Positions 1 through 59,258 of a stretch of 59,258 bases of DNA are shown here, one piece after another. The notes beneath the pieces are model-generated. The model saw nothing but the letters and a program-made list of their open reading frames with translations, was not told where the DNA came from and did not search any database. Location of the stretch: the IMG/VR virus record IMGVR_UViG_3300044805_000178, positions 1 to 59,258 of that record; one strand, written 5' to 3'. The position numbers and the translations under genes are program-made. Numbering within the stretch: the stretch's first letter is position 1; each line of letters opens with the position of its first letter. Origin of the DNA: a virus. Taxonomy: Duplodnaviria; Caudoviricetes.

Positions 1-292
1 TTCTGGCTCTGGTGGTCCGTCCAGAACGGCACCATCAAAAGCATCCTCCAGCAGCCCCGCGTCGAGCAAATCCACATCAAAACCTTCACCATCAGGCAGT
101 GGTAACAAGTCCGGTGTTGGCGGCGGCGGTGGCGGTGGTGGCGGAGCATCTGGCTCTCGTGGCTCATCTGTTGGCGCACCCGTTGGTCGTTCTTCCGGCA
201 CTCAAGCAAAGGGTAACGCCCCCTCTGGCAACAAGACTGTTGTGGGCGGAGGTGGAGGTGGTGGCGGTGGCTCCACAGGATCTCGCGGTTCC
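1..292. repeat. Terminal redundancy (left copy); the contig is circular
   Basis: 1-126 is identical to 59090-59215 and 245-292 is identical to 59211-59258. Confidence 0.95.
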
Positions 293-871
293 TCAACTGT
301 GAAGCCTGCGCCCATTGAATCTGGCAAGAGATTCGGCCCCATGTCGCCTGATGTTCAAGATATGCGTAAGTGGCAGGGTCCGCCTGACCGCCGGACTGCG
401 GCTGAAAAGCGGATGATTGAACGCGGGCAGAATATAAGTGAAATGAGGAGGCTGCAAGAACAGCAAGACCTTTCTACGTTTGCTGGTCATCGTTCTCCTA
501 CCGGAGCCCATTACGGCCCAACTCGCACCCAGAAAGGGCGTGAACTTGACGCAATACGTCAGAGTATGGTCGATGCAAAGTCTCTTCGCGACAAGAACGC
601 TGACCGTCGGAGGACTAATGCAGGCGCGGCTCCCTTCCGGCAAGAAGTTTCCGGGATGCTGCCAGCTTCAAGGCTTCCATCTCAGGTAAGCAGATCCACC
701 TCTGGCCCTGTCAACAGGCTTTCTGGCAATCAAGCCTTCCAAAACAGGATGGCTGCTGAAAGTGTGAAGAACAGAACAAGTGTAAAAACGTCCGGACCCC
801 GCACAAGAGGCGAAGAAGGACCTATGTTTAAGCGTGGCGGGGTTGTCCGCAGAAAGAAAACAAGGAAGTAG
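2..871 (+). CDS. 3' part of a Gly/Ser/Arg-rich basic protein that starts at 58989 and spans the circular junction
   Basis: Frame is continuous with ATG 58989 via the terminal repeat; poly-Gly tracts; ends MFKRGGVVRRKKTRK. Confidence 0.8.
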   Translation, partial: SGSGGPSRTAPSKASSSSPASSKSTSKPSPSGSGNKSGVGGGGGGGGGASGSRGSSVGAPVGRSSGTQAKGNAPSGNKTVVGGGGGGGGGSTGSRGSSTVKPAPIESGKRFGPMSPDVQDMRKWQGPPDRRTAAEKRMIERGQNISEMRRLQEQQDLSTFAGHRSPTGAHYGPTRTQKGRELDAIRQSMVDAKSLRDKNADRRRTNAGAAPFRQEVSGMLPASRLPSQVSRSTSGPVNRLSGNQAFQNRMAAESVKNRTSVKTSGPRTRGEEGPMFKRGGVVRRKKTRK

Positions 872-872
872 A

Positions 873-1334
873 ATGGCTAAGAAAACGTGGAATGAATTCT
901 TCTTCGGCACTGAAGAAGATCGTAAGAGGGCTAGGGAAGTTCTCAAGGAGATGCGGCCCGATTATCAGCGCCCGGGCGAGAAGATGCCCGAGAAAAAGGC
1001 CGTGATTGACCGCCGTCCTCCGTTTACAAGCGAACAGGCAAGGAAGGCGAAGGTTGCTCGGCCCGTTCGTAAGGAAGAAAAACCTCCCCACGCTGGCGCG
1101 AAGCCCGTGAAGGCCAAGAAGGCTGTGAGCGACGAGTATGTCCAGAATTTCAAGGACAAGCTTCAGGGCCAGCGTCCGGGAAAGAAGAAGCCAGTTGCGA
1201 AGCCAGTTGCAAAAATTGGGTTCAAAGGCAATTGGGTCGGTGCCGCACCCACTGAAATGCAGAAGCGTGGTGGCGCAAGAATTAAAAAGAAAGCCACCCT
1301 TATGGGGTATCTTAAGAAGAAGCGGAGTTCTTAA
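873..1334 (+). CDS. Lys-rich basic hypothetical protein (putative internal virion/DNA-binding)
   Basis: ATG 1 nt after the upstream stop; K/P/A-rich. Confidence 0.8.
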   Translation: MAKKTWNEFFFGTEEDRKRAREVLKEMRPDYQRPGEKMPEKKAVIDRRPPFTSEQARKAKVARPVRKEEKPPHAGAKPVKAKKAVSDEYVQNFKDKLQGQRPGKKKPVAKPVAKIGFKGNWVGAAPTEMQKRGGARIKKKATLMGYLKKKRSS

Positions 1335-1892
1335 ATGGCATCTGGCCCAAAAACACGTGCTCGCGTCCTCACTGTTGAGCACCCCGGATTTGTTAAGAGC
1401 CTCCGGGCTGTCAATGCAAGAAAGTTCTCTGACATGAAGAGGAAGCGGGACGAAATGCCGCCTCCTCAGTTTGAGGGTGCCAATTCCCCTCTTGCCGTTT
1501 TTGAGACAACGGAATCCCCGAAGATGAAGAGCGAGAAGGAACTCCGCAAGGATTATCGTTCTCCACCGGGATTCTCTCGCCCATCCCCGAAGCCCCGCCC
1601 GAAGCCTGCTGTTGTTTCTGGCAAGAACGAGACGGTTGTCTACAAAACTCCGCGCAGCAAGAACGAGACTGTTGTGCCCAAGATGCCCCGTGGTGGCGGA
1701 GAGACTGTTGTCTATAAGACCCCGGAAAAGCGTGAGAAGGCTGTTATCCCCAAGCCCAAACTTCGTCCTTCGGCACCCCCTGTCAAGAAGGCAAAGAAGC
1801 AAAGCTTCGATGAGGCATTTGCCTCTGCGAGGAAGAGCAAGAAAAAGGTGTTTGTGTTTGAAGGAAAGAAGTTCAACACAAAACTCAAGTAA
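1335..1892 (+). CDS. Lys-rich protein with ETVV(Y/P)K repeats and a C-terminal FDEAFASAR..FVFEGKKFNT motif
   Basis: Abuts the previous gene; C-terminal motif typical of phage basic proteins; followed by a terminator. Confidence 0.8.
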   Translation: MASGPKTRARVLTVEHPGFVKSLRAVNARKFSDMKRKRDEMPPPQFEGANSPLAVFETTESPKMKSEKELRKDYRSPPGFSRPSPKPRPKPAVVSGKNETVVYKTPRSKNETVVPKMPRGGGETVVYKTPEKREKAVIPKPKLRPSAPPVKKAKKQSFDEAFASARKSKKKVFVFEGKKFNTKLK

Positions 1893-1914
1893 GACAAGCA
1901 ACAACCATAAATTT

Positions 1915-1948
1915 AAAACCCCGCAGGTTATGCTTGCGGGGTTTTTTT
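1915..1948 (+). terminator. Rho-independent terminator
   Basis: AAAACCCCGCAGG-TTATG-CTTGCGGGG followed by T7. Confidence 0.9.
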
Positions 1949-2005
1949 ATTTGACACGAAGTTCTTCGGGTGCTTCAACCAACCCACAACAGAGAGGATA
2001 TTAAT

Positions 2006-2200
2006 TTGTTTACAAGACTTGAACCACCAATGCCAGTCAATACAGTAAGGGGAGACGGTTATGCTTTTGCAGTTATTGATTATAGCTTCGAATCGGATCT
2101 CATCTGGGTCGTGGCACTCGATGAAAGCCGGGAGATCTGGTGCATCCCAAACGGTGAGGTGAGGATGCAGAAGAATTGGACAGCCGGGAGAAGGGATTGA
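2006..2200 (+). CDS. Small hypothetical phage protein
   Basis: SD GAGAGGA before a TTG start; IDY..E.DLIWVV..EIW..N pattern. Confidence 0.7.
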   Translation: MFTRLEPPMPVNTVRGDGYAFAVIDYSFESDLIWVVALDESREIWCIPNGEVRMQKNWTAGRRD

Positions 2201-2203
2201 CCC

Positions 2204-2413
2204 ATGATAAAGGTAGTGAAACAAACAGAGGAGGTTACATGTAACCGCTGTGGTTATCAGGATGTCTGGATTCCTGAAACCCCGCACTACATGAAATGGG
2301 AGTGGGGTGAGTTTACGCAAGGTGATGAAAATAGCGGTTATAAGAAGATTGTCATGGACATATGCCCGAAATGCACGAGAGAGGTGAAGAGTTGGATAAG
2401 GAACGGACGATGA
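2204..2413 (+). CDS. Small Zn-ribbon protein
   Basis: CNRC...CPKC. Confidence 0.65.
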   Translation: MIKVVKQTEEVTCNRCGYQDVWIPETPHYMKWEWGEFTQGDENSGYKKIVMDICPKCTREVKSWIRNGR

Positions 2414-2835
2414 AGAAATATATCGCTGCGCTGGCCTTCGGGGTCGTGATTTTTTCAACCCCGGCACTCTCAAATACCGTGAAGAACATGGTTGTTGCAG
2501 AGGCCCGCAGGCAGGGTGTGCCTGCAAGTCTGGCGGTTGCAATCGCGAAGGCTGAGAGCAATTTCAAGTGCAGTGCCGTGGGAAGAGCGGGGGAACGTGG
2601 CGTCATGCAAATCAAACCCCGTACCGCCCGTGGACTTGGATACAAGGGCTCAGCCTCCGGTTTAAATAATTGCGCTGTTGGCATCCTTTACGGTATGCTC
2701 TACCTCAAGCAGGCCTATAGGAAGGCTGGCGGCAACATTCACCGCGCTGCCCTCCTGTATAATGCGGGGATTCATTCAAAAAGAAAGAACAGCACCTATG
2801 CCAAAAAAATCTCGGGAACAGTTGGACAAAAGTGA
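2410..2835 (+). CDS. Lytic transglycosylase (SLT domain) with N-terminal signal/anchor
   Basis: AIAKAESNF catalytic Glu motif, GVMQI, LYNAG; hydrophobic N-terminus MKKYIAALAFGVVIF. Confidence 0.9.
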   Translation: MKKYIAALAFGVVIFSTPALSNTVKNMVVAEARRQGVPASLAVAIAKAESNFKCSAVGRAGERGVMQIKPRTARGLGYKGSASGLNNCAVGILYGMLYLKQAYRKAGGNIHRAALLYNAGIHSKRKNSTYAKKISGTVGQK

Positions 2836-3022
2836 TGTGCTGCGACAGCTTGACGCAGATAATGTCGATTCTTCGATGATTTTAGCCGTGACAAGTGACG
2901 GGGATCGAATATACATGCACCCATTCGAGAACGACCTTTCGGCACTCGAATTTATGGAACTCATGACCAGTGGGTTCCGGAATGATCTCATTGAAAAAGC
3001 TCTGAAGAGGATGGTAAATTGA
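2798..3022 (+). CDS. Hypothetical protein
   Basis: ORF packing within the operon. Confidence 0.55.
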   Translation: MPKKSREQLDKSDVLRQLDADNVDSSMILAVTSDGDRIYMHPFENDLSALEFMELMTSGFRNDLIEKALKRMVN

Positions 3023-3276
3023 AAGAAGTTGATAGCCAACAGTCTCTCCTGCATTGGGTCACAAATGCCAAAAAGGGGGAGAAGGCCGTGTATTATGATG
3101 GTTTGCTTATGATGGACCGGAACCGTTACTTCCTCAATGGTGGTCTTGTTGGTGGCGAACCAGAAAAGATCCGGGCTGCGAATTTTGCTTGGCGCTTATG
3201 CGAAGATGGTTTGGTTAGCCTGATCCAGAAGAAGAAGAAGGCCTACTCTTATGACTACATCGCCATCAAGCGATAA
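3019..3276 (+). CDS. Hypothetical protein
   Basis: 4-nt overlap with the upstream gene. Confidence 0.6.
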   Translation: MKEVDSQQSLLHWVTNAKKGEKAVYYDGLLMMDRNRYFLNGGLVGGEPEKIRAANFAWRLCEDGLVSLIQKKKKAYSYDYIAIKR

Positions 3277-3442
3277 GGCTTTTGTTCTCGAAACCCGGTA
3301 TGTGTGGGCCCCCACTATTCAAGAAGCCATGACAAAGGCTCAGGGGATGGTTGGCTGGAAGATCCAAGGTCATCCGGCACCCATGACTTGGAACGGCAAC
3401 TACGGGACTGGGGTGGTTATCACAAGGATAAATGATGTCTAA
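3251..3442 (+). CDS. Hypothetical protein
   Basis: ORF packing. Confidence 0.5.
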   Translation: MTTSPSSDKAFVLETRYVWAPTIQEAMTKAQGMVGWKIQGHPAPMTWNGNYGTGVVITRINDV

Positions 3443-4241
3443 TTCAGAACTTCGTATTGATATCTCAAAACTTCGGGGCAAGAAGGTGATGATCGCCACC
3501 CCGATGTATGGCGGCATGGGCAATACCCTGTATTTCTCAAGCGTCTTGCAGTTGCAATCAGCAATGATCACGAACGGGATGCAGCTTCATCATTGTTTTA
3601 TGATGAATGAGAGCCTGATCGACCGCGCCCGCAATGGCTTAGTTTATGACTACCTCACTAAAAGCGATGCTGATTATCTTCTCTTTGTGGATGCCGATAT
3701 TCAATTCCGCGCCGAAGATGTCTTGGCTATGATGTCTTTTGAGAAGGAACTGATCTGCGGTCCTTATCCCAAGAAGCATGTAAACTGGCCAGTCATTATC
3801 GAGGCAGTAAAGAGTGGGATTGAAGACCCCGCAATCCTCGAAAAGCTTGTTGGGGAGTACGTCTTCACGCCGCTTAAGGCCGACACTAAAATGGAAAAGA
3901 TTATTAAGGTGTCGGAGGCTGGCACTGGCATGATGCTCATCCATCGCTCTGTTTTTGCCAAGATGAAGGAAAAGTTCCCCGAAAACTACTACGTTTCTGA
4001 TGATTCGAGGGTGCAGGTTTCTGGGGAAAGGCGTGAGATGCACGCCTATTTCCGAACAGCGATCATCGACAACCGATATCTCTCCGAAGACTATTATTTC
4101 TGCCACAAGTGGAGAGAGATTGGTGGGGATGTTTGGTTGTTCCCTTGGAGTCAATGTACCCACTACGGCACTTATGGGTTCCAAGGGTCTGTTGGTCATC
4201 TTGTCGATGCTTTGAGGAAGATCAGTGAAAAGAAGTCTTGA
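3432..4241 (+). CDS. GT-A fold glycosyltransferase-like protein
   Basis: IATPMYGG, ESLIDRARN, FVDADI (DxD), GTGMMLIHR, LSEDYYFC. Confidence 0.8.
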   Translation: MMSNSELRIDISKLRGKKVMIATPMYGGMGNTLYFSSVLQLQSAMITNGMQLHHCFMMNESLIDRARNGLVYDYLTKSDADYLLFVDADIQFRAEDVLAMMSFEKELICGPYPKKHVNWPVIIEAVKSGIEDPAILEKLVGEYVFTPLKADTKMEKIIKVSEAGTGMMLIHRSVFAKMKEKFPENYYVSDDSRVQVSGERREMHAYFRTAIIDNRYLSEDYYFCHKWREIGGDVWLFPWSQCTHYGTYGFQGSVGHLVDALRKISEKKS

Positions 4242-4737
4242 GGAAGAAATGGCCGCTGCCCTTGATGGGCAGTTCTTCTGGGAAAAAACCACAAAATATG
4301 ATGACGCCAATATTGGGTACACGGCAGAGATAAGGAGGGCTCAGAAGAAGTTTGCCAAGCCAGCACCAAAGCCCACGCCTATCTATGTGCCCTACATTGG
4401 CAAGGTGAAAACTGTTGATCAGCGCATTGAAGCCCTAAAAAAGATGCCTTATGAGTTCGAAAAGCTCCACAACGCCATCACCAATCTCTACGGGATTTCA
4501 AAACGGGAATTGGAGGGTGAGGGTCCCCGCACAAAAACCTTCCCTGCTTTCGTGCATTATGTGTGGGCTGCAACAAGATACAATCCAAACGTCACGGTTG
4601 CAGAAATTGGCAAGAGGATCGGACGCCACCACAGCACCGTTATCTACCACAGAAACCACTTTGAGAGCAAAAAGCACCTCTACCTCGACAACATCAAGAT
4701 AATCGATGACATCTTCGACTACAAAGAGCCCGTTTAG
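4225..4737 (+). CDS. Protein with a DnaA C-terminal-like HTH domain
   Basis: TVAEIGKRIGRHHSTVIY resembles the DnaA domain IV signature IG..FGGRDHTTV. Confidence 0.7.
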   Translation: MKRSLEEEMAAALDGQFFWEKTTKYDDANIGYTAEIRRAQKKFAKPAPKPTPIYVPYIGKVKTVDQRIEALKKMPYEFEKLHNAITNLYGISKRELEGEGPRTKTFPAFVHYVWAATRYNPNVTVAEIGKRIGRHHSTVIYHRNHFESKKHLYLDNIKIIDDIFDYKEPV

Positions 4738-4801
4738 TTAAGTGGTATAACATCGGTTTTGTAATCCGAGGTTGGGAGTTCGATTCTCTCAACGGGCACC
4801 A
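4728..4801 (+). tRNA. tRNA-Thr (anticodon UGU) with encoded CCA
   Basis: Acceptor GCCCGTT/AACGGGC, D arm GTTA/TAAC, anticodon loop TTTGTAA, T arm GGGAG-TTCGATT-CTCTC, 3' ACCA. Confidence 0.93.
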
Positions 4802-4813
4802 TATAATTGGCGT

Positions 4814-6313
4814 ATGAATTACGCCGAATTGATTGAAAAAATCCCCGAAAATGAGAAGCCGGAAATCCTCCGGCTTCTTCGCTTGTTGGATGAGGCAAAG
4901 CAGCGGGAGTCTGCTCAAGAAAACTATCTCGACTTTGTGAAGATGATGTGGCCCGGTTTCATATCGGGGCGGCACCACAAAATCATGGCAGAAGCCTTTG
5001 AGCGGGTGGCCAGAGGTGAGCTTAAGCGGCTTATCATCAATATGCCACCCCGCCACACCAAGTCTGAGTTTGCCTCATACCTCCTGCCAGCTTGGTTCCT
5101 TGGGAAATATCCAAACAAGAAGATCATCCAAACGGCCCATACCGCAGAGCTTGCGGTTGGTTTTGGTCGGAAGGTGAGAAATCTCGTTGGCAGCGAAGAC
5201 TACCAGAAGATGTTTGGTGGCGTTGGGCTCCAGTCTGACTCAAAGGCCGCAGGCAGATGGTCCACCAATAAGGGTGGTGAGTATTTCGCTATCGGTGTGG
5301 GTGGTGCCGTTACGGGTAAGGGGGCCGATTTGCTAATCATCGACGACCCCCATTCCGAACAGGAAGCCATGATGGGCCAGTTCGATATGTCGGTGTATGA
5401 TAAGGTGTTTGAGTGGTATAGTTCTGGCCCTCGCCAGCGCCTACAGCCCGGAGGGGCCATCGTCATTGTCATGACCCGCTGGGCCAAAAGAGACCTCACA
5501 GGGCAGATTATCGATGCCTCAGTGAAGAAGGAGGGCTCAAGCGAGTGGGAGGTTATCGAACTCCCGGCAATCATGCCCTCTGGAGACCCTCTCTGGCCTG
5601 AATTCTGGTCCATAGACGAGCTTCAGAAGCTCAAGATCGAACTCCCCTCCTCCAAGTGGGCGGCACAATACCAGCAAGATCCCACCTCTGAGGAGGGGGC
5701 TCTGATCAAGAGAGATTGGTGGAATATTTGGGAGGGAGATAAAGCCCCAAGTTGTAGTGCCGTGATTGTGGCTATGGACACTGCGTTCTCTAAAACAGAA
5801 CGCTCCGACTATTCCGCATGTGTGTGTTTCGGGGTTTTTGACCATCCAAATTCAGTGGGGAAGCCTATTCCAAACCTTATCTTGCTGGATGCTTGGAAAG
5901 ATAAACTGGAATTCCCGGAACTCAAAGCCACAACAGTGCAGTACTACAAAGATTGGCAACCGGACATGTTTATTGTGGAAAAGAAGGCATCTGGAGCACC
6001 TCTGATTGCAGAACTCCGCAATGCTGGTATACCTGTGCAGGAATTCACCCCAACTCGGGCTACCGGAGACAAGATCGTTCGTGTAAACAGCATCACAGAT
6101 ATCTTTGCATCTGGGGTTGTGTGGGCTCCGGATGAGCAATTTGCGATTGATGTGGTAGAGGAATGTGCGGCGTTTCCGTCTGGAGACCATGATGACTTCG
6201 TGGACGCCGTTACAATGGCCCTTATGCGGTTCAGGCAGGGTGGCTTTGCCATTCCCACCGACGAAGATGATATTATTGAAACCCCGAAATTCCGCAAAGA
6301 ACCCTATTACTGA
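4814..6313 (+). CDS. terL: Terminase large subunit
   Basis: INMPPRHTKS Walker A, LLIIDDP Walker B, VMTRW, YQQDP, DTA..K..SDYSA nuclease, HDDFVDA. Confidence 0.96.
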   Translation: MNYAELIEKIPENEKPEILRLLRLLDEAKQRESAQENYLDFVKMMWPGFISGRHHKIMAEAFERVARGELKRLIINMPPRHTKSEFASYLLPAWFLGKYPNKKIIQTAHTAELAVGFGRKVRNLVGSEDYQKMFGGVGLQSDSKAAGRWSTNKGGEYFAIGVGGAVTGKGADLLIIDDPHSEQEAMMGQFDMSVYDKVFEWYSSGPRQRLQPGGAIVIVMTRWAKRDLTGQIIDASVKKEGSSEWEVIELPAIMPSGDPLWPEFWSIDELQKLKIELPSSKWAAQYQQDPTSEEGALIKRDWWNIWEGDKAPSCSAVIVAMDTAFSKTERSDYSACVCFGVFDHPNSVGKPIPNLILLDAWKDKLEFPELKATTVQYYKDWQPDMFIVEKKASGAPLIAELRNAGIPVQEFTPTRATGDKIVRVNSITDIFASGVVWAPDEQFAIDVVEECAAFPSGDHDDFVDAVTMALMRFRQGGFAIPTDEDDIIETPKFRKEPYY

Positions 6314-6342
6314 TACAATAGAGCAAATTGAGAAAGAAAAAG

Positions 6343-8676
6343 ATGGCTGAGCCCTATATCCCGATTTCTCCGGAAACGCCTCCGATTAATGTTGAGATTC
6401 CTGAAGAAAATCTCGGCCCGAACATCACTCCTATGGAGGATGGCGGCGTCACTGTTGATTTTGGAGGTGTTTCGCCTGAGATTCAGCCCCCCGAAGACCA
6501 CGCATCCAATCTCGCTGAGATCATGGATGACTCCGATCTCGACGCAATCGCTGGCGATCTTATTTCAAGCTTCGAAGACGATTTAGACACCCGGGCAGAC
6601 TGGGAAAAGGCCTATATTCAGGGTCTGGATCTCCTTGGTTTGAAGATCGAGGAGCGCACAATGCCTTGGCCGGGTGCCTGTGGTGTGTATCATCCCGTCC
6701 TCACTGAGGCCGTTATTCGGTTTCAGGCCCAAACTATTATGGAGGTTTTCCCCTCTCAAGGCCCCGTCCGGACCAAGATTGTGGGGAAGTCGAATGAAGA
6801 ACTCCTGAAGCAGGCTCACCGCGTTCAGGAAGAGATGAATTTTATCGTTACTGAGAAGATGACCGACTACAGGTCCGAGACCGAGCAGCTTCTGTTCCGC
6901 CTCCCGCTTGCTGGTTCCGCCTTCCGCAAAGTCTACTACAACACAATCAACGACCGCCCCGCAGCAGTTTTTGTGCCTGCGGAGGACTTCGTTGTTGCCT
7001 ACGGCACTACAGATCTCGCCGCTTGCCCGCGCTACACCCATGTAACGCGAACATATCCGAATGAACTTCGGAAGCTACAGGTTAGTGGTTTTTACCGGGA
7101 CATTGATATTCCCGTTCCTTCTCCAGACTACTCTAGCCTTCAAAAGAAGTATGACAAGGTAAAGGGCGAGACCCCATCCTTCACAGATGACACCCGGCAC
7201 ACAATCCTTGAGATGTGTGTCGATCTTGATCTTCCGGGTTTTGAAAACCCCGATGGTATCGAACTCCCCTATGTTGTTACTATCGAAAAATCCAGCCGCG
7301 AAGTTCTCGCAATCCGCCGTAACTGGCGGGAAGGAGACCCCGCATTTGAAAAGAGGCAGTACTTTGTCCATTATCAGTATCTTCCGGGCCTCGGTTTCTA
7401 CGGCACTGGGCTCATTCACCTTATTGGGGGAATCGCTAAAAGCGCCACTTCAATCCTCCGCCAACTTGTTGATGCTGGCACTCTGTCAAACCTACCGGGA
7501 GGACTCAAGGCACGCGGACTCCGGATCAAAGGAGATGACAACCCGATCATGCCGGGAGAGTTCCGGGACGTAGATGTTGCTTCTGGCAATATCCGGGATT
7601 CAATCACCTTCCTCCCCTACAAAGAACCTTCAAGCGTTCTTTACCAGCTTCTCGGGAACCTTGTTGATGAGGGCCGCAGAATTGGATCTATTGCGGAAAT
7701 GGATATCGGGAATTCAAACCCCGAAGCTCCTGTCGGTACCACCCTAGCCCTCCTTGAGCGGTCCATGAAGGTGATGTCTGCCGTGCAGGCTCGCGTTCAC
7801 GACTCTCTTGGCAAAGAGTTTAAACTTATTGCCGAGGTTGTGAAGGAGTATATGGGCCCAGAGTATGAGTATGCTGCATCAGAGGAGGAATCCACCCCCG
7901 CCAATCGTGGGCAGGATTTTGATGACCGGGTTGATATCATCCCCGTTTCGGACCCGAACGCCTCCACAATGGCCCAGAAGGTTATGCAGTATCAGGCGGC
8001 GATGCAGCTTGCCCAGAACGCGCCTCCGGGCATGTATAACATGGAACTTCTCCACAGGCAGATGCTTCATGCTTTAAACGTGCAGAACGTGGATTTGATT
8101 ATTCAAAGTCAGGAACAGGCCGTCTCCACAGACCCTGTGACGGAAAACATGAACGTCATGTCTGGCAAGCCGATCACGGTGTTCCTTGAACAGGACCACG
8201 ATGCCCATATCAAGGTGCATACCGCGTTTATGCAGGACCCAATCTACCAGCAGTTTGTGTCGCAGAGCCCGAATGCCCAAACCTTCGTCGGGGCCATGCA
8301 GCAGCACCTTGCTGAACACTTCGCCTACTCTTATAGGCGTCAGATTGAACTCAAGCTTGGCGTGAGCCTTCCCCAGATTGGCGAGAAGCTTCCGCCGGAT
8401 GTCGAGAACGATATCGCGAAACTGGCCTCTGTTGCCGCTGATCGACTCCTCCAGCAGCACAACGAAGAGTCCAAGGCCGCGAAGCAACAGCAGGAGGAAA
8501 ATGACCCGCTCACAGTCATGCAGCGTGAAGAGCTTCGTATCAAGGACGAAGCGGTCAAGGTCAAGGAAAAGCAAGCCGAAACAGACGCCAAGTACAAAGA
8601 GGACAAGATCCTCTTGGAAACGGCTAAAGTGGTCGGCCAGACGCTCTCTTCAAATGCACGAACCGGAGGCAGGTAA
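6343..8676 (+). CDS. Portal protein (podovirus type)
   Basis: About 780 aa directly after TerL; PWPGACGVYHP, GFYGTGLIH, coiled-coil C-terminus. Confidence 0.88.
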   Translation: MAEPYIPISPETPPINVEIPEENLGPNITPMEDGGVTVDFGGVSPEIQPPEDHASNLAEIMDDSDLDAIAGDLISSFEDDLDTRADWEKAYIQGLDLLGLKIEERTMPWPGACGVYHPVLTEAVIRFQAQTIMEVFPSQGPVRTKIVGKSNEELLKQAHRVQEEMNFIVTEKMTDYRSETEQLLFRLPLAGSAFRKVYYNTINDRPAAVFVPAEDFVVAYGTTDLAACPRYTHVTRTYPNELRKLQVSGFYRDIDIPVPSPDYSSLQKKYDKVKGETPSFTDDTRHTILEMCVDLDLPGFENPDGIELPYVVTIEKSSREVLAIRRNWREGDPAFEKRQYFVHYQYLPGLGFYGTGLIHLIGGIAKSATSILRQLVDAGTLSNLPGGLKARGLRIKGDDNPIMPGEFRDVDVASGNIRDSITFLPYKEPSSVLYQLLGNLVDEGRRIGSIAEMDIGNSNPEAPVGTTLALLERSMKVMSAVQARVHDSLGKEFKLIAEVVKEYMGPEYEYAASEEESTPANRGQDFDDRVDIIPVSDPNASTMAQKVMQYQAAMQLAQNAPPGMYNMELLHRQMLHALNVQNVDLIIQSQEQAVSTDPVTENMNVMSGKPITVFLEQDHDAHIKVHTAFMQDPIYQQFVSQSPNAQTFVGAMQQHLAEHFAYSYRRQIELKLGVSLPQIGEKLPPDVENDIAKLASVAADRLLQQHNEESKAAKQQQEENDPLTVMQREELRIKDEAVKVKEKQAETDAKYKEDKILLETAKVVGQTLSSNARTGGR

Positions 8677-8862
8677 TTGAGCGAATTCTTTATTTTAAAG
8701 GGTAAGATCCGCCAAATGATGAACGATTTTGCAGATGATCTTGCCCTTGGCGGGGCTCAAGACTTCCATCAGTATAAGTATATGACTGGCGTTATTGCTG
8801 GTCTTGCTATGTCTGAGAGGGAAATACTTGATATTGAAAAGAAAAACAAAGACGAAGACTGA
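8677..8862 (+). CDS. Small protein downstream of the portal
   Basis: YKYMTGVIAGL pattern and position. Confidence 0.7.
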   Translation: MSEFFILKGKIRQMMNDFADDLALGGAQDFHQYKYMTGVIAGLAMSEREILDIEKKNKDED

Positions 8863-8949
8863 TTTTGTTTACATGTCTTTCTTGTTGTATGATTGGATTA
8901 CATCGTAAGATGCAATCGCCAATTGGCGCACAAAACGTGAAGGACACGC

Positions 8950-9315
8950 ATGTACTCTGAGATCAAGGTTTCGAAAGAAATCCTTAATAAGCTTCCTCGC
9001 CCCACAGGCTATAGGATTCTTATTGCAGTGCCGGAGGTCGAGGAAAAGACCAAGGGCGGGATCATCCGACCGGATGTTCTGAAAACCAAGGAGGAAACGG
9101 CCAGCATTGTTGGTCAAGTCCTCAGTATGGGGCCTGATTGCTATTCAGACCCCGACCGTTTCCCCGAAGGCCCTTATTGTGAGCCGGGAAGTTGGATCAT
9201 GTTCCGTGCTTATTCCGGCACACGATTCAAGGTAGGGGGCAAGGAGTTCCGCCTGATCAACGACGATAGCGTTGAGGCGATCCTTGATAATCCAGAGGGG
9301 ATTGAGCGGGCATGA
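8950..9315 (+). CDS. groES: GroES/Cpn10 co-chaperonin
   Basis: PTGYRILI, EEKTKGGII mobile loop, GQVLSMGP, YSGTRF, LINDD. Confidence 0.92.
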   Translation: MYSEIKVSKEILNKLPRPTGYRILIAVPEVEEKTKGGIIRPDVLKTKEETASIVGQVLSMGPDCYSDPDRFPEGPYCEPGSWIMFRAYSGTRFKVGGKEFRLINDDSVEAILDNPEGIERA

Positions 9316-10247
9316 GCGACATGGATAATGAAGCGGTTGGCCCGGAGTCCGACAAGATTGCGGACACGGAAACCGATCTTCAGGTAGAGATCGTAGACGA
9401 TACTCCGCCTGAAGATAAAAATAGGCCCCGCCGTGCTGGTGAGCCCGATCTTCCAGAGGAAGACGAGGTATCTCAGTACAGCGATAAGGTCAAGAAGCGC
9501 ATAAGCAAGCTCAAGTACGAGTACCACGAAGAACGCCGTGCGAAAGAGGAGCTTGAGCGCCAGCAGTCTGCGCTTGCGGGCTATGCTAAGCAGGTTATGG
9601 CTGAAAATGCCAACCTGAAGAAGGCTCTGCATTCTGGTCAGTCGATTATCGCTGATCAGATGCAGACCCGGGTTGAGAGCGAACTTGAGGTTGCCAAGCG
9701 GCGTCTCAGGGAGGCTATGGAACTCGGGGACATCGATAAGCAGGTTGATGCACACAAGGACCTTGCGCGCCTCTCAATTGAGGCAGACAAGGTAAGGGGC
9801 TTCCGCCCCGTTGAGATTGAGGAATTCGAACCCGAACCTCCGCCTCAGTATCAGCCTCAAACCCCGCCGCCAACGCCGGATGCCCGGACGGTGGCATGGG
9901 CAAGAAAGAATACTTGGTTTGGTCGTGACCGCGAGATGACCGATTACGCGCGGCACATCCATGACCGACTTGTAGTTTTTGAGCGTATAGATCCCAGTAC
10001 CGAAGATTACTGGAATGCGCTCGACAGGGAAGTGCGTAAGCGCTACCCGCATATTGCTGCTGATGATGATTACGCCGATAGCAAGCCGACTCAGCAGAAC
10101 AAGAGTGTAGTGGTCGCTCCAGTAAAAAGAAATTCGACCCCACCACGCAAAATCCAGCTATCGGCATCCGAAGTTGCTATCGCTAAGCGCCTCGGATTGA
10201 CAATCGAGCAGTACGCTGCTGAAAAATTGAGGTCCATGAATGGATAA
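9312..10247 (+). CDS. Capsid scaffolding protein (putative)
   Basis: Acidic coiled-coil; WARKNTWFG; C-terminal AKRLGLTIEQYA; position before the capsid genes. Confidence 0.75.
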   Translation: MSDMDNEAVGPESDKIADTETDLQVEIVDDTPPEDKNRPRRAGEPDLPEEDEVSQYSDKVKKRISKLKYEYHEERRAKEELERQQSALAGYAKQVMAENANLKKALHSGQSIIADQMQTRVESELEVAKRRLREAMELGDIDKQVDAHKDLARLSIEADKVRGFRPVEIEEFEPEPPPQYQPQTPPPTPDARTVAWARKNTWFGRDREMTDYARHIHDRLVVFERIDPSTEDYWNALDREVRKRYPHIAADDDYADSKPTQQNKSVVVAPVKRNSTPPRKIQLSASEVAIAKRLGLTIEQYAAEKLRSMNG

Positions 10248-10692
10248 GCGCACACCTCGCGAAAGCGATAACCGCGAAGCATCTTCGCGCAAGAAGTCTT
10301 GGGCTCCGCCCACGGTTCTTCCCGAACCAGATAAGAAGGATGGCTGGCGTTATCGCTGGGTCCGCACCTCCACTCTGAATAGCTCGGACAACACAAATGT
10401 TTCGTCCAAGTTTCGTCAGGGATGGGAGCCTGTAAAGGCAGAGGAACATCCTGAAATAACTGTGTTGCGTGACCGTAATTCGGATTTCAAGGAAAATATT
10501 GAGGTTGGTGGCCTTCTTCTCTGCAAGGCCCCGGAAGAAACAATGACTGAGCGTGACACCTACTACCGTCAAACTGCCCAGAATCAGATGGTCTCCGTGG
10601 AAAACAACTTCATGCGTGAAAACGATCCGCGTATGCCGCTCTCCAAGCCGGAGATCACAACGCGGGTAACATTTGGCAAGGGCCGGGGTTAA
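10240..10692 (+). CDS. Head-module hypothetical protein
   Basis: YRWVR..GWEPV..VGGLLLCK pattern. Confidence 0.75.
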   Translation: MDKRTPRESDNREASSRKKSWAPPTVLPEPDKKDGWRYRWVRTSTLNSSDNTNVSSKFRQGWEPVKAEEHPEITVLRDRNSDFKENIEVGGLLLCKAPEETMTERDTYYRQTAQNQMVSVENNFMRENDPRMPLSKPEITTRVTFGKGRG

Positions 10693-10718
10693 CCCGGCTT
10701 TAAACAAGGTAAAAAAAC

Positions 10719-11354
10719 ATGGCTTCTACAGCAGCCCCCTATGGCCTGCGCCCTGTTAATCTTATCGGCGGTCAGCCCTATGCTGGCTCCACCCGTCTGA
10801 TCAAGATTGCAAATGCGTATGCCGCGAATATCTTCTACGGCCAGCCTGTAAGTATCAACGCTTCCGGCGTTGTTGTTGCAGAAACTGGCACCACCACCAT
10901 TGCCGCGACTGGCGTTGTTGGTGTTTTTGTTGGTTGCACCTTCACAGATCCGAATCTGAAGTACAAGCTCTTCCAGCAGTACTGGCCCTCGGGCACTGTC
11001 GCCACTGACGCTTTTGCGTATGTGGTGGATGATCCGGACGTTGTGATGCAGGTTCAGGCAGACGATACTGTCCCTCAGACATCGCTTGGCATCAATATCG
11101 GCTTCAGCACGTTCTCTGGTGACACTGCCACTGGCAACTCGGAAACATCTGCTGATGTGGCTTCCGCCGCCGTTACTGCAACGCTGCCGCTTCGCATCGT
11201 TGGCTTTGTTGACGGCCCGGAGTCTGCGGTTGGTGATGCTTTCACCGATCTTCTGGTCAAGTGGAACATGCCCGCCGCTGTTTCGAGCAATTCATCGAAC
11301 GCTGCGGTTACAATGACCTACGGTCATTCGTATATGAACCCGACTGGCGTGTAA
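10719..11354 (+). CDS. Capsid decoration/minor capsid protein (putative)
   Basis: APYGLRP start, beta-rich, immediately before the major capsid gene. Confidence 0.7.
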   Translation: MASTAAPYGLRPVNLIGGQPYAGSTRLIKIANAYAANIFYGQPVSINASGVVVAETGTTTIAATGVVGVFVGCTFTDPNLKYKLFQQYWPSGTVATDAFAYVVDDPDVVMQVQADDTVPQTSLGINIGFSTFSGDTATGNSETSADVASAAVTATLPLRIVGFVDGPESAVGDAFTDLLVKWNMPAAVSSNSSNAAVTMTYGHSYMNPTGV

Positions 11355-11370
11355 TAGGAGAATATAGAAA

Positions 11371-12282
11371 ATGGCTATTTCACGCGCACAACTTCTCAAG
11401 GAACTGCTTCCGGGTTTGAATGCCCTGTTCGGTCTTGAGTATAAGAAGTACGAAAACGAAGACGAGGCTGTCTACGAAACAGAAACCTCCGAGCGTTCGT
11501 TTGAAGAGGAACTGAAGCTTTCGGGCTTCGGCACTGCCCCGGTTAAGGCCGAAGGCTCTGCCATCTCCTATGATAACGCGCAGGAAGTCTGGACTGCCCG
11601 TTACAACCACGAAACAATCGCTATGGGCTTCTCCATCACCGAAGAGGCGATGGAAGATAACCTCTACGATTCGCTCTCCTCGCGTTACACCAAGGCTCTC
11701 GCCCGTTCGATGGCCTACACGAAGCAGGTTAAGGCGGCTTTCCCGCTGAACAACGGCTTCTCTGGTGGTTCGTTTGTGTCGGGTGACGGCGTCACGTTGT
11801 TTAACACTGCCCACCCTCTGGTGTCTGGTGCCACAAACAACAACACGCAGTCCACCCCCGCCGATCTGAACGAGACCTCGCTTGAGGCCGCTGTGATTCA
11901 GATTGCTGGTTGGAAGGACGAGCGCGGTCTGCTTATTGCGGCTCGCCCGCGTAAGCTGATCGTTCCGCCGAACCTGATGTTCGTGGCTACGCGCCTGCTG
12001 GAGACTGAACTCCGCACAGCAACTGCCGACAACGACATCAACGCGATCAAGACCAACGGCACGATCCCGGAAGGTTACTCTGTAAACCACTACCTTACAG
12101 ACACCGACTCCTACTACCTCTGCACGGACGTTCCGAACGGCATGAAGCACTTCGTTCGTACACCGATGTCTACGTCTATGGATGGCGACTTCGATACAGG
12201 CAACGTGCGGTATAAGGCCCGTGAGCGTTACTCCTACGGCGTGTCAGATCCGCTCGGCATCTGGGGCTCCCCCGGCGCTTAA
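11371..12282 (+). CDS. Major capsid protein (Mu gpT-like, HK97 fold)
   Basis: MAISRAQLLKELLPGLNALFG, FSITEEAMEDNLY, KLIVPP, DFDTGNVRYKARERYS; strong SD; terminator follows. Confidence 0.92.
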   Translation: MAISRAQLLKELLPGLNALFGLEYKKYENEDEAVYETETSERSFEEELKLSGFGTAPVKAEGSAISYDNAQEVWTARYNHETIAMGFSITEEAMEDNLYDSLSSRYTKALARSMAYTKQVKAAFPLNNGFSGGSFVSGDGVTLFNTAHPLVSGATNNNTQSTPADLNETSLEAAVIQIAGWKDERGLLIAARPRKLIVPPNLMFVATRLLETELRTATADNDINAIKTNGTIPEGYSVNHYLTDTDSYYLCTDVPNGMKHFVRTPMSTSMDGDFDTGNVRYKARERYSYGVSDPLGIWGSPGA

Positions 12283-12301
12283 TCGCCCCCTACAACTTAA
12301 G

Positions 12302-12326
12302 AAAAGGCCCCTTCGGGGGCCTTTTT
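12302..12326 (+). terminator. Rho-independent terminator after the major capsid gene
   Basis: AAAAGGCCCC-TTCG-GGGGCCTTTTT. Confidence 0.92.
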
Positions 12327-12357
12327 ATTTGTGTTAAAATTTAAGTACCCCCAACAC

Positions 12358-12436
12358 TTGGGAACCGGGCAACCCGGCCTTTCAGACTGTCCCGGCAGAC
12401 GCTTGCAGAGACTGACTGGTCAAAATCCTGCAAGGA
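12358..12436 (+). ncRNA. Structured, pseudoknotted element downstream of the gpT-like capsid gene (possible Mu-gpT-DE motif)
   Basis: CCGGG/CCCGG hairpin; TCAG/CTGA; CTTGCAG(12402)/CTGCAAG(12428) crossing helix; genomic context. Confidence 0.55.
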
Positions 12437-12443
12437 TAATACA

Positions 12444-12932
12444 ATGGCTATCACTACATTTTCGGGTCCGGTACGGTCCCTCGCTGGTTTCATTTCTGGC
12501 ACCGACTCGGTTGCCGCCTCTGTCACCAGTGCCACACTTGTCATCACAGCGGCCAATGGCCTCGCTGATGCCTACAATGGTGAGCTTATCCCCCTTAACC
12601 GCGCTGGCGGCATGACCGTTACACTCCCTGCCTCTACTGGCTCGCAGGCTGTCTATCGCTTCATTGTCGGCACCACGTTTACAAGCAGCGGTATTATTCA
12701 GGTTGCGAACGCCTCCGACACATTCAACGGCACGGCTTCGGTTGGTGGCGCTACAGCCTCGGTTTTTGGCACGCTCCCCGCGTCCGACACCCTTACAATG
12801 AATGGCTCCACAACTGGTGGTCTCGCTGGCAGCTATATTGAGTGCTACGATGCTGCCGCTGGTGATTGGATCGTGACGGCCAATCTTGTTGGCTCTGGCT
12901 CCCCTGCCACGCCCTTCAGCGCCGCTGTTTAA
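12444..12932 (+). CDS. Virion structural protein
   Basis: MAITTFSGPVRS start; Ala/Thr/Gly-rich. Confidence 0.75.
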   Translation: MAITTFSGPVRSLAGFISGTDSVAASVTSATLVITAANGLADAYNGELIPLNRAGGMTVTLPASTGSQAVYRFIVGTTFTSSGIIQVANASDTFNGTASVGGATASVFGTLPASDTLTMNGSTTGGLAGSYIECYDAAAGDWIVTANLVGSGSPATPFSAAV

Positions 12933-12977
12933 TGATCTGGCGGGGTTTCGGCCCCGTCAAACCCATATGGAGAGGCC

Positions 12978-13301
12978 ATGACCACAACTTCTTTGGCGAA
13001 GGATCACCTAAATCATGCGATTCAGGCGCTCCTTCCTTCCACCACACAGACCGTGGCGATCAGCGGTTCAAGCGCGGCAACAGCAAACGCGCTCAGCAAA
13101 AACACGGTTGTGATTCGTGTTCTTGCAACCACTGCGTGTTTCATCAACATCGGCACTGGAACCCCGACCGCAACAACGGCAAACATGCCTATCGCGGCAA
13201 ATATTCCTGAGTATTTCCGTGTAAACGGCTACGAAACTATTAAGGTTGCCGGGATTCAGCTTAGCGCCAGTGGCAATCTTTATATCACAGAGATGCTCTG
13301 A
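12978..13301 (+). CDS. Virion structural protein (beta-rich)
   Basis: SD GGAGAG; ends GNLYITEML. Confidence 0.7.
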   Translation: MTTTSLAKDHLNHAIQALLPSTTQTVAISGSSAATANALSKNTVVIRVLATTACFINIGTGTPTATTANMPIAANIPEYFRVNGYETIKVAGIQLSASGNLYITEML

Positions 13302-13444
13302 TGTTTTATGGGGCGGTCGGAAGAGTTGGTATCAGAGGCTTATTTGGTGGCGCTCCTCCCGGACCATCGGGCAATGGGCTTGTGTGGGACACGGGCAATT
13401 ATCTGATCTGGGGATCGGGCAACTATCTTACTTGGGGACCATAA
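13301..13444 (+). CDS. 47-aa ORF with three GNxLxW repeats (below the ORF-track cutoff)
   Basis: TGATG overlap with the upstream stop; fills the gap to the fibre gene. Confidence 0.65.
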   Translation: MFYGAVGRVGIRGLFGGAPPGPSGNGLVWDTGNYLIWGSGNYLTWGP

Positions 13445-13447
13445 CAC

Positions 13448-14590
13448 ATGGCCGACATTAATCTGAAGACCGAAACGCCAGACACCACGCTGCCCACCAC
13501 AGGCTTCCTGTTTGGTGCAGACAGTCAGGCTGCTGCATCGCCGAGTGTTTATACCACGCAAGCGGTTGCAACCACACTGCTTGGCTCCACGACACTCTCA
13601 GGCGCAACCATCACCGCCGACGCACCCGTGCTGAATATGTCCCAGACATGGAACAACGCGGCGGTTACGTTCACCGGGCTGAAGTATAACGCCACCGACA
13701 CGGCAAGCAATGCGGCTTCGCTGCTGATGGACTTGCAGGTGGGTGGAACAAGCCAGTTGCGCATAGATAAAACTGGCCGCATCGTCGTTCCTGTTGGCGG
13801 GCAATCAACCCCATTTTTAGCTAACGTAACAGATCAGACAAGCCGCTTGTTTTGGGAAAGCGCTTATGTTTTTGGTCTTGCGCTTGGTGGGACATATACT
13901 TTCAGCGCAACGCTTTCTGGCGTCAAAATACCAAGCGATGATTATTATGCTTGGACAAGTTCCTCTGCGGCGTCGGGAGTAGCAGACCTCTTCCTCACCC
14001 GCCGTGGAGCCGCCAACCTCCGCTTTGGCGCTGCTGATGCTGCCGCACCCGTAGCGCAGACGCTCTCCGTCCAGTCGGTCGTTGCTGGCACAACGAACAC
14101 CGCTGGCGCGAACCTCACCATCACTGGCTCTCAAGGTACAGGCACGGGCGCTGGCGGCTCCATCATCTTCCAAGTCGCCCCGGCTGGTTCGTCGGGATCG
14201 GCGCAGAATGCGCTGGCTACGGCGCTGACGATTGCTAGCACCACCGATGCGACGTTTGCAAATGCAGTTAATGCTGGTGCAACGTCACATATTGGGTTTT
14301 CTTCCCGCTCACGACTGTCATCTCCAGCCGACGGCGTAATTCGTTTTTCAAATAACGCCTCAGCCGACTTCGACCGCCTCCAGTTCGGCGGCACCACCTC
14401 CTCCTTCCCCGCCCTCAAGCGGTCCAGCACCACGCTACAGGCTCGCCTTGCGGATGACACCGCCTTCGCATCCGTGCAGGGCAAGCTGACCACCGACACC
14501 GCCTACACGGCAGGATCTATTGTTGTGACAGGATACCTCACCCTTTACGACAGCACCGGAACTGCATACCGCGTGCCGTGTGTCGTTTAA
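13448..14590 (+). CDS. Tail fibre/spike protein
   Basis: Ala/Thr/Gly/Ser-rich; GANLTITGSQGTGTGAGGSI; C-terminal YRVPC. Confidence 0.75.
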   Translation: MADINLKTETPDTTLPTTGFLFGADSQAAASPSVYTTQAVATTLLGSTTLSGATITADAPVLNMSQTWNNAAVTFTGLKYNATDTASNAASLLMDLQVGGTSQLRIDKTGRIVVPVGGQSTPFLANVTDQTSRLFWESAYVFGLALGGTYTFSATLSGVKIPSDDYYAWTSSSAASGVADLFLTRRGAANLRFGAADAAAPVAQTLSVQSVVAGTTNTAGANLTITGSQGTGTGAGGSIIFQVAPAGSSGSAQNALATALTIASTTDATFANAVNAGATSHIGFSSRSRLSSPADGVIRFSNNASADFDRLQFGGTTSSFPALKRSSTTLQARLADDTAFASVQGKLTTDTAYTAGSIVVTGYLTLYDSTGTAYRVPCVV

Positions 14591-14603
14591 TTCAGGAGAA
14601 CCT

Positions 14604-14822
14604 ATGATCAACCTCACCCTCTCTCAAGACGAAGTACAGGCCCTCGGCGCGCTGCTAGACGCCGCCGTCAAGGCGACAGGCATCCAAGGAGCCAAAGCTG
14701 CCGTGCCGATCTACGTCAAGCTGGAAGCCGCAGTGGCCGAAGCCAACGCACCGAAGTCCAACGTGACGCCAGACTTCAAAGGCGTACCGCTCAACGCAAT
14801 TGAACCGCAGGAGACTGAATAA
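14604..14822 (+). CDS. Fibre-associated chaperone-like protein
   Basis: SD AGGAG; helical LLDAAVKATG. Confidence 0.6.
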   Translation: MINLTLSQDEVQALGALLDAAVKATGIQGAKAAVPIYVKLEAAVAEANAPKSNVTPDFKGVPLNAIEPQETE

Positions 14823-15217
14823 TGGCCCTTGTCAATTACGGGGTTGTCAGCCCCTCCCTCACGCTCACGGTGCAGATGGAACTGTCTGACGCCGACAGCG
14901 AGCGCATCGTGGCCTATCTCATGGCCGCAACGCCCTACGGCACCGTGACTGAGAACGTCATCACCGACATTCCCAACCCCGCATGGTCGCCCGATCAGCC
15001 CGACCCGCTGGACCCGCCCGAGTTCATCCAGCAGCAGGCATGGGTATCCCGCCCCGCCACGCCGGAAGAGGCTGTGACTGCTTATGCGGAAAGCGTGATG
15101 AACAGCATCCTCCAGCAGGCCTACCAGTGGGACCAGCAGCAGGCCGCAGCAGAAGCCGCAGCCATCGTGCCGCCGATCACGCCAATCCAGCCTCCTGCGC
15201 CTGTTCCGCCTGTTTGA
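14822..15217 (+). CDS. Hypothetical protein (fibre-associated)
   Basis: TAATG coupling; Pro-rich. Confidence 0.65.
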   Translation: MALVNYGVVSPSLTLTVQMELSDADSERIVAYLMAATPYGTVTENVITDIPNPAWSPDQPDPLDPPEFIQQQAWVSRPATPEEAVTAYAESVMNSILQQAYQWDQQQAAAEAAAIVPPITPIQPPAPVPPV

Positions 15218-15241
15218 TTTAATATCTTGCGGGGCCTTAAA

Positions 15242-15508
15242 ATGGCAAAATCTTCAACTAAAAAGTTTAAAACCCCGTCTTGGCAAAGATCAGAAGGCCA
15301 AAGCAAAAGCGGAGGTTTAAACGCCAAAGGCCGTGCCTCCGCAAAGAAGCAGGGTATGAACCTCAAGCCTCCGCAGCCTGAAGGTGGTGCCCGCAAGAAG
15401 TCATTCTGCGCCCGGATGAGCGGTATGAAGAAGAAACTCACCTCTTCTAAAACTGCCAAAGACCCCAACAGCCGCATCAATAAATCCCTCCGCGCGTGGA
15501 ATTGTTAA
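15242..15508 (+). CDS. Basic protein (DUF6321-like)
   Basis: GGLNAKGRAS..RKKSFCARMSG..SRINKSLRAWNC; family recalled, not searched. Confidence 0.75.
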   Translation: MAKSSTKKFKTPSWQRSEGQSKSGGLNAKGRASAKKQGMNLKPPQPEGGARKKSFCARMSGMKKKLTSSKTAKDPNSRINKSLRAWNC

Positions 15509-15880
15509 ATGGGACGCACCAACGAAGCATTGTGGTCGAGGGCTAAGGCGGAAGCTAAGGCAAAGATGGGCGGGAAGCATTCTGCCCGGGCTATGCAGCT
15601 TGCTGGAAAGATCTACAAAAGCAAGGGTGGTGGATATTCTGGCGAAAAAACCTCCGCCCAGAAGTCCATGAGCAAGTGGTCCAAGGAAGATTGGGGCACA
15701 AAGAGCGGGAAGCCCTCCGGCAAGACTGGAGAGCGCTATCTCCCAAAGAAAGCCCGCGAATCTCTCACCTCGAAAGAATACGCCGCCACAACCAAGGCGA
15801 AGCGTGAAGGCACAAAGAAGGGCAAGCAGTTTGTCCCGCAACCCAAAAAGATAGCCGCAAAAACGGCGAGGTTTCGGTAA
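15509..15880 (+). CDS. Basic protein (DUF5872-like)
   Basis: SARAMQLA..YKSKGGGY, KWSKEDW, ERYLPKKA, GKQFVPQP; family recalled, not searched. Confidence 0.75.
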   Translation: MGRTNEALWSRAKAEAKAKMGGKHSARAMQLAGKIYKSKGGGYSGEKTSAQKSMSKWSKEDWGTKSGKPSGKTGERYLPKKARESLTSKEYAATTKAKREGTKKGKQFVPQPKKIAAKTARFR

Positions 15881-15882
15881 AA

Positions 15883-16098
15883 ATGGACAAAGTTGAAGTT
15901 TCGGTTGCGAGAATGGAAGTGCAGGTAGAGCGTCTGGAGAAGGATGTTGCCGAAATGAAAAGCGACATCAAGTCAATTCTTGCAACCCTTGATAAAGCAA
16001 GCGGTGGCTGGAAGATGCTTATGCTTGTTGGTGGATTGTCTGCCGCAATCGGTGGCTTTATGACAAAGATCATGACCGTCTGGCCTTTTGGTAGGTAG
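15883..16098 (+). CDS. Coiled-coil plus TM protein (holin/XhlA-like)
   Basis: N-terminal heptads, one C-terminal TM segment, precedes the endolysin. Confidence 0.6.
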   Translation: MDKVEVSVARMEVQVERLEKDVAEMKSDIKSILATLDKASGGWKMLMLVGGLSAAIGGFMTKIMTVWPFGR

Positions 16099-16099
16099 C

Positions 16100-16525
16100 A
16101 TGGAATTCTCGAAATCATCTTTGGCGAAACTTAAAGGGGTGCATCCGGATCTTGTCCGGGTTGTTATGCGTTGTGCGAAAGACTGGGGTGATGAAGAATT
16201 CACATTCGGCATTACATGCGGACCCCGCACTCTCGAAGAGCAAAAGATCCTCGTGAAGAAGGGGGCATCCAAAACACTTCGTTCCCGGCACATCCCTGCC
16301 GCGAATAGCTTCGCTCACGCGATTGATGTTGTGGCCATGCTTGATGGCAAGGTTCGTTGGGATTGGCCATTGTATGATAAGATAGCTAAGGCCATGAAGG
16401 CTGCGGCCAAAGCAGAGGAGGTCCTGCTTGAATGGGGCGGTGATTGGACCTCTTTCAAGGACGGACCTCACTATCAACTGCCGTGGAAGGAATATCCCGG
16501 CACTAAAACAGGAAGCAAGAAATGA
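16100..16525 (+). CDS. Endolysin, M15 family peptidase
   Basis: LKGVHPDL, RTLEEQ, SRH......AID, EWGGDW..FKDGPHYQL. Confidence 0.9.
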   Translation: MEFSKSSLAKLKGVHPDLVRVVMRCAKDWGDEEFTFGITCGPRTLEEQKILVKKGASKTLRSRHIPAANSFAHAIDVVAMLDGKVRWDWPLYDKIAKAMKAAAKAEEVLLEWGGDWTSFKDGPHYQLPWKEYPGTKTGSKK

Positions 16526-16683
16526 CGAAGGATATGGTTTGGGGCATCGCTCGCGCTGTGCTTGCGGCTGGTAGCGGTTATCTTGTTGGTACTGGCCTGA
16601 TTGATCAGGCTATGGCCTCTGAGATTATCGGTGCCATCGGTGTGATCTTCACAGCCGCTTGGTCGGTCTGGTCGAAGAAGTGA
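16522..16683 (+). CDS. 53-aa two-TM putative holin (below the ORF-track cutoff)
   Basis: MTKDMVWGIARAVLAAGSGYLVG...AAWSVWSKK; ATGA overlap. Confidence 0.7.
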   Translation: MTKDMVWGIARAVLAAGSGYLVGTGLIDQAMASEIIGAIGVIFTAAWSVWSKK

Positions 16684-16919
16684 CATGGATTGAGGCGGCG
16701 CTGCTTGCGGCTGCTCTCATTGGCGTGGTTGCTGGTGGGTTCCTCGTCGCACAGCGCCCCTCATTTTGGTTTGGTCTCGGCACTGTGATGCTCCGTGCCG
16801 GGATGCCACATTTGATTGAATATATCACCAAAAGAATGCCTCCAGAGCAGGAAGCCGAATGGCGTAAGTGTGAGCTTCGGGGTGGTAGGTGGAACCACAG
16901 AAAAAAGCGGTGTGAATGA
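16680..16919 (+). CDS. Membrane protein (lysis module)
   Basis: GTGA overlap; N-terminal TM segment. Confidence 0.6.
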   Translation: MTWIEAALLAAALIGVVAGGFLVAQRPSFWFGLGTVMLRAGMPHLIEYITKRMPPEQEAEWRKCELRGGRWNHRKKRCE

Positions 16920-17116
16920 TGGCTATAGGTCGCGGAAATATGGGCAAGCAAACCACCCGCCCCGGCAAGGTCAGCAGGGTAATGAAAGAATTTAAGGTGG
17001 GAAGCCTCAAATCTAGTTCTGGCCAGAAGGTGAAGAAGAAGAAGCAGGCCATCGCCATTGCGCTCTCTGAGGCGCGCAGACCCCGCAGACCCCGCCGTCC
17101 GAAGAGAACGCTTTGA
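16916..17116 (+). CDS. Small basic protein (DUF6496-like)
   Basis: KVSRVMKEFKVGSLKSSSG..KQAIAIALSEAR; family recalled, not searched. Confidence 0.75.
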   Translation: MMAIGRGNMGKQTTRPGKVSRVMKEFKVGSLKSSSGQKVKKKKQAIAIALSEARRPRRPRRPKRTL

Positions 17117-20031
17117 TGAGCAAGAAAAAAGTAACAGCACCTCTCACATATAATCCGGGGAAAGGCCGTCCCAAGGAATATCTTGCCTATCTCAATTATC
17201 AGGAGATGCAGGCACTTAAGCGTTTAAACGGAAATAATCAAGAAAGAGGCCCGAGAGGTCTTCCGTCCTTCCCGCCCGCTGGAGCAATGAGCGGTGGCTC
17301 CGCAAAGAGCCCCGCCTCCACAAGCAAGGCGGCAGGCGCAGGATCAAGGCCATCCAGCGGTGGCCGTGACGGTGGCATCAGAGATAGCGTTGGAGCGAAT
17401 CGACCATCATCTTCCGGGGCCAGCAGAGGAGATGTTGGTGGTCGCGACAGTGGCACCAGAGGTGGTGTAGGGGCAAATAGGCCATCATCTCCCGGGGTCA
17501 GCAGAGGAGATGTTGCTGGGCGTGATGGCGGTATCAGAAATGTTGCTGGGGCAAGCACACCTGATAAATCTGCAATAAGCTCTACAAACAGGACCAACAC
17601 AGTAAGCGCACAGAAGTCACCCGCATTCAAGGCTGATACGGGCCGCACGGTCAATGTCGGCCCTATGGGCACGCCTGTAAGTGTGAAGGCTCCTCCCGGT
17701 GGGAAGATCAAGGGGGCAATTCAAAGCGTAAAAGCTCCAGCACCTCCAAAGCAAGATGCGACCCGTGGGGTCACAGTTCCGACCGCGACAATTAAAACAA
17801 GCCAACCGCTTTCACCTTCAGCCGCAAGGGCTGCTATGGGCGATGTTGCGCCTACGCCTTCTATTTATAAGACGGTTGCGGATGCTGACAGGGCTATTGT
17901 GGCGAAGGCTACGCAAACATACAACCAGCGTTTTGGCACAAACTACACTCCCGATCAGTACAGTCGCCTTGCAAAAACAGTTGCTGGCGAGGCTGCTGGA
18001 GAAAGTGACTTTGGTAAAGCAGCCGTAGCAAACACATTTGGCAACAGAACGGCACTCGCCCAGCAGGAGGGAAGCCCCTACGGTTACATGGGCGGTGATG
18101 ATTTTGCTTCTCTCGCAGACCAGTACGATGCCTACAGGATGCAGAACGACCCCTACCGCGCCGCTGTTCCGGGCTCTAAAACATACCAGCAGGGTGTAAA
18201 CGCCATGTATCAGGCGATGAACCCAGAGAGCACATTCTCGAAAACGGCAAGCCCAAAGGTCTTGACAGCTACCCACTACTACAACCCTGCTGAAGTAAGG
18301 CGTGAGCCTGACTGGGCGGGCGATAAAACAAAGTTTGAGCGTGTTGGCTCCCATCTTTTTGGAACTGCGGAGGCCAGTCCAAAAGCTGTGTCTAAAGCAA
18401 GGGCTGAGCAGATTGCCCGCGCTGGCACAACAATTGTTCCCACTTCTTCTACGCCTGAAAGGGCTTTTGTTCCGGGTCTTATTAAGTATCCGGATCTTGC
18501 CCGCCCGCCGAGTGTGGGAAGAAGTGCCGTTGTGCCGACAAAAGATACAGCCGCCCAAGAAGCGGCCAGACTTCGCGGGCTGATGGAGTCTTATCAGCAG
18601 CCACCGGGATATGCCAAGAGGATCGTTGACAGGGCTCCAACTTATGATGGTGGCCCTCCGGAAAGCTTTGTTATATCTCCTAAGTACGAAAGGATTTCGT
18701 CAGATCCTACTTTAGAGGGGAAGAGGCTTAAGCAAACATACGACAGGCTCATACCTGAAGATCCCGTACTCAGGCAAAGAATGGGAGAAATTGCTGCACA
18801 ATCTCCGTCTTACTTTGTGCAGGGCGCGCCAGACGAGAGGATGCTCTATAATACATCCCAAAAGACTCTTGACCGAATGAATCAGGTTTTCGACAGGTCT
18901 CGTGGCATGTCTTATACACCGAGCCTTCCGGCTCAATCCAGTTATTTTGGAGATGTGCCAGATTTCAAGCCTTCTACGCCATCAAGGTCGTACTTCGGCG
19001 GTCTAAATGAAAGAGAAACTATATCTCCCTCAAGGTCGTATTTTGGCGACATCGATAATAGGACCGTGACAACTCCATCAAAGTCTTACTTTGGAGACAT
19101 TGGAGAAAGGGCAGTTACAACACCCTCAAGATCTTATTTTGGAGATATCGGGGACAGAACTGTAACTACACCTTCAAGGTCCTATTTCGGTGATTTTGGC
19201 AAACTTCCGACCGAAAAGCTTTCAAATGTTGAAGATGAACCAGAGATTTACGAAGGTGGGGTGCCAGAGGAGTATGCTGAAAAGTATGGTCTTGATGAGG
19301 AAGAATTTTATGGGCTCTTCGGTGAAGAGGCCGCAGATGCTGCAAAAAAAGCTGGCTTCCCGAAGAATGTTTATACAAATGAAGATTTCCTGAACGATCC
19401 AGATCAGCTTGGCCTCATGCGAGATGAAGTTACCACGCCCTTAAGTCCAGAAGACATGGCAAAAGTGGTGAACAGGTCTCGCGCGCTCAGATATGACGAT
19501 GTTGACCCATATTTGACGAACCCTGAAAAGGTGAGGGCAAAGGTTTCAGATGTGGTTGAGCGCATCGTTACTTTCGGTGCCCCGACAAAAGTGGCAGTGG
19601 GAACTGCCAAGAAGCTTATGTCGATTGAAAGCCCGGAGAAGTTTCTCTCTCGGCCTTCGTATGAGCAGCAAGCACTCTATGAATACGCCCGTGAGGCAAA
19701 CACAAGGTATAGGCCGGGTGAGACTGGAGTGCCACAGGTTGGTGGTCCGGGTAACTCTGGCGTAATAGGTGGTGGTTCAGGGCTTGGCGGTGATGGTCTT
19801 GGTGGTGGAGATAAAGGAAATTCTGGCATTGCCGCCCTTGTCAATAAGCCAAAGGGTGACGAAACAACGACCCCGACACCCGACACGCCGTCAACGCCTT
19901 CCGGACGCCGCCCCGACATCTATTACATGTGGGATCTTGGCATAAATATTCCATCTCCGAGTGATCCGAACTATAATCAGTATCAAACATACTTGGCTGA
20001 AAGGCTCGCGGCTCAGCGGGCAATTGGATAA
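17116..20031 (+). CDS. Large internal virion protein with a SleB-like cell-wall hydrolase domain and tandem repeats
   Basis: LAKTVAGEAAGES..GKAAVANT..NR, ATHYYNP, PDWA, VGSHLF. Confidence 0.8.
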   Translation: MSKKKVTAPLTYNPGKGRPKEYLAYLNYQEMQALKRLNGNNQERGPRGLPSFPPAGAMSGGSAKSPASTSKAAGAGSRPSSGGRDGGIRDSVGANRPSSSGASRGDVGGRDSGTRGGVGANRPSSPGVSRGDVAGRDGGIRNVAGASTPDKSAISSTNRTNTVSAQKSPAFKADTGRTVNVGPMGTPVSVKAPPGGKIKGAIQSVKAPAPPKQDATRGVTVPTATIKTSQPLSPSAARAAMGDVAPTPSIYKTVADADRAIVAKATQTYNQRFGTNYTPDQYSRLAKTVAGEAAGESDFGKAAVANTFGNRTALAQQEGSPYGYMGGDDFASLADQYDAYRMQNDPYRAAVPGSKTYQQGVNAMYQAMNPESTFSKTASPKVLTATHYYNPAEVRREPDWAGDKTKFERVGSHLFGTAEASPKAVSKARAEQIARAGTTIVPTSSTPERAFVPGLIKYPDLARPPSVGRSAVVPTKDTAAQEAARLRGLMESYQQPPGYAKRIVDRAPTYDGGPPESFVISPKYERISSDPTLEGKRLKQTYDRLIPEDPVLRQRMGEIAAQSPSYFVQGAPDERMLYNTSQKTLDRMNQVFDRSRGMSYTPSLPAQSSYFGDVPDFKPSTPSRSYFGGLNERETISPSRSYFGDIDNRTVTTPSKSYFGDIGERAVTTPSRSYFGDIGDRTVTTPSRSYFGDFGKLPTEKLSNVEDEPEIYEGGVPEEYAEKYGLDEEEFYGLFGEEAADAAKKAGFPKNVYTNEDFLNDPDQLGLMRDEVTTPLSPEDMAKVVNRSRALRYDDVDPYLTNPEKVRAKVSDVVERIVTFGAPTKVAVGTAKKLMSIESPEKFLSRPSYEQQALYEYAREANTRYRPGETGVPQVGGPGNSGVIGGGSGLGGDGLGGGDKGNSGIAALVNKPKGDETTTPTPDTPSTPSGRRPDIYYMWDLGINIPSPSDPNYNQYQTYLAERLAAQRAIG
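18934..19200 (+). repeat. Six 48-bp/16-aa tandem repeats (S[RK]SYFGD core)
   Basis: Visible in the translation. Confidence 0.9.
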
Positions 20032-20036
20032 ATTTA

Positions 20037-20177
20037 ATGTTGAATAAGCAGTCTATTGGTGCCGTTGTGACTCTCTACAAGACTAAGCACCGCCGCAGGG
20101 CAAAGCCTTTGCATCTTCGGGGTTCTAAAAAGCTTGGCCCGAAGAGCGGTGATAGGGGCAACAGGGGAAGCTTTTAA
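20037..20177 (+). CDS. 46-aa basic ORF (below the ORF-track cutoff)
   Basis: MLNKQSIGAVVTLYKTKHRRRAKPLHLRGSKKLGPKSGDRGNRGSF. Confidence 0.5.
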   Translation: MLNKQSIGAVVTLYKTKHRRRAKPLHLRGSKKLGPKSGDRGNRGSF

Positions 20178-20262
20178 CGAAGTCGGGCGGTGAGCGTTTG
20201 GGTAGGCGGCTCCTTTAATCGGCGGATGCCTCTTGGAGCGGGGCTCACATTAAGGTTTAAAC

Positions 20263-20964
20263 ATGACAACAAGCGGCACAACAACTTGGGACCCCGATAT
20301 TGGGGAGATCGTGGAAGAGGCGTTCGAGAGAGCGGGCCTCGAACTCCGCTCTGGCTACGACCTTAAAACGGCTCGCCGCAGCCTTAATTTCCTTTTGACC
20401 GAGTGGGCAAACAAGGGTTTAAATCTTTGGACTGTTGCTTCCGGCACTCTCACACTTGTGCCGGGTCAAAAAACCTACACCACCGCTGATGGTCTCCCGG
20501 CTGACGCTGTGGATTATATTGAGCATTTAACTCGCACAAGCAGTGCGGGAATTCCCACCGATATTTCGCTCAACCGCATTTCTGTATCGACTTATGCCAA
20601 CATCCCCACAAAGGAGCAAACTGGCAGGCCGTATCAGATCTACGTCAATAGGGCGACATCCTCGCCGCAAATCACGCTGTGGCCTGTCCCTGACTCCAGC
20701 ACGCCATACACGCTGGCTTATTGGTATCTGAAGCGACTTGACGATGCCACCAATCCTATCAGCCAAACCATTCAAGTGCCGTTCCGGTTCTACAACGCCC
20801 TAGCTGCGGGGTTGGCATACCACATCGCGCTCAAGCGTCCCGAGGCTCAGGACCGCATTTCGATGCTCAAGGACCTCTATGATGAGGCTTTCCAGCTTGC
20901 GGCTGACGAAGATCGTGATCGCTCCAGTGTACGGTTTACACCATTTGTGGGGTATAATTTCTAA
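20263..20964 (+). CDS. Head-tail adaptor/tail tubular-like protein
   Basis: EIVEEAFERAG..TARRSLN..EWAN, LWPVPD, VPFRF..ALAAGLAY. Confidence 0.75.
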   Translation: MTTSGTTTWDPDIGEIVEEAFERAGLELRSGYDLKTARRSLNFLLTEWANKGLNLWTVASGTLTLVPGQKTYTTADGLPADAVDYIEHLTRTSSAGIPTDISLNRISVSTYANIPTKEQTGRPYQIYVNRATSSPQITLWPVPDSSTPYTLAYWYLKRLDDATNPISQTIQVPFRFYNALAAGLAYHIALKRPEAQDRISMLKDLYDEAFQLAADEDRDRSSVRFTPFVGYNF

Positions 20965-21320
20965 TGAGTGTACCGTATGCAAGAGGTAGGCGGGCGTTCG
21001 GTTTCTGCGACACCTGCGGCCAGCGTTACGACCTCAACGAGCTTAAAGTTCAGGTTGTCGCGGGTCGCGCAACCAACCTCAAGAATTGCACCTATTGCCT
21101 CGACAAGGACCATCCGCAGTACTTCATTGGCCGCGTTCCGATTAATGACCCAATTGCGCTTCTTAATCCCCGCCCAGACACTGCTCAGGTAGAGAGCCGA
21201 GAGCTTTGGGGCTGGAACCCCGTTGGAAACCCCGCAGTTTACGCCACAGGACAGGTTGGGATTATCTCTCTTGTTATTAATGGCGTTAAGAGCCAAGTCA
21301 CCTACTCAGGTGAGATGTAA
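20964..21320 (+). CDS. Cys-containing neck-module protein
   Basis: CDTCG...CTYCLDKDHPQ..NPRPD. Confidence 0.7.
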   Translation: MSVPYARGRRAFGFCDTCGQRYDLNELKVQVVAGRATNLKNCTYCLDKDHPQYFIGRVPINDPIALLNPRPDTAQVESRELWGWNPVGNPAVYATGQVGIISLVINGVKSQVTYSGEM

Positions 21321-21337
21321 AGAAAGAAAGAAATAAA

Positions 21338-22369
21338 ATGCATAAGAAGAAGCCCATCGGCTACAGCAAGAAAGACACTTCAGAGATGAAGGCGCTCATT
21401 GAGCGCACAGAGCCCAAGTCTGGCGACTATGTTGGTTCCGGCACTGTCACAACTGTGCCGAAGAAGAAAAAGAAGATGAAGCGTATGATGGACGGCGGTA
21501 TGGCCAACGCAATGATGCAGCGCGGCACACAGCCGAATGAACGCGGCCCCATCAAGGGTGCCCCTGACTACACAACGATGCCGATTCGTGGCCCGGGTGG
21601 AAAGGGCTCTGAGTCGCCCGGTATGCCCAAGACGGGCGGCATGACTCGTGACGCGCGGATGACCAAGCGGATTCAGGAGAAGTTTGGAAAGATGTCTTCG
21701 CGCTTCCCGGGATACAAGCCCGAACTCGCAAGCCCGGTTGACACCCGCGATGAGCTTAAGTCTTATCGGATGGGCCTCCGTGATTACAGGAAGGCAAACC
21801 CCGGAATCAATCCTGTGCGTGGTCCGGGTGGTCGGATTCGTGGCGGCGGTGGTGTTCCTGTTCAGGGTCCGGGTGGTGTTGTGGTGCCGCCGCTGCGTGA
21901 TTCAACCACCGGATTGCCCGCAGCAATCGCGCAGCGAAGGTCTGTGCCGCCCATGCGCCCGGATGGAAAGGGCTCTGAGTCGCCCGGTATGCCCAAGAAA
22001 TTAGACTTCGGTCGCGGGACAAACATCCAAATTGGTGGTGGTGGAAGAACTCCGGGAATACGCGGGGTGTCGGATGCTCCGGGACGCATTAACCCTGATT
22101 ACGCTCGAAATCGTGCTGGGATTCCTTCTATTGCCCAGATTGAAAGCAAGCCTATTTCTGGCATGAGGCCAGATCCGGTGACGGGGCGGTTGCCCACGCC
22201 AGTCCCCAAGGTTGACATGACAGCACCGCGTCAGCCGGGACAGAAAGGTTATGGCATGAAGGGCGGTGGCCTTGCTCGTAAGGGCGTTGGTATGGCTCTC
22301 GCCAAGGGTGGCCTTGTGAAGGCGAATGGCTGCGCTAAGCGCGGTAAGACAAAGGGAAGGATGGTATAA
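21338..22369 (+). CDS. Basic Gly/Pro/Arg-rich protein with xxGG motifs
   Basis: MMDGG, MKGGG, LAKGG; ends GCAKRGKTKGRMV; internal 34-bp direct repeat. Confidence 0.75.
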   Translation: MHKKKPIGYSKKDTSEMKALIERTEPKSGDYVGSGTVTTVPKKKKKMKRMMDGGMANAMMQRGTQPNERGPIKGAPDYTTMPIRGPGGKGSESPGMPKTGGMTRDARMTKRIQEKFGKMSSRFPGYKPELASPVDTRDELKSYRMGLRDYRKANPGINPVRGPGGRIRGGGGVPVQGPGGVVVPPLRDSTTGLPAAIAQRRSVPPMRPDGKGSESPGMPKKLDFGRGTNIQIGGGGRTPGIRGVSDAPGRINPDYARNRAGIPSIAQIESKPISGMRPDPVTGRLPTPVPKVDMTAPRQPGQKGYGMKGGGLARKGVGMALAKGGLVKANGCAKRGKTKGRMV

Positions 22370-22536
22370 TGGCAAAGCAGAACGCACGGCTCAAGCTTCC
22401 CTCCGATGCCACAGTTGAGAATGGCATGAGGCGGGGTGTGAATGTGGGCAATATGAAGGTGCTGAAGAAGCCACTCAAGATGCGTGGCGGCGGTGCTGCC
22501 ACACGGGGTTTGAAGATCTCGGAGAAGCAGGGCTAA
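22369..22536 (+). CDS. 55-aa basic ORF (MRGGGAATRG)
   Basis: TAATG coupling; stop 1 nt before the next gene. Confidence 0.7.
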   Translation: MAKQNARLKLPSDATVENGMRRGVNVGNMKVLKKPLKMRGGGAATRGLKISEKQG

Positions 22537-22537
22537 C

Positions 22538-23182
22538 ATGTCCTTCACCTACGCACAGCTTGTAGACGCCATCCACGGGTATCTCCAAACAGATGCCAAT
22601 GGTGTTCCTACTGCCGATATGAACACAATCATTCGGCAGGCGGAGCAACGTATCTATTATGATGTGCAGATCCCTGTTCTGAAGAAGAACGTGACGGGGA
22701 CATTATCAAGCGGCAACCGCTACCTCTCCACCCCAACAGACTACCTCGCCACATATTCAATTGCTGTGAATAACAACGGCAATTATGAATACCTCCTGCC
22801 AAAGGATGTGGCGTTCATGCGCGAAGCCTATCCATCTACAACAACCACTGGTGTGCCGCGCTACTACTCTCTCTTCGACAACGACACGATCCTTCTTGGG
22901 CCTCCGCCAAACTCAAACTACGAAGTTGAGCTTCATTACTTCTATGAGCCTCAGTCGATTGTGGAGGCAACATCCGGCACATGGCTGAGTGAGAACGCCG
23001 AAACCGCCCTTTTGTATGGATGTTTATTCGAGGCTTATTCCTACCTGAAGGGTGAAGCGGATCTTATCTCGCTCTACGCAGGAAGATACAAGGAAGCTAT
23101 CGAGGCTCTTAAGGTTATTGGTGAAGGCCGCAACCGCTCCGACACTTACCGTAACAATGAACCAAGGATTGTGCCGAATTGA
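22538..23182 (+). CDS. Head-tail adaptor protein (putative)
   Basis: IRQAEQRI, TGVPRYY, LGPPPNSNY, TWLS..ALLYGCL.EA. Confidence 0.75.
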   Translation: MSFTYAQLVDAIHGYLQTDANGVPTADMNTIIRQAEQRIYYDVQIPVLKKNVTGTLSSGNRYLSTPTDYLATYSIAVNNNGNYEYLLPKDVAFMREAYPSTTTTGVPRYYSLFDNDTILLGPPPNSNYEVELHYFYEPQSIVEATSGTWLSENAETALLYGCLFEAYSYLKGEADLISLYAGRYKEAIEALKVIGEGRNRSDTYRNNEPRIVPN

Positions 23183-23463
23183 ATCAAGGTTTTGGGGCCG
23201 TTGGGTCTTTTCTTGTAAGAACCACAAATGAGCGGGGCTTCACGGTTGAGGAGGTCGCAGAAGATCTTCTCAACAAGCTTATCTTCATTTCGAGCGAGTC
23301 TCATCCTGCCATTCGCGAACAAGCGATTGCGTTCAAGGATCAGATCCGCCCCGTGATTACCCACTACATGAAACAGGCTGTAAGGTCAGACAGAACCACG
23401 CTGGCAGCGCAGCTTTCAAGCCAAGGCCATATTGACATGGCCGAAATTATAAGGAAACTCTGA
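23179..23463 (+). CDS. Hypothetical protein
   Basis: HPAIREQA.AF..AVRSDRTT pattern; coupled to neighbours. Confidence 0.65.
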   Translation: MNQGFGAVGSFLVRTTNERGFTVEEVAEDLLNKLIFISSESHPAIREQAIAFKDQIRPVITHYMKQAVRSDRTTLAAQLSSQGHIDMAEIIRKL

Positions 23464-23891
23464 TGGCCATCTCCACAGCTATGTGTACATCGTTCAAGTC
23501 CGAACTTATGTCGGCACTGCACGACTTCGACAACCCCGGCGGCAACACCTTCAAGATCGCGCTCTATACTTCATCCGCCACACTTGGTGCCACCACCACA
23601 GTTTATGCCGCAACAAACGAGGTATCAGGCACAAACTACACTGCTGGTGGCAACACTCTCACCGCAGTGAGCCCGACCACCTCCGGCACCACAGCCTTTG
23701 TGGACTTTGCCGACACAACTTGGTCTTCCTCCACAATCACAGCCAATGGTTGCTTGATCTATAACAACACGAACGCAAACCGCGCTGTTGTGTCGCTTGC
23801 CTTTGGCTCTGACAAGTCTTCTTCAAACGGCGACTTCCAGATCGTGTTCCCCACAGCAAACGCCACTGACGCGATCATCCGCATCGCCTAA
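23463..23891 (+). CDS. Tail structural protein
   Basis: MAISTAMCTSFK, FKIALY, YTAGGNTL, AIIRIA. Confidence 0.75.
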   Translation: MAISTAMCTSFKSELMSALHDFDNPGGNTFKIALYTSSATLGATTTVYAATNEVSGTNYTAGGNTLTAVSPTTSGTTAFVDFADTTWSSSTITANGCLIYNNTNANRAVVSLAFGSDKSSSNGDFQIVFPTANATDAIIRIA

Positions 23892-23904
23892 GAAAGTTTA
23901 AACA

Positions 23905-24873
23905 ATGCCGGGCGTAGTTGTCCCATTTCAGGGTTGGGGCTCGTTCGGCTGGGGCGAGGCCCCGTGGGGGTACTCCGGTATCCTCAACACTGGTGCAACG
24001 GGCTCTGTTGGGTCTGTCACTGTATCCGCCAAGGCTGTTGTCCCTGTAACAGGTGTTTCGGCAACAGGCTCAGTGGGTGCAGTCACCGTCAAGGTGAACG
24101 TCAATATTTCCGTCACTGGTGTGACGGGGACTGGACAGGTTGGCACTGTCAACGTGGTTGGCCGCGCCATTGTCCCCGTGACAGGCGTTTCTGCGACTGG
24201 TTCGGCTGGAACAGTTGTCGCAAAGGGCGGCGCAGTTGTTTCTGTTACGGGCCTTCAAGCCACAGGGGCTGTTGGAACTGTAACGATCCAGCAGCCTGCG
24301 ATCGTTCCTGTGACTGGCGTTGGATCGTCGGGCAGCGCAGGGACTGTTGAGGTTAAAACAAACTCAATCATCCCCGTAAGCGGGGTTTCTGCCACAGGCT
24401 CCGTTGGGTCGGTCGGTGTTGTGGCAAAAGCCAACACACCTGTAACCGGGGTCTCTGCTGACGGTCAGGTCGGGGCCGTAGAAATCTCCACGGATCAAGT
24501 AATTACCGTGAGTGGCGTCTCTGCCACAACAGCGGTCGGCAGTGTTATAATCATAATAAACTCCATCACACCTGTGGCTGGGGTTTCCGCTACCGGGGCG
24601 GTTGGAGATGTCTTTGTAAAATGTGGCATTACGGTCGATGTCACGGGCGTTCAGGCCACAGGTTATGTGAATGATAACCTTCTTATCTGGAGCCTCATCG
24701 ACACGAACCAGACCCCCGATTGGACTGGAATTTCAGATGGTCAAACCCCGAATTGGACGCCCATCTCTGGCAGTCAAACCCCCGGATGGGTATCGGTTGT
24801 TGATTCTCAAACCCCGAATTGGACGCCAATCAACGACTCAGATTCTGTAACTTGGACGCAAATAGCGGCATAG
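23905..24873 (+). CDS. Repetitive fibre/whisker-like protein (VTGVSATGSVG repeats)
   Basis: About 11 repeats of ~22 aa plus five C-terminal QTPxW-type repeats. Confidence 0.75.
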   Translation: MPGVVVPFQGWGSFGWGEAPWGYSGILNTGATGSVGSVTVSAKAVVPVTGVSATGSVGAVTVKVNVNISVTGVTGTGQVGTVNVVGRAIVPVTGVSATGSAGTVVAKGGAVVSVTGLQATGAVGTVTIQQPAIVPVTGVGSSGSAGTVEVKTNSIIPVSGVSATGSVGSVGVVAKANTPVTGVSADGQVGAVEISTDQVITVSGVSATTAVGSVIIIINSITPVAGVSATGAVGDVFVKCGITVDVTGVQATGYVNDNLLIWSLIDTNQTPDWTGISDGQTPNWTPISGSQTPGWVSVVDSQTPNWTPINDSDSVTWTQIAA

Positions 24874-24877
24874 GAAA

Positions 24878-26479
24878 ATGGCATCAACTTATTCTCCCAA
24901 TCTTCGCCTTGAACTGATCGGTACTGGTGAACAGCAGGGCACATGGGGCTCTACCACCAATACCAACCTCGGCACTCTCCTTGAAGAGGCTATCGGCGGT
25001 TATGTTTCTGTTGCTGTAACGGATGGTGCCGACACCACTCTCACGACAAGCAATGGCTCCGCAGACCAATCCCGCAACATGGTGATCAATCTTACGGGTG
25101 CTCTCACAGCCACACGCAATGTGATTTGCCCCGCGATTGAAAAGCTCTATGTGGTGAAGAATGCTACCACTGGTGGTTTTGCCGTTACGTTCAAGGTTAG
25201 TGGCCAAACTGGTGTGAGCATTCCAAATGGCTCCACCTACTTCCTCTATGTTGACGGCACAGATGCCCGCCTGATTAATGGGACCATTGCGGCTCAGAAC
25301 TCAAATAATGTGAGCATCACGGGCGGCTCGATTTCTGGTGCCACTGTATCGAATTCATCTCTATCGAATGTCTCGGTTGTGGCGAATGCTTCCAGCCTGA
25401 GCGTGAGAGATAGTGATGGATCGAATATCCTTTCGATTGCCGTTGGGTCAAACCTCACATCCAACACAATCCTTACCCTCACCACTGGCGCGACATCAAA
25501 CAGAACGCTTGATATCTCTGCCTCGAACGTGACGGTATCGATTGCTGGCGCGGCTCTTATCGATGACGCGGATGCCTCCGCTCAGCGCACCACTCTCGGT
25601 CTCGGAACAATCGCGACACAGAATGCGAACGCAGTAAGCATTACTGGCGGCTCCGTAACTGGCATCACGGACTTGGCCCTCGCAGACGGCGGCACTGGCG
25701 CAAGTCTTACTGACCCCGCTGCAAACGCCGTTCTTGGCTGGAACGACACAGCCAATGTGATGAGATTCTTTACTGCTGGCACAGGCATCACAATCAACGC
25801 CACATCAAACACCATCTCCTCCACAGTATCCACAAGCGGAGCTTTGATACGAGCCCCGCAGATCCTCACATCCGGCACAAGCTACACAACGCCAGCAGGG
25901 TGCAACAGCATCTATGTTGAGGCTGTCGGTGGGGGCGGTGGTGGCGGAGGCGCAAACGGCTCGAACACTCAATCCGAAGGTGGTGGCGGCGGCGGCTCAG
26001 GGGCTTACGCGGCAAAGTATTTCACCGTCTCCCCGTCCACTCCCTACACCTACGCTATTGGCGCAAGTGGAACAGCGGGTACAAGCAGCGGCTCGGGCGG
26101 CAGTGGTGGAAATACCACATTCACAGTTGGAGTAACAACTCTTACATCGAATGGTGGTGCAGGAGGAAGTAGAGGCTTTAATAGTGCTTCGGGTGCTGGT
26201 GGTGCTGGTGGTGCTGCGTCAAACGGGGACTTGAACGTAACAGGGTCCGCTGGCTCAGGCGGAGTTGGGTCAGCAGCAACAGCTATTACCCTCGCTGCGG
26301 GTGGCTCTGGAGGTAGTTCTTTTTTTGGTGGCAGTGGGCGCGGAGGCACCGATGAAACTGCCGGGACCGCAGGTTCATCTGGATCTGGCGGTGGCGGAGG
26401 CGCGGAAACGAATGATAACGGCGGGACTTCTGGTGGTGCAGGCGGCGCTGGCCTTATCCGAATTTGGGAGTACACATAA
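24878..26479 (+). CDS. Tail fibre protein with a Gly-rich C-terminal domain
   Basis: MASTYSPNLRLELIGTGEQ..WG.TTN anchor; LGLGTIATQ; VGGGGGG domain. Confidence 0.82.
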   Translation: MASTYSPNLRLELIGTGEQQGTWGSTTNTNLGTLLEEAIGGYVSVAVTDGADTTLTTSNGSADQSRNMVINLTGALTATRNVICPAIEKLYVVKNATTGGFAVTFKVSGQTGVSIPNGSTYFLYVDGTDARLINGTIAAQNSNNVSITGGSISGATVSNSSLSNVSVVANASSLSVRDSDGSNILSIAVGSNLTSNTILTLTTGATSNRTLDISASNVTVSIAGAALIDDADASAQRTTLGLGTIATQNANAVSITGGSVTGITDLALADGGTGASLTDPAANAVLGWNDTANVMRFFTAGTGITINATSNTISSTVSTSGALIRAPQILTSGTSYTTPAGCNSIYVEAVGGGGGGGGANGSNTQSEGGGGGGSGAYAAKYFTVSPSTPYTYAIGASGTAGTSSGSGGSGGNTTFTVGVTTLTSNGGAGGSRGFNSASGAGGAGGAASNGDLNVTGSAGSGGVGSAATAITLAAGGSGGSSFFGGSGRGGTDETAGTAGSSGSGGGGGAETNDNGGTSGGAGGAGLIRIWEYT

Positions 26480-26661
26480 TGCGGTGTGCATTGATAAATC
26501 AATCAACCAATATTGTTGAAAATATTATTGTGGCAGACCCTTCTGTGGACCCTGCTCCGGATGGATATTTGATCATCGGATTACCGGAAGATAGCCCTGT
26601 TGCCATAGGCTGGGTTTATGATCCGGCAACTGGTCAGTTTTCCGAACCAATTCAAAATTAA
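26479..26661 (+). CDS. Tail fibre assembly-type small protein
   Basis: IVENIIVAD..IGWVYD..F. Confidence 0.7.
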   Translation: MRCALINQSTNIVENIIVADPSVDPAPDGYLIIGLPEDSPVAIGWVYDPATGQFSEPIQN

Positions 26662-26674
26662 ACAGGCAAAATAA

Positions 26675-27031
26675 ATGATCGAAGAACTCATCGCAATGGT
26701 GTTTCGGACTCGTAACCAAGCGCATCTCGCGCATTGGAAGACGAAATCCTATGCTGAGCATCAGGCTCTTGGATCGTTTTATGATGACCTTATCGACGCC
26801 CTCGACAAGCTTGTAGAGGCTTGTCAGGGCTCGAAGGGGATCATCGGTCACGTTGATCTGTCCTGTAAGGATGAGTCTGTGGAGATCATCAAGTGCCTCA
26901 CAGATGATGCCAACTGGATTTCCCGCAATCGCGCCAAGATCGGTCATGGTGTCCCGGCACTCGAAAACATCCTTGACGAGATTGTCGGTATTTATCTCAC
27001 CACCCTCTACAAACTGAAGAACCTTTCTTAA
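26675..27031 (+). CDS. Ferritin/Dps-like protein (DUF5856-like)
   Basis: HLAHWKTKSYAEHQALGSFYD..D.LVE; TLYKLKNL. Confidence 0.75.
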   Translation: MIEELIAMVFRTRNQAHLAHWKTKSYAEHQALGSFYDDLIDALDKLVEACQGSKGIIGHVDLSCKDESVEIIKCLTDDANWISRNRAKIGHGVPALENILDEIVGIYLTTLYKLKNLS

Positions 27032-27041
27032 GGGCATTTAA

Positions 27042-29225
27042 ATGCTCGCCAAAATCAAATTACAGCCGGGTATTAATCGAGACTCAACCAACTACGCAAA
27101 CAGCGGCGGTTGGTTTGATTCCGATTATATTCGCTTCAGAAACGGACTGCCCGAGAAGATTGGCGGCTGGACAAGGATCTATTCCAATCAGGAAGCCCTT
27201 ATCGGTGTGTGCCGAAAGATGTATGATTGGTCCAGCCTTATTGGCACTCAGTATCTTGCCTGCCCGACCAACGTCAAGTTTTATGTGGACAACACATCAG
27301 ACATCATTGATATCACCCCGCTTCGCCGCAGCTTGACACTGGGCAACAACCCAATCGCGACAACCAACACCTCAAATGCCATCACAATTACTGATGTTAA
27401 TCATGGGCTGGTGCTGGGAGACTACATCACAGTTTCGGGGTCTTCAAATGTGAATGGCATTCTTTCGACCTCCATCAATAAGGAGTTTCTTGTTTCGAAC
27501 GTGATTAACGCGGACGCTTATAGCGTAACAACAGCAAATACCGCCACATCCACCGGATCTGGTGGCGGCGCGAGTGTGGTTGTGCAGTATCAATTTCACC
27601 CCGGCATCGCTCAGACAGCCGTTTTTGAAGGCTGGGGCTCTGGCCCGTGGGGCGGCATATCTGGTTCCTATGGTTGGGGATTCGGCCCCGCAACAACCGT
27701 CACGACATACTACAGCGGCCTATGGACAGTGGACAACTATGGCGAGGACATGATCGCTTGTCCGCGCGACCTCACCAACGGCTATGTTCTCAGCACCAAT
27801 CCAATTTCCGTTACAAACACAAGCAACGTCATCACCGTTACGCAAGCCAACCATGCGTTCTCGAATGGCAACGCAATTATAATCGGGAATGTTACGAGTG
27901 ATATTGGAGGGATTCCAGTAATTCAGCTTAATGGCACCCAGACAATCACCGTTGTGAATGCCAACGCCTACAGCTTTGTTGTAGCGAACGTCAATGCCAC
28001 TTCAACTACCTCTGGTGGCACAGGCGCTTATGCGTTTACATCCTCCATCATTTACTGGGACATCACTGACGATGACGGCCCCGCAGTAAGTTTGAGCAAT
28101 CTTGGGTCTGCATATGCGAAGAAGTATCTCCCGTATGTGGCTGCTGAAGTTATGGTGTCGGACCAGAACCGACAGGTTATTGCATATGGGTGCAATCCAT
28201 ACGATGTGACGCAAGAACAAGACCCGATGATTGTGAGGTGGTCGGATTCTTCTGATCCCACAAACTGGGACATTGCCGACACCACCAAGACATCCGGTGA
28301 GCAGCGGCTTTCTTCGGGGTCTTATATCGTCACTGCAATCCAGAACCGCGAAGAAATCCTTATCTGGACCGATTCATCGCTCTACACGATGACTTATGTG
28401 GGGCCTCCGACAGGCTATGGATTCAATCTTGTTGGTACGAATTTCGATATTATTGGCCCGAACGCCAAGATCGTGACTGGTGCGGTTGCGTACTGGATGG
28501 GCACAAACAACTTCTACACCTACAATGGTAAGGTTGAGCCCATGCCCTGCACCGTCAGGGATTATGTTTTTCTTGATCTCAGCAAGGATGACGGCGACAA
28601 GGTTTATTGCTCAGCCGATTCCGGCAACAATGAGATCATCTGGTTCTACCCTTCTGAAAGCCAAGGCGGGACTCCCGGCTCCCGCGAAGTTGATCGCTAT
28701 GTTGTTTACAACTATGCGGAGGGCGCGTGGTATTATGGCTCTATGGCCAGAACTGCATGGATCGACAGACGCGCACATCCAACCCCGCGCTCTGCGAGCC
28801 CCGATGGATATCTCTACAACCAAGAAACTGGCTTTGATGACGGCTCCACAAGCCCCGCATCCCCAATCAATGCCTATATCGAATCAAGCCCGATTGAAAT
28901 CGAAGACGGCAACAGCTTCCTTTTTATCAATCGCGTGATTCCTGACCTCACATTCCGCAACTCCACCGACAACAACGGCACTCAGCCTATCGTGAAGTTT
29001 ACAATCAAGCCGCAGGATTATCCGGGTGGAGAGATTGGCGTTGGTGATGAGCGAGATGTGCAGAGGAATAGTGCCGCAACACTCAACGTGAATAGATTTA
29101 CCAACCAAGTGTTTACACGTTTGCGCGCTAGGTCTGTGGCTCTTCGTGTTGAGAGTGATGTTATTAATGTTTCTTGGCGTCTCGGGGTCCCAAGATTTGA
29201 TATGCGGCAGGATGGACGCAAATGA
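27042..29225 (+). CDS. Tail stabilisation/nozzle protein (P22 gp10-like) with inserted beta domains
   Basis: KLQPGINR, RFRNGLPEKIGGW, VRWSD, MPCTVRDYVF, WFYPS, WRLG. Confidence 0.78.
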   Translation: MLAKIKLQPGINRDSTNYANSGGWFDSDYIRFRNGLPEKIGGWTRIYSNQEALIGVCRKMYDWSSLIGTQYLACPTNVKFYVDNTSDIIDITPLRRSLTLGNNPIATTNTSNAITITDVNHGLVLGDYITVSGSSNVNGILSTSINKEFLVSNVINADAYSVTTANTATSTGSGGGASVVVQYQFHPGIAQTAVFEGWGSGPWGGISGSYGWGFGPATTVTTYYSGLWTVDNYGEDMIACPRDLTNGYVLSTNPISVTNTSNVITVTQANHAFSNGNAIIIGNVTSDIGGIPVIQLNGTQTITVVNANAYSFVVANVNATSTTSGGTGAYAFTSSIIYWDITDDDGPAVSLSNLGSAYAKKYLPYVAAEVMVSDQNRQVIAYGCNPYDVTQEQDPMIVRWSDSSDPTNWDIADTTKTSGEQRLSSGSYIVTAIQNREEILIWTDSSLYTMTYVGPPTGYGFNLVGTNFDIIGPNAKIVTGAVAYWMGTNNFYTYNGKVEPMPCTVRDYVFLDLSKDDGDKVYCSADSGNNEIIWFYPSESQGGTPGSREVDRYVVYNYAEGAWYYGSMARTAWIDRRAHPTPRSASPDGYLYNQETGFDDGSTSPASPINAYIESSPIEIEDGNSFLFINRVIPDLTFRNSTDNNGTQPIVKFTIKPQDYPGGEIGVGDERDVQRNSAATLNVNRFTNQVFTRLRARSVALRVESDVINVSWRLGVPRFDMRQDGRK

Positions 29226-29479
29226 CATCAAACTCTGCACTACCGCTTGCTCCAAAAGAATACAACCAAGAATACATGAACAGGTTGCTCAAGCAGCTTA
29301 GTTTTGTTATTTCAAGAATTAACGCCATCCGTCCCTTAACCGTTGGTTCAGACTTGAGCCAGCAAACGGTTGGCTACCCCATTTCGGGCCTCACAATTGT
29401 GAATGTCCCGACTTCTTCCGCAAACCTACCTTCCGGCAGTGTGTGGTCCGATAGCGGCACACTCAAGATTGTGAGCTAA
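29222..29479 (+). CDS. Small tail protein
   Basis: LPLAPKEY; ends WSDSGTLKIVS. Confidence 0.65.
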   Translation: MTSNSALPLAPKEYNQEYMNRLLKQLSFVISRINAIRPLTVGSDLSQQTVGYPISGLTIVNVPTSSANLPSGSVWSDSGTLKIVS

Positions 29480-29480
29480 A

Positions 29481-30530
29481 ATGTATTTCAACAACATCCC
29501 TCAGAACTTCGGTCTTGCTCCCGAACAGGACCTCAATCAACTTATGCAAACGCCTGTTCTGGGCTATAATCAAGGGATTGGAGGTATCCAGTCTCAGCAA
29601 AGAAACGAATACCAGCCAGCCCCGCAGCTTGGGAATGTCAGCGGCACATCCTCCACAACTGGCATTGGCGGTAAATCAATCACACCCTTGATGCCCTATA
29701 GCAAGAAGGGTCCGGGCCAGACGATGGCGGAGGGCGGTGGTGTTAAACGCACTGAGCCGGGGTATCTCGACTACCTCGCCACAGCAGCCCGCAACGCCGC
29801 AGACAAGGCTTCCTTCGGCACTGCTAAGTATGGGATTGCTGCTGGTGATTATAGCTATGACGCTCTCATGGACATGATGGGCTATGAAAGCGAAGCCGAT
29901 TATTATCGCTCCCTTGCCGAGCAAGAATATGCCATGAAGGAAGGCGAGGAGAAGATGCCGGAAGCCGCTATGGCTGGGGATGTTATCGGTTATGCAGCCC
30001 CGTATCTCGCTGTTGGCCCCGCTCAGTCTGCCCTTTCTGGCCTTGGCTACTTAAGCGATTACGGCTCAAAGGCCGCTTCTCTTGCTCAGCTTGCACGCCG
30101 CAGCATGGGTTATGCCGCAGGCGGGATTGTGAAGCAGAACCTCGCAAAGGGCGGTGTGGTTGCTGATGGTATAGCAGCACTTCGGGGTCAGCATCCTGAC
30201 CCTAGGTCAGCCCTTGACGCCTACGACAGAACATTCGGCACTGACGCCACAGCAGAACTTATGCGCTCCTACGCCGATGGCGGTGTGGTGAGTGGTCCGG
30301 GCAGTGGAGTAGCAGACCTAATCCCCGGCTCTATTGATGGCCGTGAGGATGTGAGGATTGCAAGCGGTGAGTATGTTGTTCCGGCTTGGGCTGTCGCCAC
30401 ACTTGGCGATGGCTCCACAGAGGCTGGCGCTAGAGTGCTTGACACAATGGTGGCCCGCCTTCGCGAGGAAGGCTCCGAGCGCATTATGGGCACCGAACCA
30501 ATTGAACCCAACGAATTTGTTCCGGCATAA
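29481..30530 (+). CDS. Putative ejection/internal protein
   Basis: Four xxxGG motifs; GPGSGVADLIP..ASGEYVVPA..LGDGSTEAGA. Confidence 0.7.
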   Translation: MYFNNIPQNFGLAPEQDLNQLMQTPVLGYNQGIGGIQSQQRNEYQPAPQLGNVSGTSSTTGIGGKSITPLMPYSKKGPGQTMAEGGGVKRTEPGYLDYLATAARNAADKASFGTAKYGIAAGDYSYDALMDMMGYESEADYYRSLAEQEYAMKEGEEKMPEAAMAGDVIGYAAPYLAVGPAQSALSGLGYLSDYGSKAASLAQLARRSMGYAAGGIVKQNLAKGGVVADGIAALRGQHPDPRSALDAYDRTFGTDATAELMRSYADGGVVSGPGSGVADLIPGSIDGREDVRIASGEYVVPAWAVATLGDGSTEAGARVLDTMVARLREEGSERIMGTEPIEPNEFVPA

Positions 30531-30532
30531 AA

Positions 30533-31702
30533 ATGGCAGAGAAAAAGACAGGCTACGGTAAAGATCTTGAGGCGTATGTTCAGGATATGCTTGCGCGGGC
30601 GAAAGCTGGCGCAACAGCGGCACAGACTGCCGGGTATCCTGCTGAATCCTCCTACACACAGGCATATTACGCCGGAATCCCCAACCTCTATATGTATGGC
30701 GATCCCGAGCAGCTTGAGGCTCTCCAGAGGACGCAAGGCCTCTACGGGGCTTATGGTGATGCTGGCCAATACAACAAGACTCGCTTTGATGATATTGGAG
30801 GCATGTACACGGCGGCGGGCCAATACGACCCCGCACAGTTTGACATGGCCGACTACACGGCCCAAAACATCCAGCAGAGGATGTCTCCCTATGAGGAGCT
30901 TGTTGCCGACAGACAGCGTTCGCGTTTAAAGAAATCCTATGACGAAGCCCGTGGAGAGCGTGAGGCTCAGGCCGTAAGGGCTGGTGCTTTTGGTGGCTCT
31001 GGTCAGGCGATTCAGGAAGAACTCGCCCGCAGGGGTTATCTTGAGCAGATGGCAGATATGGACGCTCAGAGCCTTCAGGCGGCGTTTGAGTCTGGCTCCG
31101 GGCTGTATAGCAAGGAGATTGCTGATCGTCTTGCGGCCCAGCAGGCTGGTGAAGCCTCGCGTCAATTTGGCAAGCAGACGGAGTTCTCTGGGCTTGAGGG
31201 ATTAATGGGTGCCCGCCAGCAGGAGGCAGCACAGACTGCGGCTGCGAAGGAAGCAGAATTCGCGGGTCTTGCTGGTCAGACTGGTAGTGCTCAACAGCAG
31301 GCTCTCCTCGCTGAACAGCGCAAACAGATGCAGCTTTCAAACCTTGCAGCGCAACAGACTGCGGGACAGCAGAAGGAGGAGAGGAGGCTTGCCGAACTCC
31401 AGTATCCTCTCGGCCTCGCCGCTCTTCAAGGGAATGTTGTTGGCTCATTAACTGGCGGGTCCAGCGCAATCCCGCAGTCTGTCCAAAAAACATCAACCAC
31501 GCAAAACATCCTTGGCGGTCTCGCTGCTGGTGCTGGCATTGTGCAGGGTCTCGGCGGTTTGAGCGGTATTTCTTCGGGTATCCAGTCTATAGGTGGGGCC
31601 CTTGGTTTTGCCAATGGTGGTCTTGTCCCGTATGGTTATCGCTATCGTGGCGGCGGGCTTGCAGATTTTGAGCCCCAGTACTACGACATGTATGAACGGT
31701 AA
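30533..31702 (+). CDS. Putative DNA-ejection (pilot) protein
   Basis: Gln/Ala-rich helical; AGAFGGS; Gly-rich hydrophobic C-terminus. Confidence 0.7.
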   Translation: MAEKKTGYGKDLEAYVQDMLARAKAGATAAQTAGYPAESSYTQAYYAGIPNLYMYGDPEQLEALQRTQGLYGAYGDAGQYNKTRFDDIGGMYTAAGQYDPAQFDMADYTAQNIQQRMSPYEELVADRQRSRLKKSYDEARGEREAQAVRAGAFGGSGQAIQEELARRGYLEQMADMDAQSLQAAFESGSGLYSKEIADRLAAQQAGEASRQFGKQTEFSGLEGLMGARQQEAAQTAAAKEAEFAGLAGQTGSAQQQALLAEQRKQMQLSNLAAQQTAGQQKEERRLAELQYPLGLAALQGNVVGSLTGGSSAIPQSVQKTSTTQNILGGLAAGAGIVQGLGGLSGISSGIQSIGGALGFANGGLVPYGYRYRGGGLADFEPQYYDMYER

Positions 31703-31767
31703 TCCCGAGCGGGAAATTTTCAAGCCCCGCATCTGTTTTCAGAATAAAATAATCCCGAGCGGTAAAA

Positions 31768-33159
31768 ATGCCCAATATCATTGAACAGCAAGATCTTCTT
31801 AAGGGCCTTCCCGATGCAAGGCTCATGACGCTTCTACAGAAGCCTATGGGAGACATCCCGCCGTTTCTTGTGGCGGCAGAGGCTCAGAGGCGTCAGCAGA
31901 TCCGTCAGCAGTTCGCGGGGTCCGGAAGCAAAGAATCAGTGGTTGATACCCTGACAAAGCAGCTTGCGAATGTGCCGCAGAATGTGAATGCCCCCGCTCG
32001 CACTCCTCCTATGATCCCCCAAACACCTCCGATGCAGGGTGTTATGGCACTCCAGCAACAGCAGGAAATGGCAGACATGGCTCAGCAGGGCCAGACCATG
32101 CGCGGCGGCGGTATGGTGCAGAGGTATCAGTCTCAGGGCCTAGTGCAGAGGATGGGTGAGCTTTACGGGTCAAGGAGCCCTACCGTTCAGCAGCTTTCGA
32201 GCATGACGCCAGAAGAACTCGCCGCTCTTCGAAAGTACCAGAGCGATCAAAATATGAAACGTTTAAATGAGCAAGCCCAGATTACCGGAGGCAGATACGG
32301 TCAGGGCATGGCTTACCAGCGAGAGCTTTTGGAGAATCGTATCTTGGGGCCGTTCGCTGGCTTTGCTTCACCTGAGAGCGCAGTTGAGGCGGCAAAGAGG
32401 CTTCAGGATCTTCCCACCGGGGAACAGATGGACCGGACGCTCGATACTGGCGAGCCTCTCCCAAGCACAGCGAATAATCGTATTTTCCCAACCATCCCCG
32501 CCGGAGCTTCAGGTGGCATGAGCCTCACCACTCCGCCAAAGGCACCTGCACCTCCAGCAGAAACTCCGCCTCCGGAACCCGGCGAAACCCCCGACGAATA
32601 TCGCGCCCGCCTTGAGAAAATTCTTGCCGCTCAAGAACCCTCCGATTGGGAGAAGGCTCAGGGGTACTTTTCTATGGCGGAGCAGTTCCTCGATCCGTCA
32701 AAAACTACAATGCAGAGCCTTGTTGGCGCAGGTCAGGCGTTCTCGCAGTCTGCGGGAGAGCAGGCCAGAGCACAGCGTGAAGCAAAGCTTGCTCTTGAGA
32801 AGGGCTTGCTTGAGTATGATATTGGAAAGGCTGAAGATCTCAGGCAGGAAAAGGAGCGAGAGCAGGAGAGGGGCGCAGCCAGTCTCAAGGCTCGCACAGA
32901 TATTGCGACTCGCAGGCTTGATGATCTACAGAGAAGCCAGCAGAATGTTTCTCGGCGCATTGATGATATTAAGCTTGAAGTTATGAAGGGTCTTGACCCA
33001 GAAATCGCAAAAGAAGAAATTTCAAAGCTTCAAAGAATGTACGACAGCATTGGTGCTGAAATGGCAGGTTATAATTCCTTCCTGAAATCCAATTATGGAT
33101 TCGGGCCTGTCGAAGAATTCGATCCAAACAAAAGCTCACTTTACAAACCGGGAACTTAA
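31768..33159 (+). CDS. Putative ejection protein
   Basis: Position; coiled-coil; MRGGG motif. Confidence 0.65.
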   Translation: MPNIIEQQDLLKGLPDARLMTLLQKPMGDIPPFLVAAEAQRRQQIRQQFAGSGSKESVVDTLTKQLANVPQNVNAPARTPPMIPQTPPMQGVMALQQQQEMADMAQQGQTMRGGGMVQRYQSQGLVQRMGELYGSRSPTVQQLSSMTPEELAALRKYQSDQNMKRLNEQAQITGGRYGQGMAYQRELLENRILGPFAGFASPESAVEAAKRLQDLPTGEQMDRTLDTGEPLPSTANNRIFPTIPAGASGGMSLTTPPKAPAPPAETPPPEPGETPDEYRARLEKILAAQEPSDWEKAQGYFSMAEQFLDPSKTTMQSLVGAGQAFSQSAGEQARAQREAKLALEKGLLEYDIGKAEDLRQEKEREQERGAASLKARTDIATRRLDDLQRSQQNVSRRIDDIKLEVMKGLDPEIAKEEISKLQRMYDSIGAEMAGYNSFLKSNYGFGPVEEFDPNKSSLYKPGT

Positions 33160-36100
33160 TGGCTCGCACAGTTTATGTTCGCGGAGTTGGGAAATCGTAC
33201 AGCTTCCCTGACGGAACGTCAGATGACCAAGTTGTATCTTATCTCAGCAGACTTCATCCGCCCGCACCACCTCCAGCCCCTCCTCCAGAGGAGCCTATTG
33301 GCGCTTTGGAATCTGGCTTCTATAGCTCTCTTGGCAAACTTGAAGCGGCTGGTGGCAAGGCTGCAGAGGCTGTAGGCCTTGAGGGGATTTCGGGTTACCT
33401 CCTTGAGGAGTCCCGGAAAAGCCAAGAGTATGCCGATAAGTATAAGCCCTCTGTGGGTGATGTCACTCAGATTGGTGGAATTGGCGACCTTGCCTCTTTC
33501 ACAGGCGAAACCATTGCTCAGTCGGCACCCGAAACAGCAGTTGGTGTTGGTGGTGCTTATGTAGGCGCTTCAATTGGCGCATTTGGTGGCCCCGCTGGTG
33601 CCTTGGCTGGTGGCCTCATAGGTGGTGCCATAGCATCATTGCCATTCTTTGTTGGTGGAAATTTGCAGCGCCAAGCGGAGGAACAGGGCATCCCGCTTGA
33701 AGAAATAGACCTCACCGCAGCGAGTGTTGGAGCTATCGCTCAGGCACCTCTTGATGCTGCATTTGAGACGCTTATAGCCCGGAAGCTCCCCGGTGGCGGG
33801 GCCGCTCTTGATATTGTAAGGAAGGGCTTCTTTAAAGAGGTTGCGAAATCTGCTGGTCAAGGTGCCCTCACAGAGGCCCTCACAGAGCCTGCACAACAGG
33901 CAATTGAACTTGCTCAGGCAAACCCCGAAAAGCTTCGTGAGTTTGGCCCTGAAGTGCAGCAAGAAATCCTTAATGCTGCGGCTGCGGGTGCTTTGGCTGG
34001 TGGTGCTATCAGCGGCGTTGCTGGGGGCGTTGGTGCAATTGGAAAGCCCACAGAGCAGTCTTTGGCTCAGACGGAACTCAGGACCGACATTACGGCGAAG
34101 CGCCTTGAGGGCGACCAGTTGAAGCGTGCCGCAGAGGTCAATATGGGTGTTGAGAAGCTTGCTGCTCAGCCCCAGATTGGCAGGCTTAAGCTTGACCAGA
34201 TCACCATTGAGCCCACAAAAGAGAACGGGCTTCGTGCCCCGGTTAAGCGGTTTAGGGTCGCAGACTATAAAGGCAATGCCATCGCAGAGTTCAGCGATCC
34301 AGTACTCGCAACGAACGCTGTTGACCAGTACAAGAAGCTATCCAAGAAGAACATCATCCTTCAGGGTCTCCCGACTGGCGCTGAAATCCCAACTGCAAAA
34401 ATCTCTGCGGCTGCGGCCCCTGAAGCGAAGGTAACGCCTCCGCAGGTCACACAGCCTGCTGAAGTCCCTCCAGTTGCCACCCCAAAGGTTGAGCCGACAG
34501 GCGAGGGCATGCGCCCCGTAAAGACGTTCAAAACGACATTTGGGTCTGAATACACCATTTATCCTGACGGCGGGACTACGCGCGTCAAGACACCGCATCC
34601 GGGGCATCCCGTCACAGACGTAGGCTTAAAGCCAAAGTCCCAAAAAACTTATTTCATAAGGCCAGAAGACCACCAGATCCTTGACATTGTTCAGGCTGAA
34701 AATCCTCTTGGCAGTATGATTATTGCGGAATATTCACCGGGGAAAATTGGTGTAAAGTATACCGATGGTAAGTATGCTGGCAAGTTCCTCAAGGATAGCG
34801 TTGTAAACACATTCGAGTCTCCAGAAATCGGTCTCATGCCTCTTGAGATCTGGAAGGGAGGCAAAAGGACTCACTTTGGCAACAAAATCACAGAGATTTC
34901 CGAAGTCCCGATTGTTGAGCCCGTTGCTGAGCCTGTAACTTCTGAACCTACCCCTTCTGAGCCAACCGTAGTAACGGCAGAAGAGCTTTCCACAGACGCA
35001 ACTCCAATTGGATCAGTTGAGCCTGCCCCAGTTGAAGCGGTCGAAAGCGTGCCTGCGGCTGATATCCCCGGCACAGACCTTCGCAGCGCGATTGCTACGG
35101 GCAAGGAGGCAATGACTGTCTCTCCTGAAGAGCAGATTGAGGTTCGCCAGAAGATTGAAGAGCGCACCAATAAGATTGCTGAAGAGGTGCGTACTTCACT
35201 TGGCCGCTATGGCCTCAAGGATGTGCAGGCAAAGTTTGTTCCTGCTTTTGTCGATGGGATGAAAGTCAGGCCGCAGCTTGGTGCCGCAGGAATGAGTGGC
35301 GACAAGGCTTTCATCAAGCTTGCGGTTGGTATCTTTGACCCCGACATGCCAATTGAGCAAATGGTTGACCGTGTTATAGACACCCTTAACCATGAGACAA
35401 TCCATTCCCTTCTTGACCTTGGTCTTATACGCCCTGTGGAGATGAAAGCCCTTCTTGAGGCTGCATCCCGGACGAAGATGAAGGGCAAGAAATACACATA
35501 CCTTGACTACGTTAAGACCATCTACGACCCAAAGAAGCCCGGAATGGAGCTTTACAAAGACCCTAATGCTGTTGCAGAAGAGTCTGTTGCAGAGATGTTC
35601 CGTGAGTGGCGCAAGGGTTATGCTGGAGTGCCAACGAATTCTCGGGGTTTGATCAACAGGATTGTTGAAACGCTGCGGCGCATTTTCGGCGCGATGAAGC
35701 GCCAGAGCTACGAGTCAATCTTTGAAGACATCGCTGCTGGTAGGGTTGGGAAGCGTCAAAGGGATATCAAGAGGGCGAAGGATTCTCGCTTTTTGGCGGG
35801 AGAATCTGAGCCACAAGAGAAGAAGAACTTCATTCCTGAAAACCCGTATCTCTCCGTTGCCCCTGTTTATCCCTTTGGGCAGCGCGTTCGGCAGTCAAAT
35901 GCTCAAACCACAAACCGCGTATTGGATGAGATTGAATACGGCACAATCGTTACGGGAATCTCAAAACTATTTAAGTCTAGGATTCTCTCCACAGTTGTGC
36001 CAGAGAGGTTCAGACCCTCTGATGAGGCAGTAACTCGCTTCATCCAGCTTTTTGGTGATAGGATCTTGCCTGTTGGCCAGATGATTGACTATGTCCGTGC

Positions 36101-38714
36101 AAACGGCGGAACCGTCACGGACTCTCTTGACGTTTACATGCAGGCCCAGCTTTCTCAAAGTGTTACGGCAAACAACCTTGAAGAGCGGCGCGAAAAGCTT
36201 TTTGAGCCCCTGATGAACTACATCAGGGAGAGTGGCTTGTCTCAGGCTGAGTTTGAAGATTATCTTTATGCGCGGCACGCCCCCGAAAGGAATGCACGCA
36301 TTCGAAAGATTAATCCAAACGCAGATCCGAGCATTGGCTCTGGTATGTCAGACGAAGAAGCGGCTGACATTATTGGTGCCGTGGATAACTCCCCGCAGAG
36401 AAATGCTTTCTTTGAGGCTGAAAGGCTTTTCCGGGAGATCATCAAGGACACAAACAACCTTCGTGTTGAGTCGGGGCTCACCCCAGACTTCAATGCCATG
36501 ATGATCGAGGACGAAAACGGAGACCTTGTACAGGTCGATAATTATGAGTTTTATGTTCCTCTTCGGGGTTTTGCGGACGAATCAATACTTGAAAACGAAA
36601 TTGAACCAGAGATGCGGGCTCGTATTGGTCAGGGCTTCAAGATCCGTGGCCGTGAGGATATGCGGGCCTTTGGACGCCGCTCTAAGGCAAGTGATATTCT
36701 GGCCCACGCCATGCTCCAGAATAGCGAAGCTGTTGTAAGGGCTGCAAAGAACAAGGTTAATCTTTCTCTGCTCGATCTGGTTGAGGCAAACCCGGAACTT
36801 ATGGCTGACTACGGCGTTGAGGTGATGACGCGCGGCAAGAAGCCAATGAAGAAATACGTTACGGCTCAGGGTATCGTTAAGACAATGGTCGATCCGATGT
36901 ACAAGAACCGTGATGATGTTCTTATCGCCAAGAGAAATGGCGAAGAAGTGCCGATCAAAATTGACAATCGGTTCCTCCAGAAGGCACTCATTGTAAATCG
37001 TAGCGGCGACCCCGGTGCGGGGCAAAAGATCCTTGATGTATTCCAGAGAATTAATCGTTTTATTGCCTCTGTGAACACAGTTTACAACCCCGAATTTATG
37101 ATCGTTAACTTCTCAAGAGATCTTCAGCAGGCATTGATTAACATCTCTCAGTTTGAGATTGATGTTGTGAAGAAAAAGGTTCTTACAGACTCCCTGTCCG
37201 CTACGAAGGGTGTTTATCAGGTCTTGAGAAACCCAGAAGCACAGAACGACTGGTCTGACTGGTATAAGATGTTCCGCGAGGATGGCGGAAATACAAGCGG
37301 GTTCTTTGGTGCATTCTCGATTGAAGAAACACTTCGCGAGATTGAGAAGATGTCCGCAGATCCCAGTGGCTCTGTTGCTGCAAGAGGTAGGCAGGCTATC
37401 AAGTCCACCTTGAAGTTCCTTGAGGATGCCAACGGGGCTTTTGAAAATGCCATCCGGCTTTCGGTTTACAAGAACGTCATTGAGGCAGGGGCTTCCCGGC
37501 AGAAGGCGGCGTTTGTTGCAAAAAATCTCACCGTCAACTTCGATCAGCGTGGTGAGCTTGGCCCCATCCTGAATTCTCTTTATCTCTTCTACAACGCATC
37601 TGTTCAGGGGACTATCGCGCTTGCGACAGCGGCGGCAAGATCAAAGAAGGTGCGGAAAATTCTTGGCGGCATCGTGATGCTTGGTCTTATTCAGGATCAG
37701 ATCAATAGCCTCCTGTCTGACGATGAAGAAAACATCTACGACAAGATCCCGGATTACAAGCTTGAGAACAACATAATCATCATGGACCCGTATGGTTTCT
37801 CCAAGAACGGATACTTCGCCCTCCCGCTGCCGTATGGTGCAAATGCGTTCTTCAACTTTGGTCGGGCTATGTCGAGAAACATGCGGGGAGAATACACTTC
37901 TTCCGAAGCCACCACAACGATCCTCTCTACTTTCGTTGACGCTTTCAACCCAGTTGGCGGCACAGAAAGCCTTCTTAATTTCATTGCCCCGACAACGCTT
38001 GACCCAGTTATTGCACTCAGCATGAACTTGGATTTCTCCGGGAAGAGAATTTACCCAGAGCCATTTCCGGGGTCTGTGCCGAAGGCAGACAGTCAAATGT
38101 ATTTTTCGTCCACCAGCCCGATCTTCGTGTCGGTGGCTGACTTCCTCAACAGCGCGACTGGTGGCTCCGAATATGTTCCGGGCATGGTGAGCTTCAAGCC
38201 GGATGCAATGGAGTACATTTATGACTACATCCTTGGCGGGGCAGGTGCCTTCGTTAAGAGAGTGGTTGATACAACAACCAACACAATCCCCGCAGCACTG
38301 TCTGGTGACTTGGAAAACCTCGAAATAAATAACGTCCCAGTCCTCAGAAAGCTATACGGGAACGTGTCTGAGCGCGTATCCTTTGAGGATTATTTCAACA
38401 AGGTTAATCATATCCTCACCCGTGGCGAGGAACTTAAATTCGCGATTAAGGAAGGCAACCCGGAGCAAGTTAAATCTGTTCGGGCAAGATTTGCCGATGA
38501 ACTTAAGGTTTACCCGGCAGTGAAGAGCCTCGCAAATCAGAGGAACAGGCTTGCTTCAGAGCTTAGAAAGATTCGCGAAAACACAAAAATGCCCCCGGAG
38601 GTTAAACGCCGGAGGCAAGAAGCGATACAAAAGCAGATTGAAGGAATCACCAAAAGAGTTGAAGAGCTTTACGACAAGTCGATTGGTAACAAGTATCCGG
38701 GGATCTTCTCTTAA
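33159..38714 (+). CDS. Giant polyvalent ejection protein (HExxH zincin-like domain, C-terminal LPD38-like domain)
   Basis: 1851 aa; NHETIH; ENAIRLSVY, AKNLTVNFDQRG, LYLFYNASVQG, LPLPYG. Confidence 0.82.
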   Translation: MARTVYVRGVGKSYSFPDGTSDDQVVSYLSRLHPPAPPPAPPPEEPIGALESGFYSSLGKLEAAGGKAAEAVGLEGISGYLLEESRKSQEYADKYKPSVGDVTQIGGIGDLASFTGETIAQSAPETAVGVGGAYVGASIGAFGGPAGALAGGLIGGAIASLPFFVGGNLQRQAEEQGIPLEEIDLTAASVGAIAQAPLDAAFETLIARKLPGGGAALDIVRKGFFKEVAKSAGQGALTEALTEPAQQAIELAQANPEKLREFGPEVQQEILNAAAAGALAGGAISGVAGGVGAIGKPTEQSLAQTELRTDITAKRLEGDQLKRAAEVNMGVEKLAAQPQIGRLKLDQITIEPTKENGLRAPVKRFRVADYKGNAIAEFSDPVLATNAVDQYKKLSKKNIILQGLPTGAEIPTAKISAAAAPEAKVTPPQVTQPAEVPPVATPKVEPTGEGMRPVKTFKTTFGSEYTIYPDGGTTRVKTPHPGHPVTDVGLKPKSQKTYFIRPEDHQILDIVQAENPLGSMIIAEYSPGKIGVKYTDGKYAGKFLKDSVVNTFESPEIGLMPLEIWKGGKRTHFGNKITEISEVPIVEPVAEPVTSEPTPSEPTVVTAEELSTDATPIGSVEPAPVEAVESVPAADIPGTDLRSAIATGKEAMTVSPEEQIEVRQKIEERTNKIAEEVRTSLGRYGLKDVQAKFVPAFVDGMKVRPQLGAAGMSGDKAFIKLAVGIFDPDMPIEQMVDRVIDTLNHETIHSLLDLGLIRPVEMKALLEAASRTKMKGKKYTYLDYVKTIYDPKKPGMELYKDPNAVAEESVAEMFREWRKGYAGVPTNSRGLINRIVETLRRIFGAMKRQSYESIFEDIAAGRVGKRQRDIKRAKDSRFLAGESEPQEKKNFIPENPYLSVAPVYPFGQRVRQSNAQTTNRVLDEIEYGTIVTGISKLFKSRILSTVVPERFRPSDEAVTRFIQLFGDRILPVGQMIDYVRANGGTVTDSLDVYMQAQLSQSVTANNLEERREKLFEPLMNYIRESGLSQAEFEDYLYARHAPERNARIRKINPNADPSIGSGMSDEEAADIIGAVDNSPQRNAFFEAERLFREIIKDTNNLRVESGLTPDFNAMMIEDENGDLVQVDNYEFYVPLRGFADESILENEIEPEMRARIGQGFKIRGREDMRAFGRRSKASDILAHAMLQNSEAVVRAAKNKVNLSLLDLVEANPELMADYGVEVMTRGKKPMKKYVTAQGIVKTMVDPMYKNRDDVLIAKRNGEEVPIKIDNRFLQKALIVNRSGDPGAGQKILDVFQRINRFIASVNTVYNPEFMIVNFSRDLQQALINISQFEIDVVKKKVLTDSLSATKGVYQVLRNPEAQNDWSDWYKMFREDGGNTSGFFGAFSIEETLREIEKMSADPSGSVAARGRQAIKSTLKFLEDANGAFENAIRLSVYKNVIEAGASRQKAAFVAKNLTVNFDQRGELGPILNSLYLFYNASVQGTIALATAAARSKKVRKILGGIVMLGLIQDQINSLLSDDEENIYDKIPDYKLENNIIIMDPYGFSKNGYFALPLPYGANAFFNFGRAMSRNMRGEYTSSEATTTILSTFVDAFNPVGGTESLLNFIAPTTLDPVIALSMNLDFSGKRIYPEPFPGSVPKADSQMYFSSTSPIFVSVADFLNSATGGSEYVPGMVSFKPDAMEYIYDYILGGAGAFVKRVVDTTTNTIPAALSGDLENLEINNVPVLRKLYGNVSERVSFEDYFNKVNHILTRGEELKFAIKEGNPEQVKSVRARFADELKVYPAVKSLANQRNRLASELRKIRENTKMPPEVKRRRQEAIQKQIEGITKRVEELYDKSIGNKYPGIFS

Positions 38715-39541
38715 GCTGCTTGGATAGTAACGGATGTCAGGTTGCCTACAGCACTCTCTGCAAGCTTAGTGCTGTCGGCTTGTTCCGCATAATAAGCCGC
38801 CATCCGAATGGATTTATGGCCAAGCATAGCGGCAATCTCACTAATGGGGCGTCCATTTTCCGCCAAGGAAGAAGCAACCCCCTTTCTTATTCCATGAAAC
38901 ACCTTCTCAACGCCAAGGCGCTTTGACTCTACTGCAAACAGCTTCCGGAAGTTGGAGTCACCCATGATCTTAGTGCCGGAAACAATGTAGGATGCGGGGC
39001 TTCGCTTCGGTGCAATAGCAGACAGAATGGCCTCAAGATCCGGATGCACCTTGATCTTCATCTCTGTTTTTGTTTTGCTCTGTGTGAGGGCAATATAACC
39101 ATCTACATAATCACCCATACGCATTGCGAGAATATCACCTTCCCGCTGCCCGGTGTACCAAGCCAGTGCCACAGCGATTGAGATACGCTCGTCAGCCTCA
39201 CTGATAATCCTCCCTACCTCCTCGGGGCTCCATTTTTCATGGCCCTGAAGCTTGTTCTTCTTCATATTGGCCACAGGATTGGCAGCAACAAGATCCCGGT
39301 CAAGGGCATAGCCATACAGGATGGAAGCCACACGCAGCACAAGGTTTGCAGACCCCGGCCTATTCGACATCTCATCCTTCATCTTGATGAAGTCAGAGCG
39401 GCGAAGCTTTGTTGCGTCCCGGCTCTTAAAATAGCTTGAAAGATTCTTAGCCCCGTAGGCATAGCCGCGCCAAGAAGCAACACTCAGCTTCTTATAGGAG
39501 TCCGTGCTGCTATAGCCCTTAAACAGTTCATCAAAAGTCAC
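38711..39541 (-). CDS. int: Tyrosine recombinase/integrase
   Basis: YTGQREGDI (R), KT (K), FHGIRK (HxxR), LGH, YY. Confidence 0.88.
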   Translation of the reverse strand: MTFDELFKGYSSTDSYKKLSVASWRGYAYGAKNLSSYFKSRDATKLRRSDFIKMKDEMSNRPGSANLVLRVASILYGYALDRDLVAANPVANMKKNKLQGHEKWSPEEVGRIISEADERISIAVALAWYTGQREGDILAMRMGDYVDGYIALTQSKTKTEMKIKVHPDLEAILSAIAPKRSPASYIVSGTKIMGDSNFRKLFAVESKRLGVEKVFHGIRKGVASSLAENGRPISEIAAMLGHKSIRMAAYYAEQADSTKLAESAVGNLTSVTIQAA

Positions 39542-39990
39542 TTCTTCACCTCACCTTTTTTCAAGGCCGCTTCAAACTCGGCCTTCAGTTCAAAAAATCT
39601 TCCACGGGCATCTTCGTTTGTTCTGAATTCAGAGCGGGATTGTACACCACAGACATCTCTGAGGGCGGCAATAGCGCCAGATTGATCGCGGCTACCACTG
39701 TAACCATTATCAAAAAGCCAAGAAACGAAACGATCATTGCGGCACAAAAGACCAGCAATATCCACTGCCTTATCGCCATCTGTTTTTTCCTTTGGTTGAA
39801 CCACCTCATCCTGATCGCTTAAACGCGCCAGCACCATAACATACCTAGAGCCAAGAGGGTCAAGAATAAGATCCTTCGGCAAGTCATTGGGATGGATTGC
39901 CAGCTTAAGGATGTGACCATTCTTGTCCTGCGACATTGCTATCTTCACAACCTCGCATTGAATGGTATTGCGGTCTGCCCAATCAGTCAT
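39538..39990 (-). CDS. Hypothetical protein
   Basis: Coupled ORF; AGLLCR..CGVQSRSE. Confidence 0.7.
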   Translation of the reverse strand: MTDWADRNTIQCEVVKIAMSQDKNGHILKLAIHPNDLPKDLILDPLGSRYVMVLARLSDQDEVVQPKEKTDGDKAVDIAGLLCRNDRFVSWLFDNGYSGSRDQSGAIAALRDVCGVQSRSEFRTNEDARGRFFELKAEFEAALKKGEVKK

Positions 39991-40268
39991 GGCAAGTTTT
40001 CCTCGTCCACATCCTCATCAAAGTGTATTTTCATAGCCATCTTCAACGCATCAATAAACTCGTCCATCTCAACCCAATCCTTCCCAGACATATGCTTTTG
40101 CCAACTATAATTTGGGTGAGTGGTTTTGATAGCATCTTTTTTTATTGCATAAGTTCCATCAAGGCATTCAATCCCAAAGATTGTTACAGCCCACTGATCG
40201 TTCCTATACAGGATTTTTGAAGGCTTTTCACCGCGAACTTTTGGCAGCTTCTTCAACTCTCTGGTCAT
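39987..40268 (-). CDS. Hypothetical protein
   Basis: QWAVT.FGIEC..HM..K.WV pattern. Confidence 0.65.
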   Translation of the reverse strand: MTRELKKLPKVRGEKPSKILYRNDQWAVTIFGIECLDGTYAIKKDAIKTTHPNYSWQKHMSGKDWVEMDEFIDALKMAMKIHFDEDVDEENLP

Positions 40269-40283
40269 TTTTCTCGCGCCTGC

Positions 40284-40586
40284 TTATTCATATTTCAAAA
40301 CCCCGGTCTTGTACTTACCGCTAGAGCCTACACCCGGGACCCAAGCGAGAGTGAGCTTAGATGGTACAATTGGCTTAGCCAGTTCTTCTTCAGGAAGATC
40401 ACTCCTGAACTTATTCTTGATGATCTTCCTATTCCAAGCCGCAAGCACTTGGTTCTTTGTGGCACCAAGCTCTTTGCCAATCTTGCCAAAGCTTTTCTTG
40501 TCGTTTTCCCTTAACTTCCTAAGCTTTGCAAGCTTATCTTCCGTCCAGAACGAAGGCTTCTTCTTGTTGCTATACTGATTGCCCAT
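40284..40586 (-). CDS. GcrA-like HTH protein
   Basis: WTEDKLAKLRKL...SFGKIGKELGATKNQV resembles the GcrA N-terminus. Confidence 0.6.
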   Translation of the reverse strand: MGNQYSNKKKPSFWTEDKLAKLRKLRENDKKSFGKIGKELGATKNQVLAAWNRKIIKNKFRSDLPEEELAKPIVPSKLTLAWVPGVGSSGKYKTGVLKYE

Positions 40587-40716
40587 CCTTCTTCCTTTCC
40601 CGCTCTTGCCGGAAGAATTCGTCCAACTTAATCCTCAACTCATCAGGTATGCAGTAGTCGAGCATGAGCGGGATCTCAACCGTGAGAACCATCACAGGTT
40701 CGAGGTCTTCGTTCAT
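40570..40716 (-). CDS. 48-aa hypothetical protein (below the ORF-track cutoff)
   Basis: MNEDLEPVMVLTVEIPLMLDYCIPDELR...; fills the gap. Confidence 0.5.
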   Translation of the reverse strand: MNEDLEPVMVLTVEIPLMLDYCIPDELRIKLDEFFRQERERKKDGQSV

Positions 40717-40729
40717 ATGAGTGCCGTAG

Positions 40730-41128
40730 TCAATGATTTTCATCTGATCCTGCCTTAACTAAAATGTTGTCAACAGACTCGCTGTAGTAGCCGTTGGACT
40801 CACCAATCCAACTGATGTTTACATGGCCTTTGATCGTCCCAAACTTGTAGAACGTCCAAGTTTCGGTGCCATATGTTGTATGGCCGCTATTGCTTCTTTC
40901 TTCCGCCTCAAGAAGAGGGGAGCCAATAAGGTCAGAAAGGTGGCCCACAACATCTCTGACCGTTACGCTCTCGCAGCAATCCTGAATGTGATAAAGAATA
41001 TACTGATCGCCATTTTCCTCAGTGAAAACAACACGATCATCATTGTCATTGATGACGTTTTTGAACGTCTTGCCAAGCATATCCCCGATATTAAATCTCA
41101 GGGAGCCATAGTAGTAGTCCCTCATCAT
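40730..41128 (-). CDS. Phage protein with an HxQDCCE motif
   Basis: HIQDCCESV, TWTFYK..T.KG, GESNGYYSE. Confidence 0.75.
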   Translation of the reverse strand: MMRDYYYGSLRFNIGDMLGKTFKNVINDNDDRVVFTEENGDQYILYHIQDCCESVTVRDVVGHLSDLIGSPLLEAEERSNSGHTTYGTETWTFYKFGTIKGHVNISWIGESNGYYSESVDNILVKAGSDENH

Positions 41129-41361
41129 GACCTCTTCGGCTGGCGCTTACGGTTCTCGGTTTTGGGTATAACGCGCGTCTTGACGTTCTCAAGGCTTCCT
41201 GTGCGAGGTGCCGAAATATGATCCACTTCCTTGCCGTCACCCTTGCTCACACGGCCATCCTTCTCAGCCTCTGCACGGGCGGCGTTTCGCTGAGCCCTGC
41301 GCTTCTTCTGCTCTGGCTTGGCGTGGTATTCGTCGTATTCTTTCTTAAGGTCTCTTACCAT
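41125..41361 (-). CDS. Small HNH-like protein
   Basis: RAQRNAAR..KGDGKEVDH..N..NR. Confidence 0.65.
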   Translation of the reverse strand: MVRDLKKEYDEYHAKPEQKKRRAQRNAARAEAEKDGRVSKGDGKEVDHISAPRTGSLENVKTRVIPKTENRKRQPKRS

Positions 41362-41885
41362 GACATCTTCCTCTTCATCTCTTCGTATTGCTGGTCAAGT
41401 TCTTCCCACAATTCAACAAACTCATTCGGCTGCCACAGAGCAAACTTGAAATAAATGAACTCTTTCAAGTACATAGCCATCCAATGCTCCCCATGCTTAA
41501 TCGACCTTTCTTGATTGTGCCGACGATCACAAAGCTTGATCAGCGTGGCGTCGGGGCTGCGGCGGATAAGGTGATATGTATGGAGGTGCCGCTCTATACG
41601 ATTCTTGCCTTCCTTGTCCGTGAGAGCGTTAACAATTGTAAAGACGCGGTATCCAAAGTGGTCAGCGATTTCATGTCGTTTTGTCTTAGTATCTTCAAGG
41701 ATATCATGTAACCACGCAGCAGCAATAACCTGATCATGGTCTGATATGTTTACATAAGGGTCGTAGTGCTTGTGGACGTTTTCAGCCACATCCGCCAAGT
41801 GATCCCCAATCTTAAGACACCCATGATCCTGTTCACCATGCCGCTCAAGAGCGAATGCGCCAGCCTCTGAATAATCAATCTTCAT
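41355..41885 (-). CDS. HD-domain hydrolase, SpoT/Mesh1 (small alarmone hydrolase)-like
   Basis: FA..RHGEQ, HL.DV, AAWLHDILEDT, V.ALTD, IKLCDR.HN. Confidence 0.85.
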   Translation of the reverse strand: MKIDYSEAGAFALERHGEQDHGCLKIGDHLADVAENVHKHYDPYVNISDHDQVIAAAWLHDILEDTKTKRHEIADHFGYRVFTIVNALTDKEGKNRIERHLHTYHLIRRSPDATLIKLCDRRHNQERSIKHGEHWMAMYLKEFIYFKFALWQPNEFVELWEELDQQYEEMKRKMSW

Positions 41886-42159
41886 TTTTGTCTCCTTTTA
41901 TCTCTGCGAGAATTGATAAAGCATCAATGCCATGCAAGTCAAGAAATAATTTCTCATCCCCGAAGGCATGAAGCTCATCATGGTGTTTTCTGCACAACGG
42001 GATGGTGAAATCGTCACCGTTTTTTAACGCCGCAGCCCTCTTGTGCCCCACTGTTCTCAGGTGATGGGCATCCGCAACAGGGCTCTTACAAATGCAACAG
42101 CCGTGGCTACGAACCACGGCCATATGCTTCTTGCTGCGATATCTTTTATGCCGAAGCAA
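41875..42159 (-). CDS. DUF968/Ref-like His-Me nuclease-type protein
   Basis: CCIC...DAHH...D..TIPLCRKHH.ELH; start estimated at a TTG. Confidence 0.7.
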   Translation of the reverse strand: MLRHKRYRSKKHMAVVRSHGCCICKSPVADAHHLRTVGHKRAAALKNGDDFTIPLCRKHHDELHAFGDEKLFLDLHGIDALSILAEIKGDKNED

Positions 42160-42655
42160 TTGATTCCCCAAACACAGGTAATGGTTCCTTGTGAAGGCGG
42201 TCTTGGTCAACCCACCAAGCCTCAACACCAAATTTATTGGCTGGCCTGTAAAACTCAGGAACCTTTGCGTCCTTGGCATACATCCAGCCGACCAAATGAA
42301 ATTCGGGGTTTTGACAAATTACCAACATAAATGGCTCATCGTCTTTATCTGATTTTCTTATTATAAGATGGCCGTTTTTGCGCGTGTTCGACCTGACTTG
42401 AATGATTCCAACGTCCGCAGCCTTGCCCACATTGACAGAAGGATTCCAATAAACTCCGTATGCCTTTGCAACTGCAATCTCGGCCAAAGCACCGTTTATA
42501 TCTGTTTCCCACTGATGATCATTGTTTGCCTCTGCATCTCTATTGCCGCGAGGCAATTCGCGTTGGTGAGAGGCCACGTTCCTTATAACACCTATGTCTG
42601 AAGCAATGTATATTTCAGGATGTGTAAGCTTGATTGTCTTTGGAAATTTAAACAC
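42146..42655 (-). CDS. Hypothetical protein, possible PD-(D/E)xK nuclease
   Basis: GALAEIAVAK...ADVG.IQVRS. Confidence 0.55.
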   Translation of the reverse strand: MFKFPKTIKLTHPEIYIASDIGVIRNVASHQRELPRGNRDAEANNDHQWETDINGALAEIAVAKAYGVYWNPSVNVGKAADVGIIQVRSNTRKNGHLIIRKSDKDDEPFMLVICQNPEFHLVGWMYAKDAKVPEFYRPANKFGVEAWWVDQDRLHKEPLPVFGESIASA

Positions 42656-42832
42656 CTACAAATCCTCATTGTAGTTTGATTTGTCAGTATATCCATTTTT
42701 TTCCAGTTCCTTTTCTATAACAAACCTCATCCCCAGAATGGCGAACGAAATCAAAGCCTCCTCATCAAAAAGAACCTTGTAATCTGCACTGCCATCTTCA
42801 TTCTCAATAACTTCGCAAATATCTACTTTCAT
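42656..42832 (-). CDS. Small hypothetical protein
   Basis: ENEDGSA motif. Confidence 0.6.
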   Translation of the reverse strand: MKVDICEVIENEDGSADYKVLFDEEALISFAILGMRFVIEKELEKNGYTDKSNYNEDL

Positions 42833-43413
42833 AGGCACAGCCTCGCCAGAGTGGAACCAACCTGCTTCACATCGGTGTAGAGATTCGAAGCCCAGTTATA
42901 CCACGGCACTCTCTTTTCGGGGCCGTAATAGTCGTGGATGAAGATGGCTGCGTCACGCTTCTTTGCTTTCGCGTGGATCGTAGCCAGCACTGCACCCCGG
43001 CAAATCCCATCCACGAAATAGATGTCTGAGTTCCAGATGTTTGGGCAAAAGATATCGTCTGCCGGATCGATGTAGGTGCTTGCAAAACAAGGGTTTTCTT
43101 CAAATGGAACCCCGTATCCATAGAATCGGATATCAATCGATTGGCCCTCGAATGTCGGTGGCTTGAAGATGTAGGAGAAGTTCTCGCAGCATTCGCCCGG
43201 GTACTCATCTCCAATCAGAATCTCTTCCCTCACCTTGTCATACCACTGCTCGTTATGCTCAATGGACACAAGCCTGCCAGTATTGAAGTACTTTATAAAC
43301 ATGGTTGTGGAGCCACCAGAGCCCCATTCAACCATCTCGCTTCCGGGAGCCTTGTTCGCAAGGAACTGCTCAAAGAACGTGATTTCATCTGGATCAAGTC
43401 GTGGAGGTAGCAT
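42829..43413 (-). CDS. Class I SAM-dependent methyltransferase-like protein
   Basis: VEWGSGGST, SIEH, FVDG, IHDY. Confidence 0.75.
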   Translation of the reverse strand: MLPPRLDPDEITFFEQFLANKAPGSEMVEWGSGGSTTMFIKYFNTGRLVSIEHNEQWYDKVREEILIGDEYPGECCENFSYIFKPPTFEGQSIDIRFYGYGVPFEENPCFASTYIDPADDIFCPNIWNSDIYFVDGICRGAVLATIHAKAKKRDAAIFIHDYYGPEKRVPWYNWASNLYTDVKQVGSTLARLCL

Positions 43414-43415
43414 GT

Positions 43416-43634
43416 TTACACCGCATCAATTGTGAATGTTTGACCCGGCACAACATTGAGTGCCGTGTCGATGATTTTGTTGTTGCCGCGATAACTTCTT
43501 ACGCGGATCTTCGTGACGCCCTTTGGCACCACAAATGTGGCGGCGGGCTTTCGATTAGATGCCTCGGTTGGACCTATCATGAATTGTGTGAAGGCCAATG
43601 TCGCTATGGCCCCAAACGCAGATCTCTTGTTCAT
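43416..43634 (-). CDS. Small exported protein
   Basis: SD AAGGA; signal-peptide-like N-terminus. Confidence 0.55.
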   Translation of the reverse strand: MNKRSAFGAIATLAFTQFMIGPTEASNRKPAATFVVPKGVTKIRVRSYRGNNKIIDTALNVVPGQTFTIDAV

Positions 43635-43864
43635 TTCCTTTTTGCTTTCTCTTCATGGTTTGACCCGGCCCAATCAGTTCTTCCGTCCTTTGGACCTTTC
43701 CAACGATTACCAAATTCTTTCGGGTGTGGCAATAACTCTTTTTCAGTTTGCAGGGCATCACGCACAGCCGCGCGTTCGCGACTATGCTCTTGCTGTTTAA
43801 ATTGTTTCTCTGTTTCGGAAGTAGTGATCCCGGTTATGGGACGCTTCTTTCTGGATCTCGACAT
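43631..43864 (-). CDS. Small basic protein (MSRSRKK)
   Basis: SD GGAG; coupled. Confidence 0.6.
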   Translation of the reverse strand: MSRSRKKRPITGITTSETEKQFKQQEHSRERAAVRDALQTEKELLPHPKEFGNRWKGPKDGRTDWAGSNHEEKAKRK

Positions 43865-44592
43865 TCAATCTCCATCAAACGGCGACCGATAATCTCAGGG
43901 ATCTGTGGAACTACGGCGTTTCCGAGTTGCTTAAGTCGGTCCACCCGATTGGGAATCCCATCATCCATTCTCCGAACGAGGGGTGTAGGCCAACGATCTC
44001 CTGACTGGAACGGAGAGTTTGCGATGTCGAGCAAATCCTTCTCGCTACGCACCCCCCCCTGTCGAGCCTTGCCAATATCTGCGCTTGTGACCAATCTCTC
44101 CCCTCTCGCGCTGCCAATGTGGGCAATGATCCATATCCGGTCCCTTTGGTGAGGAGCACCAACGGCGGAAGCGGGGATGCAATGCCATTCCGCATCGTAC
44201 CCGATCTCAGAGAGCCCCCTGAGTACTTCGTCCAATCCTCTATTGCGAAGGGCTGAGACGTTTTCGATGATCGCATAGCGCGGCCTGATTTCCTTGATGA
44301 GCCTGTGGAACTCAAACCAGAGCCCGCTCCGCTTTCCTTCGAGACCCTCTCCTCGTCCTGCGAGGCTGATGTCTTGACAGGGGAACCCTCCGCAAATAAC
44401 GTCAACTTGCTCATTGATGTCCTCCTTCTTGAGCTTTGACACATCTTCAAAGATTGGCACTTCAGGCCAATGCTTCTTCAACACAAGCTGTGCTTTCTTG
44501 TCGATTTCACAAAAGGCGATGGTTTTCATCCCGGCTCTTTCAAGCCCAAGAGAGAATCCACCAATGCCAGAGAAAAGATCAAGTACGTTCAT
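43834..44592 (-). CDS. DNA (cytosine-5) methyltransferase, alpha chain (lacks motif IX)
   Basis: DLFSGIGG, GGFPCQ, ENV, HQRDRIW, LGNAVVP. Confidence 0.92.
   Translation of the reverse strand: MNVLDLFSGIGGFSLGLERAGMKTIAFCEIDKKAQLVLKKHWPEVPIFEDVSKLKKEDINEQVDVICGGFPCQDISLAGRGEGLEGKRSGLWFEFHRLIKEIRPRYAIIENVSALRNRGLDEVLRGLSEIGYDAEWHCIPASAVGAPHQRDRIWIIAHIGSARGERLVTSADIGKARQGGVRSEKDLLDIANSPFQSGDRWPTPLVRRMDDGIPNRVDRLKQLGNAVVPQIPEIIGRRLMEIECRDPERSVP
43911..44414 (-). CDS. Nested alternative-frame beta chain of the C5 methyltransferase
   Basis: SD AAGGAGG before ATG 44414; C-terminal LHPSFGEWMMGFPIGWTD is motif IX-like. Confidence 0.75.
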   Translation of the reverse strand: MSKLTLFAEGSPVKTSASQDEERVSKESGAGSGLSSTGSSRKSGRAMRSSKTSQPFAIEDWTKYSGGSLRSGTMRNGIASPLPPLVLLTKGTGYGSLPTLAAREGRDWSQAQILARLDRGGCVARRICSTSQTLRSSQEIVGLHPSFGEWMMGFPIGWTDLSNSETP

Positions 44593-44604
44593 TTTGTCCT
44601 CCTA

Positions 44605-44770
44605 CAAAAAGAAAACCCCGGCTCACGTTGTTGCCGGGGCAGCGCTCACATTGCGGGTTTTGAAAAGCTATTCCCTACCACAGTCCAGCTTCTTTACCAG
44701 TGAGTCGAAAGGGTCGCCAGTCGCGGGAAAAGGAGGGAAACCCCACTGGCCCTACCTTTTTAAAGGGTAG
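44605..44770 (-). ncRNA. Candidate sRNA/attenuator with an anti-SD loop and terminator
   Basis: Hairpin GCCAGT..ACTGGC with a CCCUCCUUUU loop; CCCCGGC/GCCGGGG plus U tract. Confidence 0.4.
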
Positions 44771-44975
44771 CTACCTCAACAGCATGGATCTCATCTTCAG
44801 TTACAAGATGGCGGGTGATTACCATGTTATTATATGGGTCTGCCACCGAAACAAAATACGCAAGAGCATTGTCAAGGAAAGTCACCTCTCCAGTCACCTT
44901 GCCGACCGGATGATTCTTTTTCCCAGTTGGGTCAATCACAACAAGCTGACCGTTTTTGAATTTATGTCCAGACAC
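44760..44975 (-). CDS. Hypothetical protein
   Basis: SD AGGAG; SH3-like start HKFKNGQLV. Confidence 0.55.
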   Translation of the reverse strand: MSGHKFKNGQLVVIDPTGKKNHPVGKVTGEVTFLDNALAYFVSVADPYNNMVITRHLVTEDEIHAVEVATL

Positions 44976-45019
44976 ATTTCTCTCCTATATTACTTTGTCG
45001 AGGATATGTAGAGACCCCG

Positions 45020-45277
45020 TTAAAACGGGATCTCGTCTTCGAGTTCCCGCTTCGGTGCCGGGGCGGGGGGCTGCTCACGCGGAGCATCCTTCAGCCTCAC
45101 AGAGCCCGAAAGAAACTTCTCCCCGCCGCTCTTCGGCTGAGTGGACCAAGCGTTTATCCAAAACTCGCGTCCGTTCTCGTCTGTGAAGGTGCCGTTAAAG
45201 TCGGCATCCTGCTTGCCTTCACGCTTCTTCGTGTTGCGGAACAGTGTAAACCTGTTCTTGTTGTCGTATTCAGCCAT
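45020..45277 (-). CDS. Putative single-stranded DNA-binding protein
   Basis: LFRN..K....DFNG..W..AW..FLSGSV; acidic tail EDEIPF; next to the SSAP gene. Confidence 0.7.
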   Translation of the reverse strand: MAEYDNKNRFTLFRNTKKREGKQDADFNGTFTDENGREFWINAWSTQPKSGGEKFLSGSVRLKDAPREQPPAPAPKRELEDEIPF

Positions 45278-45491
45278 TCTTATCTCCTTGTATCTCAAGT
45301 TTCCTAGAGGTGAACGCCAATCGTATCACCTCATAAATTTCTGGCTTCACCTTCTTTGCCCAATCCAACATATTGGCATTGGCCTTCCAGTAGTCAACCA
45401 GACATTCGACATTCCTCGGTATGATCAAGGCAAAAAGCATAAGCGCCGCCCATGCTTCCCAGTCGAATTCCTTCGCCTCCTCAGAGGACAA
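45270..45491 (-). CDS. Small helical protein downstream of ERF (start uncertain)
   Basis: LVDYWKANANMLD..PEIYE..F. Confidence 0.5.
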   Translation of the reverse strand: MSSEEAKEFDWEAWAALMLFALIIPRNVECLVDYWKANANMLDWAKKVKPEIYEVIRLAFTSRKLEIQGDKNG

Positions 45492-46107
45492 TACCTCCGT
45501 TCGTTCCGCCCGGAGACTCACCTCTAGCTTGAGGTCCTCCAGTGGCAGCACGACCTCCGGCGGATTGTCCCCCACCATTGGGATTCGTCGCCGCGTTGCC
45601 ATCGTCATCCTCTTCGCTTGCAATACCAGCAATTGCGCTTAGTGTGTAGCGCCTTGCATAAGAAATTGCTGAACCAATCTTCTGCATGTTTGTGGTGTCG
45701 TTTGGAAGAGGGAATGAGAACTTCATCTCCCCTCCGCTTTCGTGGAGAAGAAAGGTTTCGAGAACAAACCCGCTGAACCCGTCGTTGTGGGGGGCTTGAA
45801 TAATTGCAATCCCGTGCTTGCTGAAGATTGGGATGATCGCATCCCGCACTGCGGAAAGATCCGCATACTTGCTACGGAAATGCGGGTTCACCTTATTCAT
45901 CACCACGTTCTGGCATTCAGCCTGAGCCTTCGCCAGAGCCCTGTACAAGACTCCCTTGCCATTGCCGACAATATCCTGCCACGAGGCAGTAATTTCCGGC
46001 GCATCGTATTGGAGATCCGTGTCGATGCTCAACGTAGTGTCCGGGGTTGAGCCCTCTACTTTCTCCAAGCTCTTTGGCGGCTCTTGTCGCGTCTTCTTGG
46101 TTGTCAT
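45481..46107 (-). CDS. ERF family single-strand annealing protein (start may be TTG 45948)
   Basis: ALAKAQ, NPHFRSKYADL, HESG, QKIGSAISYARRY, EDDDGN. Confidence 0.92.
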   Translation of the reverse strand: MTTKKTRQEPPKSLEKVEGSTPDTTLSIDTDLQYDAPEITASWQDIVGNGKGVLYRALAKAQAECQNVVMNKVNPHFRSKYADLSAVRDAIIPIFSKHGIAIIQAPHNDGFSGFVLETFLLHESGGEMKFSFPLPNDTTNMQKIGSAISYARRYTLSAIAGIASEEDDDGNAATNPNGGGQSAGGRAATGGPQARGESPGGTNGGIVL

Positions 46108-46837
46108 AAAGCTTTACCGCGCTTTTGCGGCCCTCTTTCATAAGAGCCCAGATCTCGCCTCGGACCCAGCGCTCTTCATCAGTGCAATAAACGAGTGGTT
46201 CGCCGCTGTCAACAGCTTTTTGTGCCGACTGATGCAGCAATACGCGCCCCTCAACAAACGCTTCTTGCTGCTCGAACGTCCATAGCGGAACATCAACAAC
46301 GGCGATTTGTGATTGCGGGTAGTCTGGCTTGAGTTCGGCTTGCTTCCTCACCCAGTCCCGAAGGATGGCCACGATCTTCAGGCTTCTCAGCCTCCGACCA
46401 TGATTCTTATAGGCGAGGTATGCGTAGCAGTTGAGTTGCTGTTCCCACTCAGGCTTGTCAGACTGAACCGAATACACCGATGTGATCTTGTAGTCGTTGA
46501 TTTCCCATGTGCCATCGCCATTATCGATTTGCACATCCACGGCACCACTGATCTTCCAACCCCTTACCACATCGAAGAGGCGCTCTTCAAGGTGGTAGTG
46601 GGGGAGATCTTTTGATCCCTTTTCGAGGATCTTATGGACCGCAGTGCCGAGCAATGCTGGCACTCTGTTAACCACATCAACCTCAAGGTTGTGTTCGTTT
46701 ACACTCTGGAGTATTACAATCCGGGGTGGAGAAATCAACTGAGTCACAGAGAGAACGGAATCTCCCTTGTCATACTCATCGTCCTGAACTGCCCTGACGA
46801 TGGTCTCAGGGACGCCGTGCTTGTTTGTGATCCTCAT
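45917..46837 (-). CDS. Cas4-like/PD-(D/E)xK exonuclease
   Basis: SVTQL, GTAVH, ISGAVD, DYK, QLNCY; C-terminal RC..YC....C. Confidence 0.82.
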   Translation of the reverse strand: MRITNKHGVPETIVRAVQDDEYDKGDSVLSVTQLISPPRIVILQSVNEHNLEVDVVNRVPALLGTAVHKILEKGSKDLPHYHLEERLFDVVRGWKISGAVDVQIDNGDGTWEINDYKITSVYSVQSDKPEWEQQLNCYAYLAYKNHGRRLRSLKIVAILRDWVRKQAELKPDYPQSQIAVVDVPLWTFEQQEAFVEGRVLLHQSAQKAVDSGEPLVYCTDEERWVRGEIWALMKEGRKSAVKLYDNQEDATRAAKELGESRGLNPGHYVEHRHGSPIRCAGNYCLVAGYCRQWQGSLVQGSGEGSG

Positions 46838-46851
46838 AGTGTTGGGGATAC

Positions 46852-47220
46852 ATGAGTGCCGTAGACAAGTCAATAATCACCTTCACCATATTCGGGGAAC
46901 CAGCGTCGAAGTCAAATGGCCGACGATGGACGGGGAAATTTCTCATCAAGTCAGAGAAGGCCCTGAACTACTCCGATATGTTTAAACAGCAGTGCCCCGT
47001 GCTTGATACCCTGATGGATGGGGATCTCCGCGTCACGATGAAGATATGGTATGCCAGCCGCAGGCCAGACCTAGATGCAAGTCTGATCTTCGACCTGATG
47101 CAAGACTGCATCTATAAGAATGATCGCGCCGTTAAGGAACAGCATCTCTACTGGGGCCTTGACAAAAACAATCCTCGCGCCGAAATCACGGTCGAGAAGA
47201 TCCATGCGTTAAACACATAG
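46852..47220 (+). CDS. rusA: RusA-like Holliday junction resolvase
   Basis: GEPASKSN, RPDLD..LIFD, IYKNDRAV, DKNNPRAEI. Confidence 0.85.
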   Translation: MSAVDKSIITFTIFGEPASKSNGRRWTGKFLIKSEKALNYSDMFKQQCPVLDTLMDGDLRVTMKIWYASRRPDLDASLIFDLMQDCIYKNDRAVKEQHLYWGLDKNNPRAEITVEKIHALNT

Positions 47221-47225
47221 CTGCT

Positions 47226-47564
47226 ATGCAAAAAGAAGAAAGCATCTACGCTGCCCTATTTGATCAACCCGGCACATCCCTCACGAACGAACGAATCCTC
47301 TGGCTGCATGTTCTGGCGCAGGCTCTCATTGATTGTTCTGTAAACAACCTAGAGGTGAGGCAGGAAGCCGTAAGTTGGGTGGGAACCCCGGACTTTGACG
47401 AGGTATGCAGTTTTGCTGGGGTGGATACTCCTTTTATGCATAGCTTATTCCAGTCGGTTATGAGTGAGAGAAGCAGCAAGCGTGCATTCAAAAAAGCCAT
47501 GCAATTCAGGTTCTTAGTGAGAACCTACATCGAAAACAACATGGGTTTTGCCGATAAGCTGTAG
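47226..47564 (+). CDS. Hypothetical protein
   Basis: LW.HVLAQALID..EA..W..DF.EVC.FAG. Confidence 0.7.
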   Translation: MQKEESIYAALFDQPGTSLTNERILWLHVLAQALIDCSVNNLEVRQEAVSWVGTPDFDEVCSFAGVDTPFMHSLFQSVMSERSSKRAFKKAMQFRFLVRTYIENNMGFADKL

Positions 47565-47566
47565 GC

Positions 47567-47596
47567 TTGCATATCTTGAGTGCCGTGTGATATGGT
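47567..47596 (+). promoter_or_regulatory. Putative sigma70 promoter
   Basis: TTGCAT-N18-TATGGT with a TG extension. Confidence 0.45.
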
Positions 47597-47597
47597 T

Positions 47598-47925
47598 GAG
47601 GTTCCGGTGCTTTGGCCACTTCGGCACTGGTCGGCCCTGCTGGTTGGCAACTATGCTGGCAGGTAAACCGTAGCTTCCCGAAAGGGATGGGACGGGCAAA
47701 TGATGGGGGTTGTTAGTGAAGAGCGACAACCCTACGCAAATGAGGAATACTCTCTCGCATAGCCGCCTAAATTGCGGCTCCGGTAACGGATAGAGAAACA
47801 TCCTGAATTGCAGTTTGCCTTAGTTGCCTGTTGTTCGTGCCGAAGCGGCTCGTCCGGACAGAATTCCAGCTACCAATCCTGCGGATTAACTTCCGTGGGA
47901 AGTGGTAGCTGTTGCCCGAAACCTC
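47598..47925 (+). ncRNA. Large (~330 nt) structured non-coding RNA candidate upstream of the HNH gene
   Basis: Four nested long-range helices plus five local hairpins, two with GNRA loops; G-U pairs favour + strand RNA. Confidence 0.65.
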
Positions 47926-47946
47926 GCTCTCATCGGACAGGGTGTA

Positions 47947-48708
47947 ATGGACATAACAGCTATAAGAGTTTCAGCAAGGCAAATAAAAAGAAACATAGCC
48001 AAGCTTAAGAAGAAAGATCCAAAAACAAAAAAAATTAACAGAGCTATAGAGAAGGCTGAGAGAAATCTTGCGAAGAAGCTCTCTATACTTGATGAGATTG
48101 GTGTATCTGAGAAATTTGAGCGGAAGCCTAGAAAGAAAAAGCCCACTTCATTTGGCTTTGGCGATTACAACAAGTACATAAGTTCAAAGGAATGGGCGGC
48201 GAGAAAGGCCTCCTATTATGAAACCCACCACAAAGAGTGTAGATCCTGCGGCACAGATGAGAAAGAGATTCATTTGCATCATAGGAGCTATGCAAGAATA
48301 TATCAGGAAGAAGATGGCGACCTGATTCCAATGTGTGTAGACTGCCATGCCATGCTTCATAAATTTCAAAGAAGCATGAAGCTTCCAGTTGAAGACGCCA
48401 CAAGAATGTGGCTATCAACAACAAACGGAACATCGAAAAAGAAAAAAATCAGGGCGGCATTGAGAAGTATGTCGTTTAAATCATTTGAAGGTTTGTGGGC
48501 CAAGAGATCAAAGCTTCATTCTTCCCCTGAGCAACATCTGGAAAAAACAATAGAGAGAATTGTTAAGGGTGATATAGGGTCAAGAAACGATCTACTTCAG
48601 GATCATGCCGGGTTCAAGAAATCTATTGCCTTGGCAGGAAGAACGGGTGTAGAGAAATTTTATGATGCAAGGGTTGATGCGCTCATACGCAAGCTTGAGC
48701 GTCAGTAA
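47947..48708 (+). CDS. HNH endonuclease with basic N- and C-terminal extensions
   Basis: YISSKEW..RK, CRSC, HLHHRSY..E..DLIPMCVDCH..H. Confidence 0.85.
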   Translation: MDITAIRVSARQIKRNIAKLKKKDPKTKKINRAIEKAERNLAKKLSILDEIGVSEKFERKPRKKKPTSFGFGDYNKYISSKEWAARKASYYETHHKECRSCGTDEKEIHLHHRSYARIYQEEDGDLIPMCVDCHAMLHKFQRSMKLPVEDATRMWLSTTNGTSKKKKIRAALRSMSFKSFEGLWAKRSKLHSSPEQHLEKTIERIVKGDIGSRNDLLQDHAGFKKSIALAGRTGVEKFYDARVDALIRKLERQ

Positions 48709-48721
48709 AAAGGAGGATCAA

Positions 48722-49012
48722 ATGGCTGACTTAACAGAAAAGATGGCACGAAATATCGCCGTTGCTCTAAACGGCGGTGAGTTTAATGATGGCAAGTGGT
48801 ACGGTGAAGGCCATAGGACTGCATGGCGTAATGCAGTGAAACCTTATGCCGAAGAGATTGAGCAGAACCGTATAGACCTTGAGGAGTACCGCAGGGATGT
48901 TGAACGTCTGAGGGCGGCGCTGGATAAAATATCCAATGACAATTGGTTTTTTATCGAGGATGCGAAGGGTATTGCCTGCGCCGCATTGAATTCAAAAGGA
49001 GAACTACCATGA
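48722..49012 (+). CDS. Hypothetical protein
   Basis: SD AAGGAGG. Confidence 0.65.
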   Translation: MADLTEKMARNIAVALNGGEFNDGKWYGEGHRTAWRNAVKPYAEEIEQNRIDLEEYRRDVERLRAALDKISNDNWFFIEDAKGIACAALNSKGELP

Positions 49013-49197
49013 CAAAACCAAACCCCGGAACCAAAGAAGCCATTGAAGCTGGCTGCATCTGCCCCGTGCTTGACAACAACCACGGCAAGGGCATCCCAAT
49101 CAAAACCAAGGACGGCACTATCCAAACAGGATATTGGATGGATGGCACATGCCCCCTTCACGGGATCTTTGAAACCAAGGCCGAAGATGGGGAGTAA
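49009..49197 (+). CDS. Small Cys/His phage protein
   Basis: PNPG..EA...GC.CPVLDN..G...CPLH. Confidence 0.7.
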   Translation: MTKPNPGTKEAIEAGCICPVLDNNHGKGIPIKTKDGTIQTGYWMDGTCPLHGIFETKAEDGE

Positions 49198-49202
49198 TCC
49201 CC

Positions 49203-50927
49203 ATGAGCCGCGAACAAAATCTTATTAACATAGCCCGCTATGGGCAGCACAAGTATCAGTGCCCTTGGTGTTCCTTCGGAAGGCGGAACAAGAAAGAGGC
49301 ATGTCTCAGCGTCAACCGCGATGACAACAGGATTGTGTATTCCTGCCATCATTGCGGGGTCGAGGGTTTGATACCCATGCGCTCAGAGCATAGGAGATAT
49401 GAAAAATTGGAACCCCGCAAAGATAAGGTGGTAGAGCGCCGCAAGATAGAGGACTTCAACCCCATCGAAGATCGGCATCTTGAATGGTTATCGGAAAGAG
49501 GTATATCCGCCTCCACGGCACTCAAGTATGAACTGGTTGGGTATGACAAGGATGATGAGGCTGTTGTGGGTTTCCCCTACTACGACAAGACAGGGAATGT
49601 GGTTGCGCTCAAGCAGCGCTTCACAGGCGAGAAGAAATTCTTGTGCTGGCAAACCCCGGATTCATTCTTTGGTATTAGGCACTTAAAGAAGGGTGACAAC
49701 ATCTATATCGTAGAGGGCGAGATGGATGTGTTGGCACTCGCGGAGGTTGGCGTGAGGGCCGTGAGTGTCCCGAACGGGGCACCTATGAAAGTGACGGAAG
49801 GTAAGATTGATCCGTCCGAGGATGGCAAGTTTAAATTCTTGTGGGATGCGAAGGAGTATATCGATGCTGCTGAAAGGGTGCTTATTGCGACAGACCATGA
49901 TGGTCCGGGAGAGGCGCTGGCCGAAGAGATTGCTCGTAGAGTTGGGAAGGGCAAGAGTTGGCGCATTAAATTCCCCGAGGGCATCAAGGATGCAAATGAA
50001 TGCCTTGTCAAATGCGGTGCGGCGGCTCTTAAGCGCTCGACCGAAGCGGCCCAGCCTTGGCCAGTCCAAGGCCTCTACGATGCCTTCCACTTCCGGGATG
50101 CGATACGGGAGCTATACGACAAAGGAGCGGGTAAAGGAGAATCGACTGGGTATTTATCGGTCGATGACCTCTACACTATCGTGCCGGGCCAAGTCACAAT
50201 TTGTACTGGAGTGCCGTCGAGCGGCAAGTCGGAATTTATAGACCAGTTGATGGTTAATCTTGCCTCTAAGAGAGGATGGAGGTTTGGCATCTGTTCTTTC
50301 GAGAACGAGCCGCGTTTACACATATCAAAGCTGATGGCGAAGAGGGCGCAGCTTCACTTCTTTGAAGGCCCGACACGGAGGATGAACGGTGAGGAGTTCA
50401 ATGCGGCACTCGACTGGGTTCAGGAGCATTTTGCCTTTGTTTGGCAGGATGATGGTGGGCTTGCTGACCTTGATAGCATTTTGGACAGGCTCCGCGTGGC
50501 CATCCTCCGTTATGGCGTTCGCGGCGCTGTTATTGATCCCTATAATTTTATCAGCAGAGACAATCGCAATCAGGCTGAGACGGAGTGGATCTCGGACATG
50601 CTCACGAAGGTTAAGGCGTTCGCGATGGGGCACGGGGTTCATATCTGGTTCGTCGCGCATCCCACCAAACTACAGCGCGGCACAGACGGGAAGATCCCGG
50701 TCCCCGGCGGCTACGACATATCTGGATCGGCGGCGTGGTTCGCGAAAGCAGACTGCGGGGTCACAGTACACAGGGAAAAGGATGATCCACTGACGGCACA
50801 AATTCATGTGTGGAAGTGCCGATTTGCATGGGTCGGGAAACAAGGCGCAACAAATCTTATTTACAATACGTCAACGACATGCTATGTCGAGCCTGTTCTT
50901 TCAGAGGAAAGGGATTTCAAGCTGTGA
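49203..50927 (+). CDS. Primase-helicase (T7 gp4/Twinkle-like)
   Basis: Zn finger CPWC..CHHC; TOPRIM VEGEMD, D.D..G, KDANE; Walker A GVPSSGKS; VAHP; DISGS. Confidence 0.95.
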   Translation: MSREQNLINIARYGQHKYQCPWCSFGRRNKKEACLSVNRDDNRIVYSCHHCGVEGLIPMRSEHRRYEKLEPRKDKVVERRKIEDFNPIEDRHLEWLSERGISASTALKYELVGYDKDDEAVVGFPYYDKTGNVVALKQRFTGEKKFLCWQTPDSFFGIRHLKKGDNIYIVEGEMDVLALAEVGVRAVSVPNGAPMKVTEGKIDPSEDGKFKFLWDAKEYIDAAERVLIATDHDGPGEALAEEIARRVGKGKSWRIKFPEGIKDANECLVKCGAAALKRSTEAAQPWPVQGLYDAFHFRDAIRELYDKGAGKGESTGYLSVDDLYTIVPGQVTICTGVPSSGKSEFIDQLMVNLASKRGWRFGICSFENEPRLHISKLMAKRAQLHFFEGPTRRMNGEEFNAALDWVQEHFAFVWQDDGGLADLDSILDRLRVAILRYGVRGAVIDPYNFISRDNRNQAETEWISDMLTKVKAFAMGHGVHIWFVAHPTKLQRGTDGKIPVPGGYDISGSAAWFAKADCGVTVHREKDDPLTAQIHVWKCRFAWVGKQGATNLIYNTSTTCYVEPVLSEERDFKL

Positions 50928-51127
50928 TGCAGGATTTAAACAAGGTTATCGCTGAAAAAGATGCCGAGATCTCTCGCCTCCGCGCTGTCCTTCAACGGGT
51001 GCGCCGCTGGGGATCACCAATGGTGAAAGGATATATCGATGGTGCGCTGGGCAGACAGGCTGGAGGCAGTGATCCTCTGGCTGATGATCAAGTGGGTGAA
51101 AATCGTGAACTGGAGGCGCAGGGATGA
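50927..51127 (+). CDS. Hypothetical protein
   Basis: TGATG coupling. Confidence 0.55.
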   Translation: MQDLNKVIAEKDAEISRLRAVLQRVRRWGSPMVKGYIDGALGRQAGGSDPLADDQVGENRELEAQG

Positions 51128-51372
51128 GTGATGAAATGGATGATGATCAATTCGCCCACATGCTCAAGCTTTCAACGGTTTACATCTCAGTCCTCAAGAG
51201 CCGATGCCTGTTTGATGATCTGCAATATATGGACAGATCAGAGGAGCACAACGCTTTAAACTGTCTGGAGATCGTGGCTGACACCTTCGTGGAGATGCAG
51301 CGCAGGATAGGTGTGAAGCCGAAGTTTAGGGTCAAAGCCAGTGCCGCAATATCGGGAGACAAGCATGAGTGA
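51124..51372 (+). CDS. Hypothetical protein
   Basis: ATGA coupling. Confidence 0.6.
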   Translation: MSDEMDDDQFAHMLKLSTVYISVLKSRCLFDDLQYMDRSEEHNALNCLEIVADTFVEMQRRIGVKPKFRVKASAAISGDKHE

Positions 51373-51613
51373 GACCCCCCTAACCATGCACCCGTTTGAG
51401 AGCGCGATTGTCCGCACTCTTGAGGCCGACAATGCCCGCCTCACCGCAGACAACGAGAAGCTGCGTGTGGCGCTGCGTGAGTGTGAGGCGGAACTGAATG
51501 CCTACTACCGGATGGAATATCCGGGCGACCATCCATACAGCCAGCAGGAACTGGCGCAGGCAATGGCGTCCAATCCTGCCACCGTTGCACTGAAGGAGAC
51601 AAGCAATGATTGA
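51365..51613 (+). CDS. Hypothetical coiled-coil protein
   Basis: SD GGGAG. Confidence 0.6.
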   Translation: MSETPLTMHPFESAIVRTLEADNARLTADNEKLRVALRECEAELNAYYRMEYPGDHPYSQQELAQAMASNPATVALKETSND

Positions 51614-51815
51614 GTCTGCGCAGATACCGGACGAGGTGGTGAAAGCTGCTCGTCATGCGTTCTACAACGCCACAGGACCAACAATCAGTGATGATTGGAG
51701 AACCGCTCTCGCCGCAGGGCTGTCAGCGTGGCCGAGGATAGAAATCCACACTGACGGCACTGAGGACTGGATTGAACTGACCCTTATGCAGGAGAATAAC
51801 AATGGTAGCGATTGA
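51606..51815 (+). CDS. Hypothetical protein
   Basis: SD AAGGAG. Confidence 0.6.
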   Translation: MIESAQIPDEVVKAARHAFYNATGPTISDDWRTALAAGLSAWPRIEIHTDGTEDWIELTLMQENNNGSD

Positions 51816-51978
51816 CCCTGCAACGATAAAAGTGCCGGATGCTGCTGCATGGGCGGCGCTGCTGGTCGCGCGCAAGTATGTGTTGGTGCAGTCGTGTGAG
51901 TTGTCTCTCAAGCCGGAAGACGCGGCGAGGGATCTTGATGTTATTGATGAGGCATTGGAGGAGGATGATAATGGATGA
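51802..51978 (+). CDS. 58-aa hypothetical protein (below the ORF-track cutoff)
   Basis: SD AGGAG; MVAIDPATIKVPDAAAW... Confidence 0.55.
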   Translation: MVAIDPATIKVPDAAAWAALLVARKYVLVQSCELSLKPEDAARDLDVIDEALEEDDNG

Positions 51979-52201
51979 TAATGTTGTTGATTTTCCCAAT
52001 GTAAACAAGAAAGATGAAGACGATCTCACCCCTGAGAAGGTGCTGGAAGCTGCCGAAGGGAAGTATGACCAGTTGATACTTGTGGGTAAGGTTAAAGGGT
52101 CTTCGAAATATGAATGTATATCAACGCTTGACATCGAAGAAACTTTGTATCATGTCACGCGCATCCACCATAAGATTAACATGTTGCTCGATGAGATATG
52201 A
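51971..52201 (+). CDS. Hypothetical protein
   Basis: SD GGAGG; DNVVDFP..PEKVLEAA. Confidence 0.65.
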   Translation: MDDNVVDFPNVNKKDEDDLTPEKVLEAAEGKYDQLILVGKVKGSSKYECISTLDIEETLYHVTRIHHKINMLLDEI

Positions 52202-52527
52202 AGGGCTTCCGAAAGGATGGCAGCGTTGACCTGAGAAAGCTTCCTCTTATTGTGGAGAGGAAGCTTCTCAGGCATGGGGCAGACGGGTTGGCAACCCAGC
52301 TTCTCCACAACCACCCTCATGAGCAGCCGCCATATCAGCCAATTTTGGAGATAGATGATCGGCTGGTTGGCAGGGTGAGGCTGGAAACAATTATCCATGA
52401 GGCACTTCACCTCGCTTGTCCTTGGATGCCAGAGATAGTTGTGTTAAAGGTTGGAAGATACATAGCCATGATTGTGTGGCATCTTGAATACCGGAGGGAA
52501 CATGAGGAAGCCGGAAGATATGATTGA
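52198..52527 (+). CDS. Small HExxH metallopeptidase-like protein
   Basis: LETIIHEALH. Confidence 0.6.
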   Translation: MKGFRKDGSVDLRKLPLIVERKLLRHGADGLATQLLHNHPHEQPPYQPILEIDDRLVGRVRLETIIHEALHLACPWMPEIVVLKVGRYIAMIVWHLEYRREHEEAGRYD

Positions 52528-52861
52528 CTTGAGCCACACAATCTCAAGGAAGGATGTTTCTGAACCTTTTATGATAGGGAATATCGACCGCGATAAGATT
52601 TTGAACTCCGCGTCTGACCTGATCAACGGTCAGCGCGCGAAGGATTATGGTGATGCGTTGGAAATGCACCGCCGTATCGCGGCGGGATGGGCTGAGATTG
52701 TGGGGGTGAATGTGAGTCCTGCTCAGGTTGCCTTGTGCATGGCATGGTTAAAGATTGCGCGATTAGTGGAGACGCCGGATCATTTCGATAGCTTTGTGGA
52801 TTTGGTGGCCTATGGTGCGCTTGCTGGAGAGATCCAGCATAGAGATCCCAAAAAGGGATGA
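52502..52861 (+). CDS. DUF6378-like protein
   Basis: INGQRAKDYG..IA..W..VALCMAWLKIAR..DSFVDLVAYGA. Confidence 0.75.
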   Translation: MRKPEDMIDLSHTISRKDVSEPFMIGNIDRDKILNSASDLINGQRAKDYGDALEMHRRIAAGWAEIVGVNVSPAQVALCMAWLKIARLVETPDHFDSFVDLVAYGALAGEIQHRDPKKG

Positions 52862-52941
52862 GACTGGCCCGGTCTTTAGGGTGATGAGGAAATCGTGCTG
52901 CCAGTTAGCAGCGTTTGAAATGCACTTCCCAAAATAACTTA

Positions 52942-52966
52942 GGCCGGGGTTTCCCCCGGCCCTTTT
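52942..52966 (+). terminator. Terminator between the convergent arms
   Basis: GGCCGGGG-TTTC-CCCCGGCC followed by CTTTT. Confidence 0.7.
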
Positions 52967-53033
52967 CATTTAAACGCTGCTTCGATGCCTATTAGGATTA
53001 GGATTGTTAAGAATATGACCAACAAGACAACCA

Positions 53034-53603
53034 TCAATCCCCCCCTTTGATTGTCTTCCAATCGAGGTTGATTGCATCGATGGGGTCTCTTTTCGTGTCT
53101 TTGCTCCACACCGAAATACTTAAGCCTTGTTCCCCCTTGATGATCCAGATATCTGCGTCATCCGCAAATATCCAAACGCTACTCCCTTCCATTCTATACA
53201 TGCCGTCAGCGGCGCATTTGTTAAGCTTGCTCATGTTTCGCCATGTGAAGATTCCAAAGCCAAGGTAGGATTCGGGGTCGAGTCCTTCCTTGTCGAGGAA
53301 GGTGACGAGCATGGCAACCTCCAAGCTGCCCATTGTCGCGTCGATGTTGTCGCCGTCCTCGTCTAGGCCTAGGATCAATCCCCTGCCAGCATAGGGCTGG
53401 TTTGATCCTTTCCAGTTCCAATATTCCTGATCTGCCTTCGGCACAAGCAGGCCTTCGTCATCAAGGAACAGGCTCTGGTCTTCTCCCACCGTCACGGCAG
53501 TGATGAGTTCCACGCCCAGCAGTTCATAAATCTCGGCAAGCTTGCCGCTGGTTTCGATTTCAGAGACTGTGCGTGTAAACGGGTCGATAAGAATTCCGCG
53601 CAT
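53034..53603 (-). CDS. DUF3846-like early protein with an extra C-terminal domain
   Basis: ILIDPF, LFLDDEGL, PYAGRGLILG. Confidence 0.7.
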   Translation of the reverse strand: MRGILIDPFTRTVSEIETSGKLAEIYELLGVELITAVTVGEDQSLFLDDEGLLVPKADQEYWNWKGSNQPYAGRGLILGLDEDGDNIDATMGSLEVAMLVTFLDKEGLDPESYLGFGIFTWRNMSKLNKCAADGMYRMEGSSVWIFADDADIWIIKGEQGLSISVWSKDTKRDPIDAINLDWKTIKGGD

Positions 53604-53692
53604 TTCATTTCCCTTCCATTGGGTCTTTAGTGAAGAATAGGATTGCCATCACTATTCCAACAACAGCGAAATAGGAGAGCGCTGTCATGGTA

Positions 53693-53896
53693 TCATGTGT
53701 CCGGATCTTGAGCCCCGCGTAAATCGCGGGGCTGCTTTTCGTTTGATGCAATGAGGCCAAGCCTGATGAGTTCGTCCTCTATTGCGGTGGGCTCCCATGA
53801 CACTTCCCCAGTGTCGGGGTCTCGCCAGATGTAGTGGGCGAGTTCAAGCCTGTCGTAAGAGGGGCGGAGATGAGAGCAGGGTTCATGCCTCTTCAT
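53693..53896 (-). CDS. Hypothetical early protein
   Basis: Coupled small ORF. Confidence 0.5.
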   Translation of the reverse strand: MKRHEPCSHLRPSYDRLELAHYIWRDPDTGEVSWEPTAIEDELIRLGLIASNEKQPRDLRGAQDPDT

Positions 53897-54068
53897 CGAT
53901 CAGTTCCCCGTAACATGTAAAATCAGATTCCTCATAACTCCAATCAAGACTGAGGCGCTGTGCGTCATCCTGCGCCATGCTCTCAGCCTGATCCAGTGTC
54001 GGGGCTTCGATCCCGATATTGGTCGAGTAGATTTCCGTCTTGTATACAGTGACGATAAATTTCGGCAT
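53883..54068 (-). CDS. Hypothetical early protein
   Basis: SD GGAGG; MPKFIVTV..IEA....AE. Confidence 0.6.
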   Translation of the reverse strand: MPKFIVTVYKTEIYSTNIGIEAPTLDQAESMAQDDAQRLSLDWSYEESDFTCYGELIDEEA

Positions 54069-54070
54069 GT

Positions 54071-54286
54071 TCAGTCCTCCAGTTTCGGTTCAGCGGGGCG
54101 GGGTCCGCAGTTATATGCGTTGTCCTGCCATTGCCTGTAGATATCAGCCATCGCCGGGTCGCTGTGTGCGATAGCAACAAGGCGATCCTCTTCATCCCTG
54201 CCCATGCGATAGACCTCCGGGTCATCGCTCATCATGTAGTGCCAGTCATGAAGGCGGCACTGAGTCCAGTACTTACGAACGTCCAT
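54071..54286 (-). CDS. Hypothetical early protein
   Basis: SD GAGGTG; HDW.Y.MSDD..VY..G. Confidence 0.7.
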   Translation of the reverse strand: MDVRKYWTQCRLHDWHYMMSDDPEVYRMGRDEEDRLVAIAHSDPAMADIYRQWQDNAYNCGPRPAEPKLED

Positions 54287-54374
54287 TTTTCACCTCGTTT
54301 CGATTACATACACCGCGAGAATAATCGCGGCAATTAACATTGCAAGCACTATTATTGTTCTCCTTTTGGTTGAG

Positions 54375-54572
54375 TTATCTCGCGTATTCGCGCAGGCTTT
54401 CAGAGAATCTGAGAAGCACTTTCTTGCCTGCCTTTGGTCTTGTTTCTTTTGCAAGCGCCTCTAAGAGGCGAGCCGTGTGCTTGATTGACTCTGGATTGCT
54501 CCCCATCGCTCGCAATCCATTGATGATAAGAAAGTACCCTTCTAGTGCTTTGTCGTTTTGGTACATTGGCAT
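54375..54572 (-). CDS. Hypothetical early protein
   Basis: ORF between hairpin and promoter-like elements. Confidence 0.45.
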   Translation of the reverse strand: MPMYQNDKALEGYFLIINGLRAMGSNPESIKHTARLLEALAKETRPKAGKKVLLRFSESLREYAR

Positions 54573-54627
54573 TTTTTTTCCCGCTGCGTTAATTTTTTGA
54601 AGCCCCGCAAGCCCCCCGGCGAGGGGA

Positions 54628-55038
54628 TCAATCCAACCGGGAACCAGCCCAACACTCAATTCCTTGAGACAGTAGATAGTCAGCCATAGCACGAGCATGC
54701 GCCGACTTGCGCTCATAGGATTGCTCATAGGCATGGATAGGCAATTCAATCCCCTTGGGATAACCTTTCCTTGCCTTCTTGTGCTTTGCCAGCCATTTCC
54801 CGAAACTGGTATTGCCTGACACATTCACCCATCCAAACTCGCACATTCCTTCCGGCACATAATCAACTAGGGTTCCCTGCGAGTCCGTTACGAGCATGGG
54901 TGCTGGCACACAACTATTGGCTGCATCAATCCCTAATTGCCAAGCAGTTGAGAACAATTCCTCGAATTGCGTATAACGCTTTTCCCGTTCAATTTTTTCC
55001 GCCGCAATCTTTTCGCGCAATGTTTTGAATTCGGTCAT
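54628..55038 (-). CDS. Early phage protein
   Basis: SD AGGAGG; G.C.FGWV..F.KWL..QS.ERK.A.A.A..SRLD. Confidence 0.7.
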   Translation of the reverse strand: MTEFKTLREKIAAEKIEREKRYTQFEELFSTAWQLGIDAANSCVPAPMLVTDSQGTLVDYVPEGMCEFGWVNVSGNTSFGKWLAKHKKARKGYPKGIELPIHAYEQSYERKSAHARAMADYLLSQGIECWAGSRLD

Positions 55039-55127
55039 TTGAACCTCCTGTTTTGTAACGTGTCGATAGTGGCACTTATGCCTTGTTAACACCATGTGGC
55101 AAGTTGCCGCATCCTGTTGTGTACCGC

Positions 55128-55403
55128 CTAGAATATTGAGCCTTCCCGCATTGCGTCACGGTAGTGGTTTATGGTTGTGGGGCTCGCCCACCGCCCGCGT
55201 TTCAAAGGATAGGAACCAAGATCAAAGGCCTTGCTTTTCAGCCATGCTGCAAACATGCGCCCGCGTTCATACTCCCATTGCTCTTTTCCTTTGGTTTTTT
55301 CATTCCAGCCCCGGCCCATTGCGTAGTCACTGAAGCCGTCACGGAATGCGGCGCTGGACAAGGCCTGTTGAATTGTGATGGTTTTGGTTATGGCGTTTTT
55401 CAT
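55128..55403 (-). CDS. Hypothetical early protein
   Basis: AFRDGF.D..QW.YERGR. Confidence 0.65.
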   Translation of the reverse strand: MKNAITKTITIQQALSSAAFRDGFSDYAMGRGWNEKTKGKEQWEYERGRMFAAWLKSKAFDLGSYPLKRGRWASPTTINHYRDAMREGSIF

Positions 55404-55678
55404 GCTTCGTTTTCCGCATATGCCGATTCAATACGCTCGCCAGTGTCGTCACAATACAGCGCCGAATCCTCCCAATTGATATCCATTCCAATGACGCACC
55501 AGCCATCGCTAAGCTTGCCAGCAATTGCTTCAAGTATCGCGCGCCTGTTATTCTGTACTGCGAGCCATGACAGCGCCGCGCCATCGCTGGTAACAAAGTA
55601 ACAGGGATATCCACCCGGCCATGCATACGGGCCATTGCGAATTGCGCGGCGGAAATCTGAGATTGAATTGATATGCAT
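55400..55678 (-). CDS. Early phage protein
   Basis: PYAWPGGYP..DG..L; INWED..LYCD..IESAY. Confidence 0.7.
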   Translation of the reverse strand: MHINSISDFRRAIRNGPYAWPGGYPCYFVTSDGAALSWLAVQNNRRAILEAIAGKLSDGWCVIGMDINWEDSALYCDDTGERIESAYAENEA

Positions 55679-55692
55679 GTTTCTTCCTTTCC

Positions 55693-55992
55693 TTACTTGA
55701 CGCCATAGCAACGGAACAAGCGCGCAATCCGTGCTCTGCTATACTGGGAGAGCTTTGACGGGAAATGCAAGCTATAGTTGGTATAGTCGCCCGTTGCGGG
55801 GCATTGCTCGCCATAGAACGTGAGCCAACGTGCGGCGCTAATGTTGCTATCGCTTGCTTCGCAATAGTCCCATCGTATAGCTTCCCATGCTTCACGCAGG
55901 GTTATTCCTTCCATATGGAAGCCTGACTCCGCGCTATCGCCATTCTCAGCGCTTTCTTCAGTGATTGTTTCAAACGTGATATCGAAAAGCAT
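55693..55992 (-). CDS. Early phage protein
   Basis: FETITEESAENGD.AESGF; SLHF..SRARI. Confidence 0.7.
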   Translation of the reverse strand: MLFDITFETITEESAENGDSAESGFHMEGITLREAWEAIRWDYCEASDSNISAARWLTFYGEQCPATGDYTNYSLHFPSKLSQYSRARIARLFRCYGVK

Positions 55993-56056
55993 AGTTTTCC
56001 CTTTCTTGCCTAGTGTTTGATGGGCCGGAGGAATTGATCCTCCGGCATTTCAAGCA

Positions 56057-56842
56057 CTAACCAACTACAAAGCCTGATTTGTCCTGCTTTGCCTTGCCTT
56101 TGGCATACAAGGCCACAATTGTGGAATTGGCGTCTAAGTGACGGATGTCAGTGTCATCTCCATCTACCACTGGCAAGCCTAGGAATTGTGAGCCATTGGC
56201 AAGCATACCCTCCACAATCCGCCGATTACGGAAAACCACTGCAAGCCGCATCCCATTGCCTTTGGCCATCTCCACAAAGCGCTGGAATTGTGGCGCGCCA
56301 CTGTAGGAAAAGGTAAGGTCATAGTTGGAGGGGATGCCTTTCCGGTTCGGGAGTTTTGTGTAGTCATAAAAAGTTATGTACGGGAAAGCTTGGATTATGC
56401 CGTAGTTTTCCCAGCGAATATCGCTTGTGCCGTTAAGCCTCACAAGCAAGGTATATCCTTGTTTCGCGCATTCATTGGCATAGCGTGCAATGTCGCGCTT
56501 GATCATATCGACGGCCAAAGCCTCAAACTGTAGGAAAAACAGTGTTTTCCGCAAGCGCGCCATCTGAACATTGGACATTGCGCCGCGCCCCGCCGTGTTG
56601 AGGCATGGCGCTTTACACAAGGCAAGCTCTGCCATAGCGCAAACATTGACGCCCGCCATATCAGCCGGAACAAGGTAAAGAATGGCCGTTTTGAAGCCGC
56701 GTGCATTGCCTTTTATGGTTTTGGCATTGCCGTCAAGACGAAGCATGGTTTTCGGGATTTCGGAAAAGAACTTGCGCCACTTGGCGGAGTTCTCAATCAA
56801 TGCGCGCAATTCTGGCGCAAGCTTGCTGAGATTGTAGATCAT
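56057..56842 (-). CDS. GP88-like protein (Cys cluster, radical-SAM-like)
   Basis: NVC......C..PCL..AGRG, RLNGTSD, FYDYTK, Y.LTFS, DGD..D.R.LD. Confidence 0.75.
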   Translation of the reverse strand: MIYNLSKLAPELRALIENSAKWRKFFSEIPKTMLRLDGNAKTIKGNARGFKTAILYLVPADMAGVNVCAMAELALCKAPCLNTAGRGAMSNVQMARLRKTLFFLQFEALAVDMIKRDIARYANECAKQGYTLLVRLNGTSDIRWENYGIIQAFPYITFYDYTKLPNRKGIPSNYDLTFSYSGAPQFQRFVEMAKGNGMRLAVVFRNRRIVEGMLANGSQFLGLPVVDGDDTDIRHLDANSTIVALYAKGKAKQDKSGFVVG

Positions 56843-56906
56843 GTTTTGCCTTCCTTTTGGTTGCGTTTAATGAGCAAGCGCTTGGCGCTTGCCTGTTAAG
56901 CGCAAA

Positions 56907-57044
56907 TTATGACTGGATGGCGCGGATTATTGCCGCCGTGCTGACGTTGGCGAAAAATGCGCCGTTATAAGTCACGAGCCAAGTCGCGCCATTGGTGCCG
57001 AAGCCGTTAAACTGGAAGATGAAGCCGTTCTTTTGAAATTTCAT
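56907..57044 (-). CDS. 45-aa first early ORF (below the ORF-track cutoff)
   Basis: SD AAGG; MKFQKNGFIFQFNGFG... Confidence 0.45.
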   Translation of the reverse strand: MKFQKNGFIFQFNGFGTNGATWLVTYNGAFFANVSTAAIIRAIQS

Positions 57045-57248
57045 TTTCGTGTACCTTGTGTTGTGTTGACGTGTCCAACATGCATTGATCGAAAATTAAT
57101 AGCAACACAATTCTATGCATAGCTGCTATGCGCTGGATGCATAGCTATGGGATATGTGAGGGTAAATGTTACAATTAGGCATAACCATAAGGGGAAGCAA
57201 TTTTTAAGCCCCGGAAAAGCCGCCCGGCGTTTGAGGGGATGGAAGCCC

Positions 57249-57773
57249 ATGAAAGACACAATAGACCACACCAAGCCCAAGCTTGCCTTAGTTGCCAGTG
57301 AAGGGGAGAGCATAGGGAAGGGGAAGCGAAGCGGGAAATTGCCGAATGGCCTAACTGCGAAGCAGGAAGCCTTTTCACAAGCGCTTGCCAGTGGTCTTAG
57401 CAATGCCGATAGCTATCGTGCCGCATATGACGCAACGTCAATGAAAGACAACACAATTCACACAGAAGCAAGTAAGCTTGCGTGCAACCCTGCAATCGCA
57501 AATAGGGTGAGGGAAATATTGGATGGAAAAGCAATTAGGAATAGCATGTTTACGGACAGGCAGCGCGAAAAGCATTCCGACAAGGTTTGGCGCACGCTAT
57601 GGGCTATGGTTGACGCTGCGGAAACGCCGCCCGCCGTCAAAGCAAGCCTTCTGTCCCTAGGTGCAAAAGCCGCCGGAATGCTCACTGAGCAGGTAAGAAT
57701 GGAAACTGTCACCAGTGACGCCAAGAGCATCGAAGCGGAAATACTTGAAAGATTACAAAGGCTTAGTGCATAA
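57249..57773 (+). CDS. terS: Terminase small subunit
   Basis: LTAKQEAF...G.S.ADSYRAAY..ASKL..NP.I..R HTH pattern. Confidence 0.8.
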   Translation: MKDTIDHTKPKLALVASEGESIGKGKRSGKLPNGLTAKQEAFSQALASGLSNADSYRAAYDATSMKDNTIHTEASKLACNPAIANRVREILDGKAIRNSMFTDRQREKHSDKVWRTLWAMVDAAETPPAVKASLLSLGAKAAGMLTEQVRMETVTSDAKSIEAEILERLQRLSA

Positions 57774-58055
57774 ACGCCGTTAATTGCAAATTATCGCATA
57801 GCATTGCAACAGGCGAAGCATGTAAACGCTCGTACAAAACGGGAACAAAAGGGGAACAAAGGCAGAACACCCCTGCCGTGGGCGGGGAACCCGTATGCGC
57901 GCTGAGTCTCGTCATGTGTATAACATAGTATTCCACCCAAACAATCCTTAATTTTTTCAAAAACCCAAGTCTTTCCCTCGCCTTTCACCCCTAAAAACGG
58001 TCGAACATTTCTATTTCAAAAGGGGGGTACGGTATATTTTAAAAAAATACAAACC

Positions 58056-58952
58056 TTGGGGTTGTTCTTCTTGTCTCTCAAATTTTACCTTCCAAGGACA
58101 AGGGCATTGGCTCTGTCTGTTGGTTCTGACCGTTACTTCACATTCTCTCGTTGCGTCAATGGGCACGACTTTCCAAGAAGATCGTCTGACGGAAGATGCC
58201 TTGCTTGCGTCAAGGAAAGAAAAAGGAGATGGGCGCGCAGTGCGGCTGGGAAGGCATCCGCACAAAAAAGCAGACTAAAACAGCAAAACAAACCCAGAAA
58301 AAAAATCAACCGCGAGTTTATCATCGTTGAGGAGTTTTTGGGCCTACCCATTTCAAAGAGGGAGGCTAAGTCTTCGGGCGTCAGAAGATATTACACGGGC
58401 AAGCCTTGTAAAAATGGGCATCTTGAATATCGGGATATCAAGCATGGCTGTCGCGGATGTAGGCGCGAGAAGGAGAGGGCCCAGAAAAAGACAGAGAAGG
58501 GCAGGGAAGTAAGGAAGAGGTATCTTGCCACTCCGAAGGGAATGGCGGCGAAAGCACTTCAGAAGAAAAGGTGCTTGGAGAGAATTAAGGCAGACCCTGT
58601 TCTTTTCGAGGCTTACAAGGCCAAGCAAAAGGAACGCAAGAGAAGATACCTCGCCACCTCATCTGGGAAAGCTTCCCAGAAGCGGAAAAGTTTCTTTAAT
58701 GAAGAAAAGATAAGGCTTGCAACCCCGAAGTGGTGTGACAAGACTACCATTAATAATTTCATTTCAAACTGCCCCGAAGGCCACCATGTCGATCACATCA
58801 TCCCTCTCCGAGGCGGCACTGTTTGGGGTTTAAACATCCCCGAAAATCTCCAATATCTCCCGGCAAAAGAAAACATCCTCAAATCCAACAAGGTCGATCC
58901 TCTTTCCCTCGAAGCTGTTGTTTGCGTGCTGCCTGCATACCGAAGCTATTGA
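58056..58952 (+). CDS. HNH homing endonuclease (start uncertain)
   Basis: Two Y.TG..C..GH...R....C..C repeats; ATPKW; HHVDHIIPL..V.GL..PENLQ..N..K.N. Confidence 0.85.
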   Translation: MGLFFLSLKFYLPRTRALALSVGSDRYFTFSRCVNGHDFPRRSSDGRCLACVKERKRRWARSAAGKASAQKSRLKQQNKPRKKINREFIIVEEFLGLPISKREAKSSGVRRYYTGKPCKNGHLEYRDIKHGCRGCRREKERAQKKTEKGREVRKRYLATPKGMAAKALQKKRCLERIKADPVLFEAYKAKQKERKRRYLATSSGKASQKRKSFFNEEKIRLATPKWCDKTTINNFISNCPEGHHVDHIIPLRGGTVWGLNIPENLQYLPAKENILKSNKVDPLSLEAVVCVLPAYRSY

Positions 58953-58988
58953 TTTTTGTTTTGGCAGGTTGTGATTTAAAATTATGTC

Positions 58989-59258
58989 ATGGCGAGCAAG
59001 CAAAAAACAAAAAAGATGAAGCGCATGCGTGGCGGTGGAATGACCACACCAAGCACTTCAAAAGGCCCCGGCGGTGGCATGATGGGTGGTTCTGGCTCTG
59101 GTGGTCCGTCCAGAACGGCACCATCAAAAGCATCCTCCAGCAGCCCCGCGTCGAGCAAATCCACATCAAAACCTTCACCATCAGGCAGTGGTAACAAGTC
59201 CGGTGTTGGCGGCGGAGGTGGAGGTGGTGGCGGTGGCTCCACAGGATCTCGCGGTTCC
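58989..59258 (+). CDS. 5' part of the junction-spanning basic protein
   Basis: MASKQKTKKMKRMRGGGM...; open to the contig end and continues at position 2. Confidence 0.8.
   Translation, partial: MASKQKTKKMKRMRGGGMTTPSTSKGPGGGMMGGSGSGGPSRTAPSKASSSSPASSKSTSKPSPSGSGNKSGVGGGGGGGGGGSTGSRGS
59090..59258. repeat. Terminal redundancy (right copy, 123 bp shorter)
   Basis: Matches 1-126 joined to 250-292. Confidence 0.95.

What the first reader, a model, noticed from the sequence alone, without database searches (positions are those of the whole stretch)
21338..33159. Recurrent [MFYL]-x-x-G-G motif in basic and ejection-type proteins: candidate capsid-targeting or maturation-cleavage signal
Seen: MRGGGM and MFKRGGVV (junction protein, 59025 and 824); MMDGGMA, MKGGGLA and LAKGGLV (21338 gene); MRGGGAA (22369); MAEGGGV, YAAGGIV, LAKGGVV and YADGGVV (29481); FANGGLV and YRGGGLA (30533); MRGGGMV (31768). 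Two otherwise dissimilar genes share KKMKRMxxGGM. The motif often delimits low-complexity segments. I did not notice it as a recurring feature in the capsid or replication proteins. Known analogy: adenovirus protease cleaves (M/I/L)xGG|x in basic core proteins and ASFV pS273R cleaves GG|x. Inference: a genome-wide zip-code or polyprotein-processing system for internal cargo. No prohead protease is recognisable, so the reader of the motif is unknown.
Basis: partly seen in the sequence, partly recalled or inferred. Interest (0 to 1): 0.75.

Follow-up and report, generated by a model that had tools for sequence, protein, structure and literature searches.

The report
Gly-Gly tag on phage ejected proteins
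A short glycine-glycine sequence tag really does recur, and is conserved, in the proteins this phage carries inside its head and shoots into the host, and it belongs to a very widespread unnamed module also present in the tail tape-measure protein of phage lambda, but whether it is a docking tag or a cutting site is still open.

Summary
All 13 cited sites are at the stated places. The loose pattern [MFYL]xxGG is only mildly enriched (33 vs 22.9 expected; 51 of 2000 shuffles reach it). The excess lies wholly in the flagged proteins (13 vs 5.7; the rest 20 vs 17.3). The GG is kept in every aligned orthologue at all 8 alignable sites.

In relatives, 49 of 51 hypervariable small basic proteins between the two adaptor genes carry the tag within their last 45 residues.

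The tag ([FYML]-A/R/K-x-G-G-hydrophobic) is the leading part of an unnamed module with 12,026 clusters. The module sits at the ends of ejected-type proteins carrying lysozyme, CHAP, SLT or ART domains. It also matches the lambda gpH C-terminal fragment (hhalign P 9e-4).

No phage protease was recognised, and the adenovirus register fits only 5 of 13 sites. However, T5 pb2 is cut one residue before AEGG, and P22 gp7 is cut by host OpdA just before KGGKGG.

Best reading: a docking or incorporation element of internal cargo, with cleavage a live rival.

The parts
58989..59258 (+). N-terminal part of the junction ORF (pI 12.0, 30% Gly). It carries KKMKRMRGGGM, with the motif at 59025-59042.
   Evidence: The window ends overlap imperfectly in a Gly-rich repeat, so the exact join is uncertain.
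2..871 (+). C-terminal part of the junction ORF (pI 11.8). MFKRGGVV lies at 824-847, 14 residues from the C-terminus.
834..1892 (+). Two further very basic ORFs (834-1334 and 1335-1892, pI 10.6 each). They carry variant copies: QKRGGAR at 1260-1280 and MPRGGGE at 1683-1703.
   Evidence: No homologues in G001, G002, HTVC027P or 023Pt by tblastn.
20263..20964 (+). First SU10-type adaptor paralogue, the left border of the hypervariable island.
   Evidence: Pfam SU10_adaptor, E 8.5e-13
21338..22369 (+). gp21338, a basic low-complexity island protein (pI 10.9). Motifs at 21485-21505 (MMDGGMA), 22256-22276 (MKGGGLA) and 22298-22318 (LAKGGLV).
   Evidence: Atlas model pLDDT 0.47.
22369..22536 (+). 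gp22369, a 55-aa basic protein ending KMRGGGAATRGLKISEKQG. The motif is at 22480-22500.
   Evidence: (GG kept in 15 of 15 orthologues)
22538..23182 (+). Second SU10-type adaptor paralogue, the right border of the island.
   Evidence: Pfam SU10_adaptor, E 1.7e-26
29481..30530 (+). gp29481, the first of three internal-protein genes upstream of the giant protein. Motifs at 29724, 30111, 30141 and 30270.
   Evidence: AF2 mean pLDDT 44.8.
30246..30527 (+). C-terminal ~94-aa module of gp29481: YADGGVVSGPGSG..D.IP....GEYVVPA..V..LG.G....G...LD. The motif is its leading segment.
   Evidence: Profile A2 finds 12,026 clusters. The independent profile A5 hits this stretch at 42 bits.
30533..31702 (+). 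gp30533, a Q/A-rich protein ending FANGGLVPYGYRYRGGGLADFEPQYYDMYER. Motifs at 31607 and 31643.
   Evidence: GG kept in 11 of 11 orthologues at both sites
31768..33159 (+). gp31768, carrying MRGGGMVQRYQSQGLV. The motif is at 32098-32118.
   Evidence: 10 of 10; motif columns 0.79 identity vs flanks 0.55
33159..38714 (+). Giant 1851-aa internal or polyvalent-type protein. It has an invariant HExxH (HETIH, 35391-35405) plus an EE block (35577-35594), and LPD38 at residues 1525-1728. It is a possible but unproven reader if the tag is a cutting site.
   Evidence: Fold searches were inconclusive.

Best explanation
The element, consensus [F/Y/M/L]-[A/R/K]-x-G-G-[hydrophobic]-[V/A] and often continuing x-G-x-G, is a selectively maintained short module. 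It marks the proteins this podovirus stores inside the head and expels through the tail.

At sequence level it is the leading segment of a very widespread, unnamed module of ejected proteins. That segment often occurs on its own or in repeats.

Most likely it works as a docking or assembly element, by analogy with lambda. There the C-terminal piece of the tape-measure protein gpH contains FATGG, the GEFVF core, YATGG and MRDGG, and its last residues sit as a trimer on the hub protein gpI in the tail tip.

- **Proposed role:** the tag lets unrelated cargo (basic low-complexity proteins, and the three proteins upstream of the giant protein) be taken into the virion and held to a common partner. 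That partner could be the portal-adaptor-tail channel or the other internal proteins.
- **Shown:** the motif is real, conserved, class-restricted and part of the module family.
- **Inferred:** that it binds a partner, and which partner.
For: 1. **Enrichment is confined to the flagged proteins.** They hold 13 vs 5.65 expected; the rest hold 20 vs 17.3.
2. **The GG is kept** in all aligned orthologues at 8 of 8 alignable sites. At several sites the motif columns are more conserved than the flanks: 0.79 vs 0.55, 0.88 vs 0.63, 1.00 vs 0.68.
3. **The island proteins are hypervariable except for the tag.** In 20 related loci the island between the adaptor paralogues holds 51 distinct small basic proteins of very different length and sequence. 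Of these, 50 carry [MFYLIV]xxGG, 49 within the last 45 residues and 22 within the first 30. A conserved end on a free-varying body is what a signal looks like.
4. **The tag is independent of composition.** The same tag occurs in proteins of pI 12 and pI 4.6.
5. **It behaves as all-or-none per lineage.**
   - The window and G001 each have it in six or more proteins.
   - HTVC027P and 023Pt have a GG-R/S-V variant in the syntenic genes. The pattern [MFYL]xxGG.[VIL] gives 12 vs 2.5 and 13 vs 3.5 (0 of 1000 each), but that pattern is post hoc.
   - Clade G002 has none, although it keeps homologues of gp30533, gp31768 and the giant protein.
6. **The module family is large and of the ejected-cargo type.**
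   - 12,026 clusters at E<=1e-3 and 6,328 at E<=1e-10, mostly C-terminal.
   - 9 of the 48 longer representatives scanned have Pfam hits. These lie N-terminal or mid-protein, none over the C-terminal module: InPase x3, CHAP, phage lysozyme, SLT, ART-PolyVal, PG_binding_1, DUF6782 and DUF4214.
   - In 148 representatives the motif occurs 388 times vs 131 +- 11 expected. Ala follows the first residue in 252 of 384.
7. **Synteny in a cultured phage.** In Pseudomonas phage phiC725A the module opens the protein just upstream of the giant 'internal virion polymerase'.
8. **The lambda link.** gpH residues 733-772 align to the module (hhalign P 9.1e-4, 36 columns). gpH 818-849, which includes MRDGGLF, is resolved bound to gpI (PMC12617516, passages read; sequence).
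Against: - No partner has been identified, and no structure shows the tag in contact with anything in this phage.
- AF2 gives no confident fold for gp29481 (pLDDT 44.8).
- The plain-HMM link to lambda gpH is at noise level: 5.1 bits against 5.8 bits for T7 gp14. The hhalign probability is only 22.8%.
- The only match among solved structures is the Douge tape-measure protein at E 0.011, in an unresolved region.
- Gene-content comparison found no candidate receptor gene present in motif-bearing lineages and absent from G002.
- Part of the statistics rests on patterns refined after seeing the data.
- The recurrence could reflect shared descent of module fragments without any common reader.
Confidence: 0.4

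Rival explanations
1. **Maturation-cleavage signal.** The tag directs endoproteolysis of internal and ejected proteins, by a host peptidase or by the HExxH domain of the giant protein. This would release conserved N- or C-terminal peptides from a variable core, in the manner of adenovirus pre-Mu.
For: - **T5 pb2.** The tape-measure protein is cut after R1127 (PMC10038345, passage read). In the sequence this reads ...NSFVPR|AEGGMMYPG..., one residue before an A-x-G-G element.
- **T5 host involvement.** The title of Zweig & Cummings 1973, seen only in a reference list, speaks of host involvement in cleavage of a T5 tail protein.
- **P22 gp7.** It loses its first 20 residues through host OpdA, and the mature end is KGGKG (PMC8402733, passage; record note). 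The sequence reads ...SYPE|KGGKGG.
- **Lambda gpH.** It is cut in its glycine-rich C-terminal region, releasing about 14 kDa. Both site and enzyme are unknown (PMC12617516). Fragments starting at residues 711-731 would weigh 14.6-13.0 kDa, just upstream of FATGG at 735.
- **Layout of the island proteins.** Tags lie near both ends around a variable core.
- **A candidate enzyme.** The giant protein has an invariant HExxH...EE block in 9 of 9 aligned homologues.
Against: - No protease family was recognised in the window by Pfam, PHROGs or NCBIfam.
- The HExxH block could not be placed in a peptidase fold. The best Foldseek E-value is 0.43, and VIA Z is at most 6.5, to unrelated helical proteins.
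- The registers of the three precedents differ from one another and from this motif.
- The T5 match is six residues only (hhalign P 0.36).
- Only 5 of 13 sites fit the recalled adenovirus (M/I/L)xGG form.
- YADGGVV lies inside a conserved folded-looking module rather than at a boundary.
- There are no proteomic data for this lineage.
Confidence: 0.25
2. **Shared descent without a shared reader.** The copies are remnants and duplicates of one ancestral module, shuffled among internal-protein genes. The GG is merely a tight turn that each protein needs for its own fold.
For: - One copy is demonstrably the first segment of the full module.
- The C-terminal tails of the island proteins continue GG-hydrophobic-V-x-G-x-G like the first half of the module.
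- A ~130-aa insert in gp29481 is flanked by two copies, as expected from recombination between repeats.
- In the wider family, 176 of 388 copies lie within 45 residues upstream of a module core.
Against: - 212 of 388 copies in the family stand alone. That alone exceeds the 131 expected for the whole proteins.
- The tag is the only conserved part of otherwise hypervariable, apparently disordered island proteins.
- It appears or disappears together across several unrelated proteins of a lineage.
Confidence: 0.22
3. **Nucleic-acid contact.** The basic, Gly/Arg-rich context (RGG-like) binds the packaged DNA, and the motif is part of that DNA-condensing surface.
For: Five or six of the carriers are extremely basic (pI 10.6-12.0; 16-28% K+R) and low in complexity. 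The island tails are rich in K, R and G.
Against: The same tag is equally conserved in acidic carriers (gp29481 pI 4.6, gp30533 pI 4.9, gp31768 pI 5.3). Its invariant features are hydrophobic residues and GG, not charge.
Confidence: 0.06
4. **Chance product of glycine-rich composition.**
For: - The loose pattern is only 1.4-fold enriched genome-wide (51 of 2000 shuffles reach it).
- GG dipeptides are in general excess (215 vs 162).
- Clade G002 shows nothing.
Against: - Within-protein shuffles control for composition, and the excess is concentrated in seven ORF pieces.
- The GG is fully conserved across orthologues.
- The motif is threefold enriched in 148 independent family representatives.
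Confidence: 0.03

Closest known systems
C-terminal fragment (gpHC) of the phage lambda tape-measure protein gpH
   Same: - It holds three copies of the tag (FATGG, YATGG, MRDGG) and a GEFVF...IG.GN core, which aligns to the module (hhalign P 9.1e-4, 36 columns).
- It belongs to a protein expelled through the tail.
- Its end docks on another virion protein, gpI (PMC12617516, passages).
   Different: - It is a siphovirus tape measure, not a podovirus internal protein.
- Plain HMM similarity is at noise level.
- The tagged N-terminal part of gpHC is unresolved, so the tag's contacts are unknown apart from residues 818-849.
Maturation cleavage of T5 pb2 (after R1127) and of P22 gp7 (after residue 20, by host OpdA)
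   Same: These are ejected proteins cut immediately upstream of a GG element: R|AEGG and E|KGGKGG. A host enzyme does the cutting in P22, which would explain why no phage protease is seen.
   Different: - The registers differ from each other and from [MFYL]xxGG.
- There is one site per protein, not a genome-wide tag.
- P22 gp7, gp16 and gp20 and T5 pb2 show no recurrence of the motif.
Adenovirus protease sites in core proteins pVII and pre-Mu; ASFV pS273R GG|x
   Same: Basic internal proteins with GG-containing sites near both ends of a small core.
   Different: - Only 5 of 13 sites fit (M/I/L)xGG.
- The dominant form has the hydrophobic residue one place further out, with Ala next to it.
- No adenain-like or Ulp-like peptidase was found.
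T4 capsid-targeting sequence and encapsulin cargo-loading peptides (recalled)
   Same: A short terminal peptide shared by unrelated cargo that directs them into an HK97-fold shell. Here the tag lies within 37 residues of the C-terminus in five of the seven carrier ORF pieces.
   Different: - There is no sequence likeness.
- The T4 signal is N-terminal and removed by a prohead protease that this phage lacks.
- Binding to the shell is untested here, and the lambda analogy points to the tail channel instead.
Polyvalent or giant internal virion proteins (Pfam LPD38, InPase, ART-PolyVal families)
   Same: The giant gp33159 carries LPD38 (E 9.2e-37). Members of the module family carry InPase and ART-PolyVal domains.
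   Different: The tag and its module are not among the Pfam domains found on any of these proteins.

Membership tests
Unnamed C-terminal module of ejected proteins ('GEYVIPA' module; 12,026 clusters) | Significant match to a profile built from family members other than the window protein | tested here: met
   Profile A5 (26 representatives, window protein not included) hits gp29481 residues 274-330 at 42.0 bits, E 4.8e-13 in a set of 95 proteins. Profile A2 finds 12,026 clusters.
Unnamed C-terminal module of ejected proteins | [FYML]-A-x-G-G leading segment upstream of the GE[YF]V core | tested here: met
   YADGGVV lies 32 residues upstream of GEYVVPA in gp29481. 142 of 241 cores in the 148 representatives have a tag within 45 residues upstream.
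Unnamed C-terminal module of ejected proteins | Full module present in the other tagged proteins (gp21338, gp22369, gp30533, gp31768, junction ORF) | tested here: not met
   No domain hit above noise with A5 or A2. These proteins carry only the tag or the first half of the module.
Lambda-type tape-measure C-terminal region (gpHC) | Homology of the module to gpH 715-853 | tested here: inconclusive
   hhalign P 9.1e-4 but probability 22.8%. hmmsearch gives 5.1 bits, at noise level. Pfam Tape_meas_lam_C covers gpH 627-701 only.
Adenain (Peptidase C5) substrate system | Consensus (M/I/L)xGG|x or (M/I/L)xGx|G (recalled) | tested here: not met
   5 of 13 sites fit by inspection of the peptides. The family-wide consensus has Ala at the position that should be M, I or L.
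Adenain (Peptidase C5) substrate system | A clan-CE cysteine protease encoded by the virus | tested here: not met
   No such Pfam family among 77 window ORFs scanned (24, 53).
T4-type capsid-targeting sequence | N-terminal signal removed by a prohead protease | tested here: not met
   No prohead protease found by Pfam, PHROGs or NCBIfam. Most tags are internal or C-terminal.
Double-glycine leader / C39 peptidase system | C39 peptidase domain and an N-terminal leader ending in GG | tested here: not met
   No C39 domain found. The tags are not N-terminal leaders in the acidic carriers.
Zincin-like metallopeptidase (for the giant protein's HExxH block) | HExxH plus a third ligand within a zincin fold | tested here: inconclusive
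   - HExxH and EE are invariant in 9 of 9 homologues.
- Pfam gives only single-member hints: Tox-MPTase2 at 0.045 and SprT-like at 0.12.
- The model has pLDDT 63.
- The best Foldseek E-value is 0.43, with weak rows to lethal-factor-like and PPEP peptidases. VIA Z is at most 6.5, to unrelated helical proteins.
Virion-incorporation or docking signal (functional class) | Necessary and sufficient for packaging of cargo | not testable with these tools
   Needs reporter fusions and GG-to-AA mutants in a cultured relative.

The most novel reading that the evidence does not exclude
The tag is the common recognition element for maturation of proteins that tailed phages expel ahead of their DNA. It would be read by a host peptidase, as OpdA reads P22 gp7, or by the HExxH domain of the giant protein. 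It would then explain the long-unknown cleavage site of lambda gpH to gpH* and the cut in T5 pb2. The hypervariable small basic proteins would be processed at both ends like adenovirus pre-Mu, leaving a DNA-condensing core and releasing conserved targeting peptides.
Probability: 0.13. Interest if true: 0.85.

Novelty: new variant of a known kind. Interest (0 to 1): 0.58.

Why it matters
How podoviruses select and hold the proteins they carry inside the head is poorly understood outside T4, T7 and P22.

- **A cheap marker.** A short tag shared by unrelated cargo would give a sequence marker for ejected proteins in the many uncultured marine phage genomes. This lineage is related to the abundant HTVC023P-type pelagiphages: TerL is about 55% identical.
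- **A route to cargo loading.** The tag could give a handle for loading foreign cargo into virions.
- **A large annotation gap.** The module has more than 12,000 clusters and no Pfam or PHROG name.
- **A testable guess for lambda.** The link to gpH suggests where to look for its unmapped cleavage and docking region, which recent structural work calls unknown (PMC12617516).

Tried and rejected
- **Trimer prediction.** A trimer of gp29481 residues 205-349 (alignment A6, 60 rows) gave 'no answer': score 0.05 against a mark of 0.42, with the partner's fold uncertain. This is evidence neither way.
- **AF2 of gp29481.** Mean pLDDT 44.8, unusable for fold search.
- **PDB searches.**
  - Profile A1: nothing.
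  - Giant-protein region 34800-36000: nothing.
  - Profile A3: chance rows only.
  - gp10719 and gp9312: chance rows only.
- **Fold search of the HExxH block.** Inconclusive.
- **tblastn against cultured phages.**
  - gp21338: no match.
  - gp29481 and gp30533: only partial matches, in MinM2 / Pag-Yong1 / Pra-JY27 for both, and for gp30533 also in three further phage records.
- **Lambda gpH 715-853 search.** It returned only near-identical E. coli prophage proteins among those listed, so no diverse tape-measure profile could be built.
- **Junction ORF.** No homologue in G001, G002 or G003.
- **ESM Atlas.**
  - gp21338: only unnamed viral clusters.
  - gp10719: weak cement-protein leads, scores 0.80-0.82.
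- **Gene-content comparison.** No gene is present in the motif-bearing lineages yet absent from G002.
- **Literature searches.**
  - One search gave 0 papers.
  - Searches gave papers on the T4 targeting sequence, lambda, P22 and N4. None was seen to describe this motif in the listings and abstracts, or in the passages I read of three of them (PMC12617516, PMC8402733 and PMC10038345).
  - Supplements, such as T5 fig. S5G and table S3, were not seen.
- **Rejected idea.** A recent DNA copy as the source of the shared KKMKRM..GGM: only 27 of 36 bases are identical.

Full report
**What the window is.**
The 59,258-base window is a whole, circularly permuted phage genome. Its two ends overlap imperfectly inside a Gly/Ser-rich ORF.
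- The large terminase is about 55% identical to those of phage 023Pt_psg01, DSL-LC04 and Pelagibacter phages HTVC027P and HTVC023P.
- Pfam and PHROGs name a portal, a Mu-gpT-like capsid protein and two SU10-type adaptor paralogues.
- They also name an M15 endolysin, an SLT protein, an integrase, and a giant 1851-aa protein with LPD38.
- The genome therefore looks like that of a temperate short-tailed phage.

**Is the observation true?**
I shuffled residues within each of 84 ORFs 2000 times.
- The pattern as written, [MFYL]xxGG, occurs 33 times against 22.9 +- 4.7 expected (51 shuffles reach it).
- A longer form with two hydrophobic residues after GG occurs 17 times against 3.6 +- 1.9 (0 shuffles). 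That form was derived from the sites themselves.
- The excess sits entirely in the seven flagged ORF pieces (13 vs 5.65). All other ORFs show 20 vs 17.3.
- Outside the flagged set, the matches in TerL and portal look like ordinary parts of folded enzymes and are conserved as such.

**Independent checks.**
A scan of viral contigs with the neighbouring 727-aa structural protein gave 37 related loci at 28-95% identity.
- At the eight sites that can be aligned, every orthologue with residues there keeps the GG: 4/4, 14/14, 14/14, 14/14, 11/11, 11/11, 10/10 and 15/15.
- At several sites the seven motif columns are more conserved than the 25 residues on either side.
- A complete relative, G001, repeats the enrichment (37 vs 22.7; 0 of 500 shuffles).
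- A more distant clade, G002, does not (23 vs 18.1; 63 of 500), although it keeps homologues of gp30533, gp31768 and the giant protein.
- HTVC027P and 023Pt use a variant, [FYM]xxGG[R/S]V. It occurs in the genes syntenic with gp29481 and gp31768 and in small basic proteins after the portal.
- T7 gp14, gp15 and gp16 have 0, 0 and 1 copies.
- So the tag is lineage-dependent, and within a lineage it appears in several unrelated proteins at once.

**The hypervariable island.**
Between the two adaptor paralogues (window 21338-22536), relatives carry one to four small basic low-complexity proteins. These cannot be aligned with each other except at their ends.
- Across 20 loci there are 51 distinct such proteins.
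- 50 carry [MFYLIV]xxGG, 49 within the last 45 residues and 22 within the first 30.
- The ends fall into a few types:
  - ...M[RK]GGGLARKGVGMALAKGGLV..GCAKRG..KGKMV
  - ...KEGGLVRG.G.A.RGRGRGKMV
  - ...MA.GGIVGKPARSYKDMKAGAGSGVGRIQKTKIARGR
  - ...KMRGGGAATKGLKISEKQG
- The window's carriers span pI 12.0 to 4.6.

**What the tag belongs to.**
In gp29481 the last copy, YADGGVV, opens a conserved ~94-residue C-terminal module: GG.V.GPG.G..D.IP....GEYV[IV]PA..V..LG.G....G...LD.
- A profile of this module finds 12,026 clusters (50%-identity representatives) at E<=1e-3 and 6,328 at E<=1e-10. The matches are mostly at C-termini and often in two copies.
- Neither Pfam nor PHROGs names the module.
- Of the 48 longer representatives scanned, 9 carry Pfam domains, none of them over the C-terminal module: InPase, CHAP, phage lysozyme, SLT, ART-PolyVal, PG_binding_1, DUF6782 and DUF4214. 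This is the repertoire of internal, ejected or polyvalent proteins.
- In the 148 best representatives the tag occurs 388 times against 131 +- 11 expected. Ala follows the first residue in 252 of 384, giving the consensus [FYML]-A-x-G-G.
- 176 copies lie within 45 residues upstream of a module core, and 212 stand alone.
- In Pseudomonas phage phiC725A the module opens the protein immediately upstream of the giant 'internal virion polymerase'.

**Link to tape-measure proteins.**
- Among solved structures the module profile matches only the tape-measure protein of mycobacteriophage Douge (8zdo_S; E 0.011; two copies of GGFLSGPGTGRSDSMLARVSNGEFI). That region is unresolved, because only residues 1658-1699 were modelled (PMC13033339, passages).
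- The lambda gpH sequence fetched here ends ...FHFATGGFTGTGGKYEPAGIVHRGEFVFTKEATSRIGVGNLYRLMRGYATGGYVG...QMRDGGLFSGGGR.
- hhalign aligns 36 columns of the module to gpH 733-772 (P 9.1e-4, probability 22.8%). A plain HMM gives only a noise-level score.
- The passages I read of PMC12617516 say that:
  - gpH is cut in its glycine-rich C-terminal region into gpH* and a ~14-kDa gpHC;
  - the site and the enzyme are unknown;
  - residues 818-849 sit as a trimer on gpI.
- PMC11101478 describes the gpH end as a coiled superhelix on gpI.

**Is it a cleavage site?**
No protease family is recognisable in the window. The genes around the capsid gene look like a scaffold, and perhaps a cement protein.
- The giant protein has an invariant HExxH...EE block in 9 of 9 homologues. 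Neither sequence profiles nor fold searches place it securely among zincins.
- Only 5 of 13 sites fit the recalled adenovirus register.
- Against that, the literature gives three cases of ejected proteins cut beside GG:
  - T5 pb2 after R1127 (PMC10038345), which in the sequence is ...FVPR|AEGGMM;
  - P22 gp7 after residue 20 by host OpdA, with mature end KGGKG (PMC8402733), sequence ...SYPE|KGGKGG;
  - lambda gpH, as above.
- The T5 likeness is six residues only, and the registers differ.
- A host enzyme would remove the objection that the phage encodes no protease.

**Verdict.**
- The motif is real, conserved and class-specific.
- It is best described as the leading element of a widespread, unnamed module of ejected proteins.
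- It most likely serves docking or incorporation of internal cargo (confidence about 0.4).
- Cleavage (0.25) and mere shared descent of module fragments (0.22) are serious rivals.
- The adenovirus-like polyprotein system is not supported as written.
- The finding is a new variant of known kinds (targeting peptides, tape-measure C-terminal modules) and is worth an experiment.

Noticed in passing
window 1-120 and 59139-59258: The two window ends overlap imperfectly. The last ~70 bases match positions ~51-120, then diverge inside a poly-Gly repeat. The ORF is one base out of frame across the join. The junction gene's true repeat number is therefore uncertain, probably from assembly of a tandem Gly-rich repeat.
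   Followed up: partly
window 21338-22536; loci L001-L022 between the adaptor paralogues: This is a hypervariable island. Relatives hold 1-4 small basic proteins of 55-406 aa here, unalignable except at their ends. In one relative (L011) the gp22369-like end is fused to an upstream island protein.
   Followed up: yes
window 29724-30131 (gp29481 residues ~82-217): Long forms of gp29481 (349-368 aa) carry a ~130-aa helical insert that the short orthologues (~220 aa) lack. The insert is bounded on each side by a copy of the tag.
   Followed up: partly
window 35076-35858: The most conserved block of the giant protein across distant relatives (25-46% identity) holds an invariant HExxH and a downstream EE. 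No family could be assigned.
   Followed up: partly
window 8950-9315: A GroES-like co-chaperonin gene lies between the portal and scaffold genes. It is shared with HTVC027P and 023Pt.
   Followed up: no
window 15227-17116: A run of small proteins with DUF6321, DUF5872 and DUF6496 lies around the endolysin and holin. The DUF6496-like 'KQA.AIAL' N-terminus also opens many members of the module family (alignment A5). In Acinetobacter phages it lies next to head maturation protease genes.
   Followed up: no
window 38711-39541 and 43834-46873: An integrase, a C-5 cytosine methylase, an ERF recombinase and a PD-(D/E)XK nuclease lie on the minus strand. The phage looks temperate.
   Followed up: no
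window 5441 and 6230 (TerL): Two matches to the loose pattern (LQPGGAIV and FRQGGF) are conserved in TerL of all relatives, including motif-poor G002. They show the background of the pattern within ordinary folded domains.
   Followed up: yes
window 834-1892: Two further very basic ORFs (pI 10.6) follow the junction gene. They have no homologue in G001, G002, HTVC027P or 023Pt by tblastn. A long antisense ORF (828-1904) overlaps them.
   Followed up: partly

Follow-up and report, generated by a model that had tools for sequence, protein, structure and literature searches.

Does the long gap in front of an HNH nuclease gene in this tailed-phage genome encode an RNA, and if so, is that RNA tied to the nuclease, to the replication genes that follow or to neither? 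The gap lies at positions 47597-47946 of the window, meaning the whole 59,258-nucleotide stretch of DNA analysed (IMG/VR record IMGVR_UViG_3300044805_000178, Caudoviricetes). A first-pass annotation had proposed a large structured plus-strand RNA there, forming with the HNH protein an undescribed ribonucleoprotein or a selfish element, and had given a replication-origin structure as the alternative.

The RNA, which we call RNA-A, is real, structured and read from the plus strand. Eight homologous sequences from four to five diverged lineages were aligned, six of full length and two cut at contig ends. The gap is non-coding, as the alignment has single-base indel columns and its substitutions are compensatory and lack a three-base period. 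RNA-A is about 345 nt long (47597-47946) and has 13 helices and at least one pseudoknot; its covariance model matches 47597-47952 with 415.6 bits. The 98-pair model is 97.4% paired with compensatory changes in 27 of the 98 pairs, against 2-7 in slid controls, and none of 500 shuffles matched the alignment for cells paired, pairs changed on both sides or covariation score. Folding compared with shuffled sequences gave z = -4.5 for the plus strand and -6.1 for the minus strand, and since both strands are favoured, the z-score alone cannot assign the strand. The strand test on the alignment counted 55 G-U cells versus 9 A-C cells, with 95.6% paired when read as plus and 88.7% when read as minus. 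The strand proposed earlier is thereby borne out, and one covarying pseudoknot is among the supported elements.

The helices, all on the plus strand, can be followed from the 5' end. H2 (47604-47630; stem 47604-47610/47624-47630) is a 7-bp hairpin with a nearly invariant 13-nt loop and compensatory changes in three of its seven pairs. The outermost helix kept is H3, in which 47631-47634 pairs with 47916-47919; its four pairs are 100% paired and all invariant, so it lies beyond a covariation test. The H4 hairpin (47636-47663; stem 47636-47643/47656-47663, three of eight pairs compensatory) holds in its loop the 5' strand (47646-47653) of the pseudoknot PK1, whose 3' strand at 47821-47828 is 100% paired with it and shows compensatory changes in two of eight pairs. 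H5 (47668-47695) comprises a stem, an internal loop and a GAAA-capped hairpin, and all seven of its pairs are invariant. A helix not recognised before, H13, joins 47697-47701 to 47813-47817 (four of five pairs compensatory, 96.7% paired) and encloses H6 and the H7-H10 domain; pointing to it was the one use of an exhaustive conserved-helix scan that was otherwise too noisy. H6 (47706-47733) is an 8-bp hairpin with a nearly invariant 12-nt loop and five compensatory pairs. The stalk formed by H7 and H8 (domain 47736-47811) leads to a three-way junction with H9 (47762-47778) and the GNRA-looped H10 (47779-47790), the compensatory pairs numbering 5/5 in H8, 1/9 in H7 and 1/4 in H10. The H11 region (47829-47866) is a run of about 38 nt almost invariant in all eight sequences, its ten pairs being invariant throughout. 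H12 (47867-47911) is a long two-part hairpin of 18 pairs, three with compensatory and six with one-side changes, and is 98.6% paired. The 3' strand of H3 and an invariant tail with the Shine-Dalgarno (SD)-like GGACAGG (47935-47941) complete the RNA, the columns of 47916-47946 being invariant in eight of eight sequences. The H2 loop is complementary to invariant 47841-47848 (shuffle fraction 0.015) and also to 47900-47907, and the H6 loop to the tail at 47925-47933 (shuffle fraction 0.022); these candidate tertiary pairings consist of invariant bases only, hence covariation cannot test them.

The local hairpins drawn in the first-pass annotation (the GAAA hairpin at 47676 and those at 47706-47733, 47762-47778, 47779-47790 with its GNRA loop, and 47867-47911) are kept in the homologues, several with compensatory changes. 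The four long-range helices fared differently. Only GGCAACTA (47646-47653) with TAGTTGCC (47821-47828) is supported, and there the pairing stands but not its nested placement: as its 5' strand lies within the loop of the covarying H4, the element is a pseudoknot. Two helices fail, and a third is invariant, which puts it beyond covariation. The supposed closing helix 47598-47607/47916-47925 is 59.6% paired without compensation, and AGGTAAAC/GTTTGCCT is only 77% paired; H13 replaces one failed helix. That third helix, GGCCACTTCGGCAC/GTGCCGAAGCGGCT, has a paired fraction of 87.7%, shows no compensatory pair and competes with the covarying stem of H2. A reported repeat of GCAAATGA is not conserved, its first copy being the variable strand of H13.

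RNA-A is under strong sequence constraint. Among the three closest copies it differs at 1 of 351 positions, compared with 9-15 of 759 for the HNH gene. Between lineages RNA-A is 73-83% identical, the HNH gene 63-69% and the primase gene 65-79%, and at that level of RNA-A identity the synonymous sites of the HNH gene are saturated (pS 0.78-0.87). The longest variable unpaired run in the eight-sequence alignment is 10 nt. This speaks against the variable guide segment envisaged earlier, as does the background level of matches to the rest of the phage genome.

The HNH gene (47947-48708, plus strand) encodes 253 residues arranged as a helical hairpin (aa 3-51), an HNH core (about aa 73-143) and a helical C-terminal domain. 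Six PHROG hits cover aa 62-170, of which five bear the name HNH endonuclease, and the protein is basic (K+R 58/253, pI 9.95); the earlier assignment of the open reading frame was therefore sound. The family alignment of 15 sequences has 58 invariant columns, which include both CxxC pairs and HLHH, and at the sequence level the HNH motif is intact in its metal-binding and catalytic residues. An AF2 model (pLDDT 77.6) places a small beta-beta-alpha core between helical domains. Among close copies dN/dS is 0.12-0.32, indicating purifying selection, and across lineages the divergence of the protein keeps pace with that of the primase (65-68% versus 66% amino-acid identity). The full-length family is rare: 15 clusters among 5.8 billion, the next match covering 28% of the query. 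For the HNH core by itself there are 20,726 relatives, as against 12 HNH representatives at E<=1e-30, and among billions of proteins no more than about a dozen clusters have the N- and C-terminal domains. Pfam, NCBIfam and PADLOC gave no family for the protein. The family profile matched no PDB chain at E<=10 in a library that includes IscB and Cas9 chains, and Foldseek of the model against the PDB gave nothing at E<=0.001, with 9lir and Cas9 as weak matches only. VIA-align of aa 1-58 returned only generic helical hairpins (Z<=7.7), within its stated background.

RNA-A is strictly adjacent to one HNH family. All eight copies stand directly 5' of an HNH homologue (252-254 aa, 48-98% identity) at a fixed distance and none lacks one, in keeping with the co-occurrence proposed at first; every copy came to light by way of conserved stretches of the RNA or the HNH, so that a diverged, HNH-less RNA-A could be missed. 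The copies were drawn from three collections by use of RNA patterns independent of the protein, and a 19-mer pattern (47835-47853) retrieved every homologue. In IMG/VR four different RNA-A motifs found only the same four contigs, and an HNH alignment search there gave no further full-length relative. A 23-mer pattern and the first metagenome pattern had no match. The covariance model returned known copies only over 48 sources and nothing in 150 other genomes of the same order as the one copy-bearing MAG. This MAG, alphaproteobacterial and from a pond, is the sole hint at a host. GenBank phages contained no DNA match to RNA-A, and protein matches were limited to the HNH core. In five further clusters (P0001, P0007, P0008, P0009 and P0014) we read the start of over-called ORFs as translated RNA tail. 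The carriers of RNA-A are a small group of freshwater phages.

RNA-A and the HNH gene behave as one cassette that is gained, lost and swapped together behind a conserved promoter-like element. In locus L107, whose primase is 98% identical to that of the window, homology stops at 47596 and resumes at 48996; L107 lacks the cassette and L108, with a 97% identical primase, has it. In L002 and L232 the right end of the cassette is the HNH stop codon, and the next gene starts 15 nt further on. Two DNA runs (X10 and X18) hold both alleles, the alternative having 516 other letters between 47572 and 49009. The upstream gene orf112 has its own stop codon in every lineage, and the flanking ORFs are complete. 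Such presence and absence among near-identical phages fits a swappable cassette or the selfish element suggested by the first-pass annotation.

What else occupies this slot was surveyed at ten loci found through the primase alone, each carrying orf112 and having a primase identity of at least 66%. RNA-A with HNH was present at three, another sequence at one and a second RNA, RNA-B, at six. RNA-B, found in sister phages, is structured, HNH-less and unrelated to RNA-A; other phages have other genes at the slot. Covariation is seen in 18 of 102 predicted RNA-B pairs, there is no ORF of its own, and a second promoter-like element follows it. As RNA-B stands there without HNH, slot RNAs can function without the nuclease. 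RNA-A and RNA-B have no 10-mer in common and the RNA-A model scores <=1.2 bits on RNA-B; thus they are not alleles of one RNA. The idea that RNA-B or the L107 leader might be a diverged RNA-A was rejected, nhmmer giving no match and the model with filters off <=6 bits. The L107 leader has a fold z-score of -0.81, which does not support structure, and no library supports a 226-aa L107 ORF as a DpdA-type enzyme. A tRNA/tmRNA search of the window returned only a tRNA-Thr (4728-4801).

The promoter-like element (47567-47596, plus strand) forms the left boundary of the cassette, and the alternative allele joins inside it at 47572. It consists of a -35-like hexamer (47567-47572), TG (47588-47589) and a -10-like hexamer (47591-47596), with a predicted start at about 47602-47604. 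As a sigma70-like promoter it is weak by consensus, and the consensus promoter scan did not call it; however, the pattern TTGnnn-N18-TGnTAnnnT recurs in every lineage, in A-type, B-type and L107 relatives alike, among them lineages that lack RNA-A. At the other end GGACAGG stops 5 nt before the HNH ATG in the window, the spacing being comparably short in all eight copies, and no terminator-like site lies between RNA-A and the HNH ORF. In thermodynamic folds of four lineages the SD region paired with differing partners, and the duplex of tail and H11 was no better in energy than shuffles (fraction 0.24). The only RNA sequencing run with words from this stretch has contigs covering 48693-49027, outside RNA-A, which counts neither for nor against transcription of RNA-A.

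The explanation that we favour, if tentatively and at somewhat less than an even chance, is that RNA-A represents a new class of large pseudoknotted RNA serving as the mRNA 5' leader of a dedicated, free-standing homing-type HNH with which it is co-inherited. The tail is contiguous with the SD-like site of the HNH gene and no terminator intervenes, which would put RNA-A in the 5' UTR of one transcription unit and speaks for the leader. Transcription from the promoter-like element would run through RNA-A and the HNH gene into the primase-helicase operon downstream. The compact fold of the RNA would end in the invariant tail with the ribosome-binding site, a tail that may dock onto the H6 loop. 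Because the leader fold carries this tail, we propose that it sets the timing and amount of HNH translation. The basic HNH protein would most likely bind to the leader of its own mRNA, either in feedback or to form a stable complex, and the nuclease could spread or retain the cassette by cutting phage genomes with another allele. To our knowledge, a 345-nt, 13-helix fold far exceeds any translational operator of a homing endonuclease gene, those known to us being single hairpins. We infer that the RNA serves a homing-type HNH as leader or partner, and the mechanism given here is inferred with it.

RNA-A is a previously undescribed RNA. At gathering score Rfam 15 has no RNA family on the window or on 15 related loci, in line with the first-pass view, and at E<=10 no RNA, ribozyme or intron family was found on 47400-48100 (701 bases). 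Scans of the RNA-B and L107 leaders at E<=10 gave no match, and neither did the literature on RNAs of this kind, supplementary motif tables aside. The closest likeness in layout is to HEARO (omegaRNA) with IscB: there too a structured, pseudoknotted RNA, some 300 nt long, directly precedes an HNH ORF, reaches into its start region and is more conserved than the protein. However, no HEARO model matches RNA-A, either at gathering score (window) or at E<=10 (47400-48100), and the HNH protein lacks a split RuvC by Pfam (0 families), PDB profile (0 hits at E<=10) and AF2 model. OMEGA systems also differ in having a variable guide segment of at least about 16 nt at one end of the scaffold, whereas here the stretch from the predicted start to the first hairpin is 0-12 nt, and the pair resides in a phage replication module rather than in an IS200/IS605 element. 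HNH-only relatives of IscB (IshB) have been reported (PMC11610941, PMC13284715). In the available text of these reports IshB is a protein of about 180 aa with an N-terminal PLMP domain followed by HNH, in contrast to 253 aa and an N-terminal helical hairpin here, the comparison being one of descriptions. No PLMP motif is found among the invariant columns of the HNH family.

Introns were likewise considered and rejected, in agreement with the first-pass annotation, which had set aside HEARO/IscB and group I and II introns alike. A group I intron has no Rfam match here, and on our reading the P3-like pseudoknot has no P7 partner beside it. For a group II intron there is no Rfam match, no RT gene and no domain V; H12 looks like one, but the base that would be third in its AGC triad is variable. 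Nor is a gene interrupted, since orf112 is complete and nothing like a 3' intron part follows the HNH stop codon, where the cassette ends. The seg and mob genes of T4 are free-standing homing endonuclease genes, and I-HmuI is an HNH enzyme. The present locus resembles such genes in having a small nuclease gene between conserved genes, with presence and absence alleles in close relatives. Translation of I-TevI is limited by RNA structure, and RNA-A shares the position before a nuclease ORF but differs in its size of about 345 nt, its 13 helices, its pseudoknot and its conservation, which exceeds that of the nuclease. The GIR1 lariat-capping ribozyme precedes the I-DirI gene and sets its mRNA 5' end, and Rfam has a GIR1 family. 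GIR1 and RNA-A are alike as complex pseudoknotted RNAs directly 5' of a homing endonuclease ORF; unlike GIR1, of which catalysis is a feature, RNA-A has no Rfam match, occurs in a bacterial virus and lies outside any intron. In size, helix number, sequence constraint and phage association RNA-A recalls GOLLD, ROOL, OLE and raiA, as these appear in the available text of bioRxiv 10.1101/2024.12.08.627333, but it matches no Rfam model, GOLLD and ROOL are larger, and it is linked to a single protein gene.

How firmly the RNA belongs to the nuclease is the point on which the other explanations divide. RNA-A could be an independent phage ncRNA occupying an RNA slot upstream of the replication operon, with HNH as a selfish neighbour that homes without an intron by cutting the other allele, whose repair would copy RNA-A and HNH into the cut genome. 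We consider this possible, though rather unlikely. RNA-B, with its own covariation, its lack of an ORF and the second promoter-like element after it, shows the pattern expected, as do the six, three and one of ten comparable loci with RNA-B, RNA-A plus HNH and other content, and the presence of both alleles, with common flanks, within single DNA runs; a site-specific homing enzyme would also be expected to form an HNH family restricted to one locus. Homing endonuclease genes, however, usually decay and are sporadic, and this one is intact, under purifying selection and diverging in step with the primase. Moreover, none of the eight RNA-A copies is without HNH, the invariant tail reaches the HNH ribosome-binding site at fixed spacing, and RNA-A and RNA-B are not alleles of one RNA. 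A bolder proposal, which we judge unlikely, is that RNA-A and HNH form an obligate ribonucleoprotein unrelated to OMEGA or CRISPR, the pseudoknotted RNA of about 345 nt activating, targeting or restraining an HNH-only nuclease, be it through a fixed, non-programmable RNA-DNA or RNA-RNA contact or through catalysis of its own. A little more doubtful still is an RNA subunit acting in trans as scaffold, activator or fixed guide of a ribonucleoprotein nuclease, analogous to omegaRNA-IscB/IshB and not descended from it. The HEARO-like layout, an RNA more constrained than its protein, the family-specific basic helical domains matched nowhere else and the IshB proteins noted above (from the available text of PMC11610941 and PMC13284715) all suit such a subunit. 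Set against it are the predicted 5' leader of 0-12 nt and the lack of any variable unpaired segment longer than 10 nt, of a HEARO match, of RuvC and of a PDB chain at E<=10. RNA-A also has no 12-mer match to the cassette-less relatives, and its 13-14-nt matches to the window at three loci are ordinary, 15% of 157 other window pieces having at least three.

The position beside the replication genes raises the other alternative of the first-pass annotation, an origin or a primer transcript acting as RNA or single-stranded DNA. The primase-helicase gene follows RNA-A at a distance of 1.25 kb, leftward and rightward genes diverge just ahead of RNA-A, and the cumulative GC skew reaches a local minimum at 44-48 kb, although the skew change coincides with the coding-strand switch and so is not origin-specific. 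Every clade member has some long leader after the same promoter-like element, and with the skew minimum this keeps an origin compatible with the data. It is weakened in that close relatives share the primase-helicase and lack RNA-A, namely L107 (primase 98% identical) and six RNA-B phages; nor would one expect an origin to have GNRA loops, a pseudoknot with covariation or a link to HNH, and we regard this explanation as improbable. The least probable explanation, in our view a very remote one, is catalysis by RNA-A itself, as a self-splicing intron with a homing endonuclease or as a self-cleaving or capping ribozyme that, like GIR1, would generate the mRNA 5' end for the HNH gene. The RNA is large, pseudoknotted, highly conserved (above all in junctions and loops) and directly 5' of a homing-type ORF, as such a ribozyme would be. 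Yet the 701 bases scanned contain no Rfam ribozyme or intron at E<=10, the ORFs on either side are whole, the HNH stop closes the cassette and no 3' intron part follows it, and neither a P7-like element beside the pseudoknot (on our reading) nor the domain V likeness of H12 is borne out.

Large, structured and constrained RNAs are few and have repeatedly proved to be ribozymes or the cores of ribonucleoproteins. Since RNA-A has no Rfam 15 family and is tied to one rare nuclease, it is directly testable as a system of one RNA and one 253-aa protein. Should the two form an obligate ribonucleoprotein, phages would have given rise independently to an RNA-dependent nuclease. If RNA-A controls or partners the HNH protein, this would be a second route, besides OMEGA and CRISPR, by which an HNH enzyme and a large RNA have become linked. 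Failing both, the locus would stand as a clear case of a phage hot spot in which alternative structured RNAs, RNA-A and RNA-B, replace each other after a common promoter and ahead of the replication genes.

The window, an IMG/VR virus record of 59,258 bp, looks complete (99%). RNA-A, a ~345-nt structured RNA (47597-47946, plus strand), occupies the non-coding gap between orf112, an unknown 112-aa ORF (47226-47564), and the HNH ORF (47947-48708, 253 aa). RusA is encoded upstream (46852-47220, plus strand), downstream lie orf96 (96 aa, 48722-49012), orf62 (62 aa, 49009-49197) and the primase-helicase gene (49203-50927), and genes for an ERF-type annealing protein and a PD-(D/E)XK exonuclease are found near the locus on the minus strand. 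Elsewhere in the window, a tRNA-Thr (anticodon TGT, 4728-4801) is the sole Rfam and ARAGORN match, and the translation of a 252-aa ORF on the minus strand (43834-44592) reads as having N-terminal motifs that resemble those of C-5 cytosine DNA methyltransferases.

Homologues of RNA-A were sought by pattern and protein searches, which found it in four other IMG/VR contigs. It is also present in three metagenome contigs, two of which are cut by contig ends, and in a 10-kb contig assigned to the MAG of a pond alphaproteobacterium. The distinct sequences (six full-length and two partial) represent only 4-5 independent, diverged lineages, all from freshwater-type metagenomes and all ascertained via conserved sequence.

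Whichever strand was taken, the gap 5' of the HNH gene folded better than shuffled sequences (z = -4.5 for plus, -6.1 for minus), but the reality of the structure rests decisively on comparative evidence rather than on these scores. RNAalifold gave 16 compensatory pairs of 107 with the first four sequences. In the final model, hand-built on an eight-sequence alignment (A2), there are 98 pairs, 97.4% of 664 alignment cells are paired and 27 pairs have changed on both sides. None of 500 shuffles matched the observed cells paired, both-side-changed pairs or covariation score, and sliding the partners by 1-3 columns gave only 33-44% pairing and 2-7 compensatory pairs. The structured RNA that the first-pass annotation placed in the gap, together with the covariation it proposed as a check, is thus upheld, as is its assignment to the plus strand, since G-U pairs outnumber A-C mismatches 55 to 9. 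All of the local hairpins it named hold in the homologues. Its four long-range helices fared less well: two are lost in homologues, one never varies and is in competition with a hairpin that covaries, and the one that is supported is not nested as proposed but is a pseudoknot, pairing with a loop whose own hairpin stem covaries. In helix H13 (47697-47701/47813-47817) two seemingly variable unpaired stretches proved to be complementary in every lineage, with sequences that differ by lineage.

RNA-A is therefore a compact pseudoknotted plus-strand fold with an almost invariant 38-nt H11 region (47829-47866), two large invariant hairpin loops and an invariant tail that ends in an SD-like motif (GGACAGG, 47935-41) a few bases 5' of the HNH start codon. 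A scan found no terminator-like site between RNA-A and the HNH ORF. From duplex energies we infer that invariant loops may make tertiary pairings, the H2 loop with 47841-48 and the H6 loop with 47925-33 (just 1.5% and 2.2% of shuffles, respectively, give duplexes as stable); covariation is silent on both because the bases involved never vary.

Identity between lineages is 73-83% for RNA-A, against 63-69% for the HNH gene and 65-79% for the primase gene. As HNH synonymous sites are saturated over the same distances (pS 0.78-0.87), RNA-A must be under strong purifying selection. The HNH protein is also under purifying selection (dN/dS 0.12-0.32 among the closest copies), and its 58 invariant columns are spread along the whole length. 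The co-occurrence of RNA and nuclease, which the first-pass annotation had put forward as a check, is complete: an HNH homologue follows all eight RNA-A copies. The full-length HNH family comprises 15 clusters among 5.8 billion, the next match spanning only 28% of the query, with 12 representatives (50% identity) at E<=1e-30; relatives of the HNH core by itself number 20,726. Several over-called ORFs in this family open with a translation of the invariant RNA-A tail, and by our reading the tail therefore lies upstream of HNH in further clusters. The L191 contig (1-970) is a mosaic in which the RNA 3' half and the primase are 90% and 97% identical to those of the window, and the HNH protein, which has a TTG start, is only 48% identical. 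The mosaic points to the invariant RNA tail as a site of recombination.

Cassette-less alleles, which the first-pass annotation proposed to look for, do exist in relatives, but their sites are not empty. The same promoter-like element (47567-47596 in the window) is there followed by RNA-B, a non-coding candidate structured RNA of ~260 nt in sister phages without HNH (L114 3470-3720, L109 3473-3709, L112 3593-3853; also L113, L118 and L134). Eighteen of its 102 predicted pairs are compensatory and many are plus-strand G-U pairs; no Rfam family matches it and it contains no ORF. Nor is it a diverged form of RNA-A, as the two have no common 10-mer and the RNA-A model performs at noise level on it. 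Among ten loci found via primase alone (orf112 present, primase identity at least 66%), three have RNA-A plus HNH, six have RNA-B and one (L107) has another segment; the other 32 loci found via primase (40-51% identity) have neither RNA.

L107, whose primase shows 98% identity, is collinear with the window as far as 47596 and from 48996 onward. Between the joints (L107 1685-3794) are about 600 nt without an ORF, whose folding gives no support for structure (z = -0.81), and then ORFs of 226, 95 and 181 aa, the last with a match to Vut_1, a Pfam family of putative vitamin/queuosine-precursor transporters. Because L002 and L232 have RNA-A and HNH without orf96, the latter is an insertion of its own (48709-48995, between HNH and orf62); the same 48707-to-48994 joint occurs in three DNA runs. 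Pfam, PHROGs, PADLOC and NCBIfam assign orf96 to no family, and the only RNA-run contigs matching this stretch cover orf96 (48693-49027). Sequencing runs X10 and X18 contain a population-level allele with 516 other letters in place of 47573-49008 (joints 47572/49009). A loose end at 47602 in run X11 looks like 5' sequence of RNA-B; an RNA-B allele is thus probably in circulation among near-identical phages in comparable samples.

Rfam 15 gave no match to RNA-A, even at E<=10 on 701 bases; its models include those for HEARO, group I and II introns, GIR1, RNase P, tmRNA, riboswitches and known large RNAs. An intron within a gene was rejected because the ORFs on either side are complete and nothing of the cassette extends past the HNH stop codon. 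The HNH protein lacks a RuvC domain, in keeping, like the lack of an intron, with the first reading of the sequence. It falls into no Pfam, NCBIfam or PADLOC family, and its family profile found no PDB chain at E<=10. Its AF2 model (pLDDT 77.6) places a small HNH core between a helical hairpin and a C-terminal domain that is also helical; no significant structural neighbour was found. That RNA-A is a ribozyme or intron is highly improbable, and an origin or primer RNA is hardly more credible. The variable guide segment suggested earlier did not materialize. A programmable guide is unlikely because variable unpaired runs within RNA-A do not exceed 10 nt, only 0-12 nt beyond the predicted start precede the first hairpin, there are no 12-mer matches to six cassette-less relatives, and the 13-14-mers shared with three window loci are ordinary (15% of 157 other window pieces do likewise). 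A fixed contact is possible, and a trans-acting RNP component seems improbable.

The reading we favour, tentatively and at somewhat less than an even chance, is that the HNH mRNA has RNA-A as its 5' leader. Tertiary pairings would dock the invariant loops, the basic HNH protein would probably bind the folded leader, and the folded leader would set HNH translation. We go no further because no SD-sequestering helix consistent across lineages could be demonstrated and because the sister phages carry the ORF-less RNA-B in this slot. That RNA-A is independent of the HNH gene, the latter being a selfish neighbour, is rather unlikely. There are precedents for the general layout, in which a large RNA precedes an HNH ORF and conserved phage genes flank a nuclease cassette. 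The RNA-A family is absent from Rfam 15, and our literature searches, at the level of titles and abstracts, turned up no RNA like it.

RNA-B is followed by an A-rich run and by another promoter-like element, which in L112 (3925-3960) closely resembles the first element of the window (47567-47600). Hence repeated promoter sequence seems to flank the RNA cassettes on both sides. In T4-type phages promoter-stem-loop shuffling has been described and, by analogy, the repeated promoter sequence could be a recombination substrate for cassette swapping.
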